Shown: positions 1-64,000 of the stretch, one piece after another
How the letters are laid out: the number at the start of each line of letters is the position of its first letter
Numbering within the stretch: position 1 is the stretch's first letter
Source of the DNA: Candidatus Helarchaeota archaeon
GTDB lineage: Archaea; Asgardarchaeota; Lokiarchaeia; Helarchaeales; RDOG01
Assembly: GCA_019058315.1 (NCBI GenBank)
Contig: JAHPZH010000002.1
Span: 1,133,910 to 1,197,909, forward strand
Reading direction: 5' to 3'
Length of the DNA stretch: 64,000 nucleotides
Made by a program: the position numbers and the translations under genes
Notes under the pieces: model-generated
The model's input: only the letters and a program-made list of their open reading frames with translations
What the model was told of the DNA's origin: nothing
The model's database searches: none

Positions 1-444
1 ATGAAAGAATCTGTTATTATATTCAAACCGAAAAAAGAAGACGTCTATAATTGGCATGGAAATCAATTATTGCCAGAAAGTCGTGATTATGTCAGTTTAA
101 ATAATATAGTTAGACTTCAATTTATGGATACTCAAAGTAAATGGTGGGAAGTTATTTATGTTAAAATCGTAGATATAAAAAATGTAAAAATAGCTGAAAT
201 AAATATTGAAAAATTATATGGGGAAGCTCTAGATACTTATAGAATAATGGAAGATTGCCAGAAATATGTGAAAAATGGAGAAATTATAGAATTCGAGAGA
301 AATAATATCCTTGAAATACCCTATGATGTTGAATTCTGGGCAGAAAATAACAATTTAAAACATCTTGAAAATATGAGAACTGGTAAGGGAAGAGGTATAA
401 CTGGTTTAATAGATCCAGATGATGGAAAAGATCTAGATGCATAA
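1..444 (+). CDS. hypothetical protein (may be 5'-truncated at the window edge)
   Basis: 147-aa ORF with normal composition; ATG at base 1, upstream not visible; faint resemblance to DUF2314-type 'E-x-x-Y/W-V...G..I-x-F' pattern. Confidence 0.6.
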   Translation: MKESVIIFKPKKEDVYNWHGNQLLPESRDYVSLNNIVRLQFMDTQSKWWEVIYVKIVDIKNVKIAEINIEKLYGEALDTYRIMEDCQKYVKNGEIIEFERNNILEIPYDVEFWAENNNLKHLENMRTGKGRGITGLIDPDDGKDLDA

Positions 445-521
445 AAAAATTGTTAATAATAAAGATGATAAATTAAATTTAATAAAAATTAATTTTATTC
501 TAAAAGAATTGAAGTGATTAA

Positions 522-827
522 TTGGCTAACGAAAAAACTTTGATTAAAAAAAGAACTGGATATCCATTTAATAGGATCGATACGGTGAAAAAGTTATCTA
601 AAGAAATAATTAAGGAAGACTTAGAAGATAAAACTAAGCGAAGTCAGCTGATAAGATGCGAAGAATGCCCAAAACGTTGCTCTACACATAAATTTGTGAC
701 TAATAAAGAAAAAGCAGAAATTCTTGCTGATAAAGAAAAATTAAAAGAAATGTTGAATTGTGACCCCCCAGCAAATCCGCTTGATTACAAACCTCCCCCA
801 CGTTATGGTGTGTATTCGAAAATCTAG
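522..827 (+). CDS. small hypothetical protein with CxxCxxxCxxH putative metal site
   Basis: 101-aa ORF, TTG start after GTGA-like RBS; CEECPKRCSTH motif; convergent with the serpin (4-nt gap). Confidence 0.6.
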   Translation: MANEKTLIKKRTGYPFNRIDTVKKLSKEIIKEDLEDKTKRSQLIRCEECPKRCSTHKFVTNKEKAEILADKEKLKEMLNCDPPANPLDYKPPPRYGVYSKI

Positions 828-831
828 GTTA

Positions 832-2001
832 TTAATCTGATCGGGGATCCATAATACGACCTAAAAACAAGATATTTTTCGTTTTAACATCCATAATAAA
901 GAATAAAAATGGATGATCTACTCTGAAGATAGGTGTAGGTCTTGGTTCTTCTGGAGCTGCCCCAAGTAACATAACAGCAGCAGTTGCTGCGGCTGCTTCT
1001 GTCCCTTCTTCATTAACATCTACATATGTCTTATGTACCACTTCAGATATGAAGAGATTAAGATTCGGATCTTTTGGAGCAATTCCAGTAAAATCGGCTT
1101 TATCTTGGTCGAATGCGTCAACTATACCCATCTCTTTCAGAGTTTCTGCCAATTTAAATTCAGATGTAATCTTGAATTTTGGGAGATATACCTCAACTTC
1201 TTGGAACAATTTGGGCCTAATCCATCCTGTCAAATTCTCGGATGTTATCGATTTCTCTATTTCTATAATTCCATCGACTTTTTTGGGGAGAATTATACCC
1301 ATAGAAAGCTCATCTCTGAAATATGTTAATTCAAGTGCTTCAAAATCTTGATTTTCATAATAAATATGCATTTCTTTTTGGTACATCATTGGTACCTTCA
1401 CTTTCTGGCCATTTATCAAGGTGAAGGACTCCTCATTTGTATTATGTTTCTTAAATTTTTTGCTCCATTCACTTAAAAAATATATTGCATTAGTTAATAT
1501 CAATCGAGTTAAAACATTCACCATCTCTGGTTTAAGTAAATCTTTAATTTTATTCTCTGTTCTATCCTCGACCCATTTATTGATTTTATTACGAGCATCT
1601 TCTGATTGATTTTTAAAATCCATCTTGGATATTCCACCGAAATAAGAATTTTCAATGATTTCGAGATATTCTGGAAATATCTTATAGTCATCTTGTATCC
1701 ACAAAGCATTTGCAATGCGAAGTTCATAACATTTAGATCTTGATGGGGCATTCAAACCTTCGATGAGATAGTTGAAAGTGGCATGGATGTCAGAATGACC
1801 TTCAAAATGAAGAGTCGAAGCTATCTGGTCTGCTGTTGCACCCTTAGCCCCAGCATACAACATAGCTATACAAATAGAAATACTTATCGGTGAAAAAAAT
1901 AGATTTTTATCATTCGATTTTAGAATTTTATAACATTCTAGAGCGAATTTATTATTTAAAGTAATTAAATTCGCCTCTTTTGCTCTAATATTGACTGTGA
2001 T
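832..2001 (-). CDS. serpin (inhibitory-type hinge, no signal peptide)
   Basis: NAIYF..W, VPMM, LPKFKI, hinge EEGTEAAAAT, FRVDHPFLF; the frame continues upstream of the ORF-track ATG (1863) as ...NNKFALECYKILKSNDKNLFFSPISISICIA; proposed ATC start at 2001 after GGAG. Confidence 0.95.
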   Translation of the reverse strand: MTVNIRAKEANLITLNNKFALECYKILKSNDKNLFFSPISISICIAMLYAGAKGATADQIASTLHFEGHSDIHATFNYLIEGLNAPSRSKCYELRIANALWIQDDYKIFPEYLEIIENSYFGGISKMDFKNQSEDARNKINKWVEDRTENKIKDLLKPEMVNVLTRLILTNAIYFLSEWSKKFKKHNTNEESFTLINGQKVKVPMMYQKEMHIYYENQDFEALELTYFRDELSMGIILPKKVDGIIEIEKSITSENLTGWIRPKLFQEVEVYLPKFKITSEFKLAETLKEMGIVDAFDQDKADFTGIAPKDPNLNLFISEVVHKTYVDVNEEGTEAAAATAAVMLLGAAPEEPRPTPIFRVDHPFLFFIMDVKTKNILFLGRIMDPRSD

Positions 2002-2130
2002 TTTAAACTACTCCAAATAGAATAATTTCAACAAATTAAGTTATGTTATAAATCCCAATATTTAAGCTTTTATAAGAATAATAGATAAATTTTTAGTTAA
2101 ATTATAAAATAAAGTCAGTCTAAATGATTA

Positions 2131-2694
2131 ATGATGTCAACTAACAAGATTTTAATAGCATATGGTTCCCGATATGGAAGCACTGCTGAAATATCAGAAA
2201 AAATATCAATAATATTGAAAGAATTAAATATTGAAAGTGTAGTTTTAGATTTGAAAAAAATAAAAGAAAAACATTGGCCTTCAATTGATGAATTCGATGC
2301 TATTTTGGTCGGTTCGGGTATTAAAATGGGCCGTTGGATGAAAGAACCTCAAAAATTACTAAAGAAGAATAAAGATAAAATTAAGAATAAGGAAAAAATC
2401 CTTGGATTATTCGTAAGTTGTTCCACTGTTCTTGATGATCCTGTGAAAGCAAAGAATGAATATCTAGATAAAATTATGGATAAGCTAAAGTTCAAAGCTG
2501 ATATGTTTGATGCATTTGGACCAGTATTTGATTTCTCAGAAACCTCTAAATTAGGATATTTAACTAAGAAATTATCAATAGCAGGTCTAAATGATTCAGG
2601 AAACATAGAATTTGATCCAAATGCAAGAAATGACTTAAGAGATTGGGACCAAATTAGGAGTTTTGCAGAAAAATTTGCTGAGTTAATAAAATAG
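2131..2694 (+). CDS. flavodoxin-domain protein (HemG/Flavodoxin_5-like)
   Basis: ILIAYGSRYGST FMN loop, GSGIKMGRW, C-terminal DLRDWDQIRSFA. Confidence 0.88.
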   Translation: MMSTNKILIAYGSRYGSTAEISEKISIILKELNIESVVLDLKKIKEKHWPSIDEFDAILVGSGIKMGRWMKEPQKLLKKNKDKIKNKEKILGLFVSCSTVLDDPVKAKNEYLDKIMDKLKFKADMFDAFGPVFDFSETSKLGYLTKKLSIAGLNDSGNIEFDPNARNDLRDWDQIRSFAEKFAELIK

Positions 2695-2862
2695 TGTTTA
2701 ATTTTATCTTTGGAATTCATGATCTCTATAAATTTTGAAATACTTGAAAATGTTAAAATTTATAAATGAAGAACTTTATCTAACTTAAACATAATAAAAT
2801 TCGATTTTACTATTAAAAATTCTTCTAAACTGGCAAAAACCCTAAAATACAATCTTATAAAA

Positions 2863-3879
2863 ATGAGAAATAAAAATATTAGAAAAATGAATAAGAATTT
2901 CCAGGATTCCACTGTTGCAGTCAATGTAATGAAAAAAAAATGGGATTTTTTAATAATTCTAGATGCATGCAGATATGACTATTTTGAAAGAATATATCGA
3001 CAAAGCAAGGATCTTTTAAATGGTAAACTTTATAAATACAAATCTATCGCTTCATCTACAATGGAATGGAGAAACAAATCATTTAAAGGTTATTATGACG
3101 ATATAGTGTATGTATCTACGAATCCCTATATTAACTCAGCCGTTTCAGTAGAGAACTTCCTTGGAAAGGACCATTTTTTTAAAATTTATGATATTTGGAA
3201 TGAGGGTTGGGATGAAAAAGAAAATACCGTCCTACCTGATACTATAACTGAGGTCACAATTAAACTATTACCAAAGCACCCAAATAAAAGATTTATAATT
3301 CATTACATTCAACCACACGCACCATATATTAATTTAGACTTAAAAAATAAAAAAGTTGCAGCATTTAGATTTAGAGCAGATATAATGAAAGAATTAAAAG
3401 AAAATTCGCACGAATCCAATGAAAAAAAGAGTCTTAGACTTAAAATAATCGAAAAATTTTTGCAACACTTTAATAAATTTAAAAAAATAATCAACAGACC
3501 TGACTGGATTTTAGGAAATCAACCCAAGTGGAGGTTGAGAGAATTTTTTAAATTGGATCCATTATCTCCAATGGATGCTGTCAGAAGAATATATGGTGAT
3601 GAGGGATTAAAAAAGGCATATATGAACAATTTAAAGTTAGTATTAAAATCCGTAATAAAATTATTGAAACATCTATCAGGTAAAATTGTAATAACGGGTG
3701 ATCATGGTGAACTACTCGGAGAAAATGGATGTTATAGCCATATAAACGAGTCCAATAACCCTTACTTAAAATTGATACCTTGGTTAGAAATTCAAAAAGG
3801 TGAGCATCGAAAAAAAGTCTTGAAAGAAGATTCTTTAATAAGTAGCCTTAAATTGAGTGATTTCACTCGTAAAATTTAA
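2863..3879 (+). CDS. alkaline phosphatase/sulfatase superfamily protein
   Basis: LIILDACRYD, HYIQPHAPY and TGDHGELLGE metal-binding motifs; start may be at a later Met. Confidence 0.82.
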   Translation: MRNKNIRKMNKNFQDSTVAVNVMKKKWDFLIILDACRYDYFERIYRQSKDLLNGKLYKYKSIASSTMEWRNKSFKGYYDDIVYVSTNPYINSAVSVENFLGKDHFFKIYDIWNEGWDEKENTVLPDTITEVTIKLLPKHPNKRFIIHYIQPHAPYINLDLKNKKVAAFRFRADIMKELKENSHESNEKKSLRLKIIEKFLQHFNKFKKIINRPDWILGNQPKWRLREFFKLDPLSPMDAVRRIYGDEGLKKAYMNNLKLVLKSVIKLLKHLSGKIVITGDHGELLGENGCYSHINESNNPYLKLIPWLEIQKGEHRKKVLKEDSLISSLKLSDFTRKI

Positions 3880-3928
3880 AAATAATTATATTTTAGTAAC
3901 CTAACCCGTGATAAAAAATTTTATTTAA

Positions 3929-4774
3929 TTAGATATCAATCGTCAATCTATCATATGCAATTTTAAATCCCATTTTAATAGAATATCTCCATTCCTCTCC
4001 TTCTGGTTTCACAATTGGATTTGAGTGGTTAAAATGTGTAAAATAAATCTCGGTAGTTGATTCTTTCAATAGATCCATTGTTTCTACTATTGGTACATGG
4101 GGGACTTCTTTATACCTTGAAATCTCTTTGTTTGTATAAAAAGTGCCATCTAAGAAAGCAATATCAACTGAATTGACATGAGTGATAATTTCTTCAGTCC
4201 AAAGATCCAAATCTGACAAATATAGAATCTTATTTTGACCTTTTATGATATATCCAACAGTATCAGAGTGCTCATTTCGATGTGGAACCTCTATTGATGT
4301 TATTGAGAACTTAAATTTTTTAAAACTCAATTCCTTTCCAATTGCCATCTCGTTTAAAATTATATTTTTTCTATCTGATAAATGATTAAAGGGATGGTTA
4401 TTTTGAAGAAATTGTTTCATAACTGGTGAACAATAAACAGGGACATTTTTCTCCTCCGTGCATTCTTTCCCTAATAACCACAAACCCGAACAATGCCCAA
4501 AATGTGCGTGAGTTAAAAATATACCATCAACTGGCAAAATCCCCTTACGATTACTTACAATTTTTTTGTTTGTTAATATATCTATTTGGTATTTAATATC
4601 TGGAGAAGCTTCAATTAAAAAGCAAAATTTATTTTCATTATCATATAAAGCAATGGAAGGTGCTAAACGAATATATTCCTTATTTTTTCTTGCATTATTA
4701 CAATTCTCGCAATAGCACCCAATTTGAGGAATACCCGCATCTTGGCCAGAACCAAGAATTAAAATTTTCATCAT
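3929..4774 (-). CDS. metallo-beta-lactamase fold hydrolase, PqqB/PhnP-like
   Basis: LGSGQDAGIPQIGCYCENC, THAHFGH, VPH, DGTF, FTHFNHSN motifs. Confidence 0.88.
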   Translation of the reverse strand: MMKILILGSGQDAGIPQIGCYCENCNNARKNKEYIRLAPSIALYDNENKFCFLIEASPDIKYQIDILTNKKIVSNRKGILPVDGIFLTHAHFGHCSGLWLLGKECTEEKNVPVYCSPVMKQFLQNNHPFNHLSDRKNIILNEMAIGKELSFKKFKFSITSIEVPHRNEHSDTVGYIIKGQNKILYLSDLDLWTEEIITHVNSVDIAFLDGTFYTNKEISRYKEVPHVPIVETMDLLKESTTEIYFTHFNHSNPIVKPEGEEWRYSIKMGFKIAYDRLTIDI

Positions 4775-4791
4775 TTAAAAAGTTCTTTTAA

Positions 4792-6189
4792 TTAACTATA
4801 TTTACTTTTGTATTTGTACATATTTGAAAAAGCCCGTGCAGCTCTTTCTACACTCGGAAAAACAGGAATTTTATCTTTTATTAATATATCTTTATATTTT
4901 TCTCTCTGAGCACCCCTAATATGAGGTAGGGACATTAAAAATGGTTTTCCTTCTTCTCTAGTATAATTAGCTATTTTCATGATATTATTATGATGAAGCA
5001 TATGATGATCATCAAAGTCTCTAGGAGCAAAGGCTTCAATTATTACTCCACCCACGTATGGTTCTTTAATTGCTATTTTACAAATTTCAGGATATTTTTC
5101 TTCATGTCCAATCCAAGGCAAATCTAAAGGGTTTGCAACACTCCCAATTGAAATCATTGATTGCATTTCACTTCTTGCAGGATCTTGTATTTCTGGAATA
5201 TCTACTCCTAAATTTATGATTCGATCCACGCCTAGAGAGGCGGTTCCCCCTGACCAAGTGATTAAAATCAAACTATTAACTTTTGGGTATAGCCCTTTAC
5301 AATAATAAAAAGCTATAGTCGAATCCATCAATTCTTCAAATGTAGCGACATTTATTATTCCAGTTTGAGCAACTACAGAATTCCAAATCTTTGAATTAGA
5401 TGATATCGAACCTGTGTGAGAACTAGCCGTCTTCGCCCCTTTCTCTGTGACTCCACCACGTAATATAAGTGTTGGTTTCTTATTCTCTTTTAAAACTTTT
5501 AATAAATCTCTTCCTTCAAATTCTCTAAATTGTGAAAATCCTTCAAAATATCCGCTAATGATGTCTGTTTTTTCATCAGAGCTAAAATAGTCAATAAAAT
5601 CTGAGAATTTAAGACTTATAGTATTACCAATACTTGCAGCAACAGAGAAATTAATTCCATAATTATTGCAGTCTGTAACATATCTGCTAGTTAAATCTCC
5701 AGAATGAGAAACGAAAGCAAGACATCCACTTTCACATATTTTTTTAGAGAAATTTGGATGATAAGAAATTCGACCACCAGTGGAATAAACTCCCATGCAA
5801 TTTGGTCCAATTGCCCTAGTATCGCTATTTTTTAACATTTCATGAATTTCATGTTCTAATTCAATACCAGGTTCATCATATTCTCCTAATCCCGCTGAAA
5901 AAATATGCAGTGTATAAAATTTCTTCTCGATACACTGTTTAATTATAGGTTTTACTTTACTCTTTGTTATTGCAATTACCGCTAAATCTATCTTATCAGG
6001 TAATTCAGAAATGGATTTATAACATTTCATGCCTAATATTTCTTCGTCTTTTTCAGAGACAAGATATATATCTCCCTTATAACCCCTCTCAATTACTCCC
6101 ATAATATTCCAAACTCTTCTGCTGGTTGCTCCTATATACGCTAAGGACTCTGGATAAAATAATTTTTTCATGTATTCTTTTGTCTTCAT
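4792..6189 (-). CDS. acdA: ADP-forming acyl-CoA synthetase alpha-type subunit (CoA-binding + ligase domains)
   Basis: LFYPESLAYIGA, IGPNCMG, phospho-His motif ASSHTGS, NPLDL, VFPSVERAA. Confidence 0.85.
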   Translation of the reverse strand: MKTKEYMKKLFYPESLAYIGATSRRVWNIMGVIERGYKGDIYLVSEKDEEILGMKCYKSISELPDKIDLAVIAITKSKVKPIIKQCIEKKFYTLHIFSAGLGEYDEPGIELEHEIHEMLKNSDTRAIGPNCMGVYSTGGRISYHPNFSKKICESGCLAFVSHSGDLTSRYVTDCNNYGINFSVAASIGNTISLKFSDFIDYFSSDEKTDIISGYFEGFSQFREFEGRDLLKVLKENKKPTLILRGGVTEKGAKTASSHTGSISSNSKIWNSVVAQTGIINVATFEELMDSTIAFYYCKGLYPKVNSLILITWSGGTASLGVDRIINLGVDIPEIQDPARSEMQSMISIGSVANPLDLPWIGHEEKYPEICKIAIKEPYVGGVIIEAFAPRDFDDHHMLHHNNIMKIANYTREEGKPFLMSLPHIRGAQREKYKDILIKDKIPVFPSVERAARAFSNMYKYKSKYS

Positions 6190-6353
6190 TTTATCAATTA
6201 TTCCATTTAATCTGTTTTATTCATTTTATTATTAAAATGCGAAAGTTGAGTTCTTTAAATTTTCCATATTTGGTCAATATTCAAGGTTAACGAACTAAAG
6301 AGAATTAGAAAATATAAAAGTGTAGAAAATTGGTACTTTTTTCGTGAGGAGGG

Positions 6354-7265
6354 CTATTTTTCTTCAGATTCTTTAGCAAGCATTATGAATCCAATCAGAA
6401 TAGGTACTAGAGAGAGTAAAAAGAGGAAATACCAGACAAAGTAAAAATAGATGACATCGGAAAAGTGCCAAGGTGCCCATCCCATGTAAGTAATTGTCAA
6501 TCCTAAATATCCAAGGAAGATAATTTTTGGTCCTGCATATCCCGATTTTTGACCATAATTGAAAAAGATATAACTGATGGAGAAACAAATTGGAATCCAA
6601 ATAGCAAATAAAAAGCCATACATCATATATTCTATATCTTGAACAACAAATAAACCAAAGCTAAACCAAATAAATCCTAATAAAATTACTACTATAGAAG
6701 GCATTATTCGTAATTTCTTATCCTCAATTAATAATCTAAGAATGCCGTACAAAGATCCAGCTGCCCAAAAAATCATTCCAAATCGTAATAAAAAGAAATT
6801 TCCAGGAGATATATTCTCATTTGCCCAAGTAATTCCCAAACCTCTGAAAATATGTCCTATAAAGGTAATACTATAAATAAAAAAGACAATACCCCAAATA
6901 AGCTGAGAAATATTAGTTCGACCACCTTTATACCAGCGATAAAGCAGATATGTTCCAATTATCCAAATTAAAATAGTAGTATCCAACCCAAGACCGAAAA
7001 ATAGGAGGTTATAGACTTGGGATTTAAAAGGATGATAAAATTTCCAGATTAATATTCCCATTTTGTCTACCCCCATTTCTTCTTGTAATATAATTGCAAT
7101 AAGATCTCTTAGTAAAAAACCATATGTAGGATCTAAATCTCTTGGTGCAAGTGTATAGGTCGCACGTGGTTTAAAAATGAGAACATATATACATAGAATA
7201 GCAATTATAATTATACCAAAAAAATAAGGCAAATTTTTTCTAATCAAATCTTTAATATCTACCAA
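6354..7265 (-). CDS. polytopic membrane protein (N-terminal TM plus 7TM-like bundle), unknown function
   Basis: eight hydrophobic segments; TTG at 7265 follows GGGGT (ORF track start 7286); directly downstream of the DENN gene. Confidence 0.78.
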   Translation of the reverse strand: MVDIKDLIRKNLPYFFGIIIIAILCIYVLIFKPRATYTLAPRDLDPTYGFLLRDLIAIILQEEMGVDKMGILIWKFYHPFKSQVYNLLFFGLGLDTTILIWIIGTYLLYRWYKGGRTNISQLIWGIVFFIYSITFIGHIFRGLGITWANENISPGNFFLLRFGMIFWAAGSLYGILRLLIEDKKLRIMPSIVVILLGFIWFSFGLFVVQDIEYMMYGFLFAIWIPICFSISYIFFNYGQKSGYAGPKIIFLGYLGLTITYMGWAPWHFSDVIYFYFVWYFLFLLSLVPILIGFIMLAKESEEK

Positions 7266-7279
7266 ATTATTAACCCCAA

Positions 7280-8365
7280 TTACCAAGTTTCTTTTCCAAA
7301 TCCACTTAGGACCTTATCCAGCTTCTTTCGACATTCAGAAATTGTGTCATTTAATTTAGTCGAAATATCTGGATTGTCTGACATTAGACAAGTTCCGATT
7401 AAATCAAGTTCATCAAGATCTAAATCGGATATTAAATCATCAATATTTGAGGTAGTAACGTTATCTTCTTTGACCATTTTAAGAAGTTTATTTTTTGTAG
7501 CAAGAAACTTCTTAATATCTTGTTTAATTTTTTGTTCTGCTTGCTCCGAATCTAATTGTTTAGCCCGATTAATTAATTTTTTACAAAATTTATTCGATTC
7601 CCCTCCAGTGACTTTACCTTTTTTTAAATCTACTAGAATACTTGTCTTAAAAATTTCTGTTAGGTTAGAAGGTCCTCCAATAATATCCCCAAGCATATAA
7701 TCCTTTGTCCAATATACTATTTCAGGAGGTTTTTCAACATAAAACATAGTTAGTGTATCAATAATTAATTTAACTAAGGTTTTATCACCTGTTACAATAA
7801 CAGGTTCACCTAAAATTAATGCGTTAATGACTTTATCGAGATTTTTTTGAACTAGATTAAAGAGTAAAACTAAACTTCTTTTAACTTCAGCTTTTTCTGT
7901 TTTTTTCATAAAAGAATTTAAAATAAGATTAATTATACTATTATAAAAATCTAAAAGTTCTCCTTCAATTTGTTGTTTTTCTGCCTTTGTTTCTAACAAA
8001 GCATTTAATTTATTTGCAGTTTCATTAAATAGCGTTTCTAACACATCTATATACCGATAAAAAATAACATCATTTGTCTCATTGAATAGTACAGTGATTG
8101 AACTGTCAATTATTCCCCCTCGACGAGTCCGATCTTTAGTTACTATAGATTTAATAAAACCTTTTAAATTGAAGGATGGAAATGGAACTATTGCCAAAGA
8201 TTTGGGAACTATACCTTCTCTATCTGACATTAAATTAATTGATTTGAGGCTGATATAATTTTTAGCTTCAACTGATAAATCTGGCGGAATCCATGCTACC
8301 GCTTTTGGTCCAAATTTTTCATCAAATTGTGAAAATATAATACCTGAAATTAATTGTTCCTTAAT
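7280..8365 (-). CDS. DENN-like protein (uDENN/longin + cDENN + helical dDENN)
   Basis: 45-codon in-frame extension upstream of ATG 8230 reads IKEQLISGIIFSQFDEKFGPKAVAW (longin F-D-x-x-x-G-P); LDKVINALILGEPVIVTGD resembles the cDENN core; proposed ATT start. Confidence 0.72.
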   Translation of the reverse strand: MKEQLISGIIFSQFDEKFGPKAVAWIPPDLSVEAKNYISLKSINLMSDREGIVPKSLAIVPFPSFNLKGFIKSIVTKDRTRRGGIIDSSITVLFNETNDVIFYRYIDVLETLFNETANKLNALLETKAEKQQIEGELLDFYNSIINLILNSFMKKTEKAEVKRSLVLLFNLVQKNLDKVINALILGEPVIVTGDKTLVKLIIDTLTMFYVEKPPEIVYWTKDYMLGDIIGGPSNLTEIFKTSILVDLKKGKVTGGESNKFCKKLINRAKQLDSEQAEQKIKQDIKKFLATKNKLLKMVKEDNVTTSNIDDLISDLDLDELDLIGTCLMSDNPDISTKLNDTISECRKKLDKVLSGFGKETW

Positions 8366-8464
8366 TCTTACCCACTCTCAATTATATATTCTCTAAATTT
8401 CATAATTTAACTTACTATAATTATTATTTTTTATAATTATCTTTTCAAGGATATGTTTTAAATT

Positions 8465-9862
8465 TTATTTTAATTCCATTTTTCTCATAATTAAATTTGA
8501 AATGAAATATAATATTCCCGCTATTGGAAATACTATACCAATTGCCAAAGTATTTTCTGCATTTTGTCCCATTAAGATTAAACCCAAAATTAAATCACCT
8601 AATGCATTTCCGATATTTACCACAAAAAGAAAAGATCCAAAATACGACCCAGATAACGTATTAGAATCCATTTTATCCTTAATTTCTTCTGGTGAATTAT
8701 CAACGAGCTCACTAATTGCAGGATTTGGTAAAATATATCCCACAACTAAACCAAATAATACTCCTGCTAGTAATACACGGGTAATCCACAATAGAATATC
8801 ATTTGGCATACTAATTAATAGGATTCCTGTTAAAATTAGTGAGACAGCAACAAACCATCTTGCATGTATAAAGGATTCTTTAATTCCTACACTATGGGCT
8901 CGCTTTGACCAAAAAATAAAACCTAGTACAGCAAATGCGACTAACGGAAGAATAAATAGTATAAATGCATTTCCTTTTAAATCTAAAACAAATGTAAAGA
9001 ATAATGTTAAGTTTTTAACTAATAATCGAACACCAATAGTCACAGTAAGCATACTAAATAAAAAATAATAATAATTTTTATCAGAAAAGGGTTTAAAAAT
9101 ATTCTTAAGAACCTTATTTATTGTCAAATTTTCACTTTGTTTCGTTCTTTCATCTATTTCGGTAAAAAAATCCTCATTAGTTGAAAAATATGCCATTAGC
9201 GTAAAAATTACTACAAAAATTGCAAAAATCAAACCAAGAATAGGAAGTGTTTCAATTAGAAATTGACGATCTATTGGATTATAAAAAATAGCATCTGGAG
9301 TTATAAGTCTGCTTTGTATAATTAATGGTAAAAATATTCCAATAACTGTTGCAAGTATACTAAATATACCAGTTAAAGAACCAATTTTAATTCGATTATC
9401 TGCCTCTTGGCTTTGTTCAGGTATCATCGATAAAAACGTGCTGCGTAGTAGTGAATAAAAAAGATAAAATATTAATATAAATCCCCATAGAAAAAAACTA
9501 ATGCCCCAATTTATCTCTCCAAATTGCTGAGCTAAAGGTGAATACCACATCATAATTAATGAAAAAATTAATAGAGGTAAACTCCAAATCAGAAAAGGTC
9601 TTCTTTTTCCTAGCTTTCCGGGGCGTTTTTTATCAACTAAATAGCCAAAAATAGGAGCAAAAAAAGCTAATACAACAACTCCCAAAGCAGTACCTATTGA
9701 GACTAAGAGTGCATTTAATCCGACTGCGTAAGTAAAAAAAATAAAAATATAAGCACTAATTAGAGTTATGGGAAGAATTTGACCTAAAACACCTGCTGTA
9801 AATCCATATAATTTTATACCTTTTAATGTTCTTAATTTCTCTTTATTATTTAAATCTGCCAA
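8465..9862 (-). CDS. MFS transporter, GPH/MelB (glycoside-pentoside-hexuronide) family
   Basis: about 12 TM; PIFGYLVDKKR..KLGKRRPF, SMIPE...R, SGSYFG. Confidence 0.88.
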   Translation of the reverse strand: MADLNNKEKLRTLKGIKLYGFTAGVLGQILPITLISAYIFIFFTYAVGLNALLVSIGTALGVVVLAFFAPIFGYLVDKKRPGKLGKRRPFLIWSLPLLIFSLIMMWYSPLAQQFGEINWGISFFLWGFILIFYLFYSLLRSTFLSMIPEQSQEADNRIKIGSLTGIFSILATVIGIFLPLIIQSRLITPDAIFYNPIDRQFLIETLPILGLIFAIFVVIFTLMAYFSTNEDFFTEIDERTKQSENLTINKVLKNIFKPFSDKNYYYFLFSMLTVTIGVRLLVKNLTLFFTFVLDLKGNAFILFILPLVAFAVLGFIFWSKRAHSVGIKESFIHARWFVAVSLILTGILLISMPNDILLWITRVLLAGVLFGLVVGYILPNPAISELVDNSPEEIKDKMDSNTLSGSYFGSFLFVVNIGNALGDLILGLILMGQNAENTLAIGIVFPIAGILYFISNLIMRKMELK

Positions 9863-10074
9863 AATTAATACCTAATTTAATTCAATTACATTATTTATTT
9901 GGATGAATTTAGGAATTAGATGAAATAAAAAGAATAAAAAAAATAATTTAAGTTTATCTAATTTTTTCACTTTTACATGGCTCTCTATTACTTTAATAAA
10001 AAAATCTTCTATTAGCATAATTGAATAATTTATCGACAAAATTTTTATAGAATATATTAAGGGAAATAGATTTT

Positions 10075-10533
10075 ATGTCAAAGAATGTGAATAGAAAATA
10101 TTATAATAGTCTCAAAGAATTTAATGGACAAACATATTCTGGAATGATAGTTGGTGGGAAGCATAGTTGGGATTACAATAATGGAATTTGGAATGAAACA
10201 AAAATTAAACCTAACAAGTGGAAATTCGAATTTATTTGTAATAAATATCGAAGAAACCCAGCCCCGCCGGGCACAGGAGTACCTAATAAAACAGAGTTCC
10301 ATTGGTACATCTTAGCAGATCAAAAAGTTGTAAAACTTGATGAAAATACGTATAAAACGGTAATGACGGGCTCAAAATATAAAATTGGCCATAAAAGACC
10401 TAATTGGAAGCATAATTGGAGTTATGATTATAAAAAGGAATCATATGAAGATAAATTAATTGAGATATTGGAAGAAATCCTAGAAAAATTAAAAGCAAAG
10501 AAAAAAAGAAAAGAATTAGCGAGCTTTTTTTAA
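10075..10533 (+). CDS. conserved hypothetical Trp-rich basic protein
   Basis: YSGMIVGGKHSWDY...W.ETK...APPGTGVP..TEFHWYILADQ.V.KLDENTY pattern that I recall from an uncharacterised family. Confidence 0.78.
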   Translation: MSKNVNRKYYNSLKEFNGQTYSGMIVGGKHSWDYNNGIWNETKIKPNKWKFEFICNKYRRNPAPPGTGVPNKTEFHWYILADQKVVKLDENTYKTVMTGSKYKIGHKRPNWKHNWSYDYKKESYEDKLIEILEEILEKLKAKKKRKELASFF

Positions 10534-10668
10534 ATTAAGGAACTTAATCCTTTTTTTAGTTTTAAATACAAGAAACATCTGATAAATCTCTAATAAAATA
10601 TTTTGATTTTAGAAAAAGAATAATTTTATATTTAAGGTATTTCATTATCAAATAAGGTGACATAAATA

Positions 10669-10953
10669 ATGCCTCCAAATTGCCAAAAAATCACTTTACA
10701 TCTTGTTAGCGGTTCTACTATTTCTTTTTATACTAAATTAGAGAAAAAGGACGAATGGAAGACGAAATTATCAGAATGGTTTGAGCAAGATAATTCTAAA
10801 CCTATAACTATTCTTCAAATGTCTGTAGAATACATAGGAGATACCAATCTCTATAGATATAATGAAGGTCAAGTTCATCCAAAACATGTAGTGTTTTGGG
10901 TGATGAAACCTCAAGGGCTTCCTCCAGAAAAAGAAAAATTTATTGTGAATTAA
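10669..10953 (+). CDS. small hypothetical protein
   Basis: 94-aa ORF with a strong AGGTGA RBS 8 nt upstream of ATG. Confidence 0.7.
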   Translation: MPPNCQKITLHLVSGSTISFYTKLEKKDEWKTKLSEWFEQDNSKPITILQMSVEYIGDTNLYRYNEGQVHPKHVVFWVMKPQGLPPEKEKFIVN

Positions 10954-10990
10954 TTCATTTCTTAATCCTTTTTTTTAAATGATCAAAACA

Positions 10991-11416
10991 TTAAAAAATA
11001 ACTTCTGCAAACCATCCCCGATCATCTTGTCCACAGATTTTAAATCCAAATTTTTCATGCAAATTTTTAGAATGCTCATTTACAAATTGGAAATGAGATC
11101 TTATTCTTTTATATCCATCTGCTTTTACTTGGTTTACAAATTTTTCCATTAATTGAGAACCAATATGTCTACCTCGATATTTTTCGTTTATAGCTACTTG
11201 GTAGAGCCAAAATTCTCCTTTCACAGATGTATTTGGAAAACCAACTATATAACCAATAATTTCTGAATTATCTAGATAAACGAAAAATGTTCTTTGAAAA
11301 CAGCGAGCTAAAAATTCATATGTTCCATTAACACTCGCTCTAAGTAAAGGAGCGCAATTTTCTGCCACCTTAGTTACAGCAAATTTATCTTTAACTTGAA
11401 CATTCCGAATTGGCAT
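10991..11416 (-). CDS. GNAT family N-acetyltransferase
   Basis: QVAINEKYRGRHIGSQL acetyl-CoA motif; N...HEKFGF. Confidence 0.9.
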   Translation of the reverse strand: MPIRNVQVKDKFAVTKVAENCAPLLRASVNGTYEFLARCFQRTFFVYLDNSEIIGYIVGFPNTSVKGEFWLYQVAINEKYRGRHIGSQLMEKFVNQVKADGYKRIRSHFQFVNEHSKNLHEKFGFKICGQDDRGWFAEVIF

Positions 11417-11530
11417 GTAAATTTCATCCTCTTAAGCGTATTTTGTTAACTTATCTTTAAATTTATAATTATTTTATGAATTTTATAAATTTTAATCATA
11501 TTTTTATCAAGTTTCAATTTTAATAAAAAA

Positions 11531-11555
11531 TGCCAATATAAATTTCAAATTGGCA
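11531..11555. promoter_or_regulatory. inverted repeat, candidate operator between divergent GNAT and mvhG genes
   Basis: TGCCAAT-N11-ATTGGCA in a 350-nt intergenic region. Confidence 0.3.
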
Positions 11556-11766
11556 ATAAAGCCCTAATTTAAATTTCATAATCTCCAAAATCTATCAAAC
11601 TAAGTTTCAACTTTTAGAGCTCGTATTATTAAATAGCCCTTAAACTGCCGAATTATTTTTATTAACAAAAATCTTACTGAATTTCATCTAGATTAATTCA
11701 ATATTTCTTATATATATTAAAAAAATTAATCAGAATCGTATATTTTGAAATGTATGGTGAAAAAAA

Positions 11767-13188
11767 ATGGCTATTAAAATAGCATTTGTTCAATTAGGCA
11801 GTTGCTGGGGTTGTCATCAATCCTTAGTAGACTTGCACGAAGAACTCTTGGACATCCTACCAGCCCTAGAGATAGTCTATTGGGCTGCAGTAGTTGATAC
11901 AAAAGATAAGCAGCTCGAAGGTATGCCTGATGGCTCTGTTGATGTAGTATTAGTGGAAGGACAGGTTCGAACTGAGCATGACGTTCATCTACTTAAAGTT
12001 GCCCGAAAGAAAGGCAAAGTACTAATTATGCATGGATCATGTGCATGCTATGGTTCAGTTGCAGGACTTGCAAATATGTATCCTATTGAAGATTGTACGA
12101 AGCGAAAATATGTAACAGCAGACTCTGTAATAGATAATTATGCAATTCCCAGTGTAAATGTACCCAAATTTCTTGATAAGGTAACCGCCAATCCAGATAT
12201 AGTTAAAATTGATGCTTGGATGCCAGGTTGCCCTCCTAGACCTCATAATTATAAAAGTGCTGTATATTTCTTGGCGACATATTTTGGTGCTGAAAAATAT
12301 CCGGGCACAAATGTCTGTGAAGTCTGTGATATGAGGGGAGCTGATTGCTTAATAAAAAAAGGCAAATTATGTTTCGGTCCCATAACCGCAGCAGCTCCAG
12401 GTGTCAGGTGGCCAAAAGGAAATAAACCTGTTATGGGTGAATGGGGAATTTCTGATAAACCTGCAGATCCAGAAGCAGTTGATCTCGCTAAATTAGCTAT
12501 CAGTGTTCCTAAGCTGGCCGATAAACACATAGCACAAATAATTGAATTTGCAACTATAGCACTCAAATTACCTAACTTTGGTCATGTTCATATAGATGCA
12601 AATGTTCTAGAAATCGCTGGTCTTAGAAAACTTGCACTCCCAACAAAAGATGTATTGGGTGCAAAGGCTGTTGATTTAACAGCAGTTGCAACGGCAGATC
12701 CTCCAATATTAGGACCTCTTGCAATTAGTATTCTCACTAGCATACCAGAATTAACAAGAGATATCATTGGTGTTGCTTTACTAAAACTAGCACAGGATGA
12801 AAGATATGATGCAGGACAATCAAGTGTCTGTGATCAATGTGATAGAAAAAGTCCAGATATGGCAATTACTGGATATAAACGTGATTTTGAGGGAAAAATG
12901 GATCCAAACGTATGCTTTTTAAATCAAGGATACATGTGTATGGGTTTCCTTGCAAATAATGGATGTGGGGCGATTTGTCCTAATAATGCAAACATGGTTT
13001 GTTCCGGTTGCTTCGGCCTGTTACAGGAAGTAATTGATAATCCAGAAAAACTTCAAGCGAAAGTTTCTGAACTTTGTAAAAAAGGCGGAGTTTCAGCTGA
13101 AGATTTGATGAAAAAGATAAAAGATCCAGCTGGGCTTATATTCAGATATACGTATGCCCGAGCTAAAAAACCAGATAATATTAAATAG
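11767..13188 (+). CDS. mvhG: F420-non-reducing hydrogenase small subunit MvhG/VhuG-like, extended form
   Basis: LGSCWGC, LVEGQV, HGSCACYG, PGCPP; C-terminal CDQC...CFLNQGYMCMG..GCGAICP..CSGCFG; IKDPAGLIFRYT. Confidence 0.85.
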   Translation: MAIKIAFVQLGSCWGCHQSLVDLHEELLDILPALEIVYWAAVVDTKDKQLEGMPDGSVDVVLVEGQVRTEHDVHLLKVARKKGKVLIMHGSCACYGSVAGLANMYPIEDCTKRKYVTADSVIDNYAIPSVNVPKFLDKVTANPDIVKIDAWMPGCPPRPHNYKSAVYFLATYFGAEKYPGTNVCEVCDMRGADCLIKKGKLCFGPITAAAPGVRWPKGNKPVMGEWGISDKPADPEAVDLAKLAISVPKLADKHIAQIIEFATIALKLPNFGHVHIDANVLEIAGLRKLALPTKDVLGAKAVDLTAVATADPPILGPLAISILTSIPELTRDIIGVALLKLAQDERYDAGQSSVCDQCDRKSPDMAITGYKRDFEGKMDPNVCFLNQGYMCMGFLANNGCGAICPNNANMVCSGCFGLLQEVIDNPEKLQAKVSELCKKGGVSAEDLMKKIKDPAGLIFRYTYARAKKPDNIK

Positions 13189-13197
13189 GTGAAAAAG

Positions 13198-13713
13198 ATG
13201 CAAGATGTTGTTTTTAGAAGAAAAGTTTTAGATGTTGTTGCTGCAACTCAATTAAGAATGTGTGTACAATGTAGCCGCTGCGTTGATAACTGTCCTGTCG
13301 CTATTGAAGTCGGTGATGATAAATACAATCCAAGAAAATTAATTATGGAATCTTTCTTAGGGATGAAAAGCTTTATTTTTGGACAACCGGCTCCAGCTGA
13401 AGGATTTCCAGAGAATTTTAACCTTTGGGGATGCACTGTGTGTGATAAATGCGATGAACAATGCCCAAATAACATTCCCTTAACTGAAGTATTTTATATA
13501 CTTAAAAATATAAGTACAGAGCTCGGACAAGCACCAGAATTCTACTATACACAAGCAAAGACAATTGCGGAAAACGGTAAAGCAATCCCTATAATGGATG
13601 CTATAAAAAGAAGACGTTCATCTATGGGTTTAGCAGAGGAACTTCCAGCAGTTAATATGAATGAAATAAATACAATTTTGGAGGCAACCGAATTAAAAAA
13701 GGTGCTAAAGTGA
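13198..13713 (+). CDS. hdrC: heterodisulfide reductase subunit C (2x[4Fe-4S])
   Basis: CVQCSRCVDNCP and WGCTVCDKCDEQCP; ATG after GGTGA. Confidence 0.9.
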   Translation: MQDVVFRRKVLDVVAATQLRMCVQCSRCVDNCPVAIEVGDDKYNPRKLIMESFLGMKSFIFGQPAPAEGFPENFNLWGCTVCDKCDEQCPNNIPLTEVFYILKNISTELGQAPEFYYTQAKTIAENGKAIPIMDAIKRRRSSMGLAEELPAVNMNEINTILEATELKKVLK

Positions 13714-13723
13714 GGTTTTTATC

Positions 13724-14563
13724 ATGGCAGATATGAAATTATTCCTAGGTTGTGTAATTCCTAACAGATTACCATTCATCGAAGCAACTTCCAGAAAAGT
13801 ATTTGATAAATTAGGTGTTGAAACTTCTGATGCGGCTTTCTCATGCTGTCCAGAACCTATTGGTTTTCAATCAGTATGCAAGGAAAGCTGGTTAGCAATG
13901 GGAGCAAGAAACCTTTGTTTAGCAGAAGCTGAAGGGAAAGATATTGTGAGTCTATGCAATGGATGTGCACAAACTCTTAAGGCAACTAAACACGAATTAG
14001 ACCACGATGATGATAAGAAAGCTGAAATAAATGCAATTCTTTCAAAAGTAAATAAAGAATACAAAGGAACCTCAAGTGTTAAACATTTTATTCAAGTACT
14101 AATGGAAAATGTCGGTGTCGACAAAATTAAAGGCGCAGTTACGAATCAGATGAGCAAATTAAAAGTAGCTTGTCACACAGGTTGTCATTATTCCAGACCT
14201 TCTGAAATCATGCAATACGATGATCCTCTAAAACCAAAATTCTTAAGGAAACTTGTTGCCGCAACTGGTGCACAAGTTGTAGATTATGAAGGCGAAGAAA
14301 TTTGTTGTGGTAATGGAGCTGGAAATACTTCCAACGATGTAGGAGATGCATTAGCTAAAAATAAACTAAATAATGCAAAAGCCGGTGGAGCAAACTGTAT
14401 TGTAGTTTGTTGTCCTGCTTGTTTCCAGCAATTAGATTCGCAGAGAGATTTGCCTATAATTTACTTAACTGAACTCATAGCACTTTCTATGGGCATGAGC
14501 TACGACGACTTAAACATGAAATTTCATCAAGAAAAAAAGAATACAAAGGAACTTTTAGTTTAA
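13724..14563 (+). CDS. hdrB: heterodisulfide reductase subunit B (CCG domains)
   Basis: FLGC, SCCP, CNGC, HTGCHYSRP, CCG, CPACFQQLD. Confidence 0.92.
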   Translation: MADMKLFLGCVIPNRLPFIEATSRKVFDKLGVETSDAAFSCCPEPIGFQSVCKESWLAMGARNLCLAEAEGKDIVSLCNGCAQTLKATKHELDHDDDKKAEINAILSKVNKEYKGTSSVKHFIQVLMENVGVDKIKGAVTNQMSKLKVACHTGCHYSRPSEIMQYDDPLKPKFLRKLVAATGAQVVDYEGEEICCGNGAGNTSNDVGDALAKNKLNNAKAGGANCIVVCCPACFQQLDSQRDLPIIYLTELIALSMGMSYDDLNMKFHQEKKNTKELLV

Positions 14564-14605
14564 ACCCTATTTTTATTTTTTCTTATTTATTTTATTTTGG
14601 TTTTA
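14564..14605 (+). terminator. T-rich archaeal-type terminator region after hdrB
   Basis: several T-runs immediately after the stop, facing a convergent gene. Confidence 0.4.
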
Positions 14606-14770
14606 TCTAATATTCAGAAATGAATATTTTAACCACTCTAGTAAGATTTATTCTGATCTGGTAACTGTGTAGTAATTTTAAATTAAATTTTTTCATTTTT
14701 TTAATTAATTATCTGAATTATACTTGAAAATTTAATGACTTAGCAAAAAAAAGAAAATAAATGAAAGAAC

Positions 14771-16855
14771 TTACCATGATGAAAATATTAGCGCCGATAC
14801 TATGGAATCGTATATTTTTATGGTATGATCAGATGTATTTGAACCATAACACGAAATCGAGGTAAACGAGGATAATTGAGCAGTTACTCTCGAAGAACCT
14901 TGAACAGTTAATGAGTTTATTGTTGAGTTTCTAATAGTTCCTATACTTGCTCCCATAAATAATATTGTATCGATTTGAGAGTTCGTATCAATAGTCGCAT
15001 TAGATTTATCAAGGAAAAACGCGAATCCTGTTATACCAATCGTAGAACTGTTATATAGAATAACCTTTGAGTTGTTATATGTATTCAATGTAGTAAAACT
15101 TGCATTATCCAATGTAGCACTAGCATTATCGACCAACAAGATGGCAAGTCCCAAAGTAGGAAGGTCATTAATGTTGATATTTGCTGTATTATTTACTTCT
15201 AGATAAAGTATTGAACTTGAACCAATCGGAGAATTAATAATTGTGGTATAGTTCACGTAATTTCCCGGTCCGCTTAACCCATTTTCATTGTATAAAATGG
15301 TTCCTGAATAAATCACATACCCTTCTGCAAGAGATGTGATGGAACAATTTTCAATCGAAGCAACTGCAGATCCACTAATTCCCAAAATGTATATACTACA
15401 ATTTACAATTTTTACGTTACCAGTTGGAAGACCTATTTTCGGAGAAGTAACCGTTAAAGATTGAATAATTGTACTGAAATTTAATGAGACTGTATTTGTC
15501 GTACTTATCGATACGATTGGCATAAAACTATTATTCATGGCTATTAGCGAAGAATTCATCGAAATAGAAATTATATTTTTTGCGGAACAATTATTAAAAG
15601 TTACTTTTGAATTTTCAGCTGCCTGAATAGAAGGTGTCACAACTGTAGATATAATATTCCCTGATACAGTCGAATTTCTGATCAATGCTTGAGAATTACC
15701 ATAAGAATTTAGTGAAGTTATATTTGAATTCATAACCGACAACTGAGAATTGTCAGAAATCGTTGTAGTTGCAGTTCCAATCCCCATTGCTAAATTCGAA
15801 ACATTTACATTGTTTATTTGAGCAGATGCAGTATCATATAAATTAAGGACCAGAGAAGACATTGTAGACCATCCATTAATATAAACTATTGCAGAATTAT
15901 TTGCCACTACACTTACAAGGTTTGAAGCAGGAAGAGGCATGTTTATAATTCTGGTATTATTTTCATAAGTACCTGGTGCTGGAAGGAGACCATTATTAAT
16001 ATTAGTTGTACCTTGATAACAAATTATACCATAAGCTAATGTGCTTACAGAAGAACCATTTAAAGTTAACCGTGCAATTCCTGAAACTATTGCTATTGTA
16101 ACCATTGAATTATATACAATCGCACTTGAACCTTCTGATATACCAAGTGCAAGTATAGTCGAATTTATAATCTTTGCCGGTAAAGGCGGTCCAGATAGTC
16201 CGATTGTTTTATAAGGACATGCCATATTTATACTATTAATACTGGCATTGTTAATGTAAAGGGTTGAGTTTCTCATTAGCATAAGGTATGTTACAGTCGA
16301 ATTTGGTAAGATCTCTATTTCACTCGAACCCAGAAAAGAAATTGTTCCACTTAATGCCAGATCTGTTATTTGTTGAACAATAGAGTTTTTAACTTGGACT
16401 TTCGAATTATCTGCAAGTGCGACTTGATTTATTGTAGAATTTTCAATTACTAATTCTGAATTATTATGTAAGAAGATAGTTAACATAGGGGCGTTTATAT
16501 TTCTCATAGTAAGTTTTGCATCATTATAAATATGGATAGAACTTAAACTAGTTGATGTGCTTGTACAATTTTCAAGTTTCGTCGAATTTAATACACTAAT
16601 TCCATTTATTTTGCCTGCAGTGATAGTTAAATCGTCTTCGATGATATTATTTCCGCTATCTATTAGTATACCGTAATTATTTGAATCTATTGTTGTATTC
16701 CTGCCATAAATAGGAGTTATCGTTTTTCCTGCACTTGGTGGTGGGAGTATCAAGAAACCTCCAGGAGATGGTCCGATAAAAATTAATGCAACAAATACTA
16801 TACTGATGATAGCTATTATTGAAACAGTTGTTACAATTTTACCATTTTTTTCCAT
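14771..16855 (-). CDS. membrane-anchored beta-solenoid (beta-helix-like) cell-surface glycoprotein
   Basis: N-terminal TM/signal then Pro linker; Asn/Ser/Ile/Thr-rich repeats (I.NS.I); very many N-x-S/T sequons. Confidence 0.75.
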   Translation of the reverse strand: MEKNGKIVTTVSIIAIISIVFVALIFIGPSPGGFLILPPPSAGKTITPIYGRNTTIDSNNYGILIDSGNNIIEDDLTITAGKINGISVLNSTKLENCTSTSTSLSSIHIYNDAKLTMRNINAPMLTIFLHNNSELVIENSTINQVALADNSKVQVKNSIVQQITDLALSGTISFLGSSEIEILPNSTVTYLMLMRNSTLYINNASINSINMACPYKTIGLSGPPLPAKIINSTILALGISEGSSAIVYNSMVTIAIVSGIARLTLNGSSVSTLAYGIICYQGTTNINNGLLPAPGTYENNTRIINMPLPASNLVSVVANNSAIVYINGWSTMSSLVLNLYDTASAQINNVNVSNLAMGIGTATTTISDNSQLSVMNSNITSLNSYGNSQALIRNSTVSGNIISTVVTPSIQAAENSKVTFNNCSAKNIISISMNSSLIAMNNSFMPIVSISTTNTVSLNFSTIIQSLTVTSPKIGLPTGNVKIVNCSIYILGISGSAVASIENCSITSLAEGYVIYSGTILYNENGLSGPGNYVNYTTIINSPIGSSSILYLEVNNTANININDLPTLGLAILLVDNASATLDNASFTTLNTYNNSKVILYNSSTIGITGFAFFLDKSNATIDTNSQIDTILFMGASIGTIRNSTINSLTVQGSSRVTAQLSSFTSISCYGSNTSDHTIKIYDSIVSALIFSSW

Positions 16856-17164
16856 GAATTATCACCGATATTCTCTAAAAATTTTTATTAAGGGTCTTAA
16901 AAAATTCATATTTTTGAATTTTTTGATTCATCCTCTACCCATTAAGGGGTGTTTTAATACGAAGATGTTCTTCTTTAAAAAATATTGTTGTATTAAAATC
17001 TGTCTAATAATTTAAATTAAAAATATGGAATTTAATTTAAATTGAATAGTCTAAGGCGTTAAAGCTAATATCTTGATTTATTGAAAGAACGAGATCAATC
17101 TAATAGTTCGAATATATAAGAAAATTGAAAAAATTTTGATTATTTTAAATAATTCACTTATTTA

Positions 17165-18532
17165 TTAATGCAATTGTTTTAATTTTTCTTTCATTTCTCT
17201 TGTTTTTTCAAGATTTAAAGGATATATCGACAAAAATATAAGCCCTAGAATCATTGCAATTGCTGGAAATAAGCCCATTATCATTCGAATACCCCATATT
17301 GCTGAAGTGCTTTGTGGGATGTTTATAATCTTACCAAATGGATCAATTAAATCCGGGATAAAACCAGTTGTAGCTAATGTAATAGCTATCACAGCTTGTG
17401 CCACTCCAATAGCTGGTTTTGTAAATAATGCATTAGTTCCAAAATACATTGCTTCTCTCCTTTGGTTTGTTCTTAATTCATCCCAATCCGTACATTCTGC
17501 AATCATCACATTTGAGAAAATTAAAGGACCAGCTAATCCGAATCCGCATATTGCAAGTATAATGAATGAAAATATATAGTCCGAACCTAAAATGAATAGC
17601 AGGAATAATCCAACTATGATGAATAATGCACTATAAATTACGGTAGCTTTTACTCCAATTTTTTTAGATACATTAACCCAAATAAAAAAACCTGGTAAAA
17701 GTGTTATGAATAAAGCGACAAATAATAGCATTGCCCCTAATGAAGAAGTCTGTAGGACATGTGTTGCGTAAAAAATAACATTCGCTACTATTATAGAACT
17801 CATAAATTGTTGCATAAAATTCCATCCGACAAAAGCCATAAACGGTCTATTTTTAATACTTTCAATTAAAGCTTTACCTAAACCCATAGATTCTTCTTCC
17901 TCATATAAACCTCTTTCTCGAATCAACAATGATGGTATTAAAAGGACAATCATTGAAATTGCACTACTAATAATAATGAATAAAAAGAACATAAACAGGT
18001 TATTTTTGAATAATAATGGAAATATGAAAGAGGCTGCAATGCCGACTATTGAAAAAACTTGACTAATCATACTAATTTTCGTCCTTTCTGTCGTTAATGT
18101 AGTTAATTCAGGCATTAAGGCGTTATAACAGCCAGCAACCATAGTATAGCAAGTGTCAAACAAGAGTAGGAAGAAAGTAAACCAAATCGCAAGACCGATT
18201 TGATCCACAGATAAATATGGAAAGAATAGAAATATCGTGGAAATCATCCATATCGGAGTAAAAATTCTGATAAAGGGTATTCGTCTCCCCCATTTAGTTC
18301 TTGTTCTATCTGAGATCCAACCAAAAATTGGATCATTTAACGCATTCCAAATATTATAAAAAACTAGCATTATGATTGAATAAGTATAATTATCTAATTT
18401 CATAATATTGAGCCAAAACCATGCGGTTACTGCCGCTTGTATTCCATTAAACATTTGTGTGCCAACATATCCCATTCCATAAATTATTTTTTTTCCAGTG
18501 CTAATCTCAACAGCCATAGTCCCTTCTAACAT
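17165..18532 (-). CDS. MFS transporter, GPH/MelB family sugar symporter
   Basis: WNALNDPIFGWISDRTRTKWGRRIPF, LMPELT..T.ER, D.DELRTNQRREAMYFG. Confidence 0.93.
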   Translation of the reverse strand: MLEGTMAVEISTGKKIIYGMGYVGTQMFNGIQAAVTAWFWLNIMKLDNYTYSIIMLVFYNIWNALNDPIFGWISDRTRTKWGRRIPFIRIFTPIWMISTIFLFFPYLSVDQIGLAIWFTFFLLLFDTCYTMVAGCYNALMPELTTLTTERTKISMISQVFSIVGIAASFIFPLLFKNNLFMFFLFIIISSAISMIVLLIPSLLIRERGLYEEEESMGLGKALIESIKNRPFMAFVGWNFMQQFMSSIIVANVIFYATHVLQTSSLGAMLLFVALFITLLPGFFIWVNVSKKIGVKATVIYSALFIIVGLFLLFILGSDYIFSFIILAICGFGLAGPLIFSNVMIAECTDWDELRTNQRREAMYFGTNALFTKPAIGVAQAVIAITLATTGFIPDLIDPFGKIINIPQSTSAIWGIRMIMGLFPAIAMILGLIFLSIYPLNLEKTREMKEKLKQLH

Positions 18533-18622
18533 TTTAATTAGCTCATTAATTAATATTCAAATGATGAAAAAAGATAATTAAAAACTAAGTTTAATCAATT
18601 ATAAAAAGGAGATCTTCAGTAT

Positions 18623-18961
18623 ATGAAGAAGAAAAATGTATTATTCGTTTGTACAGGCAATATAAATAGAAGTAAGACTGCAGAACAGTTATTTAAGGAT
18701 TGGGAAGGATTGAATGTAAAATCTGCAGGAATTTATTGGGGTGCAAAGACCCCTTTAAGTCGAGGACTCGTCGATTGGGCAGATATTATATTTGTAATGG
18801 AAGAACTCCATTATAATTACATAGCTAATCATTTTCCAAATGTATTAACAAAGGTAGTAATTTTAGGAATTGCAGATATTTATTTAACAAATGACCCCAG
18901 ATTGGTTAAAATATTAGAGGAAAATGTCACACCTTATCTTAAAAAATTATTGGTAAGTTAA
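18623..18961 (+). CDS. low-molecular-weight protein tyrosine phosphatase-like protein
   Basis: P-loop LFVCTGNINRS (CX5R), KSAG, WADIIFVME. Confidence 0.9.
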   Translation: MKKKNVLFVCTGNINRSKTAEQLFKDWEGLNVKSAGIYWGAKTPLSRGLVDWADIIFVMEELHYNYIANHFPNVLTKVVILGIADIYLTNDPRLVKILEENVTPYLKKLLVS

Positions 18962-18963
18962 TA

Positions 18964-20730
18964 ATGCTTAATCTTAACGAATCTAATATTATATTACTTT
19001 ATATCATTTTAATTACTTCTTTTAATGGGTTATTATGTGGATTAGTCTCTAATATTATTGCGAAACGTAAATTAAAAGAGTATAAAGAAAATTTTTTTGC
19101 TAAAGTCAAAAACAATTTAGGATTCGGGTTAATTCTTATCTTAATTAACAAATCATTTTGGATAGGTTACATTATAACCTTAATTTTCAGTATAACATTG
19201 ACCTTTTTAAATAATTTCGAATTATTTTCTCTTTTAATTTTAAATATAATTATATATTTCTGGTACTTTTTTATTTATTTAATATCTAGAAGCGGATGTG
19301 ACCTTATTCCTAGTAAAATACCACCTAAACCTTATATCAGAATCAAAGATCCTATAATTCAAGAAGGGTATCATGAAATATTTAAACGATTAGAAACCAA
19401 TCTCAATGCACCAAAGGGTAATTTAAAACATCGTTGGGCAATGCCAGCTGCAATATTTATGTTTTGTTATTTATGGGATTCTGCATTTATATCGCTGGTT
19501 TGGAAATATTGGGATCAAAATATAGCGAGCGAAATATTATTACCACTTCTTGATAATCAGACTGAAGATGGAAGAATTCCTCATTTCGTCGCTTTTTTTA
19601 ATAAATCGGAAAAGATCCAACCTCCACTTATTGCTTGGGCAATTTCTAATCTTAAGGTTAGTAATGAATATCTAAAATATGCATATTCTAAATTGAAAAA
19701 GTTCAATGAATGGCTTTATCAAAATAGAAGATTGAAAAATGGTCTATTTTTTTGGAAACATTCATATGAATCTGGCATAGATAATTCTCCGAGATTTACA
19801 GATCGAAGTGAAAAGCATAAAAAGGATTTAACAAGGTTAGCAGTTATCGATTTAAATAGTTTTATGGTACTTCAAAACCAATCTTTAATTAAAATAGCTG
19901 GAAAACTACAAAAACATGATAATAAAGATAATTATGAAACAGATATCGATGAATTCCACCAAAAAAATGAAGATTTAGTTGAATTAATCCAAAAATATCT
20001 ATGGGATGAAGAGACAGGGTTATATCTTGATTATGATATTGTAAGTAAAAAACGAATTGTTATTAATACTATTGCTAGTTTTTTTCCTCTCATTGCCGAA
20101 ATCCCGACAGAAAATCAAGCTAAACGGTTAATTAAACATTTAAAAAGTCCCTATGAATATAATACAACAATTCCACTTCCAACTGTTGCATTAAATGATA
20201 AGAATTTTGAAAAGGATATGTGGAGAGGACCTGTCTGGGTTAATACAGCATATCTAGTAATCAAAGGTCTTGAAAAATATCGAAGGTATAAATTGAGTGG
20301 GGAATTTGCATTTAGAATAATTAAAGGAGTTTTTGAAACTTGGAAGAATGAGGGATCATTTTACGAATTTTACGATCCTGAAAGATATGATCTAAAAGAG
20401 TTAACTAGAAAAAAAGGGAACTTATATAAACAACTTACGCTTGGAAGGAAACCTGTTAAAAATTTTGTTGGTTGGACAGGTTTAGTAAATTCTTTACTTG
20501 TTGAATCCGTTATAGGTTATGATTTATTTGAAAATACAATTCAATCACGTCTGCCAGAAGAATTAAAAGGTAGAAAAATAGTTTTAGGATTTCCCTCAGA
20601 ATCCCTAGAACTTGAAATCTCATATGAGAGTGAAAATGATATTTCAATAACAATTATAGATTTAAATTCCAAAAATATAGAAAGCTTCAGAAAGGGTGTA
20701 TTATTTCAAAAAATTTTCCTTAAAACTTAA
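18964..20730 (+). CDS. GH63/MGH1-like (alpha/alpha)6 glycoside hydrolase with N-terminal TM helices
   Basis: YLWDSAF, QPPLIAW, ESGIDNSPRF, DLNS, WRGPVWVN, FYEFYDP, FVGWTG; about three TM segments in the first 110 aa. Confidence 0.85.
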   Translation: MLNLNESNIILLYIILITSFNGLLCGLVSNIIAKRKLKEYKENFFAKVKNNLGFGLILILINKSFWIGYIITLIFSITLTFLNNFELFSLLILNIIIYFWYFFIYLISRSGCDLIPSKIPPKPYIRIKDPIIQEGYHEIFKRLETNLNAPKGNLKHRWAMPAAIFMFCYLWDSAFISLVWKYWDQNIASEILLPLLDNQTEDGRIPHFVAFFNKSEKIQPPLIAWAISNLKVSNEYLKYAYSKLKKFNEWLYQNRRLKNGLFFWKHSYESGIDNSPRFTDRSEKHKKDLTRLAVIDLNSFMVLQNQSLIKIAGKLQKHDNKDNYETDIDEFHQKNEDLVELIQKYLWDEETGLYLDYDIVSKKRIVINTIASFFPLIAEIPTENQAKRLIKHLKSPYEYNTTIPLPTVALNDKNFEKDMWRGPVWVNTAYLVIKGLEKYRRYKLSGEFAFRIIKGVFETWKNEGSFYEFYDPERYDLKELTRKKGNLYKQLTLGRKPVKNFVGWTGLVNSLLVESVIGYDLFENTIQSRLPEELKGRKIVLGFPSESLELEISYESENDISITIIDLNSKNIESFRKGVLFQKIFLKT

Positions 20731-20890
20731 CAAAGTAGTTAATACGAATTTTATTTTTTTTAATATTAGTCAGAATCTTTTTCTTTTTTTTTATTGAATT
20801 CAAATAAATGCTAAAGTCAAATTTACTTAATTATTTAAATTTATTGGCGATTTCCTTGTATCAAAAATAACACAAGGAAATGTTTAAAAA

Positions 20891-21601
20891 ATGGTAAATA
20901 CAATCGACTTAATATTATACATACAACAAGTTATTTGGTTTATTTCAGCGGGATATTTAATTTATTTAATGCAAAAAACTAAGTTAACTCATGTTGATGA
21001 ATTCAGACAGAAAGTTGTTCTAGCTATTTACTTTATGCTATTCAATGTAGCTATGAATGGAATTTTTACCGTAATTATTAAAATACCTCAAGAATTTATT
21101 ATGTTGTTATGGGGAATTATGGTTTTAGCTGATGGTCTTTTTATTACTTTAACACTAATCGGAACATCCAAATTAATTGATTATATTTCTTCAATAATTG
21201 ACTTTGAAACAAAAAATAAGAAAAAGAATGCTACTATAATTTCTATAATTATAACAATATTTCTCACTATTATTTATATTATTTTTAAAATGTCCAAACC
21301 TACTACAACGGTAGTAGAATATATTTTATTTTCAGCAGTTAATTTCTTTTTCTGGTTGACTGGTGTATATTTTTTATTCCTAGATCAGGAGCTGAAAAAA
21401 ATTAATATAAATATTTTAAGATATTTTGGAATTGGCATATTTTGTATGGCTTTTCTCCCTATACCTTCAATATTTATGGATGTACAAACTGATATGTCGT
21501 ATTGGATATATACATTCTTTGGTTTAATTGGATTAAATTTGACTTTAATTCTGGGGTATTTGGATTTTAAGAATAAAATTAGCAAGGGATTAGGACAATA
21601 A
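20891..21601 (+). CDS. stand-alone ~7TM membrane protein
   Basis: 236 aa, seven hydrophobic segments, no soluble domain. Confidence 0.75.
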   Translation: MVNTIDLILYIQQVIWFISAGYLIYLMQKTKLTHVDEFRQKVVLAIYFMLFNVAMNGIFTVIIKIPQEFIMLLWGIMVLADGLFITLTLIGTSKLIDYISSIIDFETKNKKKNATIISIIITIFLTIIYIIFKMSKPTTTVVEYILFSAVNFFFWLTGVYFLFLDQELKKININILRYFGIGIFCMAFLPIPSIFMDVQTDMSYWIYTFFGLIGLNLTLILGYLDFKNKISKGLGQ

Positions 21602-21691
21602 ATCTCATCCAGAATTAATAAAAAATGTTCTTTATACCAAAAAATCCAATTTAAATAATATTTTTATAATATTATTTTTTGAAATAATAAA

Positions 21692-22186
21692 TTATTTTGA
21701 ATTTATAAAATTAACAAAATCTACTCCACAATGTACACATATTTTAGCTTTATCTGGATTTTCTTTTTTACAATTTGGACAAATCGGTATTTTATTATAA
21801 TTTGTACGATTTACAATTAACTTAGCCCTTTTCAATAATACAAATTTTCTAACTGTTTTTACACAAACGCGTACCACTTCAATACTAAGTATAATATTGA
21901 TTACTGAGATTAGACTAAAAATTAGATGAGAACGAAAAGCAAGAGAAATAATAAAGATATTACTCGGGATTAAGAATAATATTGTTAATAATCTGAATGT
22001 ATACTTAATTTCAAATCTCATCGAATGTTCTATTACGAAATTTTTGGGGAAATGACTTGATATCATTAGTAAACAGATAAGCACAGTAAAAACTAAGAAA
22101 GCTATCAGAAGTCCTTCATTTACTTTTTTATAATTATAGTTGTCCAGAAATATTATAATAAATAGAACTTCAAGCATTATCCTCAA
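21692..22186 (-). CDS. membrane protein with C-terminal zinc ribbon
   Basis: 3-4 TM then CPNC...CVHCG; start may be ATG 22177. Confidence 0.72.
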   Translation of the reverse strand: MRIMLEVLFIIIFLDNYNYKKVNEGLLIAFLVFTVLICLLMISSHFPKNFVIEHSMRFEIKYTFRLLTILFLIPSNIFIISLAFRSHLIFSLISVINIILSIEVVRVCVKTVRKFVLLKRAKLIVNRTNYNKIPICPNCKKENPDKAKICVHCGVDFVNFINSK

Positions 22187-22265
22187 AACATCTGTAAAAA
22201 TATCTATTTTTAAAAGTTTGTAAATAGGAAATTAAAAAAGAAATTTATAAAAATAAGCTCCTTTT

Positions 22266-23642
22266 TTATTTAAAATTAGGTAAATAGTCTCTTTGAAGCT
22301 CAACCATTTCGTTGAAGATATTTTCAGCCATTTCAAAGCTTCCACAATTGACATCCATTGCAATACAAGCAATTGCAAGATCTTTTGATTCTTTTAATAT
22401 GGCTTCAACACAAACATCTTGGATAGACGCTTCAATTCGTAGTAAAGCCGCTATATTTGCTGGAATCTTTCCTAATTTTACACCATGTAAACCTGTTTTA
22501 TCAACAGTTGCAGAACATTCAATTACTAAATCTTGTGGTAGATTTTCAATTATTCCATCATTTGGTATATTAACAGCAGTTTCATATGAATTTTTATCTT
22601 TTATAATCCCCTCGATTATAGGAATTGCCCGCTCGCCTGAAGGTTCTTTGAAAATTCTACTTTTTTTAGAATAGCTACCCTTTTGAAGCCTTTTATAGTT
22701 CATATCTATATATCTATTTACTCCTTCTCCAGCTGATTGCATCCTGTCTAGCCAATCTAAAATATCCTCAATTTTAACATAATCTTTACTGAATTGTATA
22801 TATTCACATATGTGATTATCTCCCACATATGGAAAATATCCATATCTTTTGTATATTTCAAATGTTAAATCAGCGAATTCAAAGCGATCCCATTTATCTT
22901 TAAAATAATCCATACATTTAGCGTTAAATTCCGGCATCAGGTCTTTCCCAGTTCGGAGATCAGTTAATCCAAGTATGAAAGCAAAGTGATTTAACCCTCC
23001 AGTTGTAATTCTTAGATTTTTTACTGACTGTTTCCATCGTTTGATTTTCTCTTTTGGGCTTAATCCTTCTTCTTGCAGTGATTTGTCAAGCATGCGAGGA
23101 AGATGCTTATGTGCAAATCCAATCTGATGACATAAACCAACAAATTTTAGATCTGGAATTGTTCTTTTAATTGCTAAACAAATACGAGACATGGGGTTGG
23201 AAAAATTTATGAAAAAAGCTTCTGGTGCGTATTTTTTTACGTCTTTTGCGATTTTTAAAACTTCAGGAATTTGACGAGCAGAATGAAAAAACCCACCCGG
23301 TCCACCATTTTCTGCCATAAGCTCAGTCGTACCATATTTTCTTGGGATAGAATTATCTTGCCTTCTAAAGAAAAATCTATCTCCATGTTCAATAGAACTT
23401 ATAACAAAATCTGCATCTTTCACCGCATCTATCCTATCTAATGTTTTTTCGAACTTAAAGCCACGATCATTGATTTTGTTCTCTGCCATAACCAACTCAT
23501 AAATCATGTTTAATCTTTCTTCATTAATATCATGAAGCACAATCGTGGAACCTGGTAAGACTTTACTCAAGAAAATATCTGCTATTGTAGTAGGTCCAAA
23601 AACCGCACTTCCAGCACCAATTAAGACGATCTTCTTATCCAT
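22266..23642 (-). CDS. family 4 glycoside hydrolase (NAD+/Mn2+-dependent alpha-galactosidase/glucosidase)
   Basis: IVLIGAGS, ENGGPGG, INFSNPM, GLCH, GLNHF, AVNIPN.G.I.NLP. Confidence 0.93.
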   Translation of the reverse strand: MDKKIVLIGAGSAVFGPTTIADIFLSKVLPGSTIVLHDINEERLNMIYELVMAENKINDRGFKFEKTLDRIDAVKDADFVISSIEHGDRFFFRRQDNSIPRKYGTTELMAENGGPGGFFHSARQIPEVLKIAKDVKKYAPEAFFINFSNPMSRICLAIKRTIPDLKFVGLCHQIGFAHKHLPRMLDKSLQEEGLSPKEKIKRWKQSVKNLRITTGGLNHFAFILGLTDLRTGKDLMPEFNAKCMDYFKDKWDRFEFADLTFEIYKRYGYFPYVGDNHICEYIQFSKDYVKIEDILDWLDRMQSAGEGVNRYIDMNYKRLQKGSYSKKSRIFKEPSGERAIPIIEGIIKDKNSYETAVNIPNDGIIENLPQDLVIECSATVDKTGLHGVKLGKIPANIAALLRIEASIQDVCVEAILKESKDLAIACIAMDVNCGSFEMAENIFNEMVELQRDYLPNFK

Positions 23643-23912
23643 TTTTCTCACAAATGAAATTAATTTACAGTTAATACATAAGAATATATCGTTAATAATT
23701 AGAAAAGTTAAATTTTAAAAGCTAATAGTAAGAAAAATCAAATATAAGTGAGTTAATAATTTAAATCTATATTATTTTAACTAGGAAAATACCATTTTGA
23801 CTAAAGATGGTAGAAAATTGAATAAAATGATTTATAAACGAAATTAAATGAAATAGTCTATTTATTTTTCCATCATTTTTATAATTTCGAATTAGAAAAA
23901 AAAAAAGAAAAA

Positions 23913-25496
23913 TTATTTTTTCTTCGCTACTATCACTATAATTATTATTGCAACTACTGCAGCACCACCTATGATTAACCACATTTCGATGCTCAGACCT
24001 AAGAAACCTCCACCACTCGGAACCATTGCTGCCATGGCTAGCAACAATAAATTAACCTCCTCTGGCGGTTCTCCAATTATTTTTTGAGCATAAATGTTTA
24101 AAACACCACCAGTTCGATTATCGTGCCATACAATGAGTGCACCATAATTTCCATCGCTACAAATTTGAGGATTTGTTTGATCATTGCTTTGAATGCATAT
24201 CCCAGAACCAGATTGAGTCCACTGTACCGTCCCTCCCGAGCTCACATGCTGGACATAAATATCCTCAACTGAATAATATTCCCAAGTAATAAATGCACCT
24301 CCCTTTCCATCACTGCAAATTTCAGGAAGATATTGCCTACCTGTTGCCGTGCATATCGCAGAACCGTTTGTAGTCCACAGAGTTATTCCACTTGGACTTA
24401 TCCTTTGGGCATAAATATCATATTGTCCACTTACACAACCATATTGATCATACCACGCAATTATAGCACCACCCGATTCGTCGCTACAAATTACAGGGTG
24501 CCATGTATCATTTACTCTTGTGCATATCCCAACACCGCTTGTACCCCAAGGTCTTGCACCAGCAGAATTCAACCTTTGTGCATAGATATCATAATCTACT
24601 GCGGCTTCATACCAAGTAATTATAGCACCTCCAGCTCCATCGCTACATACTTTTGGATTATTACTATCTGATGATGCTATGTAAACAGGTACGCCATTAG
24701 TCGCCCAATCTCCACCTGCAGTAGAATTCAATTTCTGAGCCCAGATTTCACCTGGGGGAGATCTCAAATCTTCCCAAACAACAACCGCACTACCGAGACC
24801 GTTGTTGCAAATATCAAAATCTCTTTGCCATTGAGCTTCATCGCATACTGTTTCCCCTCCAGCAGTCCCATTAACCACACCATCTGAATATATCCTATGA
24901 GCATAGATGTCATAATCATCATTCCAAACAATAAAGGCACCTTCTGAACCGTCAGTACAAATACTCTGGTTATCTTGAGGACCTGAAAGTGTGACTATTG
25001 CAACACCACCAGCACTCCATTGTGGAGCTCCACTCGAACTTAATCTCTGAGCATAGAGATCGATATTACCGCTTCTTCTATCTTGCCAAACAATAATTGC
25101 TCCTCCAGCTCCATCGCTAACAATTTCAGGATATCGTTGATCAAAAGGCAACGTGCATACACCTACACCTTGTAAAGGCCATAGTGCTACACCACTTGAA
25201 CTTATCCTCTGAGCATAAATATCATAAGTTCCAAATCTATCATCAGCCCATGTTATTATTGCACCACCTGCCCCATCGTTGCAAATTCTTGGTTGATCTT
25301 TATCATAGCTTACGTTGCATACAACAGTCCCATTAGTCGTCCATGCAGTTTGAGCTACGGAACTCGAAAGACTAGAAGTTCCGACATCTCCTACCATTAT
25401 TAACTGATTACTTCCAGTTGTGTCAATTGCATTAATTGCAAATATCGAGAAAAACAAAGTTAATATTATTAAAGACAATTTTTTATTCAATTTCAA
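23913..25496 (-). CDS. cell-surface repeat protein (probable beta-propeller) with signal peptide and C-terminal TM anchor
   Basis: about seven ~55-aa repeats P.ICSDGAGGAIITW....DIYAQRI..SG...W...G..(V/I)C; C-terminal TM + KKK. Confidence 0.85.
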   Translation of the reverse strand: MKLNKKLSLIILTLFFSIFAINAIDTTGSNQLIMVGDVGTSSLSSSVAQTAWTTNGTVVCNVSYDKDQPRICNDGAGGAIITWADDRFGTYDIYAQRISSSGVALWPLQGVGVCTLPFDQRYPEIVSDGAGGAIIVWQDRRSGNIDLYAQRLSSSGAPQWSAGGVAIVTLSGPQDNQSICTDGSEGAFIVWNDDYDIYAHRIYSDGVVNGTAGGETVCDEAQWQRDFDICNNGLGSAVVVWEDLRSPPGEIWAQKLNSTAGGDWATNGVPVYIASSDSNNPKVCSDGAGGAIITWYEAAVDYDIYAQRLNSAGARPWGTSGVGICTRVNDTWHPVICSDESGGAIIAWYDQYGCVSGQYDIYAQRISPSGITLWTTNGSAICTATGRQYLPEICSDGKGGAFITWEYYSVEDIYVQHVSSGGTVQWTQSGSGICIQSNDQTNPQICSDGNYGALIVWHDNRTGGVLNIYAQKIIGEPPEEVNLLLLAMAAMVPSGGGFLGLSIEMWLIIGGAAVVAIIIIVIVAKKK

Positions 25497-25654
25497 TTAT
25501 CTCCGATATTCTCTACTTCTAAAATTTTAACTTATTTTTTTAAGTTAATATTTTTTGTTTCAAATTGAATATAAAGATACTTCAAAACAAATTAAATTTT
25601 ATAAAAACAGAAATAAATGAAATATAGAATGTTTCTAAAAATGTGAGATTAATT

Positions 25655-26632
25655 TTATTTTGTTTTTTCTTCTAATTTTCGCTTTTTACAGAATTTCAAA
25701 ACGGTAGGTATCCCTAACGAAAATTTTCTTTTATCTCTTTTTTCTAGAGGGTTATTTTGAAGAAATAAATATTTCAAATTGTATAAATTTTGTAATCCCT
25801 CTAATCTCTTGATCCTATTATATTTTAGGTTCAATATTTCCAATTGAGTAAGTTTTTCCAACCCTTGCAGTTTTTCAATTTTATTATGTTCCAGCAATAA
25901 TTCTTTTAAATTAAATAGATTATCTAATCCCTCAATTTTCGAAATTTCATTCAAATTAAGATAGAGTTTAGTTAGTTCAAAAAGATTATCCAAACCCTCT
26001 ATTTTTTTAATTTTATTACCATAAATATTTAAATCTGATAGATGTAAGAGCTTATTAAGCCCCTCAATTTTAAGTATTTGATTATCATAAAGATTTAATA
26101 ATGTCAATTCGGATAAGTTTTCTAACCCTTCAATCTTAGTTAATTTGTTATTGCTTATATCTAGAATCTCTAATTGGGAAAGGTTTTCTAACCCCTCAAT
26201 CATCTTGAATCGATTAAAACTAAGAAATAATGATCTTAATTTTATTAAACGGTCTAAATCTTTCATTTTAACAATTTTATTATTGTTAAGATTTAAAGTT
26301 TGAAGTTTTTTTAGATTGTCTAACCCTCTAATTGTTCTGATTTGATTACCTTTGCTACCTCCAAGGTCCAATACTTCAAGCTGTTCAAGATTATCTAAAC
26401 ACTCAATTTTAGATATTTTATTATTTTTTAAATTTAATCTCTTTAAAGATGTCAAATTTTCAAGAGCTTCGGGAATTTTTTCAAGATTTTTAGATTCTAA
26501 ATTTAACCTAATTACGTTTCCATCTTCATCAACTGAGAATTTTTCATCTCTTAATTTAATTGTGTTAATTAATTCATTAATTGCTTTTTTTTCAGTTGAA
26601 TTTTCGATTCTTTCAAAATTAAATTTGTACAC
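25655..26632 (-). CDS. leucine-rich repeat protein, SDS22-like 22-aa repeats
   Basis: about 11 repeats L..L.L..N.I.KIEGL.NL; GTG start. Confidence 0.92.
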   Translation of the reverse strand: MYKFNFERIENSTEKKAINELINTIKLRDEKFSVDEDGNVIRLNLESKNLEKIPEALENLTSLKRLNLKNNKISKIECLDNLEQLEVLDLGGSKGNQIRTIRGLDNLKKLQTLNLNNNKIVKMKDLDRLIKLRSLFLSFNRFKMIEGLENLSQLEILDISNNKLTKIEGLENLSELTLLNLYDNQILKIEGLNKLLHLSDLNIYGNKIKKIEGLDNLFELTKLYLNLNEISKIEGLDNLFNLKELLLEHNKIEKLQGLEKLTQLEILNLKYNRIKRLEGLQNLYNLKYLFLQNNPLEKRDKRKFSLGIPTVLKFCKKRKLEEKTK

Positions 26633-26743
26633 TTTCTCACATTATGAATTTTTATTAAAAAATGTTTAACACAATTATTAAAATGATTAATTAATCATCT
26701 AAAAAATAGATTTTACAAGTAAGAATTAAAATGGTGAATAAAA

Positions 26744-27793
26744 CTGGGGCAATCAGAAATCATTAAAGAAACTGACTTATTTGATGCTAAGGGTAATTTA
26801 ATTCAGACAGGTTGGGCAAAACGCCTTTTATTGAATTATAATCCCGAAAAGATGCGTGCAAAGCCCATCAGAATAAAGGAATGGGATTGTTATGTTATTT
26901 TAAATCCGGATTTTGGGTTAAGCTTAATAGTCGCGGATGTTGGGTATTTCGGGATGGGCACTGTAGATTGGAGGGATTTTAAAAAGAATAAAAGTCAAGG
27001 TGATCTTGCTCTTAAATTTGATTCTCCAGGAACAATGAATCTTCCTAGAACAGCAGACACTGGTGATGTTTTTTTTAAAGAGAAAAAAAGATGGATTAAA
27101 TTCGAGCGAAACAAGAATACAATCCCAAATCGTGTATTAACATTTGATTTTCCAAAGTTCAAATATGAAGGGCAAAAAGGGATCTCTGGCGAAATAACGC
27201 TCTACCAAGATCCCAAGCTTGATACGATGGTGAATGTTATACCCTTTAGGAATCCCAAACATTTCGTTTATGTCCAAAAAATCTGCTGTATGCCAGCAAA
27301 TGGGATCGTTCACGTAGGTGGTAAGACTTATGAGTTCCTAGGTGAGAAAAATAATAGTTGGTGTGCTCTGGATTGGAGTAGAGGTGTATTCCCAGTCAAA
27401 ACAGAATGGTGGTGGGCATTTGCATCGGGTATCGTAAACGGGGCCCATTTTGGGATGAACATCGATTATGGATTTGGGAAGAATCCAAGTAGTAAGAATA
27501 TGCTTTTTTATAATGGGAAAGGACATCATTTAGATAAGGTAACCTACACATGGGATGATAAGGATCTAATGAAACCTTGGCAGTTTACTAGTAATGATGG
27601 GCGTGTAGAACTCCAATTAGAACCCATTCATGAGCATAGATTGAAAATGAATGTCATGCTAATGTATCAAGAAGGGACTCATGCATTTGGATATTACACG
27701 GGAGATGTTGTGTTGGATGATGGAACCAAAATTCATATAGACCGCTCTGATAAGCTTTTCGGTTCTGCTGAATACTATGACCATGGCTGGTAA
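26744..27793 (+). CDS. DUF2804 family protein
   Basis: RIKEWD, LDWSRGVFP...EWWWA, N.LFYNGKGHHL, PWQFTSNDGR; upstream in-frame QSEII..TDLFDAKGNLIQTGWAKR from CTG 26744 after GGTGA. Confidence 0.85.
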   Translation: MGQSEIIKETDLFDAKGNLIQTGWAKRLLLNYNPEKMRAKPIRIKEWDCYVILNPDFGLSLIVADVGYFGMGTVDWRDFKKNKSQGDLALKFDSPGTMNLPRTADTGDVFFKEKKRWIKFERNKNTIPNRVLTFDFPKFKYEGQKGISGEITLYQDPKLDTMVNVIPFRNPKHFVYVQKICCMPANGIVHVGGKTYEFLGEKNNSWCALDWSRGVFPVKTEWWWAFASGIVNGAHFGMNIDYGFGKNPSSKNMLFYNGKGHHLDKVTYTWDDKDLMKPWQFTSNDGRVELQLEPIHEHRLKMNVMLMYQEGTHAFGYYTGDVVLDDGTKIHIDRSDKLFGSAEYYDHGW

Positions 27794-27797
27794 TATT

Positions 27798-29360
27798 TTA
27801 TTTTTTAAGCCATTTTCCTGGATTCATTATTCTATTTGGGTCGAATAATTGTTTTATTTTTTCTGTTATTGTTTTTTGAATTGCAAATTCTGGTATTTCT
27901 TTTACTACATCCCAATGATAGGCTTTAAATTCATTATGAGGAGGCCAAGTTTTATTTTGGGATTGTGCTGTTTTTTGTATTTTACCAGCGAATTCTAAAC
28001 ACGCTTTTAATTCTTCTGGAGAATTTTGGTCATAAAAAACGTCTAATTCGTGTAAACCAAAGTGTCCCATATCGACAGGAACTATACAACTACTGAAGAG
28101 ATCTTGAGGATAAATAGGAACATCTTTTAGCATATTTTCCATTAATTTTTCTGATTTCATTGCTTCCTCCATTGGTTCTTGAGGGAAGAAAGCGGGCATA
28201 AATCCTCCTTTAAATCTCAGTATACGTGGAGATACTTTTGCTCTAAAAAATTCAATTCCTAAGCTTTCAGCAGTTCTTTCAGGCAGTAATCCTCCACCTA
28301 TCTGATCCATCCTTTCAGGCTCTAAAATCATGCCTCTAGTTTCTTTAGCAATCTGTCTTACAACCTTTTCACCAAATTCTAGTTGTTTTGGGGAAGTTAT
28401 GCCTTGGATACAAACAAAAACCACATATTTAAGAAATGGCTTGAGATTTTTTCTGTTCTCCCATAATTCTTTCGATTTTTCAAGAGAATCAGTCATTCCT
28501 AAAATAGACCAAGCCATTGGCATATTTGTTGCTATCACAGCAATATCTGCTCTACCAAGTTCTTGTAAAGCTTTAACCATTCTTTTTCCACTGCTGTATG
28601 ATATTACAAAAATTTTAGTATTTTCAGGTAGTTCATCTTGTTTTAATCTTGGTCCACCCACCCAAGGGTGTAATTTCACAGTCATTTCAGTGCAAATTCC
28701 TAATTCTCCAACTGCACCTATTAATAATCCTTTTAAATCGGGTCCAGGACCGTTCCACCAAAAATTTCCTAGATCTTTAATCGTCCTTGAACCAGTTTTT
28801 ATAATTTCGCCTTGTGGAGTAACCCAAGTCATCGAAATAATTGATCTTCTTTCATACCCATACTTTACCATGCACCAACTCATGCCACAATATAACATAT
28901 TTGAAATTATTCCTACTGTTGAAGGTGCTGCAGGTGCTGGAAGCCATAAACCTTTTTTCATTGTTTCCGCTTGCAATTCGGCATAGCTTACATACGGTTG
29001 GATTGTTGCCGACATATTAAGTTCGTCAATTTCAATAACTTGATTTAGACGACGTAAATGCATTAATATTGAACCAGTTTCTGAAGGAACACAGCAACCT
29101 CCGACATTTACTCCTGTATTCTGAATCACAACAGGGATTTTATATTCATTAGAAATTTTCATGATGTGTTGAATATGTTCTGTATTTTCTGGTAAAACCA
29201 CGAATCCGGGCGTAACTCTGTTTAAATTAGCAAAGGGAGATTGATCTCGCGAGTGAACTACAAGAACGGATGGATCATCTGAAATATATTCTTTTCCAAC
29301 AATTTTCTCCAGTTTAGTATAAACTTCAATGTGTTTATCAGATAATTTTTGTTCGGACAT
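27798..29360 (-). CDS. FAD-binding oxidoreductase (VAO/GlcD/Dld family)
   Basis: VVLPENTE, A.IQPYVSY, GPGPDLKGL..G..G.LGICT, KQLFDPNRIMNPGK. Confidence 0.9.
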   Translation of the reverse strand: MSEQKLSDKHIEVYTKLEKIVGKEYISDDPSVLVVHSRDQSPFANLNRVTPGFVVLPENTEHIQHIMKISNEYKIPVVIQNTGVNVGGCCVPSETGSILMHLRRLNQVIEIDELNMSATIQPYVSYAELQAETMKKGLWLPAPAAPSTVGIISNMLYCGMSWCMVKYGYERRSIISMTWVTPQGEIIKTGSRTIKDLGNFWWNGPGPDLKGLLIGAVGELGICTEMTVKLHPWVGGPRLKQDELPENTKIFVISYSSGKRMVKALQELGRADIAVIATNMPMAWSILGMTDSLEKSKELWENRKNLKPFLKYVVFVCIQGITSPKQLEFGEKVVRQIAKETRGMILEPERMDQIGGGLLPERTAESLGIEFFRAKVSPRILRFKGGFMPAFFPQEPMEEAMKSEKLMENMLKDVPIYPQDLFSSCIVPVDMGHFGLHELDVFYDQNSPEELKACLEFAGKIQKTAQSQNKTWPPHNEFKAYHWDVVKEIPEFAIQKTITEKIKQLFDPNRIMNPGKWLKK

Positions 29361-30532
29361 TATTTTGTAACCTCCTCTAAGATTTTAACAAGTGGAATCA
29401 CTTCAATTGGGTCCTTCATTGTCTTAGAAGCTTCGAGGAAATTTGTAATACAAAAAGGACAAGGTGAAGTTAAAACATCAGCACCCACATATTTTGCTTC
29501 TTCCAATCTTTTTGATGCAGTCCAATACGCAAAATCTTTATATGCAGAAGCTACACCCGCTCCTGCTCCACAACACCACGCATTTTCTCTAATTCGTTCC
29601 ATTTCAACTAGTTTTAACCCTGGAATTTGTTTTAAAACTTCGCGAGGGGCATCATATACTTTAGAATGCCGACCTAAATGGCATGGATCATGATAAGTGA
29701 CTGTTTTTGGATAATTTTTCAATTTGACATTATGTTCCTTAAAATATTTTAATAAAAATTCAGTCACATGAAGGACATTAAAATTATATTCTCCAGAATA
29801 TTGAGGATAAGTCTTTTTGAAAGTTTTATAACAACCTGCACAAGAAAAAATTAAATTCTCTATTCCTCTTTCTTTAAAAACTTCCAAATTATGTTTCATT
29901 AATTTTATACCTTCATCGACTTGCCCCGTCATAAATAATGGACTACCACAACACCATTCATTCGGATGGAGAATATTAAAATCGACTCCGATTGCATTCA
30001 AAACATTGACCGTAGCTTTAGCAATTTCAAATCTTCTATATGAGGACGTACATCCCACAAAATAAGCAGTTTTTGCATTTTTATTAAGTTTTATATCTTT
30101 TGGGATCCAATCCAATCGATTTTCATGTGGTTCGTTATAAGGATTATGGAATTGTTCTATGCTTTTAGCAAATTTAGCATGAGCTGGTAAAGGACCTTTT
30201 TCTTTAACAACTTTCGCCCTTAATTTTTGTAATACATCAAGCGGTTTAATAATATTCACATCATCACATTGTGCTTGACATCCTCCACATAAAGGACAAG
30301 CGAATATTATATGCATTAAGCGATCAGAATATGAGATTTCTTTATCTAATAAAGCTCGAGTTATTTCCATTTTACCTGGTGCGAAATAAGCTTCAAACAA
30401 GAATCGAGATCCGCTTGGACATATATCCTTAAATCGTTTGCTCTGCATCTCCCAAGGAGACATATTTCGACACATGGAGCATTTGCAACAATTATATATG
30501 ACTTTATAATAATCTTCCAATTCAGTACTCAT
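29360..30532 (-). CDS. Fe-S oxidoreductase, GlcF/HdrD-like (ferredoxin + two CCG domains)
   Basis: CCKCSMC, CPLCGGCQAQC, FVGC, CCGSP, YHDPCHLGRH, CCGAGAG, CPFC; ATG after GGAGG. Confidence 0.92.
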   Translation of the reverse strand: MSTELEDYYKVIYNCCKCSMCRNMSPWEMQSKRFKDICPSGSRFLFEAYFAPGKMEITRALLDKEISYSDRLMHIIFACPLCGGCQAQCDDVNIIKPLDVLQKLRAKVVKEKGPLPAHAKFAKSIEQFHNPYNEPHENRLDWIPKDIKLNKNAKTAYFVGCTSSYRRFEIAKATVNVLNAIGVDFNILHPNEWCCGSPLFMTGQVDEGIKLMKHNLEVFKERGIENLIFSCAGCYKTFKKTYPQYSGEYNFNVLHVTEFLLKYFKEHNVKLKNYPKTVTYHDPCHLGRHSKVYDAPREVLKQIPGLKLVEMERIRENAWCCGAGAGVASAYKDFAYWTASKRLEEAKYVGADVLTSPCPFCITNFLEASKTMKDPIEVIPLVKILEEVTK

Positions 30533-30533
30533 T

Positions 30534-31946
30534 TCAGCGAACCTCCCATTCAATCTTCCCAGGATTCATTATTTTATTGGGATCAAAAATATTTTTGACT
30601 TTGTTAATCAATTTTGAATAATTTCCAATCTTTGAATATACTACCTTCTTTAATGGACCATAAGGTATATCGATAAATGCCCCAGATTTAAGCGCTAATT
30701 CACCTAAACTCGAGAAAAATTGTCGGAATTTGATGATATTTTCTTCATTTATAAGATTTGTATAAAGATCAAATTCTACATAAGCCACACGATTTCGTTC
30801 AACTGGTATGATAGATACTCCTAACTCGATATTGAAATCATTAAATTCCCTTAATTCATCTGAAATAGCTGAATGAAGTTTTAAAAATCTATTTAGTGTG
30901 ATATATAGCGGGAGATCATAATGCTGACTTTTTAATCCAGCAGGGCTATTAAATTCTTTTAATATTATTGCCTCTAATTGAGATATTAACTCATTTTTTT
31001 CGATATTTATTGAACTTTCTTTAATTAAATCATATATTGCTTCTTTTTCGTAAGCGATTTTTTCCTCAGGTAAGCGTTCAAGCCCTTCCAGACAAATTAG
31101 AAATATCCAATCAGGAAATTTGGCATTTTTATTTTCAATATTTAGATATTCCAAAGCATTGCATTTATTAAGAATAAGACATTCAGTTCCGATTTCTTTA
31201 CGTTCAACTTTATAAACAAAATCAATAAGATCTTCAAGCTTTTGAAAAGGAATAGATACTATTTCTTGAATTTGGGGTTTAGGTTTAACACGAATTGATG
31301 CTTTAGTGACAATACCTAAACCACCTCTTGCACCATGAAATATTCTAAAATAATCTAATGTTGAACCATAGGGATAAACAGGGGGACTTTTAGAAGAAGC
31401 CATAGAGCCCGTCCTAAAAATTTCACCATTGCCTAAAACAACCTCTAAATTTACTACGAGATCATTGTACTCAAATTTTGGCATAGCGAAAAATGGATAT
31501 CGTCCTAAATATGAAGATATTATCGAATCAGAATTTGAAAAAATAGTCGGAATTGTTCTTAAACCAACCTTATCAAGTTCATCTTGTAATTGTTGATAAG
31601 TTACACCAGGTTCTATAACTACATACATACTATTATTATCGATAGATAAAATTTGATTCATCATTTGTAAATCTATTATTAAACCACCGTTTTCAGGAAT
31701 TGTACCACCATATCGATTCAATTTCGAGCTTTTCGGAATGATAGGTATTATATTTTGGCTTGCAATTTGAATAATTCTTTGAATTTCACCTATATTTTTA
31801 GGCATGACAATAAGATCGGGAATCTTTGATTCAATTAAAGGAAAATGTAAACTTTGAGAATATTTTTTTAACATTTTTACTTCATGAACTACATTTTCTT
31901 CTCCAACTAAATCAAATATTTTTGTTTTTAACTCCTCTAAGTTCAT
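30534..31946 (-). CDS. FAD-binding oxidoreductase (VAO/GlcD family)
   Basis: IIDLQMMNQI, IEPGVTY, LEVVLGNGEIFRTGS, G.LGIVT, KNIFDPNKIMNPGK. Confidence 0.9.
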   Translation of the reverse strand: MNLEELKTKIFDLVGEENVVHEVKMLKKYSQSLHFPLIESKIPDLIVMPKNIGEIQRIIQIASQNIIPIIPKSSKLNRYGGTIPENGGLIIDLQMMNQILSIDNNSMYVVIEPGVTYQQLQDELDKVGLRTIPTIFSNSDSIISSYLGRYPFFAMPKFEYNDLVVNLEVVLGNGEIFRTGSMASSKSPPVYPYGSTLDYFRIFHGARGGLGIVTKASIRVKPKPQIQEIVSIPFQKLEDLIDFVYKVERKEIGTECLILNKCNALEYLNIENKNAKFPDWIFLICLEGLERLPEEKIAYEKEAIYDLIKESSINIEKNELISQLEAIILKEFNSPAGLKSQHYDLPLYITLNRFLKLHSAISDELREFNDFNIELGVSIIPVERNRVAYVEFDLYTNLINEENIIKFRQFFSSLGELALKSGAFIDIPYGPLKKVVYSKIGNYSKLINKVKNIFDPNKIMNPGKIEWEVR

Positions 31947-32145
31947 TTCTTTAACTCCTCGGAAGTTTTATCGGATTATAGTATATGATTTCTATTTATA
32001 GATTTATCGAATTAAAATAATTTTTATTAAAGTATAATTACTAAAAAAATATCTGCAATAAATTTATGAAGGATGAAAACACATACATAGAATTATTCAT
32101 CAGAATTGCATAAAAATCTTTTAGAAAAAATTAGAGGTGTTTTGG

Positions 32146-32976
32146 ATGCGTTATAAAGGTTTTAAACTTCTCAAAATTCGTATTGATCGCGGAGTTGCGT
32201 TTGTAACTATTGATAATCCACCGATTAATGTTCTAACTATGGATTTAGTAGCAGAACTCAGCCGTTTAGCAACAAAGGTCAAAAAAGACGATGATGTACG
32301 TGTAATCGTTTTTGATAGCGCCAATCCGGACTTTTTTATAGCTCATTTTGATGTTAATTTTCTCGCCCAAGCACCAGATGAAGTCCCACCTAAACCTACT
32401 CAACCTCATGTGCTTCATCAAGTGAATGAAGCATTTCGTACTATGCCAAAGGTCTCAATTGCTAAGATTGAAGGTATAAATCGTGGTGGTGGTAGTGAGT
32501 TTGTATTGGCTCTAGATATGAGGTTCGGAGCCATTGGTAAGGCTGTTCTGGCCCAACCAGAAATCATGATAGGTATAATACCCGGTGGGGGTAGCACACA
32601 AAGACTTCCACGTCTCTTGGGGCGTTCCCGAGCTCTAGAAGTCGTGCTTAGTGGTTTGGACCTTTCAGCTGAATTGGCTGAAAAGTATGGGTACATAAAC
32701 CGTGCTCTTCCTCCAGATAAAATAACGTCAGTTGTTAATGCTCTAGCCTATCGAATTGCTTCCTTCCCAGCTGAGACAATCGCATTAGCTAAAAAAGCTG
32801 TACTGGCAGCCGAGGAGTTGCCGCTCAAAGAAGGGTTACTCGAAGAAGAACATTTATTTAATCAATCATTAGCTCTACCAGCAGCTAAGGAACGAATGAA
32901 AATGTTCCTCGAATTTGGTGGTCAAACACGCGAAACGGAACTTAATTTGTCTAATTTATTAGATAAAATTAGTTAA
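32146..32976 (+). CDS. enoyl-CoA hydratase/isomerase (crotonase) family protein
   Basis: DNPPIN, FFIAHFD, GINRGGGSEF, QPEI.IGIIPGGGSTQRL; ATG after GAGGTG. Confidence 0.92.
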   Translation: MRYKGFKLLKIRIDRGVAFVTIDNPPINVLTMDLVAELSRLATKVKKDDDVRVIVFDSANPDFFIAHFDVNFLAQAPDEVPPKPTQPHVLHQVNEAFRTMPKVSIAKIEGINRGGGSEFVLALDMRFGAIGKAVLAQPEIMIGIIPGGGSTQRLPRLLGRSRALEVVLSGLDLSAELAEKYGYINRALPPDKITSVVNALAYRIASFPAETIALAKKAVLAAEELPLKEGLLEEEHLFNQSLALPAAKERMKMFLEFGGQTRETELNLSNLLDKIS

Positions 32977-33021
32977 AATTGAGAGCAATAACAATCTCCT
33001 TATTTTTTTAACAATGAGTTT

Positions 33022-34758
33022 ATGAGTGAAATTGTTATGACTGAAAAGGATGAAGTAAAGGAAAAATTGGTAGACCCCGAGTCTATAAAGGAATTGGAAA
33101 AAGAAAAACGGAAAAAATCCAGAAAAAAAAGAAGAGAAGAAGAACAAAAAATAATGTTTCCTACAAAGATGACCAGATATATTTGGTTTGTTATCATTTT
33201 CGCTTCACTTGTCAATGGTTTTGATAGTTGGTGTTCAGTTGCACTCAACTTGGCTATGGGATCATTAGTTGAAAATTATGATATTTTAGGGAAATTAACA
33301 AACCCGAATCTATTTGTATACTTTGGTCTCGCAGGCAGTCCTGTTACGATGGGGGTTATACTTAGCATTGCGGGGACTGGAGTCATTGCTGCAACTTCAT
33401 TTAAATACTTGACTGATAAATATGGTCGAAGACCATTAACCCTTTTGACCGCTATTCTCTTTACAGCTTTTACTGTTTTAACAGCATTTGCACCAGCAAC
33501 TTCCGAAGGTTTGTTAATATTTCTTACTTTTAGAGTTTGCTCAAATTTCTTTCTTGCTGCTGATGTTGTAATAATAATCGTAGCCGAAGAAAGTCCCAAT
33601 CATTTACGAGGACGGTTAATTGGAATAGTGTTTGCATTAAGTGCACTTGGAGGAACGGCTTGTGGGCTGGTTCAATCAGCAGGAGTTAGAATTCCGATCC
33701 CTGGTCCTTGGGGATTTGGTGGATCTTGGTCAAGTCACATGACTGTTTGGCAAAGTATGTTCTTTCTATCCATAATTGGCTATTTATTTATTATTCCTCT
33801 GTTTTTCTTTCTTAAGGAGACCGGACCATTTAAAGTCATGAAAAAATATGAGGATTGGAGAAAGAAGAAGGGGTTAAAACCTAAAACTGGTTGGTTTACT
33901 CCTCTACAAAGAAAATATGCACGTGGTCTAACTGTTGGTTGTGTTATTGTATTTCTAGCTCAATTGATGTATTTTTCTCAAGGAACATTTTTTGCACTTT
34001 ATTATGCAAAAGAACTTAATGTAAGTACTGGACGTTTGGGAATTTTATCATTCCCGGTGTTAGTATCGGGAGGGCTTGGGCTTTTTATAGCTGGTTCAGT
34101 TATTGATAGATGGGGAAGATTACCGACTCTACACCGGGCTGGTATGGGAGCTATGATCACAGGCGCTTCATATGCTTGGCCGTCTATATTCATTGCTGGC
34201 GATATACCAAATTCTCTTATTACAGGTATTGTAGTATTAAGTTTATCATTATTTATTTTTTTTGTTACATTAATGCTTGTATGTGGTGCTTTGGCTGGGA
34301 TCGAAATGGTGCCAACCCATATTCGCTCGACTACCCAAGGATGGATAGGAGCTATTTCTCGAGCAGCTGTGATGGCGGTCCCAATAATGGTAATGTTCGG
34401 AGCGGAAGCTGTAGGTGGATTAGGGCTTTCATATCAATTTATTTTTGCATTAAATGTAATGCCTTTAACAACAATTATGTTTACAGTTTACGTTTTGGCT
34501 GTTGAAGGAAAAGGACGTCAAATCGATGAAATAGTAGCTACAGAAATTTACTCTAAAATGAAGAGGGTGAGCGATTATAATAAACCTTATTACTACTATT
34601 TTCTTACTATGACTGCACAATTTACTTGCCTAACGATATACGGTCTCACAACAAATGGAACTCTTTTAGGCATAATTATAATGGTCAGTATATATTTTAG
34701 TATATCAATTATATGTTTTATAATAATTATAATTGTCCGAGGATGGTTCACAGAATAG
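33022..34758 (+). CDS. MFS transporter (sugar-porter-like motifs) with two extra C-terminal TMs, paralogue 1
   Basis: LTDKYGRRP motif A, EESPNHLRGR, LKET, DRWGR, E.VPTHIRST, EGKG. Confidence 0.9.
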   Translation: MSEIVMTEKDEVKEKLVDPESIKELEKEKRKKSRKKRREEEQKIMFPTKMTRYIWFVIIFASLVNGFDSWCSVALNLAMGSLVENYDILGKLTNPNLFVYFGLAGSPVTMGVILSIAGTGVIAATSFKYLTDKYGRRPLTLLTAILFTAFTVLTAFAPATSEGLLIFLTFRVCSNFFLAADVVIIIVAEESPNHLRGRLIGIVFALSALGGTACGLVQSAGVRIPIPGPWGFGGSWSSHMTVWQSMFFLSIIGYLFIIPLFFFLKETGPFKVMKKYEDWRKKKGLKPKTGWFTPLQRKYARGLTVGCVIVFLAQLMYFSQGTFFALYYAKELNVSTGRLGILSFPVLVSGGLGLFIAGSVIDRWGRLPTLHRAGMGAMITGASYAWPSIFIAGDIPNSLITGIVVLSLSLFIFFVTLMLVCGALAGIEMVPTHIRSTTQGWIGAISRAAVMAVPIMVMFGAEAVGGLGLSYQFIFALNVMPLTTIMFTVYVLAVEGKGRQIDEIVATEIYSKMKRVSDYNKPYYYYFLTMTAQFTCLTIYGLTTNGTLLGIIIMVSIYFSISIICFIIIIIVRGWFTE

Positions 34759-34830
34759 AAACTATATTCAAATACCTCTCTGACAAATTTAAGAGAAATT
34801 GAGTAATTAACAGTCCAAGAGGGATATTAT

Positions 34831-34962
34831 TTACCTCCCTAACCACTCCTGAAATGAAAATAGAGGATCTCCTTTAAAAAATTCTAGATATATTAATGTA
34901 ATAATGATAAAAAATATACATAAACCAATGGCTACAACAGTATAGATTTGATAATTTTCCAT
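34831..34962 (-). CDS. unannotated 43-aa single-TM microprotein, paralogue 1
   Basis: MENYQIYTVVAIGLCIFFIIITLIYLEFFKGDPLFSFQEWLGR*, AAGGT upstream; same-length paralogue at 36910-37041. Confidence 0.8.
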   Translation of the reverse strand: MENYQIYTVVAIGLCIFFIIITLIYLEFFKGDPLFSFQEWLGR

Positions 34963-35099
34963 CTTGTTTACCTTTTGAATCCTATAATTTAAATATATAT
35001 TTGAATATGTAGTTGTTTACCAAATTATTAAATTCTTATAATTTAAATTTTGAATTTGGAAATAATAACAAAAACCCCATTATATTTGACAAGGAGATT

Positions 35100-36836
35100 A
35101 TGCGAGAGATTTGTATGACTGAGAAGGACGAAGTAAAGGAAATAATTGCAGATCCAGAGTCTGTAAAAAAATTAGAAAAAGAAGAACGCAAAAAATCCAG
35201 AAAAAAAAGACGAGAAGAAGAAGAAAAAATAATGTTTCCTACAAAGATGACCAGATATATTTGGTTTGTCATAATCTTCGCTTCAATTGTCAATGGATTC
35301 GACAGTTGGTGTACAGTAGCAATCACTTTAGCTATGGGATCACTGGTAGAAACATATGATATTTTGGGGAGTTTAACAAATCCTAATCTTTTTGTATATT
35401 TTGGTCTCGCAGGCAGTCCTGTTACGATGGGGGTTATACTTAGCATTGCGGGGACTGGAGTCATTGCTGCAACTTCATTTAAATATCTGGTTGATAAATA
35501 TGGTAGAAGACCATTAACTCTTTGGACTTGTATTCTATTTACAGCTTTTTCTGTTTTAACTGCGTTCGCACCAGCTACATCTACTGGATTGGTAATATTT
35601 TTAATATTTAGAGTTTGCTCAAATTACTTTCTTGCTGCTGATGTTGTAATAATAATCGTAGCCGAAGAAAGCCCAAACCACTTACGAGGACGATTAATTG
35701 GAATAGTTTTTGCATTAAGCGCATTTGGTGGAACAGCTTGTGGAATGGTCCAATCAGCAGGAGTTCGAATTCCGATTGCTGGACCTTGGGGATTTAATGG
35801 AGCTTGGTCAAGTCACATGACTGTTTGGCAAAGCATGTTCTTCCTATCCATAATTGGCTACTTATTTATTATTCCACTATTTTTATTTCTTAAGGAGACT
35901 GGACCATTTAAAGTAATGAAAAAATATGAGGATTGGAGAAAGAAGAAGGGGTTAAAGCCTAAAACTGGTTGGTTTACTCCTTTACAAAGAAAATATGCAC
36001 GGGGTATGGCAGCTGGTTGCGTTGTAGGGTTTTTAGCTCAATTAATGGCATATGCTCAAGGTACATTTTTTGCAATTTATTTTGCAAAAGAATTGAATTT
36101 AACTCCTGATGTGTTAGGAGTTTTAGCATTCCCTGTATTAATGGCTGGAGGAGTTGGACTTTTTATAGCTGGTCCAGTTATTGATAAATGGGGTAGACTA
36201 CCTACTATTCATAGATTCGGTGTTGGAGGTTTAATTGCATATGCATCATTCGTATGGCCTTCTGTTTTTATTGTTGGTGACTTACCCAATGCCCTTATTA
36301 CTGGTATAGTCACATTCAGCACCGCTTTGGGTGCCTTTTGTGTTACTATAATGGTTGTTTGTGGTGCACTTATTGGTATTGAATATTTTCCAACTCATAT
36401 CCGAAGTACTGCAGGGGGATGGATCGGTGCAATCTCAAGAGGAGCCGTTATGGCTGCCCCAATAATGGTGATGTTCGGGGCTGAAAGCATAGGTGGGTTA
36501 GGGTTATCATATCAGTATATATTCGCACTTATGGGAATGCCGTTGACGACTGTTATGTTTACCGCTTATGTATTGGGTGCTGAAGGGAAAGGTCGGGGAC
36601 TTGATGAGATAGTAGCTGCAGAAATCTATACTAAAATGAAGAAAGATAGGGAGTATAAGAGACCATATTATTACTATTTTATTTCTATGATTGTACAATT
36701 CGTTTCCCTTACAATATACGGTCTTTGTACTAGCGGAAGCATTTTTGGCATAATTTCAATGGTTAGTTTATATTTTATTTTATCAGTAATATGTTTCCTT
36801 ATAATAATGAAGGTTCGAGGAATGGTCACAGAGTAA
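35100..36836 (+). CDS. MFS transporter with two extra C-terminal TMs, paralogue 2
   Basis: colinear with paralogue 1 from MREICMTEKDEVKE (ATG 35100); same motifs. Confidence 0.9.
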   Translation: MREICMTEKDEVKEIIADPESVKKLEKEERKKSRKKRREEEEKIMFPTKMTRYIWFVIIFASIVNGFDSWCTVAITLAMGSLVETYDILGSLTNPNLFVYFGLAGSPVTMGVILSIAGTGVIAATSFKYLVDKYGRRPLTLWTCILFTAFSVLTAFAPATSTGLVIFLIFRVCSNYFLAADVVIIIVAEESPNHLRGRLIGIVFALSAFGGTACGMVQSAGVRIPIAGPWGFNGAWSSHMTVWQSMFFLSIIGYLFIIPLFLFLKETGPFKVMKKYEDWRKKKGLKPKTGWFTPLQRKYARGMAAGCVVGFLAQLMAYAQGTFFAIYFAKELNLTPDVLGVLAFPVLMAGGVGLFIAGPVIDKWGRLPTIHRFGVGGLIAYASFVWPSVFIVGDLPNALITGIVTFSTALGAFCVTIMVVCGALIGIEYFPTHIRSTAGGWIGAISRGAVMAAPIMVMFGAESIGGLGLSYQYIFALMGMPLTTVMFTAYVLGAEGKGRGLDEIVAAEIYTKMKKDREYKRPYYYYFISMIVQFVSLTIYGLCTSGSIFGIISMVSLYFILSVICFLIIMKVRGMVTE

Positions 36837-36909
36837 GGATTTATATTTAAATATGGTTTTAATCAAATTAAGAATGATCTACTCTCTATTAAAAAATAAG
36901 GGAAATCTT

Positions 36910-37041
36910 TTATCTCCCTAACCAATCCTGAAGTGCAAATAGAGGATCACTTTTAAAAAATACAAGATAGGTTATTGTAACAATTACAAAAATTAAACTT
37001 ACACCAATAACTGCAATAGTATAAACTTTATAATCTTCCAA
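36910..37041 (-). CDS. unannotated 43-aa single-TM microprotein, paralogue 2
   Basis: TTG start after GTGA: MEDYKVYTIAVIGVSLIFVIVTITYLVFFKSDPLFALQDWLGR*. Confidence 0.8.
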   Translation of the reverse strand: MEDYKVYTIAVIGVSLIFVIVTITYLVFFKSDPLFALQDWLGR

Positions 37042-37212
37042 TTTATTCACAGCTTCTTTTTTTTTCCTTTATTTTTCATATTAATACTTAATAATTTTTA
37101 TCTTAATTTTCTGTTTTGAAAGAAAATATGATAAATCTTCTTATAAATTGAACTTTATTTTTATTGGATAAAAAAAAATAGATTTCATACATTTTAAAAA
37201 GAAATTTCAGCA

Positions 37213-39012
37213 CTATAAGCTGAAATATCGCCTTTTTTGAGAATCATCCATACCCTTAATCCAAAAAAATGCGTCTTCTTTATTATCTACTAAATTATTT
37301 TTTCCTTTTAAAATACTGTTCCATGGAAAAGATTTTGGATCAAACAGACCTATTCCTGAATCTGTCCACCATTCAATGCGTTGTTTTATCATTTCAAGAG
37401 AACGATGGTCCCAAACTTGAAAAGAAGTATAACATTGGAATGTATCCATTTTTCTCATAGCTTGAAAAATTTTTTGAGTGATAATATTTTTTCGTCTTTT
37501 AGAATCAAGAGAATAATATTGAAAAAGTAGAATTAAAATTTCAGTCGCTTCCTGAATACTTTTCAATGGTTCTAGTACTTCTTTTTGTTGTTTAATTATC
37601 CTTTTTAAAATTTTGTTGCATTCTTTTAATTTATCACCGTCTAAAGTTCTCCAAAAATCCTCAAGTAATAAAATTGCATTTTTAACATCTTCTTTTTCGT
37701 TCATAGAAGATGAAAGCAAACCCGCAACTTCGCTGCTGATTTCATTACCTCCAATTTCAGGATTCCAAAGATATCTTCCGAAAACATAATCATCGATAAA
37801 ACGGGTTTTAGGTAATACCCTATACCCAACCATACCTTTCAAATTTGGACCTAATGCTTTTATTGAATCTGTTATTCTTTCTTTTAACAAATGTATATGA
37901 GGTCTTGGAAATATCAATTGGTTTTCCATACCAGCTTCTGGATCGATTAAAAATACAAAATCATATACCTCGTAACCTTGCTCTATAGCCATTTTTAGTG
38001 TTTTTTGGGTTATATCTAAAATCTTAATATCCTTTGGAAATTTCGAAAATAATTGATCTCGGAGCCCCTCGATAGGTGGAATTTCAAAATCTTCTTTAAT
38101 ATTCGCAAACCAGGTCATAAAGAAGAGCCGTTTCGAGTTTCCATTTTCTTTAATAAATTTCAGATGTTCAACAAGTAGATCGGCAATATTATTCCTACAA
38201 TATTCGCAATTACAACCTCCACCTTCAAAAGAAATCGAAGCATGACTAGGAACTGTATTAAATCTTTTAATTGTGTATTTAAGGAGTTTATCACCAATCG
38301 CTTTTCCTTTTTGGGTACAATGAGTAACTCCCTGATAAAGAAAGATTTCTGCTCTAATCTCTGGGAATTTAATCCATAATTCGGTAGGGATTTCATCAAA
38401 AACATATAATGAAATGATTTCAAGACCTATATCTGCGGCATATTTAAATACTTTATCTAAAACGTCATATCTCCATGCATTTTTTTCCAATTCTTCGTAA
38501 TCAGGATGATATAACATTACTGCATGCATTATAAACATAATTGAGTTGTAATTAAATGACCGAAGCCTATTGAAATATTCTTTCCACTGTGAGAACGTCC
38601 AATTTTCAGTCGAAAGATCCCCTAATCCATAAGGCATATTTACCATCATACAACGTGTTTCAAAGAATGGAGTTTCAAATATATTCCAATCAATTGAAAA
38701 AGGATCTTGTGTTTGCTGTTCCTTTAGCTTCATATGTAGATAATATATTCCATTTGCAAGACCTTGGTCCCCTATAGATGAAATAAAAATATCTTCATTT
38801 TTGCTATAAATTAGAAAATCATCAATTTTTTTCAGTTTATTTGCATTCTCTAAATTTAATTTTCGAATTTCTTCTGAATTATTTTGCAAAGTTAGAAAAG
38901 TAATAGTTCTAGTTGAATTTGAATCTGATTCTCCAATCCAACTTGCTAAAACCTTAATAGCTTGTTCAATTTGTTTGGTTTTATTATTATTATAACTTAT
39001 TTTATAAGTCAT
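37213..39012 (-). CDS. putative glycoside hydrolase (GH20/GH67-type N-domain + TIM barrel, CxCxxC), paralogue 1
   Basis: DDFLI...IFISSIGDQGLANGIYYL; TPFFETR...W....WKEY..RL....YN; FEGGGCNCEYC; no signal peptide. Confidence 0.6.
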   Translation of the reverse strand: MTYKISYNNNKTKQIEQAIKVLASWIGESDSNSTRTITFLTLQNNSEEIRKLNLENANKLKKIDDFLIYSKNEDIFISSIGDQGLANGIYYLHMKLKEQQTQDPFSIDWNIFETPFFETRCMMVNMPYGLGDLSTENWTFSQWKEYFNRLRSFNYNSIMFIMHAVMLYHPDYEELEKNAWRYDVLDKVFKYAADIGLEIISLYVFDEIPTELWIKFPEIRAEIFLYQGVTHCTQKGKAIGDKLLKYTIKRFNTVPSHASISFEGGGCNCEYCRNNIADLLVEHLKFIKENGNSKRLFFMTWFANIKEDFEIPPIEGLRDQLFSKFPKDIKILDITQKTLKMAIEQGYEVYDFVFLIDPEAGMENQLIFPRPHIHLLKERITDSIKALGPNLKGMVGYRVLPKTRFIDDYVFGRYLWNPEIGGNEISSEVAGLLSSSMNEKEDVKNAILLLEDFWRTLDGDKLKECNKILKRIIKQQKEVLEPLKSIQEATEILILLFQYYSLDSKRRKNIITQKIFQAMRKMDTFQCYTSFQVWDHRSLEMIKQRIEWWTDSGIGLFDPKSFPWNSILKGKNNLVDNKEDAFFWIKGMDDSQKRRYFSL

Positions 39013-39154
39013 TTCTTTTCAACATATTTCCATTTGTAGAGTGTATGCAATTTTTATATTTTAATTATTTAACTTTTTCGCAAATTTAAATTTACAAATG
39101 TTCTAGATTTATTGACATTTGAAAGTAAAGATTTTTAGTTTTACATAAAATATG

Positions 39155-40963
39155 TTATCCCCAAAATTGCGGAATTCTCATACCTTTAATCCAAGGTTGA
39201 ACATCTTTTTTCTCATCAATTAAATGATATTTTGCTTTTAAAAGACAGTTCCATGGAAATGATTTTGGATTAAAAAGTCCACTTCCAGGATCTGTCCACC
39301 AACGAACTCGCTGTTTTATCATCTCAAGTGACACAGCATTCCAAGCTTGATATGAGGTATAGCACTGGAATGTGTCCATCTCCCTCATAAGTTGAAATAT
39401 TTTTTGAATAAGCCCCTGTCTTCGTCTTTGGGAGTCAATCGAATAATATCGAAAGAGCAATTCTAAAATTATAATCGCTTCTTGGATGCTTTTCAATGGT
39501 TCTGATATATTTTTATTTTTTTTATTAACCATTTTTAAAATATTCTTACATTCCTTTAATTTTTCACCGTCAAAAGTTCTCCAAAAATCCTCAAGTAATA
39601 GAATTGCATTGGTTACGTTTTCTTTTTCCTTTATAGAAGAAGATAGCAAACCCGCAACTTCGCTAATGATGTTATTAACTTCAATTCCAGGATTCCAAAG
39701 ATATCTGCCTAAAAGATAATCATTAATAAAACGCGTTTTAGGTATTAATCTATAACCAACCATTCCTTTAAGATTTGAACCTAATGCTTTTATTGAATCT
39801 GAGATTCGTTCTTTTAACAAATTTATATGAGGTTTAGGAAAAAGGGATTGATTTTCCATACCTTCTTCAGGATCTATGAAAAATATAAAATCATATATCT
39901 CATAACCTTGATTTGCTGCCATTTTTAACGTTTTTCTGTTCACATCTATAATTTTTACTTCCTTTGGAACCTTAGAAAACAATTTTTCACGAAGTCCTTC
40001 AATTGGGGGTGATTCAAAATGCTCTTTTACATTGGCAAACCAGGTGCAAAAAAATAAATGCTTTGGTTGTGCATTTTTATTAATAAAATCCAAATAATTT
40101 ATAATAAGATCGACAATGTTGTTCCTACAATATTCACAATTGCATACTCCTCCCTCAAATGCAAACAGAGCATGACCATCCACATTTTTAAATCTATTGA
40201 GGGTGTAACTAAAAAGTTTTTCTCCAAACTTTCTTCCTTTTTCGCTACAATATGAAATACCTTGATAACCAAAGACTTTCGCTCTGATTTCTTGATGTTT
40301 AATCCATAAATCTGTTGGAATTTGATTAAAAACATATATTAAAATGATTTCTAGACCTATATCCCTTGCATAAGTAAAAACTTCTTCAAATATATCATAT
40401 TTCCAAGAATTTTTTCTCAATTCTTTAAAATTAGGATTATATAGCATCGCTCCTCCAATTGTAAACACAATCGAAGTATAGTTAAAAGATCGAAGTCTAT
40501 TTAGATACTCTATCCACTGTGAAAAAGTCCAAGTTTCAGTAGATAGCCCCCCCAAACCCAATGGAAAATGTAAGGTCACCCCTCGAGTTTCAAAATGTGG
40601 TGTTTGAAAAAGATCCCAATTAATGGAGAATGGGTCTTGTTTTTGACATTCTCTTAATTTCATGTACAAATAATATATAGCATTTGCAAGCCCTCGGTCC
40701 CCAATGGACAAAATAAAAATCTTATTTTCTTTATCTTGATTGTTTTTATTGTCACTAGAAATTAAAAAATCATCTACTTTTTTTAGATTATTCACTTTCT
40801 CTAAATTTAATTTTTGAATTTCTTTTGAATTATTTTGAAGTGTAAGAAAATTAAAAGTGTTTTTAGCATTTGAATCAGGTTTTCCAGCCCAACTTGTAAA
40901 AACCTTAATAGCTTGTTCGATTTGTTTGTTCCTATTTTTATTAAAATATATTTTGTAGGTCAA
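39155..40963 (-). CDS. putative glycoside hydrolase, paralogue 2
   Basis: colinear with paralogue 1; TPHFETRG, FEGGVCNCEYC; TTG start. Confidence 0.6.
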   Translation of the reverse strand: MTYKIYFNKNRNKQIEQAIKVFTSWAGKPDSNAKNTFNFLTLQNNSKEIQKLNLEKVNNLKKVDDFLISSDNKNNQDKENKIFILSIGDRGLANAIYYLYMKLRECQKQDPFSINWDLFQTPHFETRGVTLHFPLGLGGLSTETWTFSQWIEYLNRLRSFNYTSIVFTIGGAMLYNPNFKELRKNSWKYDIFEEVFTYARDIGLEIILIYVFNQIPTDLWIKHQEIRAKVFGYQGISYCSEKGRKFGEKLFSYTLNRFKNVDGHALFAFEGGVCNCEYCRNNIVDLIINYLDFINKNAQPKHLFFCTWFANVKEHFESPPIEGLREKLFSKVPKEVKIIDVNRKTLKMAANQGYEIYDFIFFIDPEEGMENQSLFPKPHINLLKERISDSIKALGSNLKGMVGYRLIPKTRFINDYLLGRYLWNPGIEVNNIISEVAGLLSSSIKEKENVTNAILLLEDFWRTFDGEKLKECKNILKMVNKKNKNISEPLKSIQEAIIILELLFRYYSIDSQRRRQGLIQKIFQLMREMDTFQCYTSYQAWNAVSLEMIKQRVRWWTDPGSGLFNPKSFPWNCLLKAKYHLIDEKKDVQPWIKGMRIPQFWG

Positions 40964-41156
40964 TTAAAATTCACTATTGTTTATAAATTGGGGATATTCT
41001 CCTTATAAATCAGTTTTATATAACAGTTCTGCAATTCTAGAGCATATTTAATTACTAGTTTAAGGATATTTAAACGTCATACAATAAATATTTAAATAAA
41101 TGTTATCTAGTTTAGGTCATTAATTTTGGTTTAAAAAGATTTATTTGGTGAAAAAA

Positions 41157-41927
41157 ATGACAGTAACATTGGAATATTACTTTCAATTTTATTCAAACAA
41201 GCTATTTGGTCGTTCAATTTTTTCAGACCCAATGGAACTATTTTTATTTACAATTTCCTTTTTAAGCTTATTGTTTTTAATTGGTATAATATGGACATTA
41301 TATAACGGTTATAAAGAAACTAGAGTTATTGAAACTTTATTATTTTTATTAAGTATGATCTCTTTTTTAATTGCTGGTGTACTTGGAAGCATAGAGAGAA
41401 TAAGTTATTCGACTTGGGGTTTACCTCAACTCGGAGATCTCCTACATATAATCGTTTTATTTCCTATGCAATTTTCATTTCTATGTGTTAATACCTTTGC
41501 AATACGGATTACATTTCCCGAAAAATTCAATATGATTATTTCTTTCTTAATCGTACTATCCACTATTTTGATAACTATTATAACCTGGGCAATGATTCAG
41601 GGACCTCCTTATGCGATCATAATTAATTTTGCTGTGGTTCATTCCAATGAGGTCGGGATAGTAGTTTTAGCAACCCTTGCACCAGTTGCTGTAATGCCAC
41701 TAGCTATTTTCTTTTATTCGGCTAAGAAAATTCGAGATGAAGATAGACCAAAAAGTAATCGTTCTTTCTGGTTTGGAATGGGATTTTTATTTTTTACTTT
41801 AGGTGCAGGTTTAACAACACCTACTACCCCATATTTTGCTGTTTTCAGCATTTTTGCTGCATTTACTCTCTATGTTTGCTTTAGAATGCCAAACTGGTTC
41901 AAACGACACATAGGATGGATTGAATAA
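41157..41927 (+). CDS. stand-alone 7TM membrane protein, paralogue 1
   Basis: seven TM segments, C-terminal MPNWFKR amphipathic tail; ATG after GGTGA. Confidence 0.8.
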   Translation: MTVTLEYYFQFYSNKLFGRSIFSDPMELFLFTISFLSLLFLIGIIWTLYNGYKETRVIETLLFLLSMISFLIAGVLGSIERISYSTWGLPQLGDLLHIIVLFPMQFSFLCVNTFAIRITFPEKFNMIISFLIVLSTILITIITWAMIQGPPYAIIINFAVVHSNEVGIVVLATLAPVAVMPLAIFFYSAKKIRDEDRPKSNRSFWFGMGFLFFTLGAGLTTPTTPYFAVFSIFAAFTLYVCFRMPNWFKRHIGWIE

Positions 41928-42143
41928 CTCATTTATATGTGCTCATAAATCACCAATGAGTCCTTTATTAAAGAACAAAGAACAATAATTAATAATCAAA
42001 TACACTTGTAGAACAATTTATGCTTTAGAAAACAACCAAAAAAAAATTAAATCCAAAGATTTTAAAATTAAGGATTTAATAAAACTTCTTGCAGTTATTA
42101 AAATTCAACTGAAAATCTAAAAAGGATGCAATGAGTGAAAAAA

Positions 42144-42914
42144 ATGGCAGTTTCATGGGATTATTATTTTCAATTTTATACAAATCAGATATTTGGACGT
42201 TTTTTTTATGTACAACCACTAGAAATTTTGGTAATAATATTTGCGTTTATAGGATTATTATTTTTAATTGGTATTATGCGGGCTTTATATAGGAATTATA
42301 AGAAATCTAATGCTATTGAAACTTTATTATTTTTAATAAGTATGATCGCTTTTTTAGTGGGTGGTGTCCTTGGAGGGATAGAGAGATTCTGTTATTCAAC
42401 TTGGGGTTTGCCACAACTAGGAGATTTAATACGAATAACTGTAATATTTCCTGTTTATTTTTCATTTATAAGTGTTAATATATTTGCTTTGAAAACTACG
42501 TTTCCAGAAAAATTTAAGATCATTCTTCCTTTTTTATTGATATTAACTATTGTTAGTGCAGGAACTGTAATTTGGGCAGAATTGCAAGGTCCTCCATACG
42601 CTAGAATTATTAATTTCGCTGTGGCCTACTCTCTTGAGATTAATTTAATACGTCTCATAACTCTTTCACCACTTGCTGTAATTCCAACAACTCTTTTTTT
42701 CTATTATGCAATAAAAAATCGAATTGAAGATAAACCAAAAAGTAATCTCTCATTCTGGCTGGGAATGGGATTTTTATTTTTCACTGTAGGTTCTGCTTTA
42801 ACATCAGCTGGAACTGAATTCTTTGGGCTTCTATTTATTTTGTCAGCAGCTATTTTCTATGTGTGCTTTAAAATGCCAGGATGGTTTAAAAAGTGTATAG
42901 GATGGCCTGAATAA
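42144..42914 (+). CDS. stand-alone 7TM membrane protein, paralogue 2
   Basis: colinear with paralogue 1 (YYFQFY, ER..YSTWGLPQLGDL, TFPEKF, QGPPYA.IINFAV, MP.WFK..IGW). Confidence 0.8.
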   Translation: MAVSWDYYFQFYTNQIFGRFFYVQPLEILVIIFAFIGLLFLIGIMRALYRNYKKSNAIETLLFLISMIAFLVGGVLGGIERFCYSTWGLPQLGDLIRITVIFPVYFSFISVNIFALKTTFPEKFKIILPFLLILTIVSAGTVIWAELQGPPYARIINFAVAYSLEINLIRLITLSPLAVIPTTLFFYYAIKNRIEDKPKSNLSFWLGMGFLFFTVGSALTSAGTEFFGLLFILSAAIFYVCFKMPGWFKKCIGWPE

Positions 42915-42929
42915 CACTCCCATATAACA

Positions 42930-44747
42930 TTAAATCTCCCATAATTCTGAAATTTTCGTTTCTTTTATCCAAGGCAATACATCTTTTTTATCATTAATCA
43001 AGTGATATTTTGCTTTTAGAAGGCAGTTTGCTGGAAAAGACCTTGGATTAAAATTACCACTTTCAGGATCTGTCCACCAATGAACTCGCTGTTTTATTAC
43101 CTCAATTGACACGGCATTCCAAGCTTTATATGATGTATAGCAATGAAATGTTTCAGTATTTCGCATAACTTGCATAATTTTTTGAATAATTGCTCTTTTT
43201 CGTCTTTTAGAGTCATGTGTATAATATCGAAAGAGCAATTCTAAAACTATAATCGCTTCTTGGATGCTTTTCAATGGTTCTGACATATTTTTTTGTTCTT
43301 TAATGACCATATTTAAAATTTTCTTACATTCTTTTAATTTATTACCGTCTAAATTTATCCAAAAATCCTCAAGTAATTGAATTACTTTTATTACGTTTTC
43401 TTTTTCGTTTATAGAAGAAGATAGCAAACCCGCAACTTCACTAATAAGTTCATCAACTTCAATTTTAGGATTCCAAAAATATCTACCCTCAACATAATCA
43501 TTAATAAAACGCGTTTTAGGTATTAATCTATAACCAAACATTCCTTTTAGAGAGAGAGAGGGTAATGTTTGAATTGAATCTAATATTCGTTCCTTTGACA
43601 AATTTATAAGAGGTCTTGGAAAAAGAGATAGATCTTCCATTCCTGCTTCGGGATCCATAAAAAATATAAAATCAAATATTTCATAGCCTTGATCTGCAGC
43701 CATCTGTAAGGTTTTTCTGCATACGTCTATGATCTTTACATCTTTAGGAATCTTAGAAAATAATTTATTCCGAAGCCCTTTAATTGGAGGTGATTCAAAG
43801 TGCTCTTTTACATTAGCAAACCAAGTTATAAAGAAAAGTCGTTCTGGCTCTGCATTTTTTTTAATAAAATTCAGGTAATCAACAATAAGATCAACAATAT
43901 TGTTCCTACAATAATCACAATTACAACCGCCCCCCTCAAAGGCAAAAAGAGCATTACTTGGGACTGTTTTAAATCTATTAAGTGTGTATTTAAGAAGTTT
44001 TTCCCCAATTTCTTTTCCTTTTTCACTGCAATGGGTGATTCCTTGATAACCAAATATATGTCCCCTTATTTCTGGAAATTTAATCCATAATTCAGTTGGT
44101 ATATGATTAAAAACATAGATTAAAATGATTTCCAGACCTATATCCTTTGCATAATTAAATACATCTTCAAACATATCATATTTCCAGGAATTTTTTTTCA
44201 ATTCCTCAAAATCAGGGTGATATAGTGCCCATGTACTTATTAGAAATATAATCGATGTGTAATTAAATGACCGAAGTCTATCCAAATATTCTTTCCAATG
44301 TGGAAAATCCCATGTCTCAGTGGAAAGTCCCTCTAAACCAAGTTTAAGATTAAGAAGAACCATACCACGTGTTTCAAAGTAGGGGGTTTGAAAAATATCC
44401 CATTTAATAGAAAACGGGTCTTTTATTTGCTGTTCTCTTAATTTCATGTATAAATAGTATATAGCATTTGCTAGACCTCGCTCTCCTATCGATAAAATAA
44501 AAATATCATTTTCTTTACGTTGATTTTCATTCTTTTCGCTAAAAATTAGAAAATCGTCTATTTTTTTAAGTTTATTCGCTGTCTCTAAGCTTAATTTTTG
44601 AATTTCTTTGGAATTTTTTTCCAATGTGAAAAGAACAAATTCATTTGTTGAATTTGAATCTGATTCTCCAATCCAATTTGTTAAAACTTTAATAGCTTGT
44701 TCAATTTGCTTGCTTTTATTCTTATTGAACCTTATTTTGTATTTCAT
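42930..44747 (-). CDS. putative glycoside hydrolase, paralogue 3
   Basis: colinear with paralogues 1 and 2; TPYFETRG, FEGGGCNCDYC. Confidence 0.6.
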   Translation of the reverse strand: MKYKIRFNKNKSKQIEQAIKVLTNWIGESDSNSTNEFVLFTLEKNSKEIQKLSLETANKLKKIDDFLIFSEKNENQRKENDIFILSIGERGLANAIYYLYMKLREQQIKDPFSIKWDIFQTPYFETRGMVLLNLKLGLEGLSTETWDFPHWKEYLDRLRSFNYTSIIFLISTWALYHPDFEELKKNSWKYDMFEDVFNYAKDIGLEIILIYVFNHIPTELWIKFPEIRGHIFGYQGITHCSEKGKEIGEKLLKYTLNRFKTVPSNALFAFEGGGCNCDYCRNNIVDLIVDYLNFIKKNAEPERLFFITWFANVKEHFESPPIKGLRNKLFSKIPKDVKIIDVCRKTLQMAADQGYEIFDFIFFMDPEAGMEDLSLFPRPLINLSKERILDSIQTLPSLSLKGMFGYRLIPKTRFINDYVEGRYFWNPKIEVDELISEVAGLLSSSINEKENVIKVIQLLEDFWINLDGNKLKECKKILNMVIKEQKNMSEPLKSIQEAIIVLELLFRYYTHDSKRRKRAIIQKIMQVMRNTETFHCYTSYKAWNAVSIEVIKQRVHWWTDPESGNFNPRSFPANCLLKAKYHLINDKKDVLPWIKETKISELWEI

Positions 44748-44861
44748 TTTTTATTCACTAAGAAATAAACTAATTTTTTTGACCTTAGATAAAAATCCTA
44801 AAAAATAAAATTTATATTTTTGAATTTAATAATATTATCTAAAATCATTATGGGGAATATT

Positions 44862-46403
44862 TTGGTTAAAAGTAAGGCTCTAATAGTTTTAATAGTATTA
44901 ATAATCCTACCATCTATTTCCTATAATCTTGACGCTTGCATTAAATCTCCAGTAATCCCTTTTAATTTTTTAAATAATATTAAAACACAAAAGGATCCTC
45001 AACTCTTCACCAAACATGCTGAGATGATATCAAATTCGTCTGAAGATAATTATAGACCAAAGATAGCTATTGATTCATCTAATGAAATTCATTCCGTTTG
45101 GTATTCTCGTGACTATCCGATAAATGATTCTATAATTTATTCTAACAGCACCGATAACTTTACAAATAAAATGAAGATCACAGAAAGCTATCCCAAAGAT
45201 ACTGATCCATGTATTGCTATAGATAATTCGGATACGATTCATATAGCTTGGATTAGAGATTCTGAACCAGGTTGGTTGACTGATCCAACTGAAGTATATT
45301 ATACGAATAGTTCTGTTAATTTTTCAACACATAAGCTTGTAGTAAATCAAACTGAAGTTGATTCACCACAAATAGGTTGTGATTCTTTTAATAATGTACA
45401 TATAGCATGGCTGGGGTACAAAGACTTCCAATGGAATGTTTTTTATTCAAATAGTACGGATTATTTTTCATCAATAAAATATGTATCTCAGGATAGTTTA
45501 AGGGATTATTCGATAAGTCTGTGTGTTAAGGATGATGTTGTTCATATAATTTGGCGAAAATATATTGCTTATAAAAAATATAGAATTGCATATGCAAATA
45601 GTTCTAACGATTTTACAGAAACCATAATTTCAAAAAATGATGCGTATTATGAAAGTCCAAAAATCAAAGTTGATGATTCGGGTAATATCCATATTATTTA
45701 TGTAGAACGTTATGAAAAAAAGGAAGAAGACCCAATCGATAAAGAAGTTTTTATCTCCTTTTTTATTTCTTATATTTATCTAGATTATTTCAATGATCAA
45801 CCTTTTGGATTTTTTAATTTTGATGTTATAATCGTTTACCTTGCCATATTTGATTGGATTCATGGTTCTAATTATAATTATGAATATTTCTCTAGAATTT
45901 ATTATTCAAATAGTAGTGATAATTTTAACTCACGGAGTAGTCTCTCAAATTTAACATCAACTTGTGTTTGGTATCCCGATATTGCTATTGATCAATATAA
46001 TACTTGCCATTTAATATGGCAAGGAGCAAATTACTATTATTCAAATATATATCGTATATTCTATACAAATAGCTCTAAAAAATTTCAAGAATTCTATATC
46101 TATAAATCAGAATATGCAATTGATCATTCTGATTTTGAGATTGATGGTAAAAATGAAACTCATTTTATATATTCCGCATATAGAAACATTTGGTATTTTA
46201 ATAGCTCTGAATTAGAATACTATCCAGTTTCCATTGATACTGATATTATTATAGATTTAATTAATCTCTATTTTTCTATTCCAAAAATGCCAGATTTAAC
46301 AAATTTAACTATAATTTCGATTTATTGTTTAGCTGCTTTTAATGTTATTGCTCTTTATCTTCCAAAAAAAAGAAGGGATGCTCAAAGTATGGGGGAATCA
46401 TAA
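44862..46403 (+). CDS. cell-surface beta-propeller-like repeat protein with C-terminal TM
   Basis: signal peptide; repeats P.IAID..N.IHI.W....IYYSNSSDNF; C-terminal TM + KKRR; start TTG 44862 or ATG 44850. Confidence 0.78.
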   Translation: MVKSKALIVLIVLIILPSISYNLDACIKSPVIPFNFLNNIKTQKDPQLFTKHAEMISNSSEDNYRPKIAIDSSNEIHSVWYSRDYPINDSIIYSNSTDNFTNKMKITESYPKDTDPCIAIDNSDTIHIAWIRDSEPGWLTDPTEVYYTNSSVNFSTHKLVVNQTEVDSPQIGCDSFNNVHIAWLGYKDFQWNVFYSNSTDYFSSIKYVSQDSLRDYSISLCVKDDVVHIIWRKYIAYKKYRIAYANSSNDFTETIISKNDAYYESPKIKVDDSGNIHIIYVERYEKKEEDPIDKEVFISFFISYIYLDYFNDQPFGFFNFDVIIVYLAIFDWIHGSNYNYEYFSRIYYSNSSDNFNSRSSLSNLTSTCVWYPDIAIDQYNTCHLIWQGANYYYSNIYRIFYTNSSKKFQEFYIYKSEYAIDHSDFEIDGKNETHFIYSAYRNIWYFNSSELEYYPVSIDTDIIIDLINLYFSIPKMPDLTNLTIISIYCLAAFNVIALYLPKKRRDAQSMGES

Positions 46404-46970
46404 ATGTCAAGCAACAATATACGTGTTTTACGTTTTTTTTATGATTCAATTATTATTTTCTTTATTTTAATACTCATTCTTCCTCTTAGGGTTGCATATG
46501 AAATTTCGCTTTCTATATATAATTTGATTTTTGTAGCTCATAATTTACCATTTATTATTTCCCGAGGATCAATTCTATTTATTCTTGCTTTGATAATTTT
46601 CATAATTAGTATATTTTTATTCCGGAAGTTCTATAAAACAGAAGATGGGAAATTTGCTAAATATGGATATATTGCAAGTTTGATCTCATGTTTATTTGCC
46701 GGACAGTCAATATTAATTAATTATATCATTTATTTTTATCGAATGATTAATATCGCTTCTATTTATATAGGAATCGTTCTGGTTCTTACAGAATTAAATA
46801 TTAGTACATTGATATTTTTAAGACGTAATGATTTAGAAGACGTAAAACAAAGCAAAAAGATAAAAAAACATACAAAGATTGATTGGTATTGTCCTAAATG
46901 TGGAACCAAGAGAGAAATTGAATATAAATTTTGTATAAACTGTGGATTTTCATTTAATAAATTAGATTAA
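46404..46970 (+). CDS. 4TM membrane protein with C-terminal zinc ribbon
   Basis: four TMs, WYCPKCG...FCINCG; abuts the upstream stop (TAAATG). Confidence 0.8.
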   Translation: MSSNNIRVLRFFYDSIIIFFILILILPLRVAYEISLSIYNLIFVAHNLPFIISRGSILFILALIIFIISIFLFRKFYKTEDGKFAKYGYIASLISCLFAGQSILINYIIYFYRMINIASIYIGIVLVLTELNISTLIFLRRNDLEDVKQSKKIKKHTKIDWYCPKCGTKREIEYKFCINCGFSFNKLD

Positions 46971-47050
46971 AATCTCTAAATTCGATTCATTATTCTTTAG
47001 GATTAAAATAAGGTCTAAACATTTAAGAATAAAAGGTACAATCTACAATT

Positions 47051-48193
47051 ATGACAGAAAATATTGAGATCCATGGTTATTGTGATGAACGTTTCACTAA
47101 AGTACGAGAAGCATTTGCAAAAAATTTTAAGCGTGGTCGAGAGGTTGGAGCTTCATTTGCAGCCACACTAAATGGGAAGTTTGTAATCGATATTTGGGCG
47201 GGGTATGCAGATGCTGCAAAAACTCGCCCTTGGGAAAAAGATACAATCGTTAATGTTTATTCAACTACAAAAATCATGACTGCTATTTGCACACTTATGC
47301 TTGTGGATCGTGGACTGCTAGACCTAGATGCCCCAGTGGCTAAATATTGGCCCGAATTCGCGCAAAATGGAAAGGAAGATCTTCCTGTTCGTTATCTTCT
47401 AAGCCATACAGCTGGTTTGTCTGGGTGGGAAGAAGCTATTCCGGTGGAGGCACTCTATGATTGGGATCGAGTTGTTAAACTTCTTGCTGCTCAGAAACCG
47501 TGGTGGAAACCTGGAACTAAGAGTGGATATCATTCTGTTACTTTTGGTTACCTATTAGGAGAATTACTTAGACGTATTACTGGTAAAACTCTTGGTACTT
47601 TTTTCCGAGATGAAGTGGCTAAACCTCTTAATGCAGATTTTTATATTGGTTTACCCGAGGAACACGATTCTCGTGTTGGTGAATTAATTCCCCCAAAAAT
47701 GCCTGATCTCAGCAATCTTGGAATAGATGAGAGTTCGATAGCTGTAAGAACATTAATGAATCCCCCATTAACTGCAATGCATTCTAGAGATAGGGCTTGG
47801 CGAGCTGCTGAAATACCCGCCGCAAATGGACATGGTAACGCTAGGTCTGTTGCACGAATAACTGCTGCAATTGCTTGCGGAGGTAAACTTGATAATGTAC
47901 GATTACTTTCTATGAGTACAATCGAAAAAGCTCTAGAAGAGCAGAGCTATACTCCTGACTTAGTCCTTGTTCTTCCAACACGATTTGGCTTGGGTTTAGG
48001 TATTACACATAAAGAAAGACCAATAAGTCCTAATCCACGTACTCTATATTGGGGCGGATGGGGAGGAAGTTTGGGTGTGATGGACCTTGATGCTAAGTTG
48101 AGTTTTTCCTACGTAATGAATAATATGATGATGGGTCTTGGCGGAGATCCTCGTACAGCTAAGCTAGCTAAAGCTATATATAAATCACTATAA
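47051..48193 (+). CDS. serine hydrolase, beta-lactamase class C/esterase (EstB-like) family
   Basis: YSTTK (SxxK), LLSHTAGL, PG..SGYH, WGGWGGS. Confidence 0.93.
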   Translation: MTENIEIHGYCDERFTKVREAFAKNFKRGREVGASFAATLNGKFVIDIWAGYADAAKTRPWEKDTIVNVYSTTKIMTAICTLMLVDRGLLDLDAPVAKYWPEFAQNGKEDLPVRYLLSHTAGLSGWEEAIPVEALYDWDRVVKLLAAQKPWWKPGTKSGYHSVTFGYLLGELLRRITGKTLGTFFRDEVAKPLNADFYIGLPEEHDSRVGELIPPKMPDLSNLGIDESSIAVRTLMNPPLTAMHSRDRAWRAAEIPAANGHGNARSVARITAAIACGGKLDNVRLLSMSTIEKALEEQSYTPDLVLVLPTRFGLGLGITHKERPISPNPRTLYWGGWGGSLGVMDLDAKLSFSYVMNNMMMGLGGDPRTAKLAKAIYKSL

Positions 48194-48210
48194 TATAAAC
48201 TCATTTTTTC

Positions 48211-49038
48211 TTATTTACCTTTGAATTTAGGAGGTCTCTTCTGCAAGAATGCAGTGATTCCCTCTGATACATCTTTTGATTGAGAATTTAGACTCCATCC
48301 TAGCTGTTCAAATTGCATACCAAATTCTAAGGGTACTTGAGTTCCGTAATTAATGCACTTTTTAATTACAAATAGGCTATTCGTAGCTGCATTTCCTACT
48401 AATGATGCTTTCTCATGTACAACATCCTCAAATTTATCATCATCAACTAAAAATGCCACTAATCCCCAATCATACATCTGTTCTGCGGTATAATGTTCAC
48501 CGAATATCATCATTTTTTTTGCTCTCATTAACCCTATACTTTTAATCATTCGTTGTGTTCCACCATCAGCAGGAAAAATGCCTCTCTTAATCTCAGGAAA
48601 TCCAAAAGTTGAACGTTTCGAAGCGATAACTAAATCACAAACTAAAACTAATTCGAGTCCACCACCCAAAGCAAATCCATCAACAGCAGCGATTATAATT
48701 TTTGGAAACTCTTCAATTAAATCATAAAACCTGTGTCGTCGATACTTATTATGGCTTTGATGCATTAAATTACGAAAATTTACATCTGGACTAAGCGGAG
48801 CTGAGAGATCAGCGCCAGCAGAAAAAGCAGGTTTTTTAGTAAAGTCCTTAGTTCCGCGTAGAACCACACATCTAACTTTCGGGTCTAATGCCATAGGTTC
48901 CAAAGCGTCTACTATTTCCTTAAGAGTTAAATCTTGAAGTGCATTTAATTTTTTTGGACGATTAATTGATATTATTGCATAGTTTCCATCTTCTATTTTC
49001 TCTACTTTTATATGTTTAAATTCATGTTCTTCAGACAT
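48211..49038 (-). CDS. enoyl-CoA hydratase
   Basis: INRPKKLNAL, AFSAGADL, ALGGGLEL, GFPEI..GIFP..GGTQR, AFLQKRPPKFKG. Confidence 0.93.
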   Translation of the reverse strand: MSEEHEFKHIKVEKIEDGNYAIISINRPKKLNALQDLTLKEIVDALEPMALDPKVRCVVLRGTKDFTKKPAFSAGADLSAPLSPDVNFRNLMHQSHNKYRRHRFYDLIEEFPKIIIAAVDGFALGGGLELVLVCDLVIASKRSTFGFPEIKRGIFPADGGTQRMIKSIGLMRAKKMMIFGEHYTAEQMYDWGLVAFLVDDDKFEDVVHEKASLVGNAATNSLFVIKKCINYGTQVPLEFGMQFEQLGWSLNSQSKDVSEGITAFLQKRPPKFKGK

Positions 49039-49167
49039 TTTACATAACCTTTTCTAATTTTATTTTTGTTTTTTTATCTAACTTCAATTTTTAATTAGTA
49101 GAATTAGATTTTAATTAACAAATCTTAATAATTTTTTATATTAAAAGAATTCAAAAAGTGATAAATT

Positions 49168-50445
49168 ATGCAAATGAAAGATGTGTGGATAGTTGATTAT
49201 GCACGATCGGCATTTTCGCGTTGCAGACCGAGAACACCTGAAAGGGATGTGTTTGGAGATAAAAGGGGCGATGAAATACTAGCGGATATATTGATAAAAT
49301 TTTTTGATGAAAAATTGGCTAAAAAAGGAATAGAAAGAAAAGATATTGAAGAAGTTTCTATAGGTGTAGCGGCAGGTGTGCTTGAAAGTTGGACATATGG
49401 TGGGCGGACTCCGCTATTTTTAGCTGGATTTCCAGTTTATGTTCCTTCATTTTCTTTAGACAGGCAATGTGCCTCGGCTGGAACAGGAATGAACCTCATA
49501 GCACTAAAAGTTATGGCTGGTATGGCTAAATGTGTCTTGGCATTAGGTTTTGAACATATGGGTCGAGGAAGGGGAGAAGGTACGAAACCAAACTTAAATT
49601 TGATTGTTAAAAAGAGTAAATATTACCGAGAAGATTTAGACATGACGACTGCCTTCAATATGCTTCAAACTGCCCAAAAACTCTATGAACAAGAAGTACC
49701 TACATTTACCAAAGAAGATTTAGATAAATTCGGCGTTCGAAGTCACAATTTAACAGTCAAATCACAAGAAGATGGATGGTTTAAGGGTGAAATCATACCT
49801 ATTGAGGGACATGTAGAAGGAAATGTAGAGGAAAAATGGATGGTTGATAAAGATATGAATGCTAGAAAATCAACATTAGAAAAGGTTTCTCAATTACCCC
49901 GAATATCGAGACCATTTTATTTAAAGAAAAATGGAGGTAGAAAAGGGTATACAGAAAGAGAAGGTACAAAAGATGGAGTTATAACAGTTGGAAATTCTTC
50001 ACCGTTAAACGCAGGAGCAACAGCAGCAGTCCTTATGGAAGCTGAGGAGGCTAAAAAAAGAGGCATAGAACCAATGGCAAAGATCATTTCGATAGGTTGG
50101 GCAGCAGTAGATCCTAGTGTGATGGGACGTGGACCCGTTCCAGCTAGTCGTAAAGCACTTGAATACGCTGGTTTAAAAGTTGAAGACATCGATTATTGGG
50201 AAATTAACGAAGCTTTTTGTATTGTAACCCTTAATTGTATGAACAAGTTGGGCATTCCAGAGGAGAAAGTAAATATTATGGGTGGCTCGACAGCAATTGG
50301 TCATCCATTAGGTGCAACATTAATAAGACTTACGGGCACTTTGGCCAGAATTCTAAAGGATAAAAAAGCAAAATACGGTTGTGCTAATGCTTGTGTTGGT
50401 GGCGGTCAAGGAGTTGCTACTATAATTGAAAATATCGACGCATGA
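49168..50445 (+). CDS. acetyl-CoA C-acyltransferase (thiolase)
   Basis: DRQCASA, GNSSPLNAG, WEINEAF, GHPLGAT, CVGGGQG catalytic motifs. Confidence 0.95.
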   Translation: MQMKDVWIVDYARSAFSRCRPRTPERDVFGDKRGDEILADILIKFFDEKLAKKGIERKDIEEVSIGVAAGVLESWTYGGRTPLFLAGFPVYVPSFSLDRQCASAGTGMNLIALKVMAGMAKCVLALGFEHMGRGRGEGTKPNLNLIVKKSKYYREDLDMTTAFNMLQTAQKLYEQEVPTFTKEDLDKFGVRSHNLTVKSQEDGWFKGEIIPIEGHVEGNVEEKWMVDKDMNARKSTLEKVSQLPRISRPFYLKKNGGRKGYTEREGTKDGVITVGNSSPLNAGATAAVLMEAEEAKKRGIEPMAKIISIGWAAVDPSVMGRGPVPASRKALEYAGLKVEDIDYWEINEAFCIVTLNCMNKLGIPEEKVNIMGGSTAIGHPLGATLIRLTGTLARILKDKKAKYGCANACVGGGQGVATIIENIDA

Positions 50446-50527
50446 GTCCATAGATCTATTTTAACCTCCCTATTTTTTTTAAATAAAATATATTTGAATC
50501 AAAAATTATCAATGTGAATTGGTTATT

Positions 50528-51211
50528 ATGGTAGAATTTATTGATCTTAGTCATGTTTTTGAAAATAACATGCCTGGATTCAAGTTAAAGAATGAAAATG
50601 GGTCATTTACTCAATTTACAGCAAAAATTAATCCATTTCTAACTCATGAACAAACAAAACCAAAATATCAAGGAAAATGTTCTTTTGAAATTACAGAAAT
50701 GACTTTCCAGACTTCTATAGGGACATATCTTGATTCTCCTTATCATCGTTATCCAAATGGAAGAGATATTAGCGAAATAAAAATCGAAGAAGTAATTCTC
50801 CCGGGAATTATTATTGATGTTAGGAATAAAGAAGCATTTAAACCTGTTAACGTAAATATTATATCAAAGGGCCTTGATTTAAGTGGTAAGGCTGTTTTAT
50901 TCAACTTTGGTTGGGATAGATTTTGGGGAACTGAAGAATATCACTTATATCCTTATATTTCAAAGGAAATTATTGAATTATTAATTGACTCACATGTCAA
51001 ATTAGTTGGTGTTGACACAATAAATATTGATAATTCAAAAGATTTAACACGACCAGCACATTCATTATTTCTTAAGAATGAGATCTTTATAGTCGAAAAT
51101 TTAAGAAATCTTGAAGTTTTATATAATAAGAATTTCAGATTTTTTGCAGTTCCATTGAAAGCTAAAAGAGTAGCCGCAATGCCAATACGAGCTTTTGCTG
51201 AGATTTTGTAG
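50528..51211 (+). CDS. cyclase / kynurenine formamidase-like family protein
   Basis: IDLSH, GTYLDSPYH, VGVDT, H..FL...IFIVENL, PIRAFA. Confidence 0.88.
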   Translation: MVEFIDLSHVFENNMPGFKLKNENGSFTQFTAKINPFLTHEQTKPKYQGKCSFEITEMTFQTSIGTYLDSPYHRYPNGRDISEIKIEEVILPGIIIDVRNKEAFKPVNVNIISKGLDLSGKAVLFNFGWDRFWGTEEYHLYPYISKEIIELLIDSHVKLVGVDTINIDNSKDLTRPAHSLFLKNEIFIVENLRNLEVLYNKNFRFFAVPLKAKRVAAMPIRAFAEIL

Positions 51212-60836: not shown

Positions 60837-62483
60837 ATGACTACTATTAAGATTAATGACGAGTGGCTCCTCTATGCGTTAAAGAATGAAGTTGGAAAAA
60901 CTTTAACAAAGAAAAAACTTGCTGATATCACATATTTAGATTGGAGCGAATATAGAGATGAAGCTGGGGAAACTTGGGAACCAATAGGTGACATTCAAGG
61001 GCTTGAATATTGTATTAATCTAGAGGTCTTATCATTTGACGGCAATTCAGTTACAGATCTTTCACCTTTAAGTGGTTTAAAAAAACTAAAAGAAATTTGG
61101 CTTGTGGGTAATTCCGTAGAAGATGTGAGTCCAATTAGCAAATTACCAAACCTTGAAAAGCTCGTTCTAGATCTAAATTCCAGCCTTAAAGATATAAGTC
61201 CACTATCAAGTCTCCCATCTATTAAATATATCAATATAAGTAGTACGAGTGTAAGAGATATTACCCCCCTACAAAATTTAAACACTCTTGAAGAATTAAG
61301 TTTATATATTGACAATTTAGACTTATCTCCAGGAAGTAAAAATCGCGAAGTTTTAATTAACCTTATAAATAAGGGAGTTAAGGTAAATAATAGAAAAATC
61401 GAAGAACTTACCAAAGAAGCAGCATCAAAAATCAAGTTAAAAAAATCAGCTTCCTTTGAAGATAAGCTAAGAGCTCAAGGGGCTTTTAACATTACTAAAA
61501 TAATTGTTAATAAAGGAATAAACGGAATTGATGGAGAAAGAGGTAATACTCCATTACATATGGCTTTAGAAAATTATTTTATCCTGAAAGAAAATCTAAT
61601 AGATCAAACCGCTGTTGTTCAATTACTTATAGAAAATAAAGCTGATTTGAATAGTAAGAATAAAAATGGACACACACCTCTAAGCTATTATTTAAATAAT
61701 AACAAGGATGCTGAATTAAAAATAGTGAAAATCCTAATAGATAATGGAGCAGATGTCAATTTATCTTATGGTTATACAAATCCTCCTATTTATTATGCAA
61801 TAAAGGAAAATAGGACTGATATCATAAATTTACTTATAGAATCTGGAGCATCAGTTAATGAACCTATAATTTTCAATGCTCTTTGTCAACATGGATATAT
61901 AGATATTGTTGAAAGGCTCTTAAAAGATGGGTATAAGACCAATCAAAAAGAAAAAAATTTTGGAAGAACACCACTTTTTTCTGGAGTTGAGGGAAATCAG
62001 ATTGAAGTAATACAAATTCTCCTAAATTATGATGCTGACGTGAATTTTAAAGATGAACTTGGAGCCACACCCTTACTTGTTGCTAATAACAAAGAAGTTC
62101 TTAAAATATTGCTTGAGAATGGTGCCGATATAGATGCAGTTGATGAATATGGTCAAAATGCTTTATTTGGTTTGTTAATAGGAGAAAGGTATGAATGTAT
62201 TAAGTATCTACTAGAAAAAGGGATTCAAGTAAATATTAAAGATAAATATGGAAATACTCCTTTACATAGAATTCATTATGACTCATATAACCCTCAAGAG
62301 TCTTTAGATATAATAAACCTCCTTGTGAAATATGGTGCTGATGTAAATGCCCGTAATAATGAAAACAAAACACCTTTAGATTTGTTGCAAAATCCAAGTA
62401 TGATAAAAAGACTAAATTTCTTAATGAAAAAGAAGAAAAAGCAGAAAAAGAAACAGAAAAAAACAAAAAAGAAAAAAAAGTAG
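60837..62483 (+). CDS. internalin-like LRR + ankyrin repeat protein with poly-Lys tail
   Basis: N-cap, LE.L....N.V.DLSPLS.L repeats, GNTPLH / GADVN ankyrin repeats, terminal KKKKKQKKKQKKTKKKKK. Confidence 0.9.
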   Translation: MTTIKINDEWLLYALKNEVGKTLTKKKLADITYLDWSEYRDEAGETWEPIGDIQGLEYCINLEVLSFDGNSVTDLSPLSGLKKLKEIWLVGNSVEDVSPISKLPNLEKLVLDLNSSLKDISPLSSLPSIKYINISSTSVRDITPLQNLNTLEELSLYIDNLDLSPGSKNREVLINLINKGVKVNNRKIEELTKEAASKIKLKKSASFEDKLRAQGAFNITKIIVNKGINGIDGERGNTPLHMALENYFILKENLIDQTAVVQLLIENKADLNSKNKNGHTPLSYYLNNNKDAELKIVKILIDNGADVNLSYGYTNPPIYYAIKENRTDIINLLIESGASVNEPIIFNALCQHGYIDIVERLLKDGYKTNQKEKNFGRTPLFSGVEGNQIEVIQILLNYDADVNFKDELGATPLLVANNKEVLKILLENGADIDAVDEYGQNALFGLLIGERYECIKYLLEKGIQVNIKDKYGNTPLHRIHYDSYNPQESLDIINLLVKYGADVNARNNENKTPLDLLQNPSMIKRLNFLMKKKKKQKKKQKKTKKKKK

Positions 62484-62522
62484 TGAATTTCTCAATAACA
62501 CATTCAATTTATTTGAATGTAA

Positions 62523-64000
62523 TTATTTAATAAGATTAATGAAATCTTTATCATCCTTAATAAATTCGAATGCTTCTTCTTCCTTAGCTTTGTTTTTAAA
62601 TTCTGAATCTATTTGGATAGCTATTTTAAGAGCCTCTAATGCTTTATCTTCATTTTTTAACAAAGCATAGGTATATGCCATTTTAAACCATCTTCCAGCA
62701 CCTTTAGTATGATCTTTTAAAATTTCATTATGGATTTCAATGGCTTTATTCAAATATTGTTTTGATTCTTCATTTCTTCCAAGTAACGTAAGCATGTGTC
62801 CTGCATCACACCAAATATCAGGATCTAATGCTATATCAGTCTCATACTTTAAAACTTTGGCATAAAATTTAAAAGCTTCCTCATATTTACCTTCTTTTTC
62901 GTAGTCAAAAGCCTTATTTGCCCATTTCTCGCATACCCTTTCAAGATATACCTCTTCAATTTCCTTTCTTACACTTTTAAACCCATCTTCAGAATAAAAT
63001 TTCCAATTTCTCTCTTTGATTAATTTTTCTTTTTCCTCACTATTCATTAATGTTATAAAGCCGCCCCACTCAACCATGTCATACGGATCATATAAGTCAA
63101 AAAAATAACCTGAGTCTTGAATAATTTTGTTAATTTGATTGATAAATGAATAATCAAAATAATCTCCAAAATAATCTTGAGAAATTGTATGAATTTTTCC
63201 TTTGTATTTAAATGAAACTTCGATTGGTCCTTCCTTACTAAGCCATATCTCTTTAATATTTTCAAATTTCACGATATTTCGACCAATAGGATTGAGATCT
63301 TGAACAAACTCCTTGTACCGCTTAGCTTTTTCAAAAACTGCATAATCCAAATTCGCATCTCCCATCATTGGACAATTATAAACCCGATCTTTATCTAGAA
63401 ATAGTAAAGGTAAATCAGCTTCATTTCTATTTGGTGAAAACATCCAAGGAGAATCCTCCATGAGTTTGTAAATTTTATTAATAAAATCTTTCTTGGAGAA
63501 ATGTTTGTATTTCTCAAAAAATCCCATCCCTCTGAAAAAATCTACAGCTTTAGATAACCATTCACCAATTGGATCTCCTTTTTGTTTTGCGGCTAATTCG
63601 CCCATGAAAATCTGAGTTCCAATATCAAATGCATTTTCTGCTGGAATATATCCATTTTCATTTTTAATATATAAATCAGCTCCATTTTGAACCAAAAACT
63701 CAATTGTTTTAAAATGTTCATCTGGTTTCTCTTTACGTTGTAAAGTCCCTGCTGCATGATGAAGAGGTGTTGATTTATAATCATCTTGAGCATTAATTAA
63801 AGCACCCGCTTCAATCAGGATCTTAATTACTTCAAGATTTAAATTTAAGGCTGCTAAATGCAAAGGAGTACTTTTATAATCAGTGAGGGCATTAACATCA
63901 AATCCTGATTTTAATAAATATCTCACAAGCCATTCTGATCCGCCAATACATGCAATATGAAGTGCATTTCTTCCATCTGGTTTTTGATTTATATCTACTC
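62523..64000 (-). CDS. ankyrin repeat + unknown domain + TPR protein (5' end outside the window)
   Basis: STPLHLAA / STPLHHAA; C-terminal TPRs; the frame stays open to the window edge (VDINQKPDGRNALHIAC). Confidence 0.88.
   Translation of the reverse strand, partial: VDINQKPDGRNALHIACIGGSEWLVRYLLKSGFDVNALTDYKSTPLHLAALNLNLEVIKILIEAGALINAQDDYKSTPLHHAAGTLQRKEKPDEHFKTIEFLVQNGADLYIKNENGYIPAENAFDIGTQIFMGELAAKQKGDPIGEWLSKAVDFFRGMGFFEKYKHFSKKDFINKIYKLMEDSPWMFSPNRNEADLPLLFLDKDRVYNCPMMGDANLDYAVFEKAKRYKEFVQDLNPIGRNIVKFENIKEIWLSKEGPIEVSFKYKGKIHTISQDYFGDYFDYSFINQINKIIQDSGYFFDLYDPYDMVEWGGFITLMNSEEKEKLIKERNWKFYSEDGFKSVRKEIEEVYLERVCEKWANKAFDYEKEGKYEEAFKFYAKVLKYETDIALDPDIWCDAGHMLTLLGRNEESKQYLNKAIEIHNEILKDHTKGAGRWFKMAYTYALLKNEDKALEALKIAIQIDSEFKNKAKEEEAFEFIKDDKDFINLIK

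What the first reader, a model, noticed from the sequence alone, without database searches (positions are those of the whole stretch)
33022..44747. Candidate undescribed glycan sense-import-hydrolyse locus made entirely of paralogues (2 MFS, 2 microproteins, 3 GH-like enzymes, 2 7TM proteins)
Seen: nine consecutive genes from only four families, arranged MFS1> <uP1 MFS2> <uP2 <GH1 <GH2 7TM1> 7TM2> <GH3. Every family is expanded, all copies are intact and diverged, and no transposase is present. GH3 is divergent from a surface beta-propeller gene. Known: the MFS proteins carry sugar-porter-like motifs and the ~600-aa proteins have a GH20/GH67-like architecture. Inference: an archaeal counterpart of a polysaccharide-utilisation locus, with oligosaccharides imported by the MFS pair, cleaved by cytoplasmic isoenzymes of different specificity and possibly sensed by 7TM proteins; no DNA-binding regulator lies in the block.
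Basis: partly seen in the sequence, partly recalled or inferred. Interest (0 to 1): 0.82.

Follow-up and report, generated by a model that had tools for sequence, protein, structure and literature searches.

The report
Duplicated transporter and hydrolase gene cluster
An Asgard archaeon carries a cluster of duplicated membrane transporters (each with a tiny membrane partner), three enzymes of an uncatalogued sugar-cleaving type and two receptor-shaped membrane proteins; the genes are real, but only the transporter, its small partner and the enzyme are linked in another genome, so this is probably an uptake-and-cleavage cluster and not a full sensing system.

Summary
In detail: nine intact ORFs from four families lie exactly where stated. 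Paralogues share 56-79% amino-acid identity (dS 0.29-0.86). Contigs from an independent study bridge most gene junctions, so this is not a mis-assembly.

The ~600-aa proteins match no Pfam or NCBIfam model. They model as a GH20b-like N-domain, a TIM barrel and a helical bundle (GH20C Z 20.8; also GH115, GH138, GH84, GH67). Distant relatives keep an acidic residue after strand 4, a DPExGxE motif and four cysteines, and sit beside sugar ABC importers, sulfatases or a GH84-like enzyme.

The microproteins are a real family. Four of five copies in this genome flank an MFS of this subfamily, orthologues exist in two other assemblies, and a complex model passes its controls.

The "archaeal PUL" reading is only partly supported. 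The MFS family has 15 copies and the 7TM family 26 across the genome, almost all elsewhere. The hydrolase-like gene has no MFS or 7TM neighbour in any other genome context examined, except one sister contig carrying ECH> MFS> <uP <GH-like.

Best reading: a lineage-specific import-and-hydrolysis cluster for an unknown glycoside, with the 7TM pair probably a passenger. This scan had already noted the same stretch, as unchecked first-reader notes only.

The parts
32137..32976 (+). Enoyl-CoA hydratase/crotonase-family gene directly upstream of MFS1. It is the conserved left-hand neighbour.
   Evidence: Pfam ECH_1 4.9e-35. A 91% identical orthologue directly precedes the MFS in the sister contig L040.
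33022..34758 (+). MFS1, a 578-aa transporter with a basic/acidic N-terminal tail, a 12-TM core and about two extra C-terminal TM helices.
   Evidence: Pfam MFS_1 3.6e-19 and Sugar_tr 2.8e-15. 79% identical to MFS2. dN/dS 0.19.
34831..34962 (-). uP1, a 43-aa single-pass membrane microprotein convergent with MFS1.
   Evidence: ORF. Member of a family with 5 copies in this genome sharing M-E-x-Y-K, one TM helix and an FFK-x-DPLF tail.
35100..36836 (+). MFS2. The ORF opens at 35013; the probable start at 35100 gives 578 aa.
   Evidence: Pfam MFS_1 1.7e-24. The database form P0150 is 578 aa. 86% identical to the single MFS of sister contig L040.
36910..37041 (-). uP2, a 43-aa microprotein convergent with MFS2 (TTG start by homology; the ORF extends to 37050).
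   Evidence: 74% identical (alignment; 70% by tblastn) to the 43-aa gene called at the same position in L040. Complex model with MFS2: score 0.66, best control 0.00.
37213..39012 (-). GH1, a 599-aa GH20-fold enzyme of an unclassified family with no signal peptide.
   Evidence: No Pfam or NCBIfam hit. In the tree it groups with P0018 and P0021, apart from GH2 and GH3. 87% identical to the partial gene in L040. Keeps R127, E271, D365, E367, Y406, R407 and the four Cys.
39155..40963 (-). GH2, a 602-aa paralogue.
   Evidence: 73% identical to GH3 and 66% to GH1. Conserved residues are intact.
41157..41927 (+). 7TM1, a 256-aa stand-alone seven-helix membrane protein.
   Evidence: AlphaFold2 model with pLDDT 89 showing 7 TM helices. 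One of 26 copies in the genome.
42144..42914 (+). 7TM2, a paralogue 57% identical to 7TM1.
42930..44747 (-). GH3, a 605-aa paralogue and the protein that was modelled.
   Evidence: Model pLDDT 76.8, pTM 0.82, with an N-terminal alpha/beta domain at 1-115, a TIM barrel at about 120-425 and a helical bundle at 430-560. GH20C Z 20.8 over 471 residues.

Best explanation
This is a lineage-specific cluster built by old tandem duplications in an Asgard genome, probably Helarchaeales judging by the names on its nearest homologues. Its core is an importer joined to a cytoplasmic enzyme. The importer is a 14-TM MFS transporter of an Asgard-restricted subfamily. It probably works with a 43-aa single-pass partner that packs against the transporter's C-terminal half, including the first of its two extra helices. 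The enzyme has no signal peptide and belongs to an uncatalogued family with the GH20-type three-domain architecture. The proposed catalytic residues are an acidic residue after barrel strand 4 (E271) and the invariant E367 in the DPExGxE motif after strand 7. A Cys4 cluster (C240, C275, C277, C280) is probably structural and metal-binding. The proposed mechanism is that an unidentified glycoside or oligosaccharide is imported by MFS-uP and cleaved inside the cell by three diverged isoenzymes. Shown: gene structure, paralogy, fold, conserved residues, MFS-uP adjacency. Inferred: hydrolase activity, substrate class, MFS-uP binding, and the import-to-hydrolysis coupling. The two 7TM genes belong to a 26-copy receptor-fold family spread across the genome and are most likely passengers that landed inside the GH-like array, not this locus's dedicated sensors.
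For: GH-like enzymes:
- Foldseek matches GH115, GH138, GH20, GH84 and GH67 at E 1e-13 to 1e-11.
- VIA-align gives GH20C/GcnA Z 20.8, rmsd 4.7, with 471 residues aligned across all three domains.
- Atlas neighbours carry GH67N, GH20b or GH115 labels.
- A profile search finds 123 clusters (50% identity), some with CBM9 or weak GHL6, GHL10, GH67N or GH20b hits.
- Across relatives of 18-33% identity, R127, W151, E367 and R407 are invariant, position 271 is always E or D, and the four Cys are nearly invariant. All three window copies keep them.
- Distant relatives sit after a sugar-type ABC importer and before an arylsulfotransferase and sulfatases (L068), or directly after a GH84-like NAGidase (L069).
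- Asgard orthologues lie near GH88, GH94, GH4 or GT4 genes.

Import and enzyme link:
- The sister contig L040 has ECH> MFS> <uP <GH-like, at 91%, 86%, 70% and 87% identity to the window's ECH, MFS2, uP2 and GH1.
- In L068 a different class of importer is adjacent to a distant relative.

MFS and uP:
- Four of the five uP copies in the genome lie within about 200 bp of an MFS of this subfamily, at three independent loci.
- A syntenic orthologue of uP3 exists in GCA_013375355.1.
- Complex model: score 0.66, best of 3 controls 0.00. That mark was reached by 58 of 80 solved complexes and 2 of 110 mismatched pairs, and the counts hold only roughly because my own alignments were used. The runs agree in at least 86% of contacts and the partner's pLDDT is at least 70. 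The model supports binding but does not show it.

7TM as passenger:
- There are 26 copies, in tandem arrays of 5, 4 and several of 2, elsewhere in the genome.
- Same-order genomes carry 2-5 copies each. In G124, the one same-order genome that also has the GH-like gene, the 7TM copies lie on other contigs than that gene.
Against: No activity, substrate or expression data exist. The MFS substrate is open: the best NCBIfam hits are weak and mixed (aromatic-acid, cation and sugar-porter subfamilies, all far below cut-off). Other copies of this MFS subfamily sit next to unrelated genes such as HGD-D, FAD oxidases, AFOR, HAD and peptidases, and only one array lies near a GH13. The MFS/GH-like link is seen only in this genome and one close relative, where shared ancestry alone could explain it. 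A more recurrent neighbour of the GH-like gene is a crotonase-family gene, which this explanation does not account for. The model has low confidence (pLDDT under 50) at 362-378, around the proposed catalytic E367. The catalytic residues were placed from predicted strands and conservation, not by superposition on a solved active site.
Confidence: 0.45

Rival explanations
1. One reading: an integrated archaeal counterpart of a polysaccharide-utilisation locus. The 7TM pair senses the glycan, the MFS pair imports it and three isoenzymes cleave it, all under common control.
For: The 7TM pair lies between GH2 and GH3 and is divergent from GH2. The 7TM model resembles the seven-helix input modules of histidine kinases, GGDEF and MEDS proteins (TM 0.64-0.70) and GPCR transmembrane domains (best Z 15.9 over 209 residues). 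All parts are intact and under purifying selection.
Against: No 7TM gene lies next to a GH-like gene in any other genome examined. The other 24 copies in this genome are not next to MFS or GH-like genes; the nearest case is 12.7 kb from an MFS array. The proteins have no output domain and no regulator lies in the block. There is no operon structure. Z values of about 13 or less are common for helical bundles, so the fold match says little about function (note).
Confidence: 0.12
2. Coincidental juxtaposition in a duplication hot spot. The families are functionally unrelated. The MFS-uP units import a non-sugar substrate linked to the surrounding acyl-CoA and organic-acid genes, and the GH-like enzymes work with other partners.
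For: Contig C5 between 1.166 and 1.299 Mb holds 5 of the 15 MFS copies, 7 of the 26 7TM copies and all 3 GH-like genes. The flanks encode FAD oxidases with a CCG protein, two crotonases, a thiolase and a CoA ligase. FAD_binding_4 plus CCG genes also lie near an MFS of this subfamily in another contig of the sister genome. A crotonase gene is adjacent to the GH-like gene in L042, L043/L011 and L044. With about 14 7TM loci and 10 MFS loci in 5.8 Mb, my rough estimate is that some pair falling within 5 kb by chance is not rare (about 0.2).
Against: MFS-uP-GH-like adjacency is kept in the sister genome. Distant GH-like relatives also sit beside an importer. One other MFS array lies two genes from a GH13. 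The nearest solved relative of the MFS is a glucose transporter.
Confidence: 0.3
3. The ~600-aa proteins are not hydrolases. They use the GH20-type scaffold for other chemistry (phosphorylase, transglycosylase, lyase or esterase) or act as non-catalytic binding proteins.
For: There is no sequence match to any curated GH family. The GH20 D-E pair is absent (F270-E271). A crotonase neighbour recurs without explanation. One Atlas neighbour cluster carries an acetyltransferase domain.
Against: The named matches in the structure searches are glycoside hydrolases, and the remaining Atlas clusters are unnamed apart from one acetyltransferase-labelled cluster. Acidic residues are conserved after strands 4 and 7, the usual catalytic positions in TIM-barrel glycosidases (established knowledge of clan GH-A; residues). 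dN/dS of 0.24 argues against decaying pseudo-enzymes.
Confidence: 0.1

Closest known systems
GH20 beta-N-acetylhexosaminidases with a C-terminal helical domain (S. pneumoniae GH20C, S. gordonii GcnA), and the wider GH20/GH84/GH67/GH115/GH138 architecture
   Same: The same three-domain layout: an N-terminal alpha/beta domain, a (beta/alpha)8 barrel and a C-terminal helical bundle. Z 20.8 over 471 residues. Foldseek E 1e-13 to 1e-11. An arginine on barrel strand 1 (R127) is invariant.
   Different: There is no detectable sequence similarity to PF00728 or any other GH Pfam model. The D-E pair of GH20 and the D-D pair of GH84 (from my knowledge of those families) are replaced by F-E followed by G-G-G-C-x-C-x-x-C. 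The family also has a Cys4 cluster and a DPExGxE motif.
Non-PUL sugar-utilisation clusters: an importer next to a cytoplasmic glycosidase, as is common in Gram-positive bacteria and archaea
   Same: A transporter gene lies beside signal-peptide-less glycosidase-like genes. A distant relative of the enzyme lies beside a sugar-type ABC importer.
   Different: There is no operon, regulator or binding protein. The transporter subfamily is not tied to carbohydrate genes elsewhere.
Bacteroidota polysaccharide-utilisation loci (SusC/SusD type)
   Same: Only the general idea of clustering uptake genes with glycan-cleaving genes.
   Different: There is no SusC/SusD pair, no surface glycan-binding protein, no hybrid two-component or ECF regulator, and no conservation of the gene set across genomes.
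MFS transporters with a single-pass accessory subunit, such as MFSD1-GLMP (PMC11252000) and MCT1-basigin (the latter from my own knowledge)
   Same: A one-helix membrane protein is predicted to pack against the C-domain of an MFS transporter, and the two genes are persistently adjacent.
   Different: The partner is only 43 aa and has no extracellular domain. It has been found in three related assemblies so far. Binding is predicted, not shown.
Prokaryotic 7TM receptor input modules (HisKA_7TM and relatives) and the Asgard '7TM protein' signature families mentioned in bioRxiv 10.64898/2026.10.28.762692
   Same: A seven-helix bundle with the same helix arrangement. Atlas TM 0.64-0.70 to modules fused to HisKA, GGDEF or MEDS domains. 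GPCRs fill the top 50 of the exhaustive PDB comparison, apart from two designed GPCR-like folds and one microbial rhodopsin.
   Different: The proteins stand alone with no output domain. There is no Pfam match above threshold. The family is expanded to 26 copies in one genome.

Membership tests
CAZy GH20 | Sequence match to the GH20 catalytic domain (Pfam PF00728) | tested here: not met
   No Pfam hit at E 0.01 for the three proteins. None among 19 family members at E 5.
CAZy GH20 | Adjacent Asp-Glu catalytic pair after barrel strand 4, for substrate-assisted catalysis (from knowledge of the family) | tested here: not met
   The alignment shows F270-E271 in the Asgard clade and x-D-P-G in distant relatives. 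Placement on strand 4 comes from the predicted secondary structure, not from superposition.
CAZy GH20 | N-terminal GH20b-type domain plus a (beta/alpha)8 barrel | tested here: met
   VIA-align Z 20.4-20.8 to GH20 structures, covering residues 1 to about 560.
Glycoside hydrolase in general | Measured hydrolysis of a glycosidic bond | not testable with these tools
   Only fold, conserved acidic residues and gene context are available.
Bacteroidota-type PUL | SusC-like TonB-dependent transporter paired with a SusD-like lipoprotein | tested here: not met
   None of the nine products matches such Pfam families.
Conserved functional gene cluster (the four families as one unit) | Co-occurrence of the families as neighbours in related genomes | tested here: not met
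   The GH-like gene is found in 6 of 400 Asgard genomes. No MFS, uP or 7TM gene lies in its flanks in L009-L016 or L041-L044. Only MFS-uP-GH-like is kept, in sister contig L040.
Sugar porter subfamily of MFS (TIGR00879) | Score above the curated subfamily cut-off | tested here: not met
   25.8 bits against a cut-off of 237.8 for MFS1, and no hit for MFS2.
Pfam Sugar_tr (PF00083) / MFS_1 | Score above the gathering threshold | tested here: met
   Sugar_tr 56.6 and 51.9 bits (cut-off 22.3). MFS_1 69.3 and 86.9 bits (cut-off 33.4).
MFS with a single-pass accessory subunit | Physical complex between the transporter and the one-helix protein | tested here: inconclusive
   Complex model score 0.66, best control 0.00. 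The mark was reached by 58 of 80 solved complexes and 2 of 110 mismatched pairs. Contact agreement is at least 86% and partner pLDDT at least 70. This is a prediction only.
7TM receptor input module (HisKA_7TM-like) / GPCR fold | Seven-helix receptor fold coupled to an output domain or partner | tested here: inconclusive
   Fold similarity TM 0.64-0.70 and Z up to 15.9. There is no output domain and no Pfam match above threshold.

The most novel reading that the evidence does not exclude
The cluster is a working nutrient module peculiar to Asgard archaea. Stand-alone GPCR-fold 7TM receptors detect a glycan and control an MFS importer that needs a 43-aa single-pass subunit, and the importer feeds a new glycoside hydrolase family. 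That would pair eukaryote-like receptor and transporter-subunit logic with carbohydrate use.
Probability: 0.08. Interest if true: 0.8.

Novelty: new variant of a known kind. Interest (0 to 1): 0.45.

Why it matters
Three parts can each be tested on their own. First, the ~600-aa proteins represent a glycosidase-like family with no Pfam, NCBIfam or solved relative by sequence. It has about 120 sequence clusters in archaea and bacteria and a clear candidate active site, so it is a candidate new CAZy family. Second, a 43-aa membrane protein that tracks a particular MFS subfamily would be a rare prokaryotic case of an MFS accessory subunit. Third, the stand-alone receptor-fold 7TM family, with 26 copies in one genome, adds to the question of what Asgard 7TM proteins do. 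The larger claim of an archaeal PUL equivalent is not supported by comparative genomics and should not be carried forward as stated.

Tried and rejected
- Sequence search of the GH-like profile against PDB chains found nothing meaningful (best E 0.08).
- Pfam and NCBIfam gave no family for the GH-like, 7TM and uP proteins.
- The bacterial-type promoter and terminator scan gave counts at shuffle level and does not apply to archaea.
- A visual comparison of intergenic spacers showed no obvious shared operator. No motif search was run.
- The uP profile against 160 other genomes of the class gave only weak hits at hydrophobic-helix level (E 1e-3 or weaker). Orthologues were found only through contigs that carry MFS homologues.
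- RNA evidence: no RNA holder is listed for the stretch, so expression could not be examined.
- In the laid contigs, runs X2 and X4 leave most of GH3 (about 43000-44500) uncovered. This is not interpreted.
- Foldseek of the 7TM model against the PDB gave no match at E 0.001 or better.
- The crotonase genes next to GH-like genes were tested for orthology. They are only 24-32% identical, so they are not one orthologous partner.
- The idea that the paralogues are recent or strain-level duplicates was rejected: dS is 0.6-0.86 for the large genes, and GH1 falls in a different subclade from GH2 and GH3.
- Literature search for Helarchaeota, glycoside hydrolase and MFS found nothing relevant.


Full report
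**Observation.** Pairwise amino-acid identities are 79% (MFS1/MFS2), 56% (uP1/uP2), 64-73% (GH1-3) and 57% (7TM1/7TM2). All are open. dN/dS is 0.19 for the MFS pair, 0.24-0.25 for the GH-like genes and 0.51 for the 7TM pair. For the microproteins it is 0.16-0.82 over very few sites. dS is 0.6-0.86 for the large-gene pairs and 0.29 for uP1 against uP2. The large-gene duplicates are therefore old and not strain variants. In three runs of a different study, 95-99% identical contigs bridge uP1-MFS2, MFS2-uP2-GH1, GH1-GH2, GH2-7TM1, 7TM1-7TM2 and GH3-propeller. This rules out a simple mis-assembly. Names on the closest homologues (Helarchaeota, Promethearchaeota, Hodarchaeota) place the genome among the Asgard archaea. 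It has 5.8 Mb in 12 contigs.

**The ~600-aa proteins.** They match no Pfam or NCBIfam model and no solved chain by sequence. An AlphaFold2 model of GH3 was built from 19 homologues (pLDDT 76.8, pTM 0.82). It shows an N-terminal alpha/beta domain (1-115), an eight-stranded barrel (about 120-425) and a helical bundle (430-560).

Foldseek finds GH115, GH138, GH20, GH84 and GH67 at E 1e-13 to 1e-11. VIA-align puts GH20 first: GH20C of S. pneumoniae at Z 20.8, rmsd 4.7, with 471 residues aligned across all three domains. ESM Atlas neighbours are mostly unnamed bacterial clusters with partial GH67N or GH20b labels, plus GH115 and GH67.

By sequence this is not GH20. The D-E pair is absent, and the strand-4 end reads F-E-G-G-G-C-x-C-x-x-C. 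A profile search of 1.84 billion representatives finds 123 clusters. Some of these are longer proteins with CBM9 or weak GHL6/GHL10 signals. Named members come from Verrucomicrobiales and Nitrospiraceae MAGs and are all annotated as hypothetical.

Across relatives of 18-33% identity, R127, W151, E367, R407, P410 and W558 are invariant. Position 271 is always E or D. C240, C275, C277 and C280 are nearly invariant, as is the DPExGxE motif at 365-371. All three window copies keep these residues. I infer an acid after strand 4 (E271), a nucleophile or base after strand 7 (E367), and a Cys4 metal site. From memory only, the Cys4 site is reminiscent of the zinc site of GH42 beta-galactosidases; this was not tested. 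None of the three has an N-terminal hydrophobic segment, so they are cytoplasmic.

**Context of the enzyme family.** The genome holds only these three copies. Among 400 Asgard genomes, 6 have the gene, single-copy outside this genome.

The neighbourhoods differ widely:
- GH88 and an aminotransferase (L014, L015, L044)
- GH94 (L044)
- GH4 (L042)
- GT4 (L016)
- YdjM and a nucleoside hydrolase (L041)
- a beta-eliminating lyase and a carboxylesterase (L012, L013)
- TIM and ARMT1-like genes (L009)

None of these holds an MFS of this subfamily, a uP or a 7TM gene.

Two distant relatives have plainly carbohydrate contexts. In L068 the order is SBP_bac_1, two permease genes, the enzyme, an arylsulfotransferase and sulfatases. 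In L069 the enzyme follows a GH84-like NAGidase. This supports a glycan-related role and shows that pairing of an importer with this enzyme recurs with a different transporter class.

A crotonase-family gene is directly adjacent in L042, L043/L011 and L044, and one stands at the left edge of the window's cluster. These crotonases are only 24-32% identical to each other. I cannot explain this association.

**The one conserved linkage.** A 3.9-kb contig of GCA_048940975.1 (L040) carries ECH> MFS> <uP <GH-like. Identities to the window's ECH, MFS2, uP2 and GH1 are 91%, 86%, 70% and 87%. The window therefore looks like that arrangement after duplication of the MFS-uP unit and the addition of GH2, GH3 and the 7TM pair. 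In the tree GH1 groups with P0018 and P0021 (support 100/100), while GH2, GH3 and P0006 branch separately. GH1 and GH2/GH3 are thus old paralogues, not recent copies.

**MFS and microproteins.** The transporters hit MFS_1 and Sugar_tr. They fall far below every NCBIfam subfamily cut-off. The nearest solved relative by profile is the glucose transporter GlcP (E 2e-10), followed by phosphate and SLC22 transporters. The substrate is therefore open.

Close homologues are all from Asgard archaea. This genome has 15 copies at 45-58% identity, including arrays of four and two. Their neighbours are heterogeneous.

The microprotein is a real gene family. The genome has five copies sharing M-E-x-Y-K, one TM helix and an FFK-x-DPLF tail. 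Four of them lie within about 200 bp of an MFS of this subfamily, at three independent loci. Orthologues occur in L040 and, in synteny with uP3, in L066 of GCA_013375355.1.

A complex model of MFS2 with uP2 gave a score of 0.66 against a best control of 0.00. That mark was reached by 58 of 80 solved complexes and 2 of 110 mismatched pairs, and the counts hold only roughly because my own alignments were used. The runs agree in at least 86% of contacts, and the partner's pLDDT is at least 70. Contacts fall on MFS residues 367-390, 476-490 and 521-543, the last lying in the C-terminal extra helices. The model supports binding but does not show it. MFSD1-GLMP is a solved precedent for an MFS with a single-pass subunit (PMC11252000).

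**7TM proteins.** The word-based search found only two outside homologues. A six-frame search and tblastn then showed 26 copies in this genome, in arrays of 5, 4 and several of 2. Same-order genomes carry 2-5 copies each.

The model (pLDDT 89) has seven TM helices, a short hairpin at 153-162 and a C-terminal helix. Atlas neighbours (TM 0.64-0.70) include Promethearchaeota hypotheticals and the 7TM input modules of HisKA, GGDEF and MEDS proteins. In the exhaustive PDB comparison the top 50 rows are GPCRs, apart from two designed GPCR-like folds and one microbial rhodopsin (best Z 15.9 over 209 residues). This is only modestly above what helical bundles give by chance. A 2026 preprint already lists 7TM proteins and GPCR-like clusters among Asgard-eukaryote families. 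Nothing ties the family to carbohydrate genes apart from this one locus.

**Synthesis.** The genes also alternate strands with separate spacers, and the block lies in a 130-kb stretch rich in copies of the same expanded families.

I rank the explanations as follows:
- An MFS-uP importer coupled to cytoplasmic hydrolysis by a new GH20-fold family: 0.45.
- Coincidental juxtaposition in a duplication hot spot: 0.30.
- The full sensing model: 0.12.
- A non-hydrolase role for the enzymes: 0.10.

Earlier notes of this scan on the same stretch made the same observations but were unchecked.

Noticed in passing
L042:7071-7898, L043:9935-10675, L044:7091-7924, L011:9498-10247; window 32137-32976: A crotonase/enoyl-CoA hydratase family gene lies directly beside the GH-like gene in at least three independent Asgard contexts, and at the edge of this cluster. 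These crotonases are only 24-32% identical to each other. The association is unexplained.
   Followed up: partly
G000 C5:1294330-1298550 (L070) and C1:269841-271556 (L073): The five-copy 7TM array lies two genes from a Ras-family small GTPase. A two-copy array is flanked by a Gtr1/RagA/Arf-like GTPase and an LRR protein. Asgard genomes hold many small GTPases, so this may be chance.
   Followed up: no
G000 C2:203754-210990 (L074): A tandem array of four MFS genes of the same subfamily lies two genes from a GH13 alpha-amylase and next to a 529-aa repeat protein. That repeat protein is 38% identical to window 23913-25496.
   Followed up: partly
G000 C3:552608-552769: The fifth microprotein copy (54 aa, with a longer tail) is not next to any MFS gene.
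   Followed up: no
window 33022-33170 and 35100-35250: Both MFS proteins begin with a cytoplasmic tail of about 45 residues that is very rich in Lys, Arg and Glu. The tail is conserved across the subfamily (R30, R34 and K49 are nearly invariant in alignment A5).
   Followed up: no
window 44820-46970; G000 C1:591613-593983: The surface repeat protein and the zinc-ribbon protein that follows it have a paralogous gene pair in the same order elsewhere in the genome (35% and 34% identity).
   Followed up: no
window 18964-23651: A GH63/MGH1-like glycosidase and a GH4 enzyme lie 10-14 kb upstream of the cluster, so the wider region holds further carbohydrate genes.
   Followed up: no
window 43000-44500: In the related strain sampled by runs X2 and X4, contigs cover GH1, GH2 and the 7TM genes but leave most of GH3 uncovered. 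Loose ends at 42035 suggest a variant junction before 7TM2.
   Followed up: no

Follow-up and report, generated by a model that had tools for sequence, protein, structure and literature searches.

Two open reading frames (ORFs) of 43 codons, named pep1 and pep2, within a 64,000-nucleotide stretch of a Candidatus Helarchaeota contig (this whole stretch is referred to as the window) are, judging by the coding constraint from which their translation is deduced, genuine genes for one-helix membrane microproteins. That the peptides serve as accessory subunits of the neighboring MFS transporters is plausible, and we consider this role, the mechanism of which is inferred and partly modeled, to be about as probable as its opposite.

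Two small ORFs beside two MFS genes

The positions of both ORFs and of the surrounding features are provided in Table 1. The ORFs comprise 132 nt each, with zero indels between them, and have the motif FFKxDPLFxxQxWLGR in common, as was stated in an earlier note on this DNA, the translations of which match as written. At the DNA level they are 79% identical (27 differences in 129 nt). The transmembrane (TM) segment of pep1 covers approximately residues 6 to 29, and the conserved tail is FFKGDPLFSFQEWLGR. Using the Kyte-Doolittle scale and a 19-residue window, the hydrophobic peak of the peptides reaches 2.7 to 2.9, and their net charge, as derived from the sequences, is acidic or neutral. Orthologues of pep1 are present in L036 (84% amino acid identity) and in L051.

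Table 1. Positions of the peptide genes, their neighbors, and the intervening regions in the window
Feature	Position	Strand	Description
MFS1	33022..34758	+	578-aa ORF, convergent with pep1; Pfam MFS_1/Sugar_tr; database form of 573 aa with start at 33037
MFS1-pep1 spacer	34759..34830		72 nt, tail-to-tail
pep1	34831..34962	-	Predicted 43-aa single-TM protein gene, ATG start; basis: translation, orthologues, and sense frame alone open
pep1-MFS2 intergenic region	34963..35099		137 nt, AT-rich, divergent
MFS2	35100..36836	+	578 aa, divergent from pep1 and convergent with pep2; Pfam MFS_1/Sugar_tr
MFS2-pep2 spacer	36837..36909		73 nt, tail-to-tail
pep2	36910..37041	-	Predicted 43-aa paralogue of pep1; aligned start TTG; alternative GTG at 37050, giving 46 aa
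599-aa gene	37213..39012	-	Family not recognized; ~165 nt upstream of pep2, same strand

The earlier note had assigned an ATG to the second ORF; the actual first codon of pep2 is TTG. A GTG in the same frame precedes it by 9 nt, and the orthologue in L051 has an ATG at the codon aligned to this TTG, with the GTG present too. The sequences resembling ribosome binding sites that had been proposed for both ORFs were found in part: an AAGG motif is located at -12 of pep1, and SD-like motifs (AAGG, GGAG, or GGTG) precede most family members by 7 to 15 nt, but the motif upstream of the pep2 TTG is weak. The term "hidden" is appropriate inasmuch as the gene caller missed both ORFs, but databases already contain homologues under the label of hypothetical proteins, such as MFX1452462.1. 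In a collection of 15 billion proteins, neither pep1 nor pep2 has an exact match, which fits their absence from the ORF track, and the genome's other three paralogues are included there. Counting every ORF of 35 aa or more that overlaps the 12-kb stretch around pep1 and pep2 gives 52; an ORF of 43 codons is thus unremarkable alone, and it is the conservation that constitutes the evidence.

Hydropathy and an alignment of the C-terminal part indicate that MFS1 is composed of a 12-TM MFS core and two additional C-terminal helices. MFS2 shares 79% identity with MFS1; its frame is open from position 35013, and an AAGGAG motif precedes its ATG. As had been claimed, each peptide gene is convergent with an MFS gene. 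The two spacers between the stop codons of the MFS and peptide genes align at ~50% identity versus 79% for the ORFs, and the proposed contrast between the ORFs and diverged flanking DNA therefore stands. The region between the starts of pep1 and MFS2 could offer room for a shared promoter region. A T9 run follows the stop codon of the 599-aa gene, and the order of this gene and the peptide gene is the same in L051. Neighboring proteins of 599 to 602 aa and the enoyl-CoA hydratase may offer clues to the transported substrate.

Evidence for protein coding

Three observations point to a protein-coding function. (i) Inspection of the reading frames of the homologues revealed that the sense frame is open in all 12, and each of the other five frames contains 1 to 9 stops; the GC content of the genome is 30.5%. 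(ii) Pairs of orthologues, including those of pep5, have dN/dS ratios of 0.03 to 0.17, with p values for the synonymous excess on the order of 1e-7 to 6e-9. There are 13 synonymous and 4 nonsynonymous changes between pep4 and L037 (p 3e-7), and 16 and 3, respectively, between pep3 and L052 (p 6e-9). (iii) The changes between pep1 and pep2 are mostly conservative, in agreement with the earlier note, since only 0.57% of random mutants were free of stops and reached the BLOSUM62 score of this pair (p ~0.006).

The purifying selection originally deduced from the two window ORFs is consequently borne out by the orthologue ratios, the open frame, and the conservative replacements, but not by the dN/dS of the window pair itself. 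The latter is 0.82, which is indistinguishable from 1, and was therefore rejected as proof of selection. The differences in this pair are distributed as 15/4/8 over the three codon positions, with position 1 dominating. Between the peptides, dN amounts to 0.23 versus 0.13 for their MFS partners, indicating that the peptides evolve fast.

A microprotein family of an Asgard lineage

The genome contains five paralogues (pep1 to pep5), and homologues were also identified in related Asgard assemblies and in metagenomes, a few of which are annotated as hypothetical proteins. Family members comprise 43 to 62 aa and are characterized by an M-[DE]-x-Y start, a TM segment of ~23 residues that ends in IY..FF, and a short conserved tail. 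Within the sequence collections covered, the family appears as lineage-restricted within Asgard. HMMER, run exhaustively against 1.84 billion representatives, retrieved only nine proteins, every one of which belongs to this family. No credible match beyond the genome of origin emerged when 40 relatives and 400 genomes of the phylum were searched with profiles. There was no match in Pfam for pep1 and pep2 or in NCBIfam for pep1 and pep5, and the ESM atlas returned unnamed clusters alone, with scores of at most 0.80. Possible tail-less relatives of 31 to 33 aa adjoin the MFS orthologue in sister genera (hhalign probability, 74%). Elsewhere in the window, a weak profile match at ~14721 to 14828 (E value, 0.037) was dismissed, since most of it coincides with the 3' end of a 694-aa ORF that runs in the same direction.

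The best-conserved branch of the family is formed by pep5, P0008-12, and P0054/55. The genes of this branch are always flanked by a DUF7064 gene and, on the other side, by split PEP-utilizers/PPDK_N genes, and they never adjoin an MFS gene. Similarly, the visible neighbor of P0057 is not an MFS gene.

Linkage to a single MFS clade

Four of the five paralogues are located 37 to 190 nt from an MFS gene of one family, which has expanded to 15 paralogues in this genome. All four peptide-linked MFS genes fall into a single clade of 10 sequences (nine paralogues of the genome and one orthologue; support, 99/99). Adjacency of peptide and MFS genes is retained in L036, L051, L037/L038, and L052, which are the orthologues examined with their DNA, and P0058, a divergent metagenomic member, is arranged tail-to-tail with an MFS gene that is 45% identical to MFS1. 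The genes of pep1, pep2, pep4, and P0058 are convergent with the MFS gene, and that of pep3 is divergent. A peptide gene was never found on the strand of the MFS gene, so that coexpression is not implied.

A peptide gene is lacking beside 11 of the 15 MFS paralogues, among them five inside the peptide-holding clade, and a search for divergent hidden copies next to these 11 detected none. The linkage to the MFS family proposed in the earlier note is hence seen in several genomes and for a single MFS clade, but it does not extend to pep5 and its orthologues or to most of the MFS paralogues. The genomic association that would be expected of transporter subunits is accordingly present but incomplete, with the pep5-type members being unlinked.

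A 68-aa two-TM ORF, which appears to be unrelated, is present upstream of the C7 MFS copy.

Model of the complex and proposed mechanism

In the model of the complex between pep1 and the MFS protein, the helix of the peptide packs on TM9, TM12, and TM13, the last of which is specific to the family. Three runs resulted in ipSAE values of 0.65, 0.67, and 0.65, compared to 0.00 for the best of three controls; these were unrelated natural proteins that are probably not TM helices, and a generic hydrophobic helix might dock equally. Of the 80 solved complexes in the calibration, 58 scored 0.65 or higher, as did 2 of the 110 mismatched pairs. At least 92% of the contacts are common to the runs, the pLDDT of the partner is at least 71, and the tail of the peptide (residues 30 to 43) makes no confident contact. 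At the MFS side of the interface, H366, G369, and W381 are characteristic of the peptide-holding clade; the other MFS clade has different residues at these positions, with R, K, or E at 366 and S, C, or N at 369. A possible covariation of peptide and transporter (Y7C in pep4 accompanied by Y520W in the adjacent MFS protein) was not retained, since there are too few independent pairs and P0058 disagrees.

According to the mechanism that we propose, each peptide would be transcribed separately from the transporter, because its gene is always opposite the transporter strand, and would insert into the membrane with the N terminus inside and the C terminus outside. Its helix would then dock in a lipid-facing groove of the neighboring MFS protein that is lined by TM9, TM12, and the extra helix TM13, and the FFKxDPLFxFQxWLGR tail would remain at the outer face of the membrane. 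The docked peptide may thereby serve its matching transporter paralogue as an accessory or modulatory subunit that affects stability, activity, or specificity. The accessory or regulatory role put forward in the earlier note draws indirect support from the adjacency, the restriction to one MFS clade, and the complex model, but the linkage is not strict. More tentatively, we suggest that the peptides are the Asgard lineage's own, independently transcribed microproteins, which would have diversified together with 14-TM MFS transporters, each as a cognate subunit at TM9/TM12/TM13, and that the pep5 branch may represent an ancestral general-purpose form.

Alternative explanations

The peptides might be real and have a function unrelated to the MFS transporters, their adjacency being a leftover of the duplication of an MFS segment from which they have not yet separated. 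pep1 and pep2 did arise with MFS1 and MFS2 in one tandem duplication, and L051 represents the unduplicated state; this explanation would also account for an unlinked pep5 branch that is the most conserved one, for the majority of MFS paralogues without a peptide, and for the opposite strands of the two genes. We nevertheless regard it as rather unlikely, since the adjacency has outlasted the divergence of the MFS paralogues (~50% identity, dS saturated) while all other neighbors changed, is kept in both orientations, and recurs in the distant P0058 and possibly in sister genera. The complex model, which passes its controls, also argues for a link to the transporter, as far as a prediction can.

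Type I toxins (Hok, Ldr, TisB, and Fst) are proteins of 30 to 60 aa with one hydrophobic helix that annotation frequently overlooks; their partner is an antisense RNA encoded in cis, and their ends are usually cationic. The size and the single helix of the peptides are similar, and their position as a separate unit near a convergent gene (spacers of 37 to 73 nt) permits antisense overlap, so that the peptides could be conceived as toxins or as secreted, bacteriocin-like cargo, with the MFS protein as exporter or immunity factor. This is improbable given the acidic or neutral net charge, a full-length uninterrupted TM segment that is ill-suited to a secreted bacteriocin, the absence of a leader or processing motif, the conservation of N terminus and tail under strong purifying selection, and the existence of members at a nontransporter locus. 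Furthermore, no Rfam match was obtained at E values up to 1 across positions 33000 to 38000, and the folds of the stop codon hairpin regions (z-scores of +0.16 and -1.03) did not differ from those of shuffled sequences, which leaves no candidate for an antitoxin RNA; together with the charge, these results led us to reject membership among the type I toxins, for which we know of no conserved linkage to transporters.

It is highly improbable that the stretch is a noncoding DNA or RNA element between convergent genes (a bidirectional terminator, a 3' untranslated region, or an RNA antisense to the 3' end of the MFS gene), because the near-neutral ratio of the window pair, a short hairpin across the pep2 stop codon that is followed at once by a T6 run in the MFS2-pep2 spacer, and the skipping of both ORFs by the gene caller are opposed by the sense frame as the only one open in every homologue of a genome this poor in GC, the synonymous excess in three orthologue sets, the conservative replacements, the fold and Rfam results just given, and the occurrence of family members in two orientations and at another locus.

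Relation to known small transporter partners

To our knowledge, small membrane proteins that tune transporters are represented chiefly by a few bacterial cases and by one archaeal case so far, and almost no small proteins have been studied in Asgard archaea. In the literature we found no small-protein partner of a prokaryotic MFS transporter, and the MFS is not mentioned at all in a review from 2025 on small membrane proteins of bacteria. If their role as accessory subunits is confirmed, the peptides would form a sequence-defined and structurally modeled family of candidate transporter partners in Asgard archaea; should they also be cognate subunits, this would amount to a paralogue-specific control of nutrient uptake by small proteins in an archaeal relative of eukaryotes. 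The practical gains are modest, namely, two genes to annotate, a family signature, and a peptide-transporter pair open to testing; of the five copies in one genome, two escaped standard gene calling.

MttS (49 aa) and MttQ (98 aa) are small subunits of the trimethylamine transporter MttP of Methanosarcina mazei, with which they are reported to assemble into a membrane complex and to tune transport (bioRxiv 10.64898/2025.12.02.691841). Like pep1 and pep2, they are small archaeal proteins whose genes adjoin that of a secondary transporter; however, MttP belongs to the DME family whereas the transporters reported here are MFS proteins, and mttS and mttQ form part of the transporter's operon whereas the peptide genes are on the opposite strand. 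We detected no similarity in sequence between MttS or MttQ and the peptides, for which binding is a modeled property.

The earlier note had likened the peptides to AcrZ and SgrT. With its one TM helix, the microprotein AcrZ (49 aa) of Escherichia coli docks in a lipid-facing groove of the RND pump AcrB, a multi-pass transporter; it is transcribed apart from the pump and is modulatory, not essential. The peptides resemble AcrZ as single-TM microproteins with separate transcription and docking in a groove, both of which are predicted in their case, but AcrZ is bacterial and has an RND partner whereas the peptides are archaeal with MFS neighbors, and acrZ is unlinked to acrB whereas the peptide genes adjoin their presumed partner. 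Membership in the AcrZ family was rejected in view of these neighbors and of the Pfam and NCBIfam results. The enterobacterial SgrT (43 aa), encoded in the small RNA SgrS, inhibits the PTS glucose permease PtsG posttranslationally. It is likewise very small and targets a sugar transporter, and its length equals that of the peptides by chance; however, SgrT is not homologous to the peptides, shows no clear TM helix, and acts on a PTS EIIC. Among eukaryotes, single-pass partners of MFS proteins are basigin and embigin, which associate with monocarboxylate transporters, and NAR2, which associates with NRT2. They differ from the peptides, to which they are unrelated in sequence, in being large proteins with ectodomains rather than microproteins; stability, trafficking, or activity depends on their single TM helix, which packs on peripheral MFS helices, much as modeled for the peptides.

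Genomic context and distribution of the microproteins

The earlier note had described two 43-codon minus-strand ORFs, pep1 and pep2, each convergent with a gene for an MFS transporter. Translation of pep1 gave the expected 43 amino acids; the pep2 interval also yielded its peptide, but the first codon is TTG, with an in-frame GTG at 37050, three codons upstream. Each ORF is indeed arranged tail-to-tail with an MFS gene on the plus strand (Pfam MFS_1/Sugar_tr), with spacers of 72 nt (MFS1/pep1) and 73 nt (MFS2/pep2), and pep1 is additionally head-to-head with MFS2. Although the MFS2 reading frame extends upstream to a TTG at 35013, the probable start is the ATG at 35100; since the latter follows AAGGAG and fits the 578-aa database form, the 607-aa reading is probably wrong. 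A 43-codon ORF by itself is unremarkable in this stretch, and the point to explain is its conservation: as noted earlier, the ORFs are alike (79% DNA identity, no indels) while their flanks have diverged (about 50% for the adjoining spacers). The window also encodes three paralogous proteins of 599 to 602 aa (65 to 73% identical), with no match in Pfam, NCBIfam, or PDB sequences. One lies directly upstream of pep2, an order kept in locus L051 of another assembly (87% identical).

Features described in this part of the analysis
Feature	Location	Strand	Description
pep1	34831-34962	minus	43-aa microprotein
pep2	36910-37041	minus	microprotein, first codon TTG
MFS1	33022-34758	plus	transporter beside pep1
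MFS2	35100-36836	plus	transporter beside pep2
599-602-aa paralogue	37213-39012	minus	
599-602-aa paralogue	39155-40963	minus	
599-602-aa paralogue	about 42939-44747	minus	
pep3	C5:1241330-1241464		paralogue, same genome
pep4	C9:50062-50193		paralogue, same genome
pep5	C3:552608-552769 (L007 1501-1665)		paralogue, 54-aa form
68-aa ORF	C7:101136-101342	minus	two hydrophobic helices
pep3 orthologue	L052 2700-2867	minus	uncalled, GCA_013375355.1
31-33-aa ORF	L019 3457-3552	plus	sister genus
31-33-aa ORF	L021 1277-1378	minus	sister genus
31-33-aa ORF	L058 1495-1593	plus	sister genus
MFS orthologue	L020 (G002:C9:12744-14432)		in-frame TAG and TAA

The window's genome (5.79 Mb, 12 contigs, 30.5% GC) contains five paralogues of the microprotein. 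They start with M-[DE]-x-Y-[KRQ], followed by a single hydrophobic helix of about 23 residues that ends in (I/V)(Y/F)..FF. The MFS-linked branch (pep1 to pep4 type) has a conserved Gly in the helix and the tail K-x-D-P-L-F-x-F-Q-x-W-L-G-R or a variant, and the pep5 branch (53 to 55 aa) has a tail made up of N-N-P-L-N-L-L-S-D-E and a second, short hydrophobic segment. When 5.8 billion proteins were searched with a word index and 1.84 billion representatives were scanned exhaustively with HMMER, every protein returned was small (43 to 62 aa). The sources were metagenomes and related Asgard MAGs that carry the labels Promethearchaeota, Hodarchaeota, and Helarchaeota; several of the proteins are already deposited as hypothetical proteins (e.g., MFX1452462.1). 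In a 15-billion-protein collection, pep3, pep4, and pep5 are present and the exact pep1 and pep2 sequences absent; gene calling has thus missed two of the five copies. Among 400 representative genomes of the phylum, none yielded a member; the family is limited to some metagenomic contigs, three related MAGs, and the genome of the window. No Pfam family matched pep1 or pep2, and no NCBIfam family matched pep1 or pep5.

Evidence for protein coding

In all 12 homologues with DNA available the sense frame is open, and the other five frames each hold 1 to 9 stops. Orthologue comparisons by the Nei-Gojobori method revealed an excess of synonymous changes: (i) pep4 and its orthologue in L037 differ by 13 synonymous and 4 non-synonymous changes (dN/dS, 0.04; P = 3e-7); (ii) pep3 and its L052 orthologue differ by 16 and 3 changes (P = 6e-9), dN/dS being undefined with dS saturated; (iii) pep5, of the best conserved branch, gave 0.03 to 0.17 against three orthologues (P = 1e-7 to 3e-3); and (iv) pep1 or pep2 against pep3 gave about 0.2 (P < 0.01). 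The earlier claim of purifying selection drew on pep1 and pep2, and the counts of this pair alone do not justify it (6.5 synonymous and 20.5 non-synonymous changes; dN/dS, 0.82, not different from 1); for MFS1 against MFS2, dN/dS was 0.19 and dS 0.67. Constraint at the protein level is nevertheless present. Of the 27 differences, 15, 4, and 8 affect codon positions 1, 2, and 3, respectively, as would be expected if I, V, L, and F were exchanged for one another, and when pep1 was randomly mutated 20,000 times with 27 changes each, 25% of the mutants were stop free and 0.57% were both stop free and as similar to pep1 by BLOSUM62 as pep2 is. Upstream of most members lies an SD-like motif, the clearest being the AAAGGAG conserved in the pep5 branch. 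On these sequence comparisons, the family very probably consists of real protein-coding genes.

Linkage to an expanded MFS family

The genome encodes 15 paralogues of one unusual MFS (45 to 79% identity to MFS1), spread over contigs C5, C2, C3, C7, and C9; on C2, four of them form a tandem array. Each copy carries a charged extension at the N terminus and, after TM12, two additional TM helices at the C terminus, and by profile the copies are distant relatives of sugar porters (best PDB match GlcP; E value, 9e-11).

The linkage to this MFS family proposed earlier is conserved but not strict. A family peptide adjoins exactly 4 of the 15 paralogues, and in a maximum-likelihood tree these four all lie within one 10-sequence clade (support, 99/99) formed by nine of the paralogues plus a single orthologue from a different assembly. 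Five MFS genes of this clade lack an adjoining peptide, as do all six paralogues outside it. The adjacency is conserved elsewhere. L051 represents the unduplicated state (ECH> MFS> <pep <599-aa gene, ECH being an enoyl-CoA hydratase gene); in L036 an MFS1 orthologue (C terminus 90% identical) is tail-to-tail with a pep1 orthologue; L037 and L038 keep pep4 tail-to-tail, and L052 keeps the pep3 orthologue head-to-head, with their MFS genes; and the gene for the divergent metagenomic protein P0058 is likewise tail-to-tail with one for an MFS that has 45% identity to MFS1. Tail-to-tail spacers range from 37 to 73 nt across assemblies. The first 32 residues of the L052 peptide are almost unchanged and its tail is different and longer (55 aa), which could reflect a frameshift or a genuine tail variant. 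The 68-aa ORF on C7, head-to-head about 325 nt upstream of the MFS paralogue at C7:101667, showed no similarity to the family by profile.

Genes of the pep5 branch are not linked to MFS genes. A DUF7064 gene on one side and split PEP-utilizers/PPDK_N genes on the other invariably flank pep5, its orthologues (L039, L040, and L041), and P0054/P0055. In most assemblies the peptide gene shares the strand of the PEP-utilizers/PPDK_N genes and lies about 175 to 250 nt upstream of them (one has an insertion). This branch may be part of a DUF7064/PPDK_N system and not of a transporter. The visible neighbour of a further homologue, P0057, is not an MFS either.

Predicted complex and possible role

Complex prediction for MFS1 (alignment A4) and pep1 (alignment A3) gave ipSAE values of 0.65, 0.67, and 0.65 in three runs, against 0.00 for the best of three controls. 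In the calibration of the method, 58 of 80 solved complexes but only 2 of 110 mismatched pairs scored this high, counts that apply only roughly here because the alignments were custom supplied. The runs shared at least 92% of contacts, with a partner pLDDT of at least 71. Confident contacts join pep1 residues 3 to 29 to MFS1 residues 362 to 385, 471 to 485, and 516 to 538, which the hydropathy profile and DRWGR motif suggest to be TM9, TM12, and a family-specific TM13; the conserved tail makes none. The contact order is parallel to TM9 and TM13, which in the model implies an N-in/C-out peptide with the tail outside. The interface residues H366, G369, and W381 are common to all eight peptide-linked MFS proteins and most of the peptide-holding clade, and the other clade has R/K/E, S/C/N, and F/C/A/V, respectively, at these positions; this would fit a binding site that arose with the peptide-holding clade, although signature residues are to be expected of any clade. 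Caution is needed mainly because the controls, unrelated natural proteins, were probably not membrane helices; a helix may therefore dock generically in a membrane protein. We know of no similar complex, and the prediction therefore seems unlikely to reproduce a memorized structure.

The suggestion that the peptides are accessory or regulatory transporter subunits agrees with the conserved adjacency, the single clade, and the model; the unlinked pep5 type speaks against strict linkage. The data show real genes, a conserved adjacency, and linked MFS genes restricted to one clade, whereas we infer that the peptide binds, how it sits in the membrane, and that it affects transport. We give about an even chance to a one-helix subunit that would be transcribed independently of the MFS gene, dock in the TM9/TM12/TM13 groove of the adjoining MFS, and modulate it. 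That the peptide and MFS genes are consistently on opposite strands speaks against a subunit that is obligatory and stoichiometric; a conditionally expressed modulator, as AcrZ and MgtS are in bacteria, would fit better. Less probable, though a serious rival, is a real membrane microprotein with a role unrelated to the MFS, carried along by segmental duplication; the unlinked pep5 genes speak for it, and the adjacency kept across assemblies speaks against it. A toxin or exported peptide is distinctly unlikely, and a non-coding element is the least probable reading: Rfam gave no match for the pep1/pep2 region, and stop-codon hairpins folded no better than shuffled sequence.

Small-protein partners of transporters are an established concept, to which this family, if its role were proven, would add. 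The closest functional precedents, none homologous to the family, are AcrZ with AcrB in bacteria, large single-pass partners of eukaryotic transporters among MFS folds, and, in archaea, MttS/MttQ with the DME-family transporter MttP, described in a preprint (bioRxiv 10.64898/2025.12.02.691841). MFS transporters go unmentioned in a review from 2025 on small membrane proteins of bacteria. For Asgard archaea, the family supplies a well-defined pair of microprotein and transporter that is open to test, with a putative function.

Possible relatives in sister genera

Among 40 relatives searched, this MFS occurs in only three genomes, with one match each (34 to 40% identical to MFS1). In two of these sister-genus genomes (G001 and G004), a one-helix ORF of 31 to 33 aa ('MDNNTK...IY..F', more fully 'MDNNTK...CG..V..S..IY') is head-to-head with the MFS orthologue; in the third (G002), 3.5 kb separate the ORF from the orthologue, which is read through two in-frame stops and may have decayed to a pseudogene or reflect an error of assembly. 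Profile-profile comparison (hhalign) aligned these ORFs with the family end to end (probability, 74%; E value, 2.7e-5). They are possibly tail-less relatives, a relationship kept as a lead since TM composition inflates such scores. In G004 and G002, the ORF is also tail-to-tail with a gene for a polyferredoxin-like membrane protein of 300 to 315 aa.
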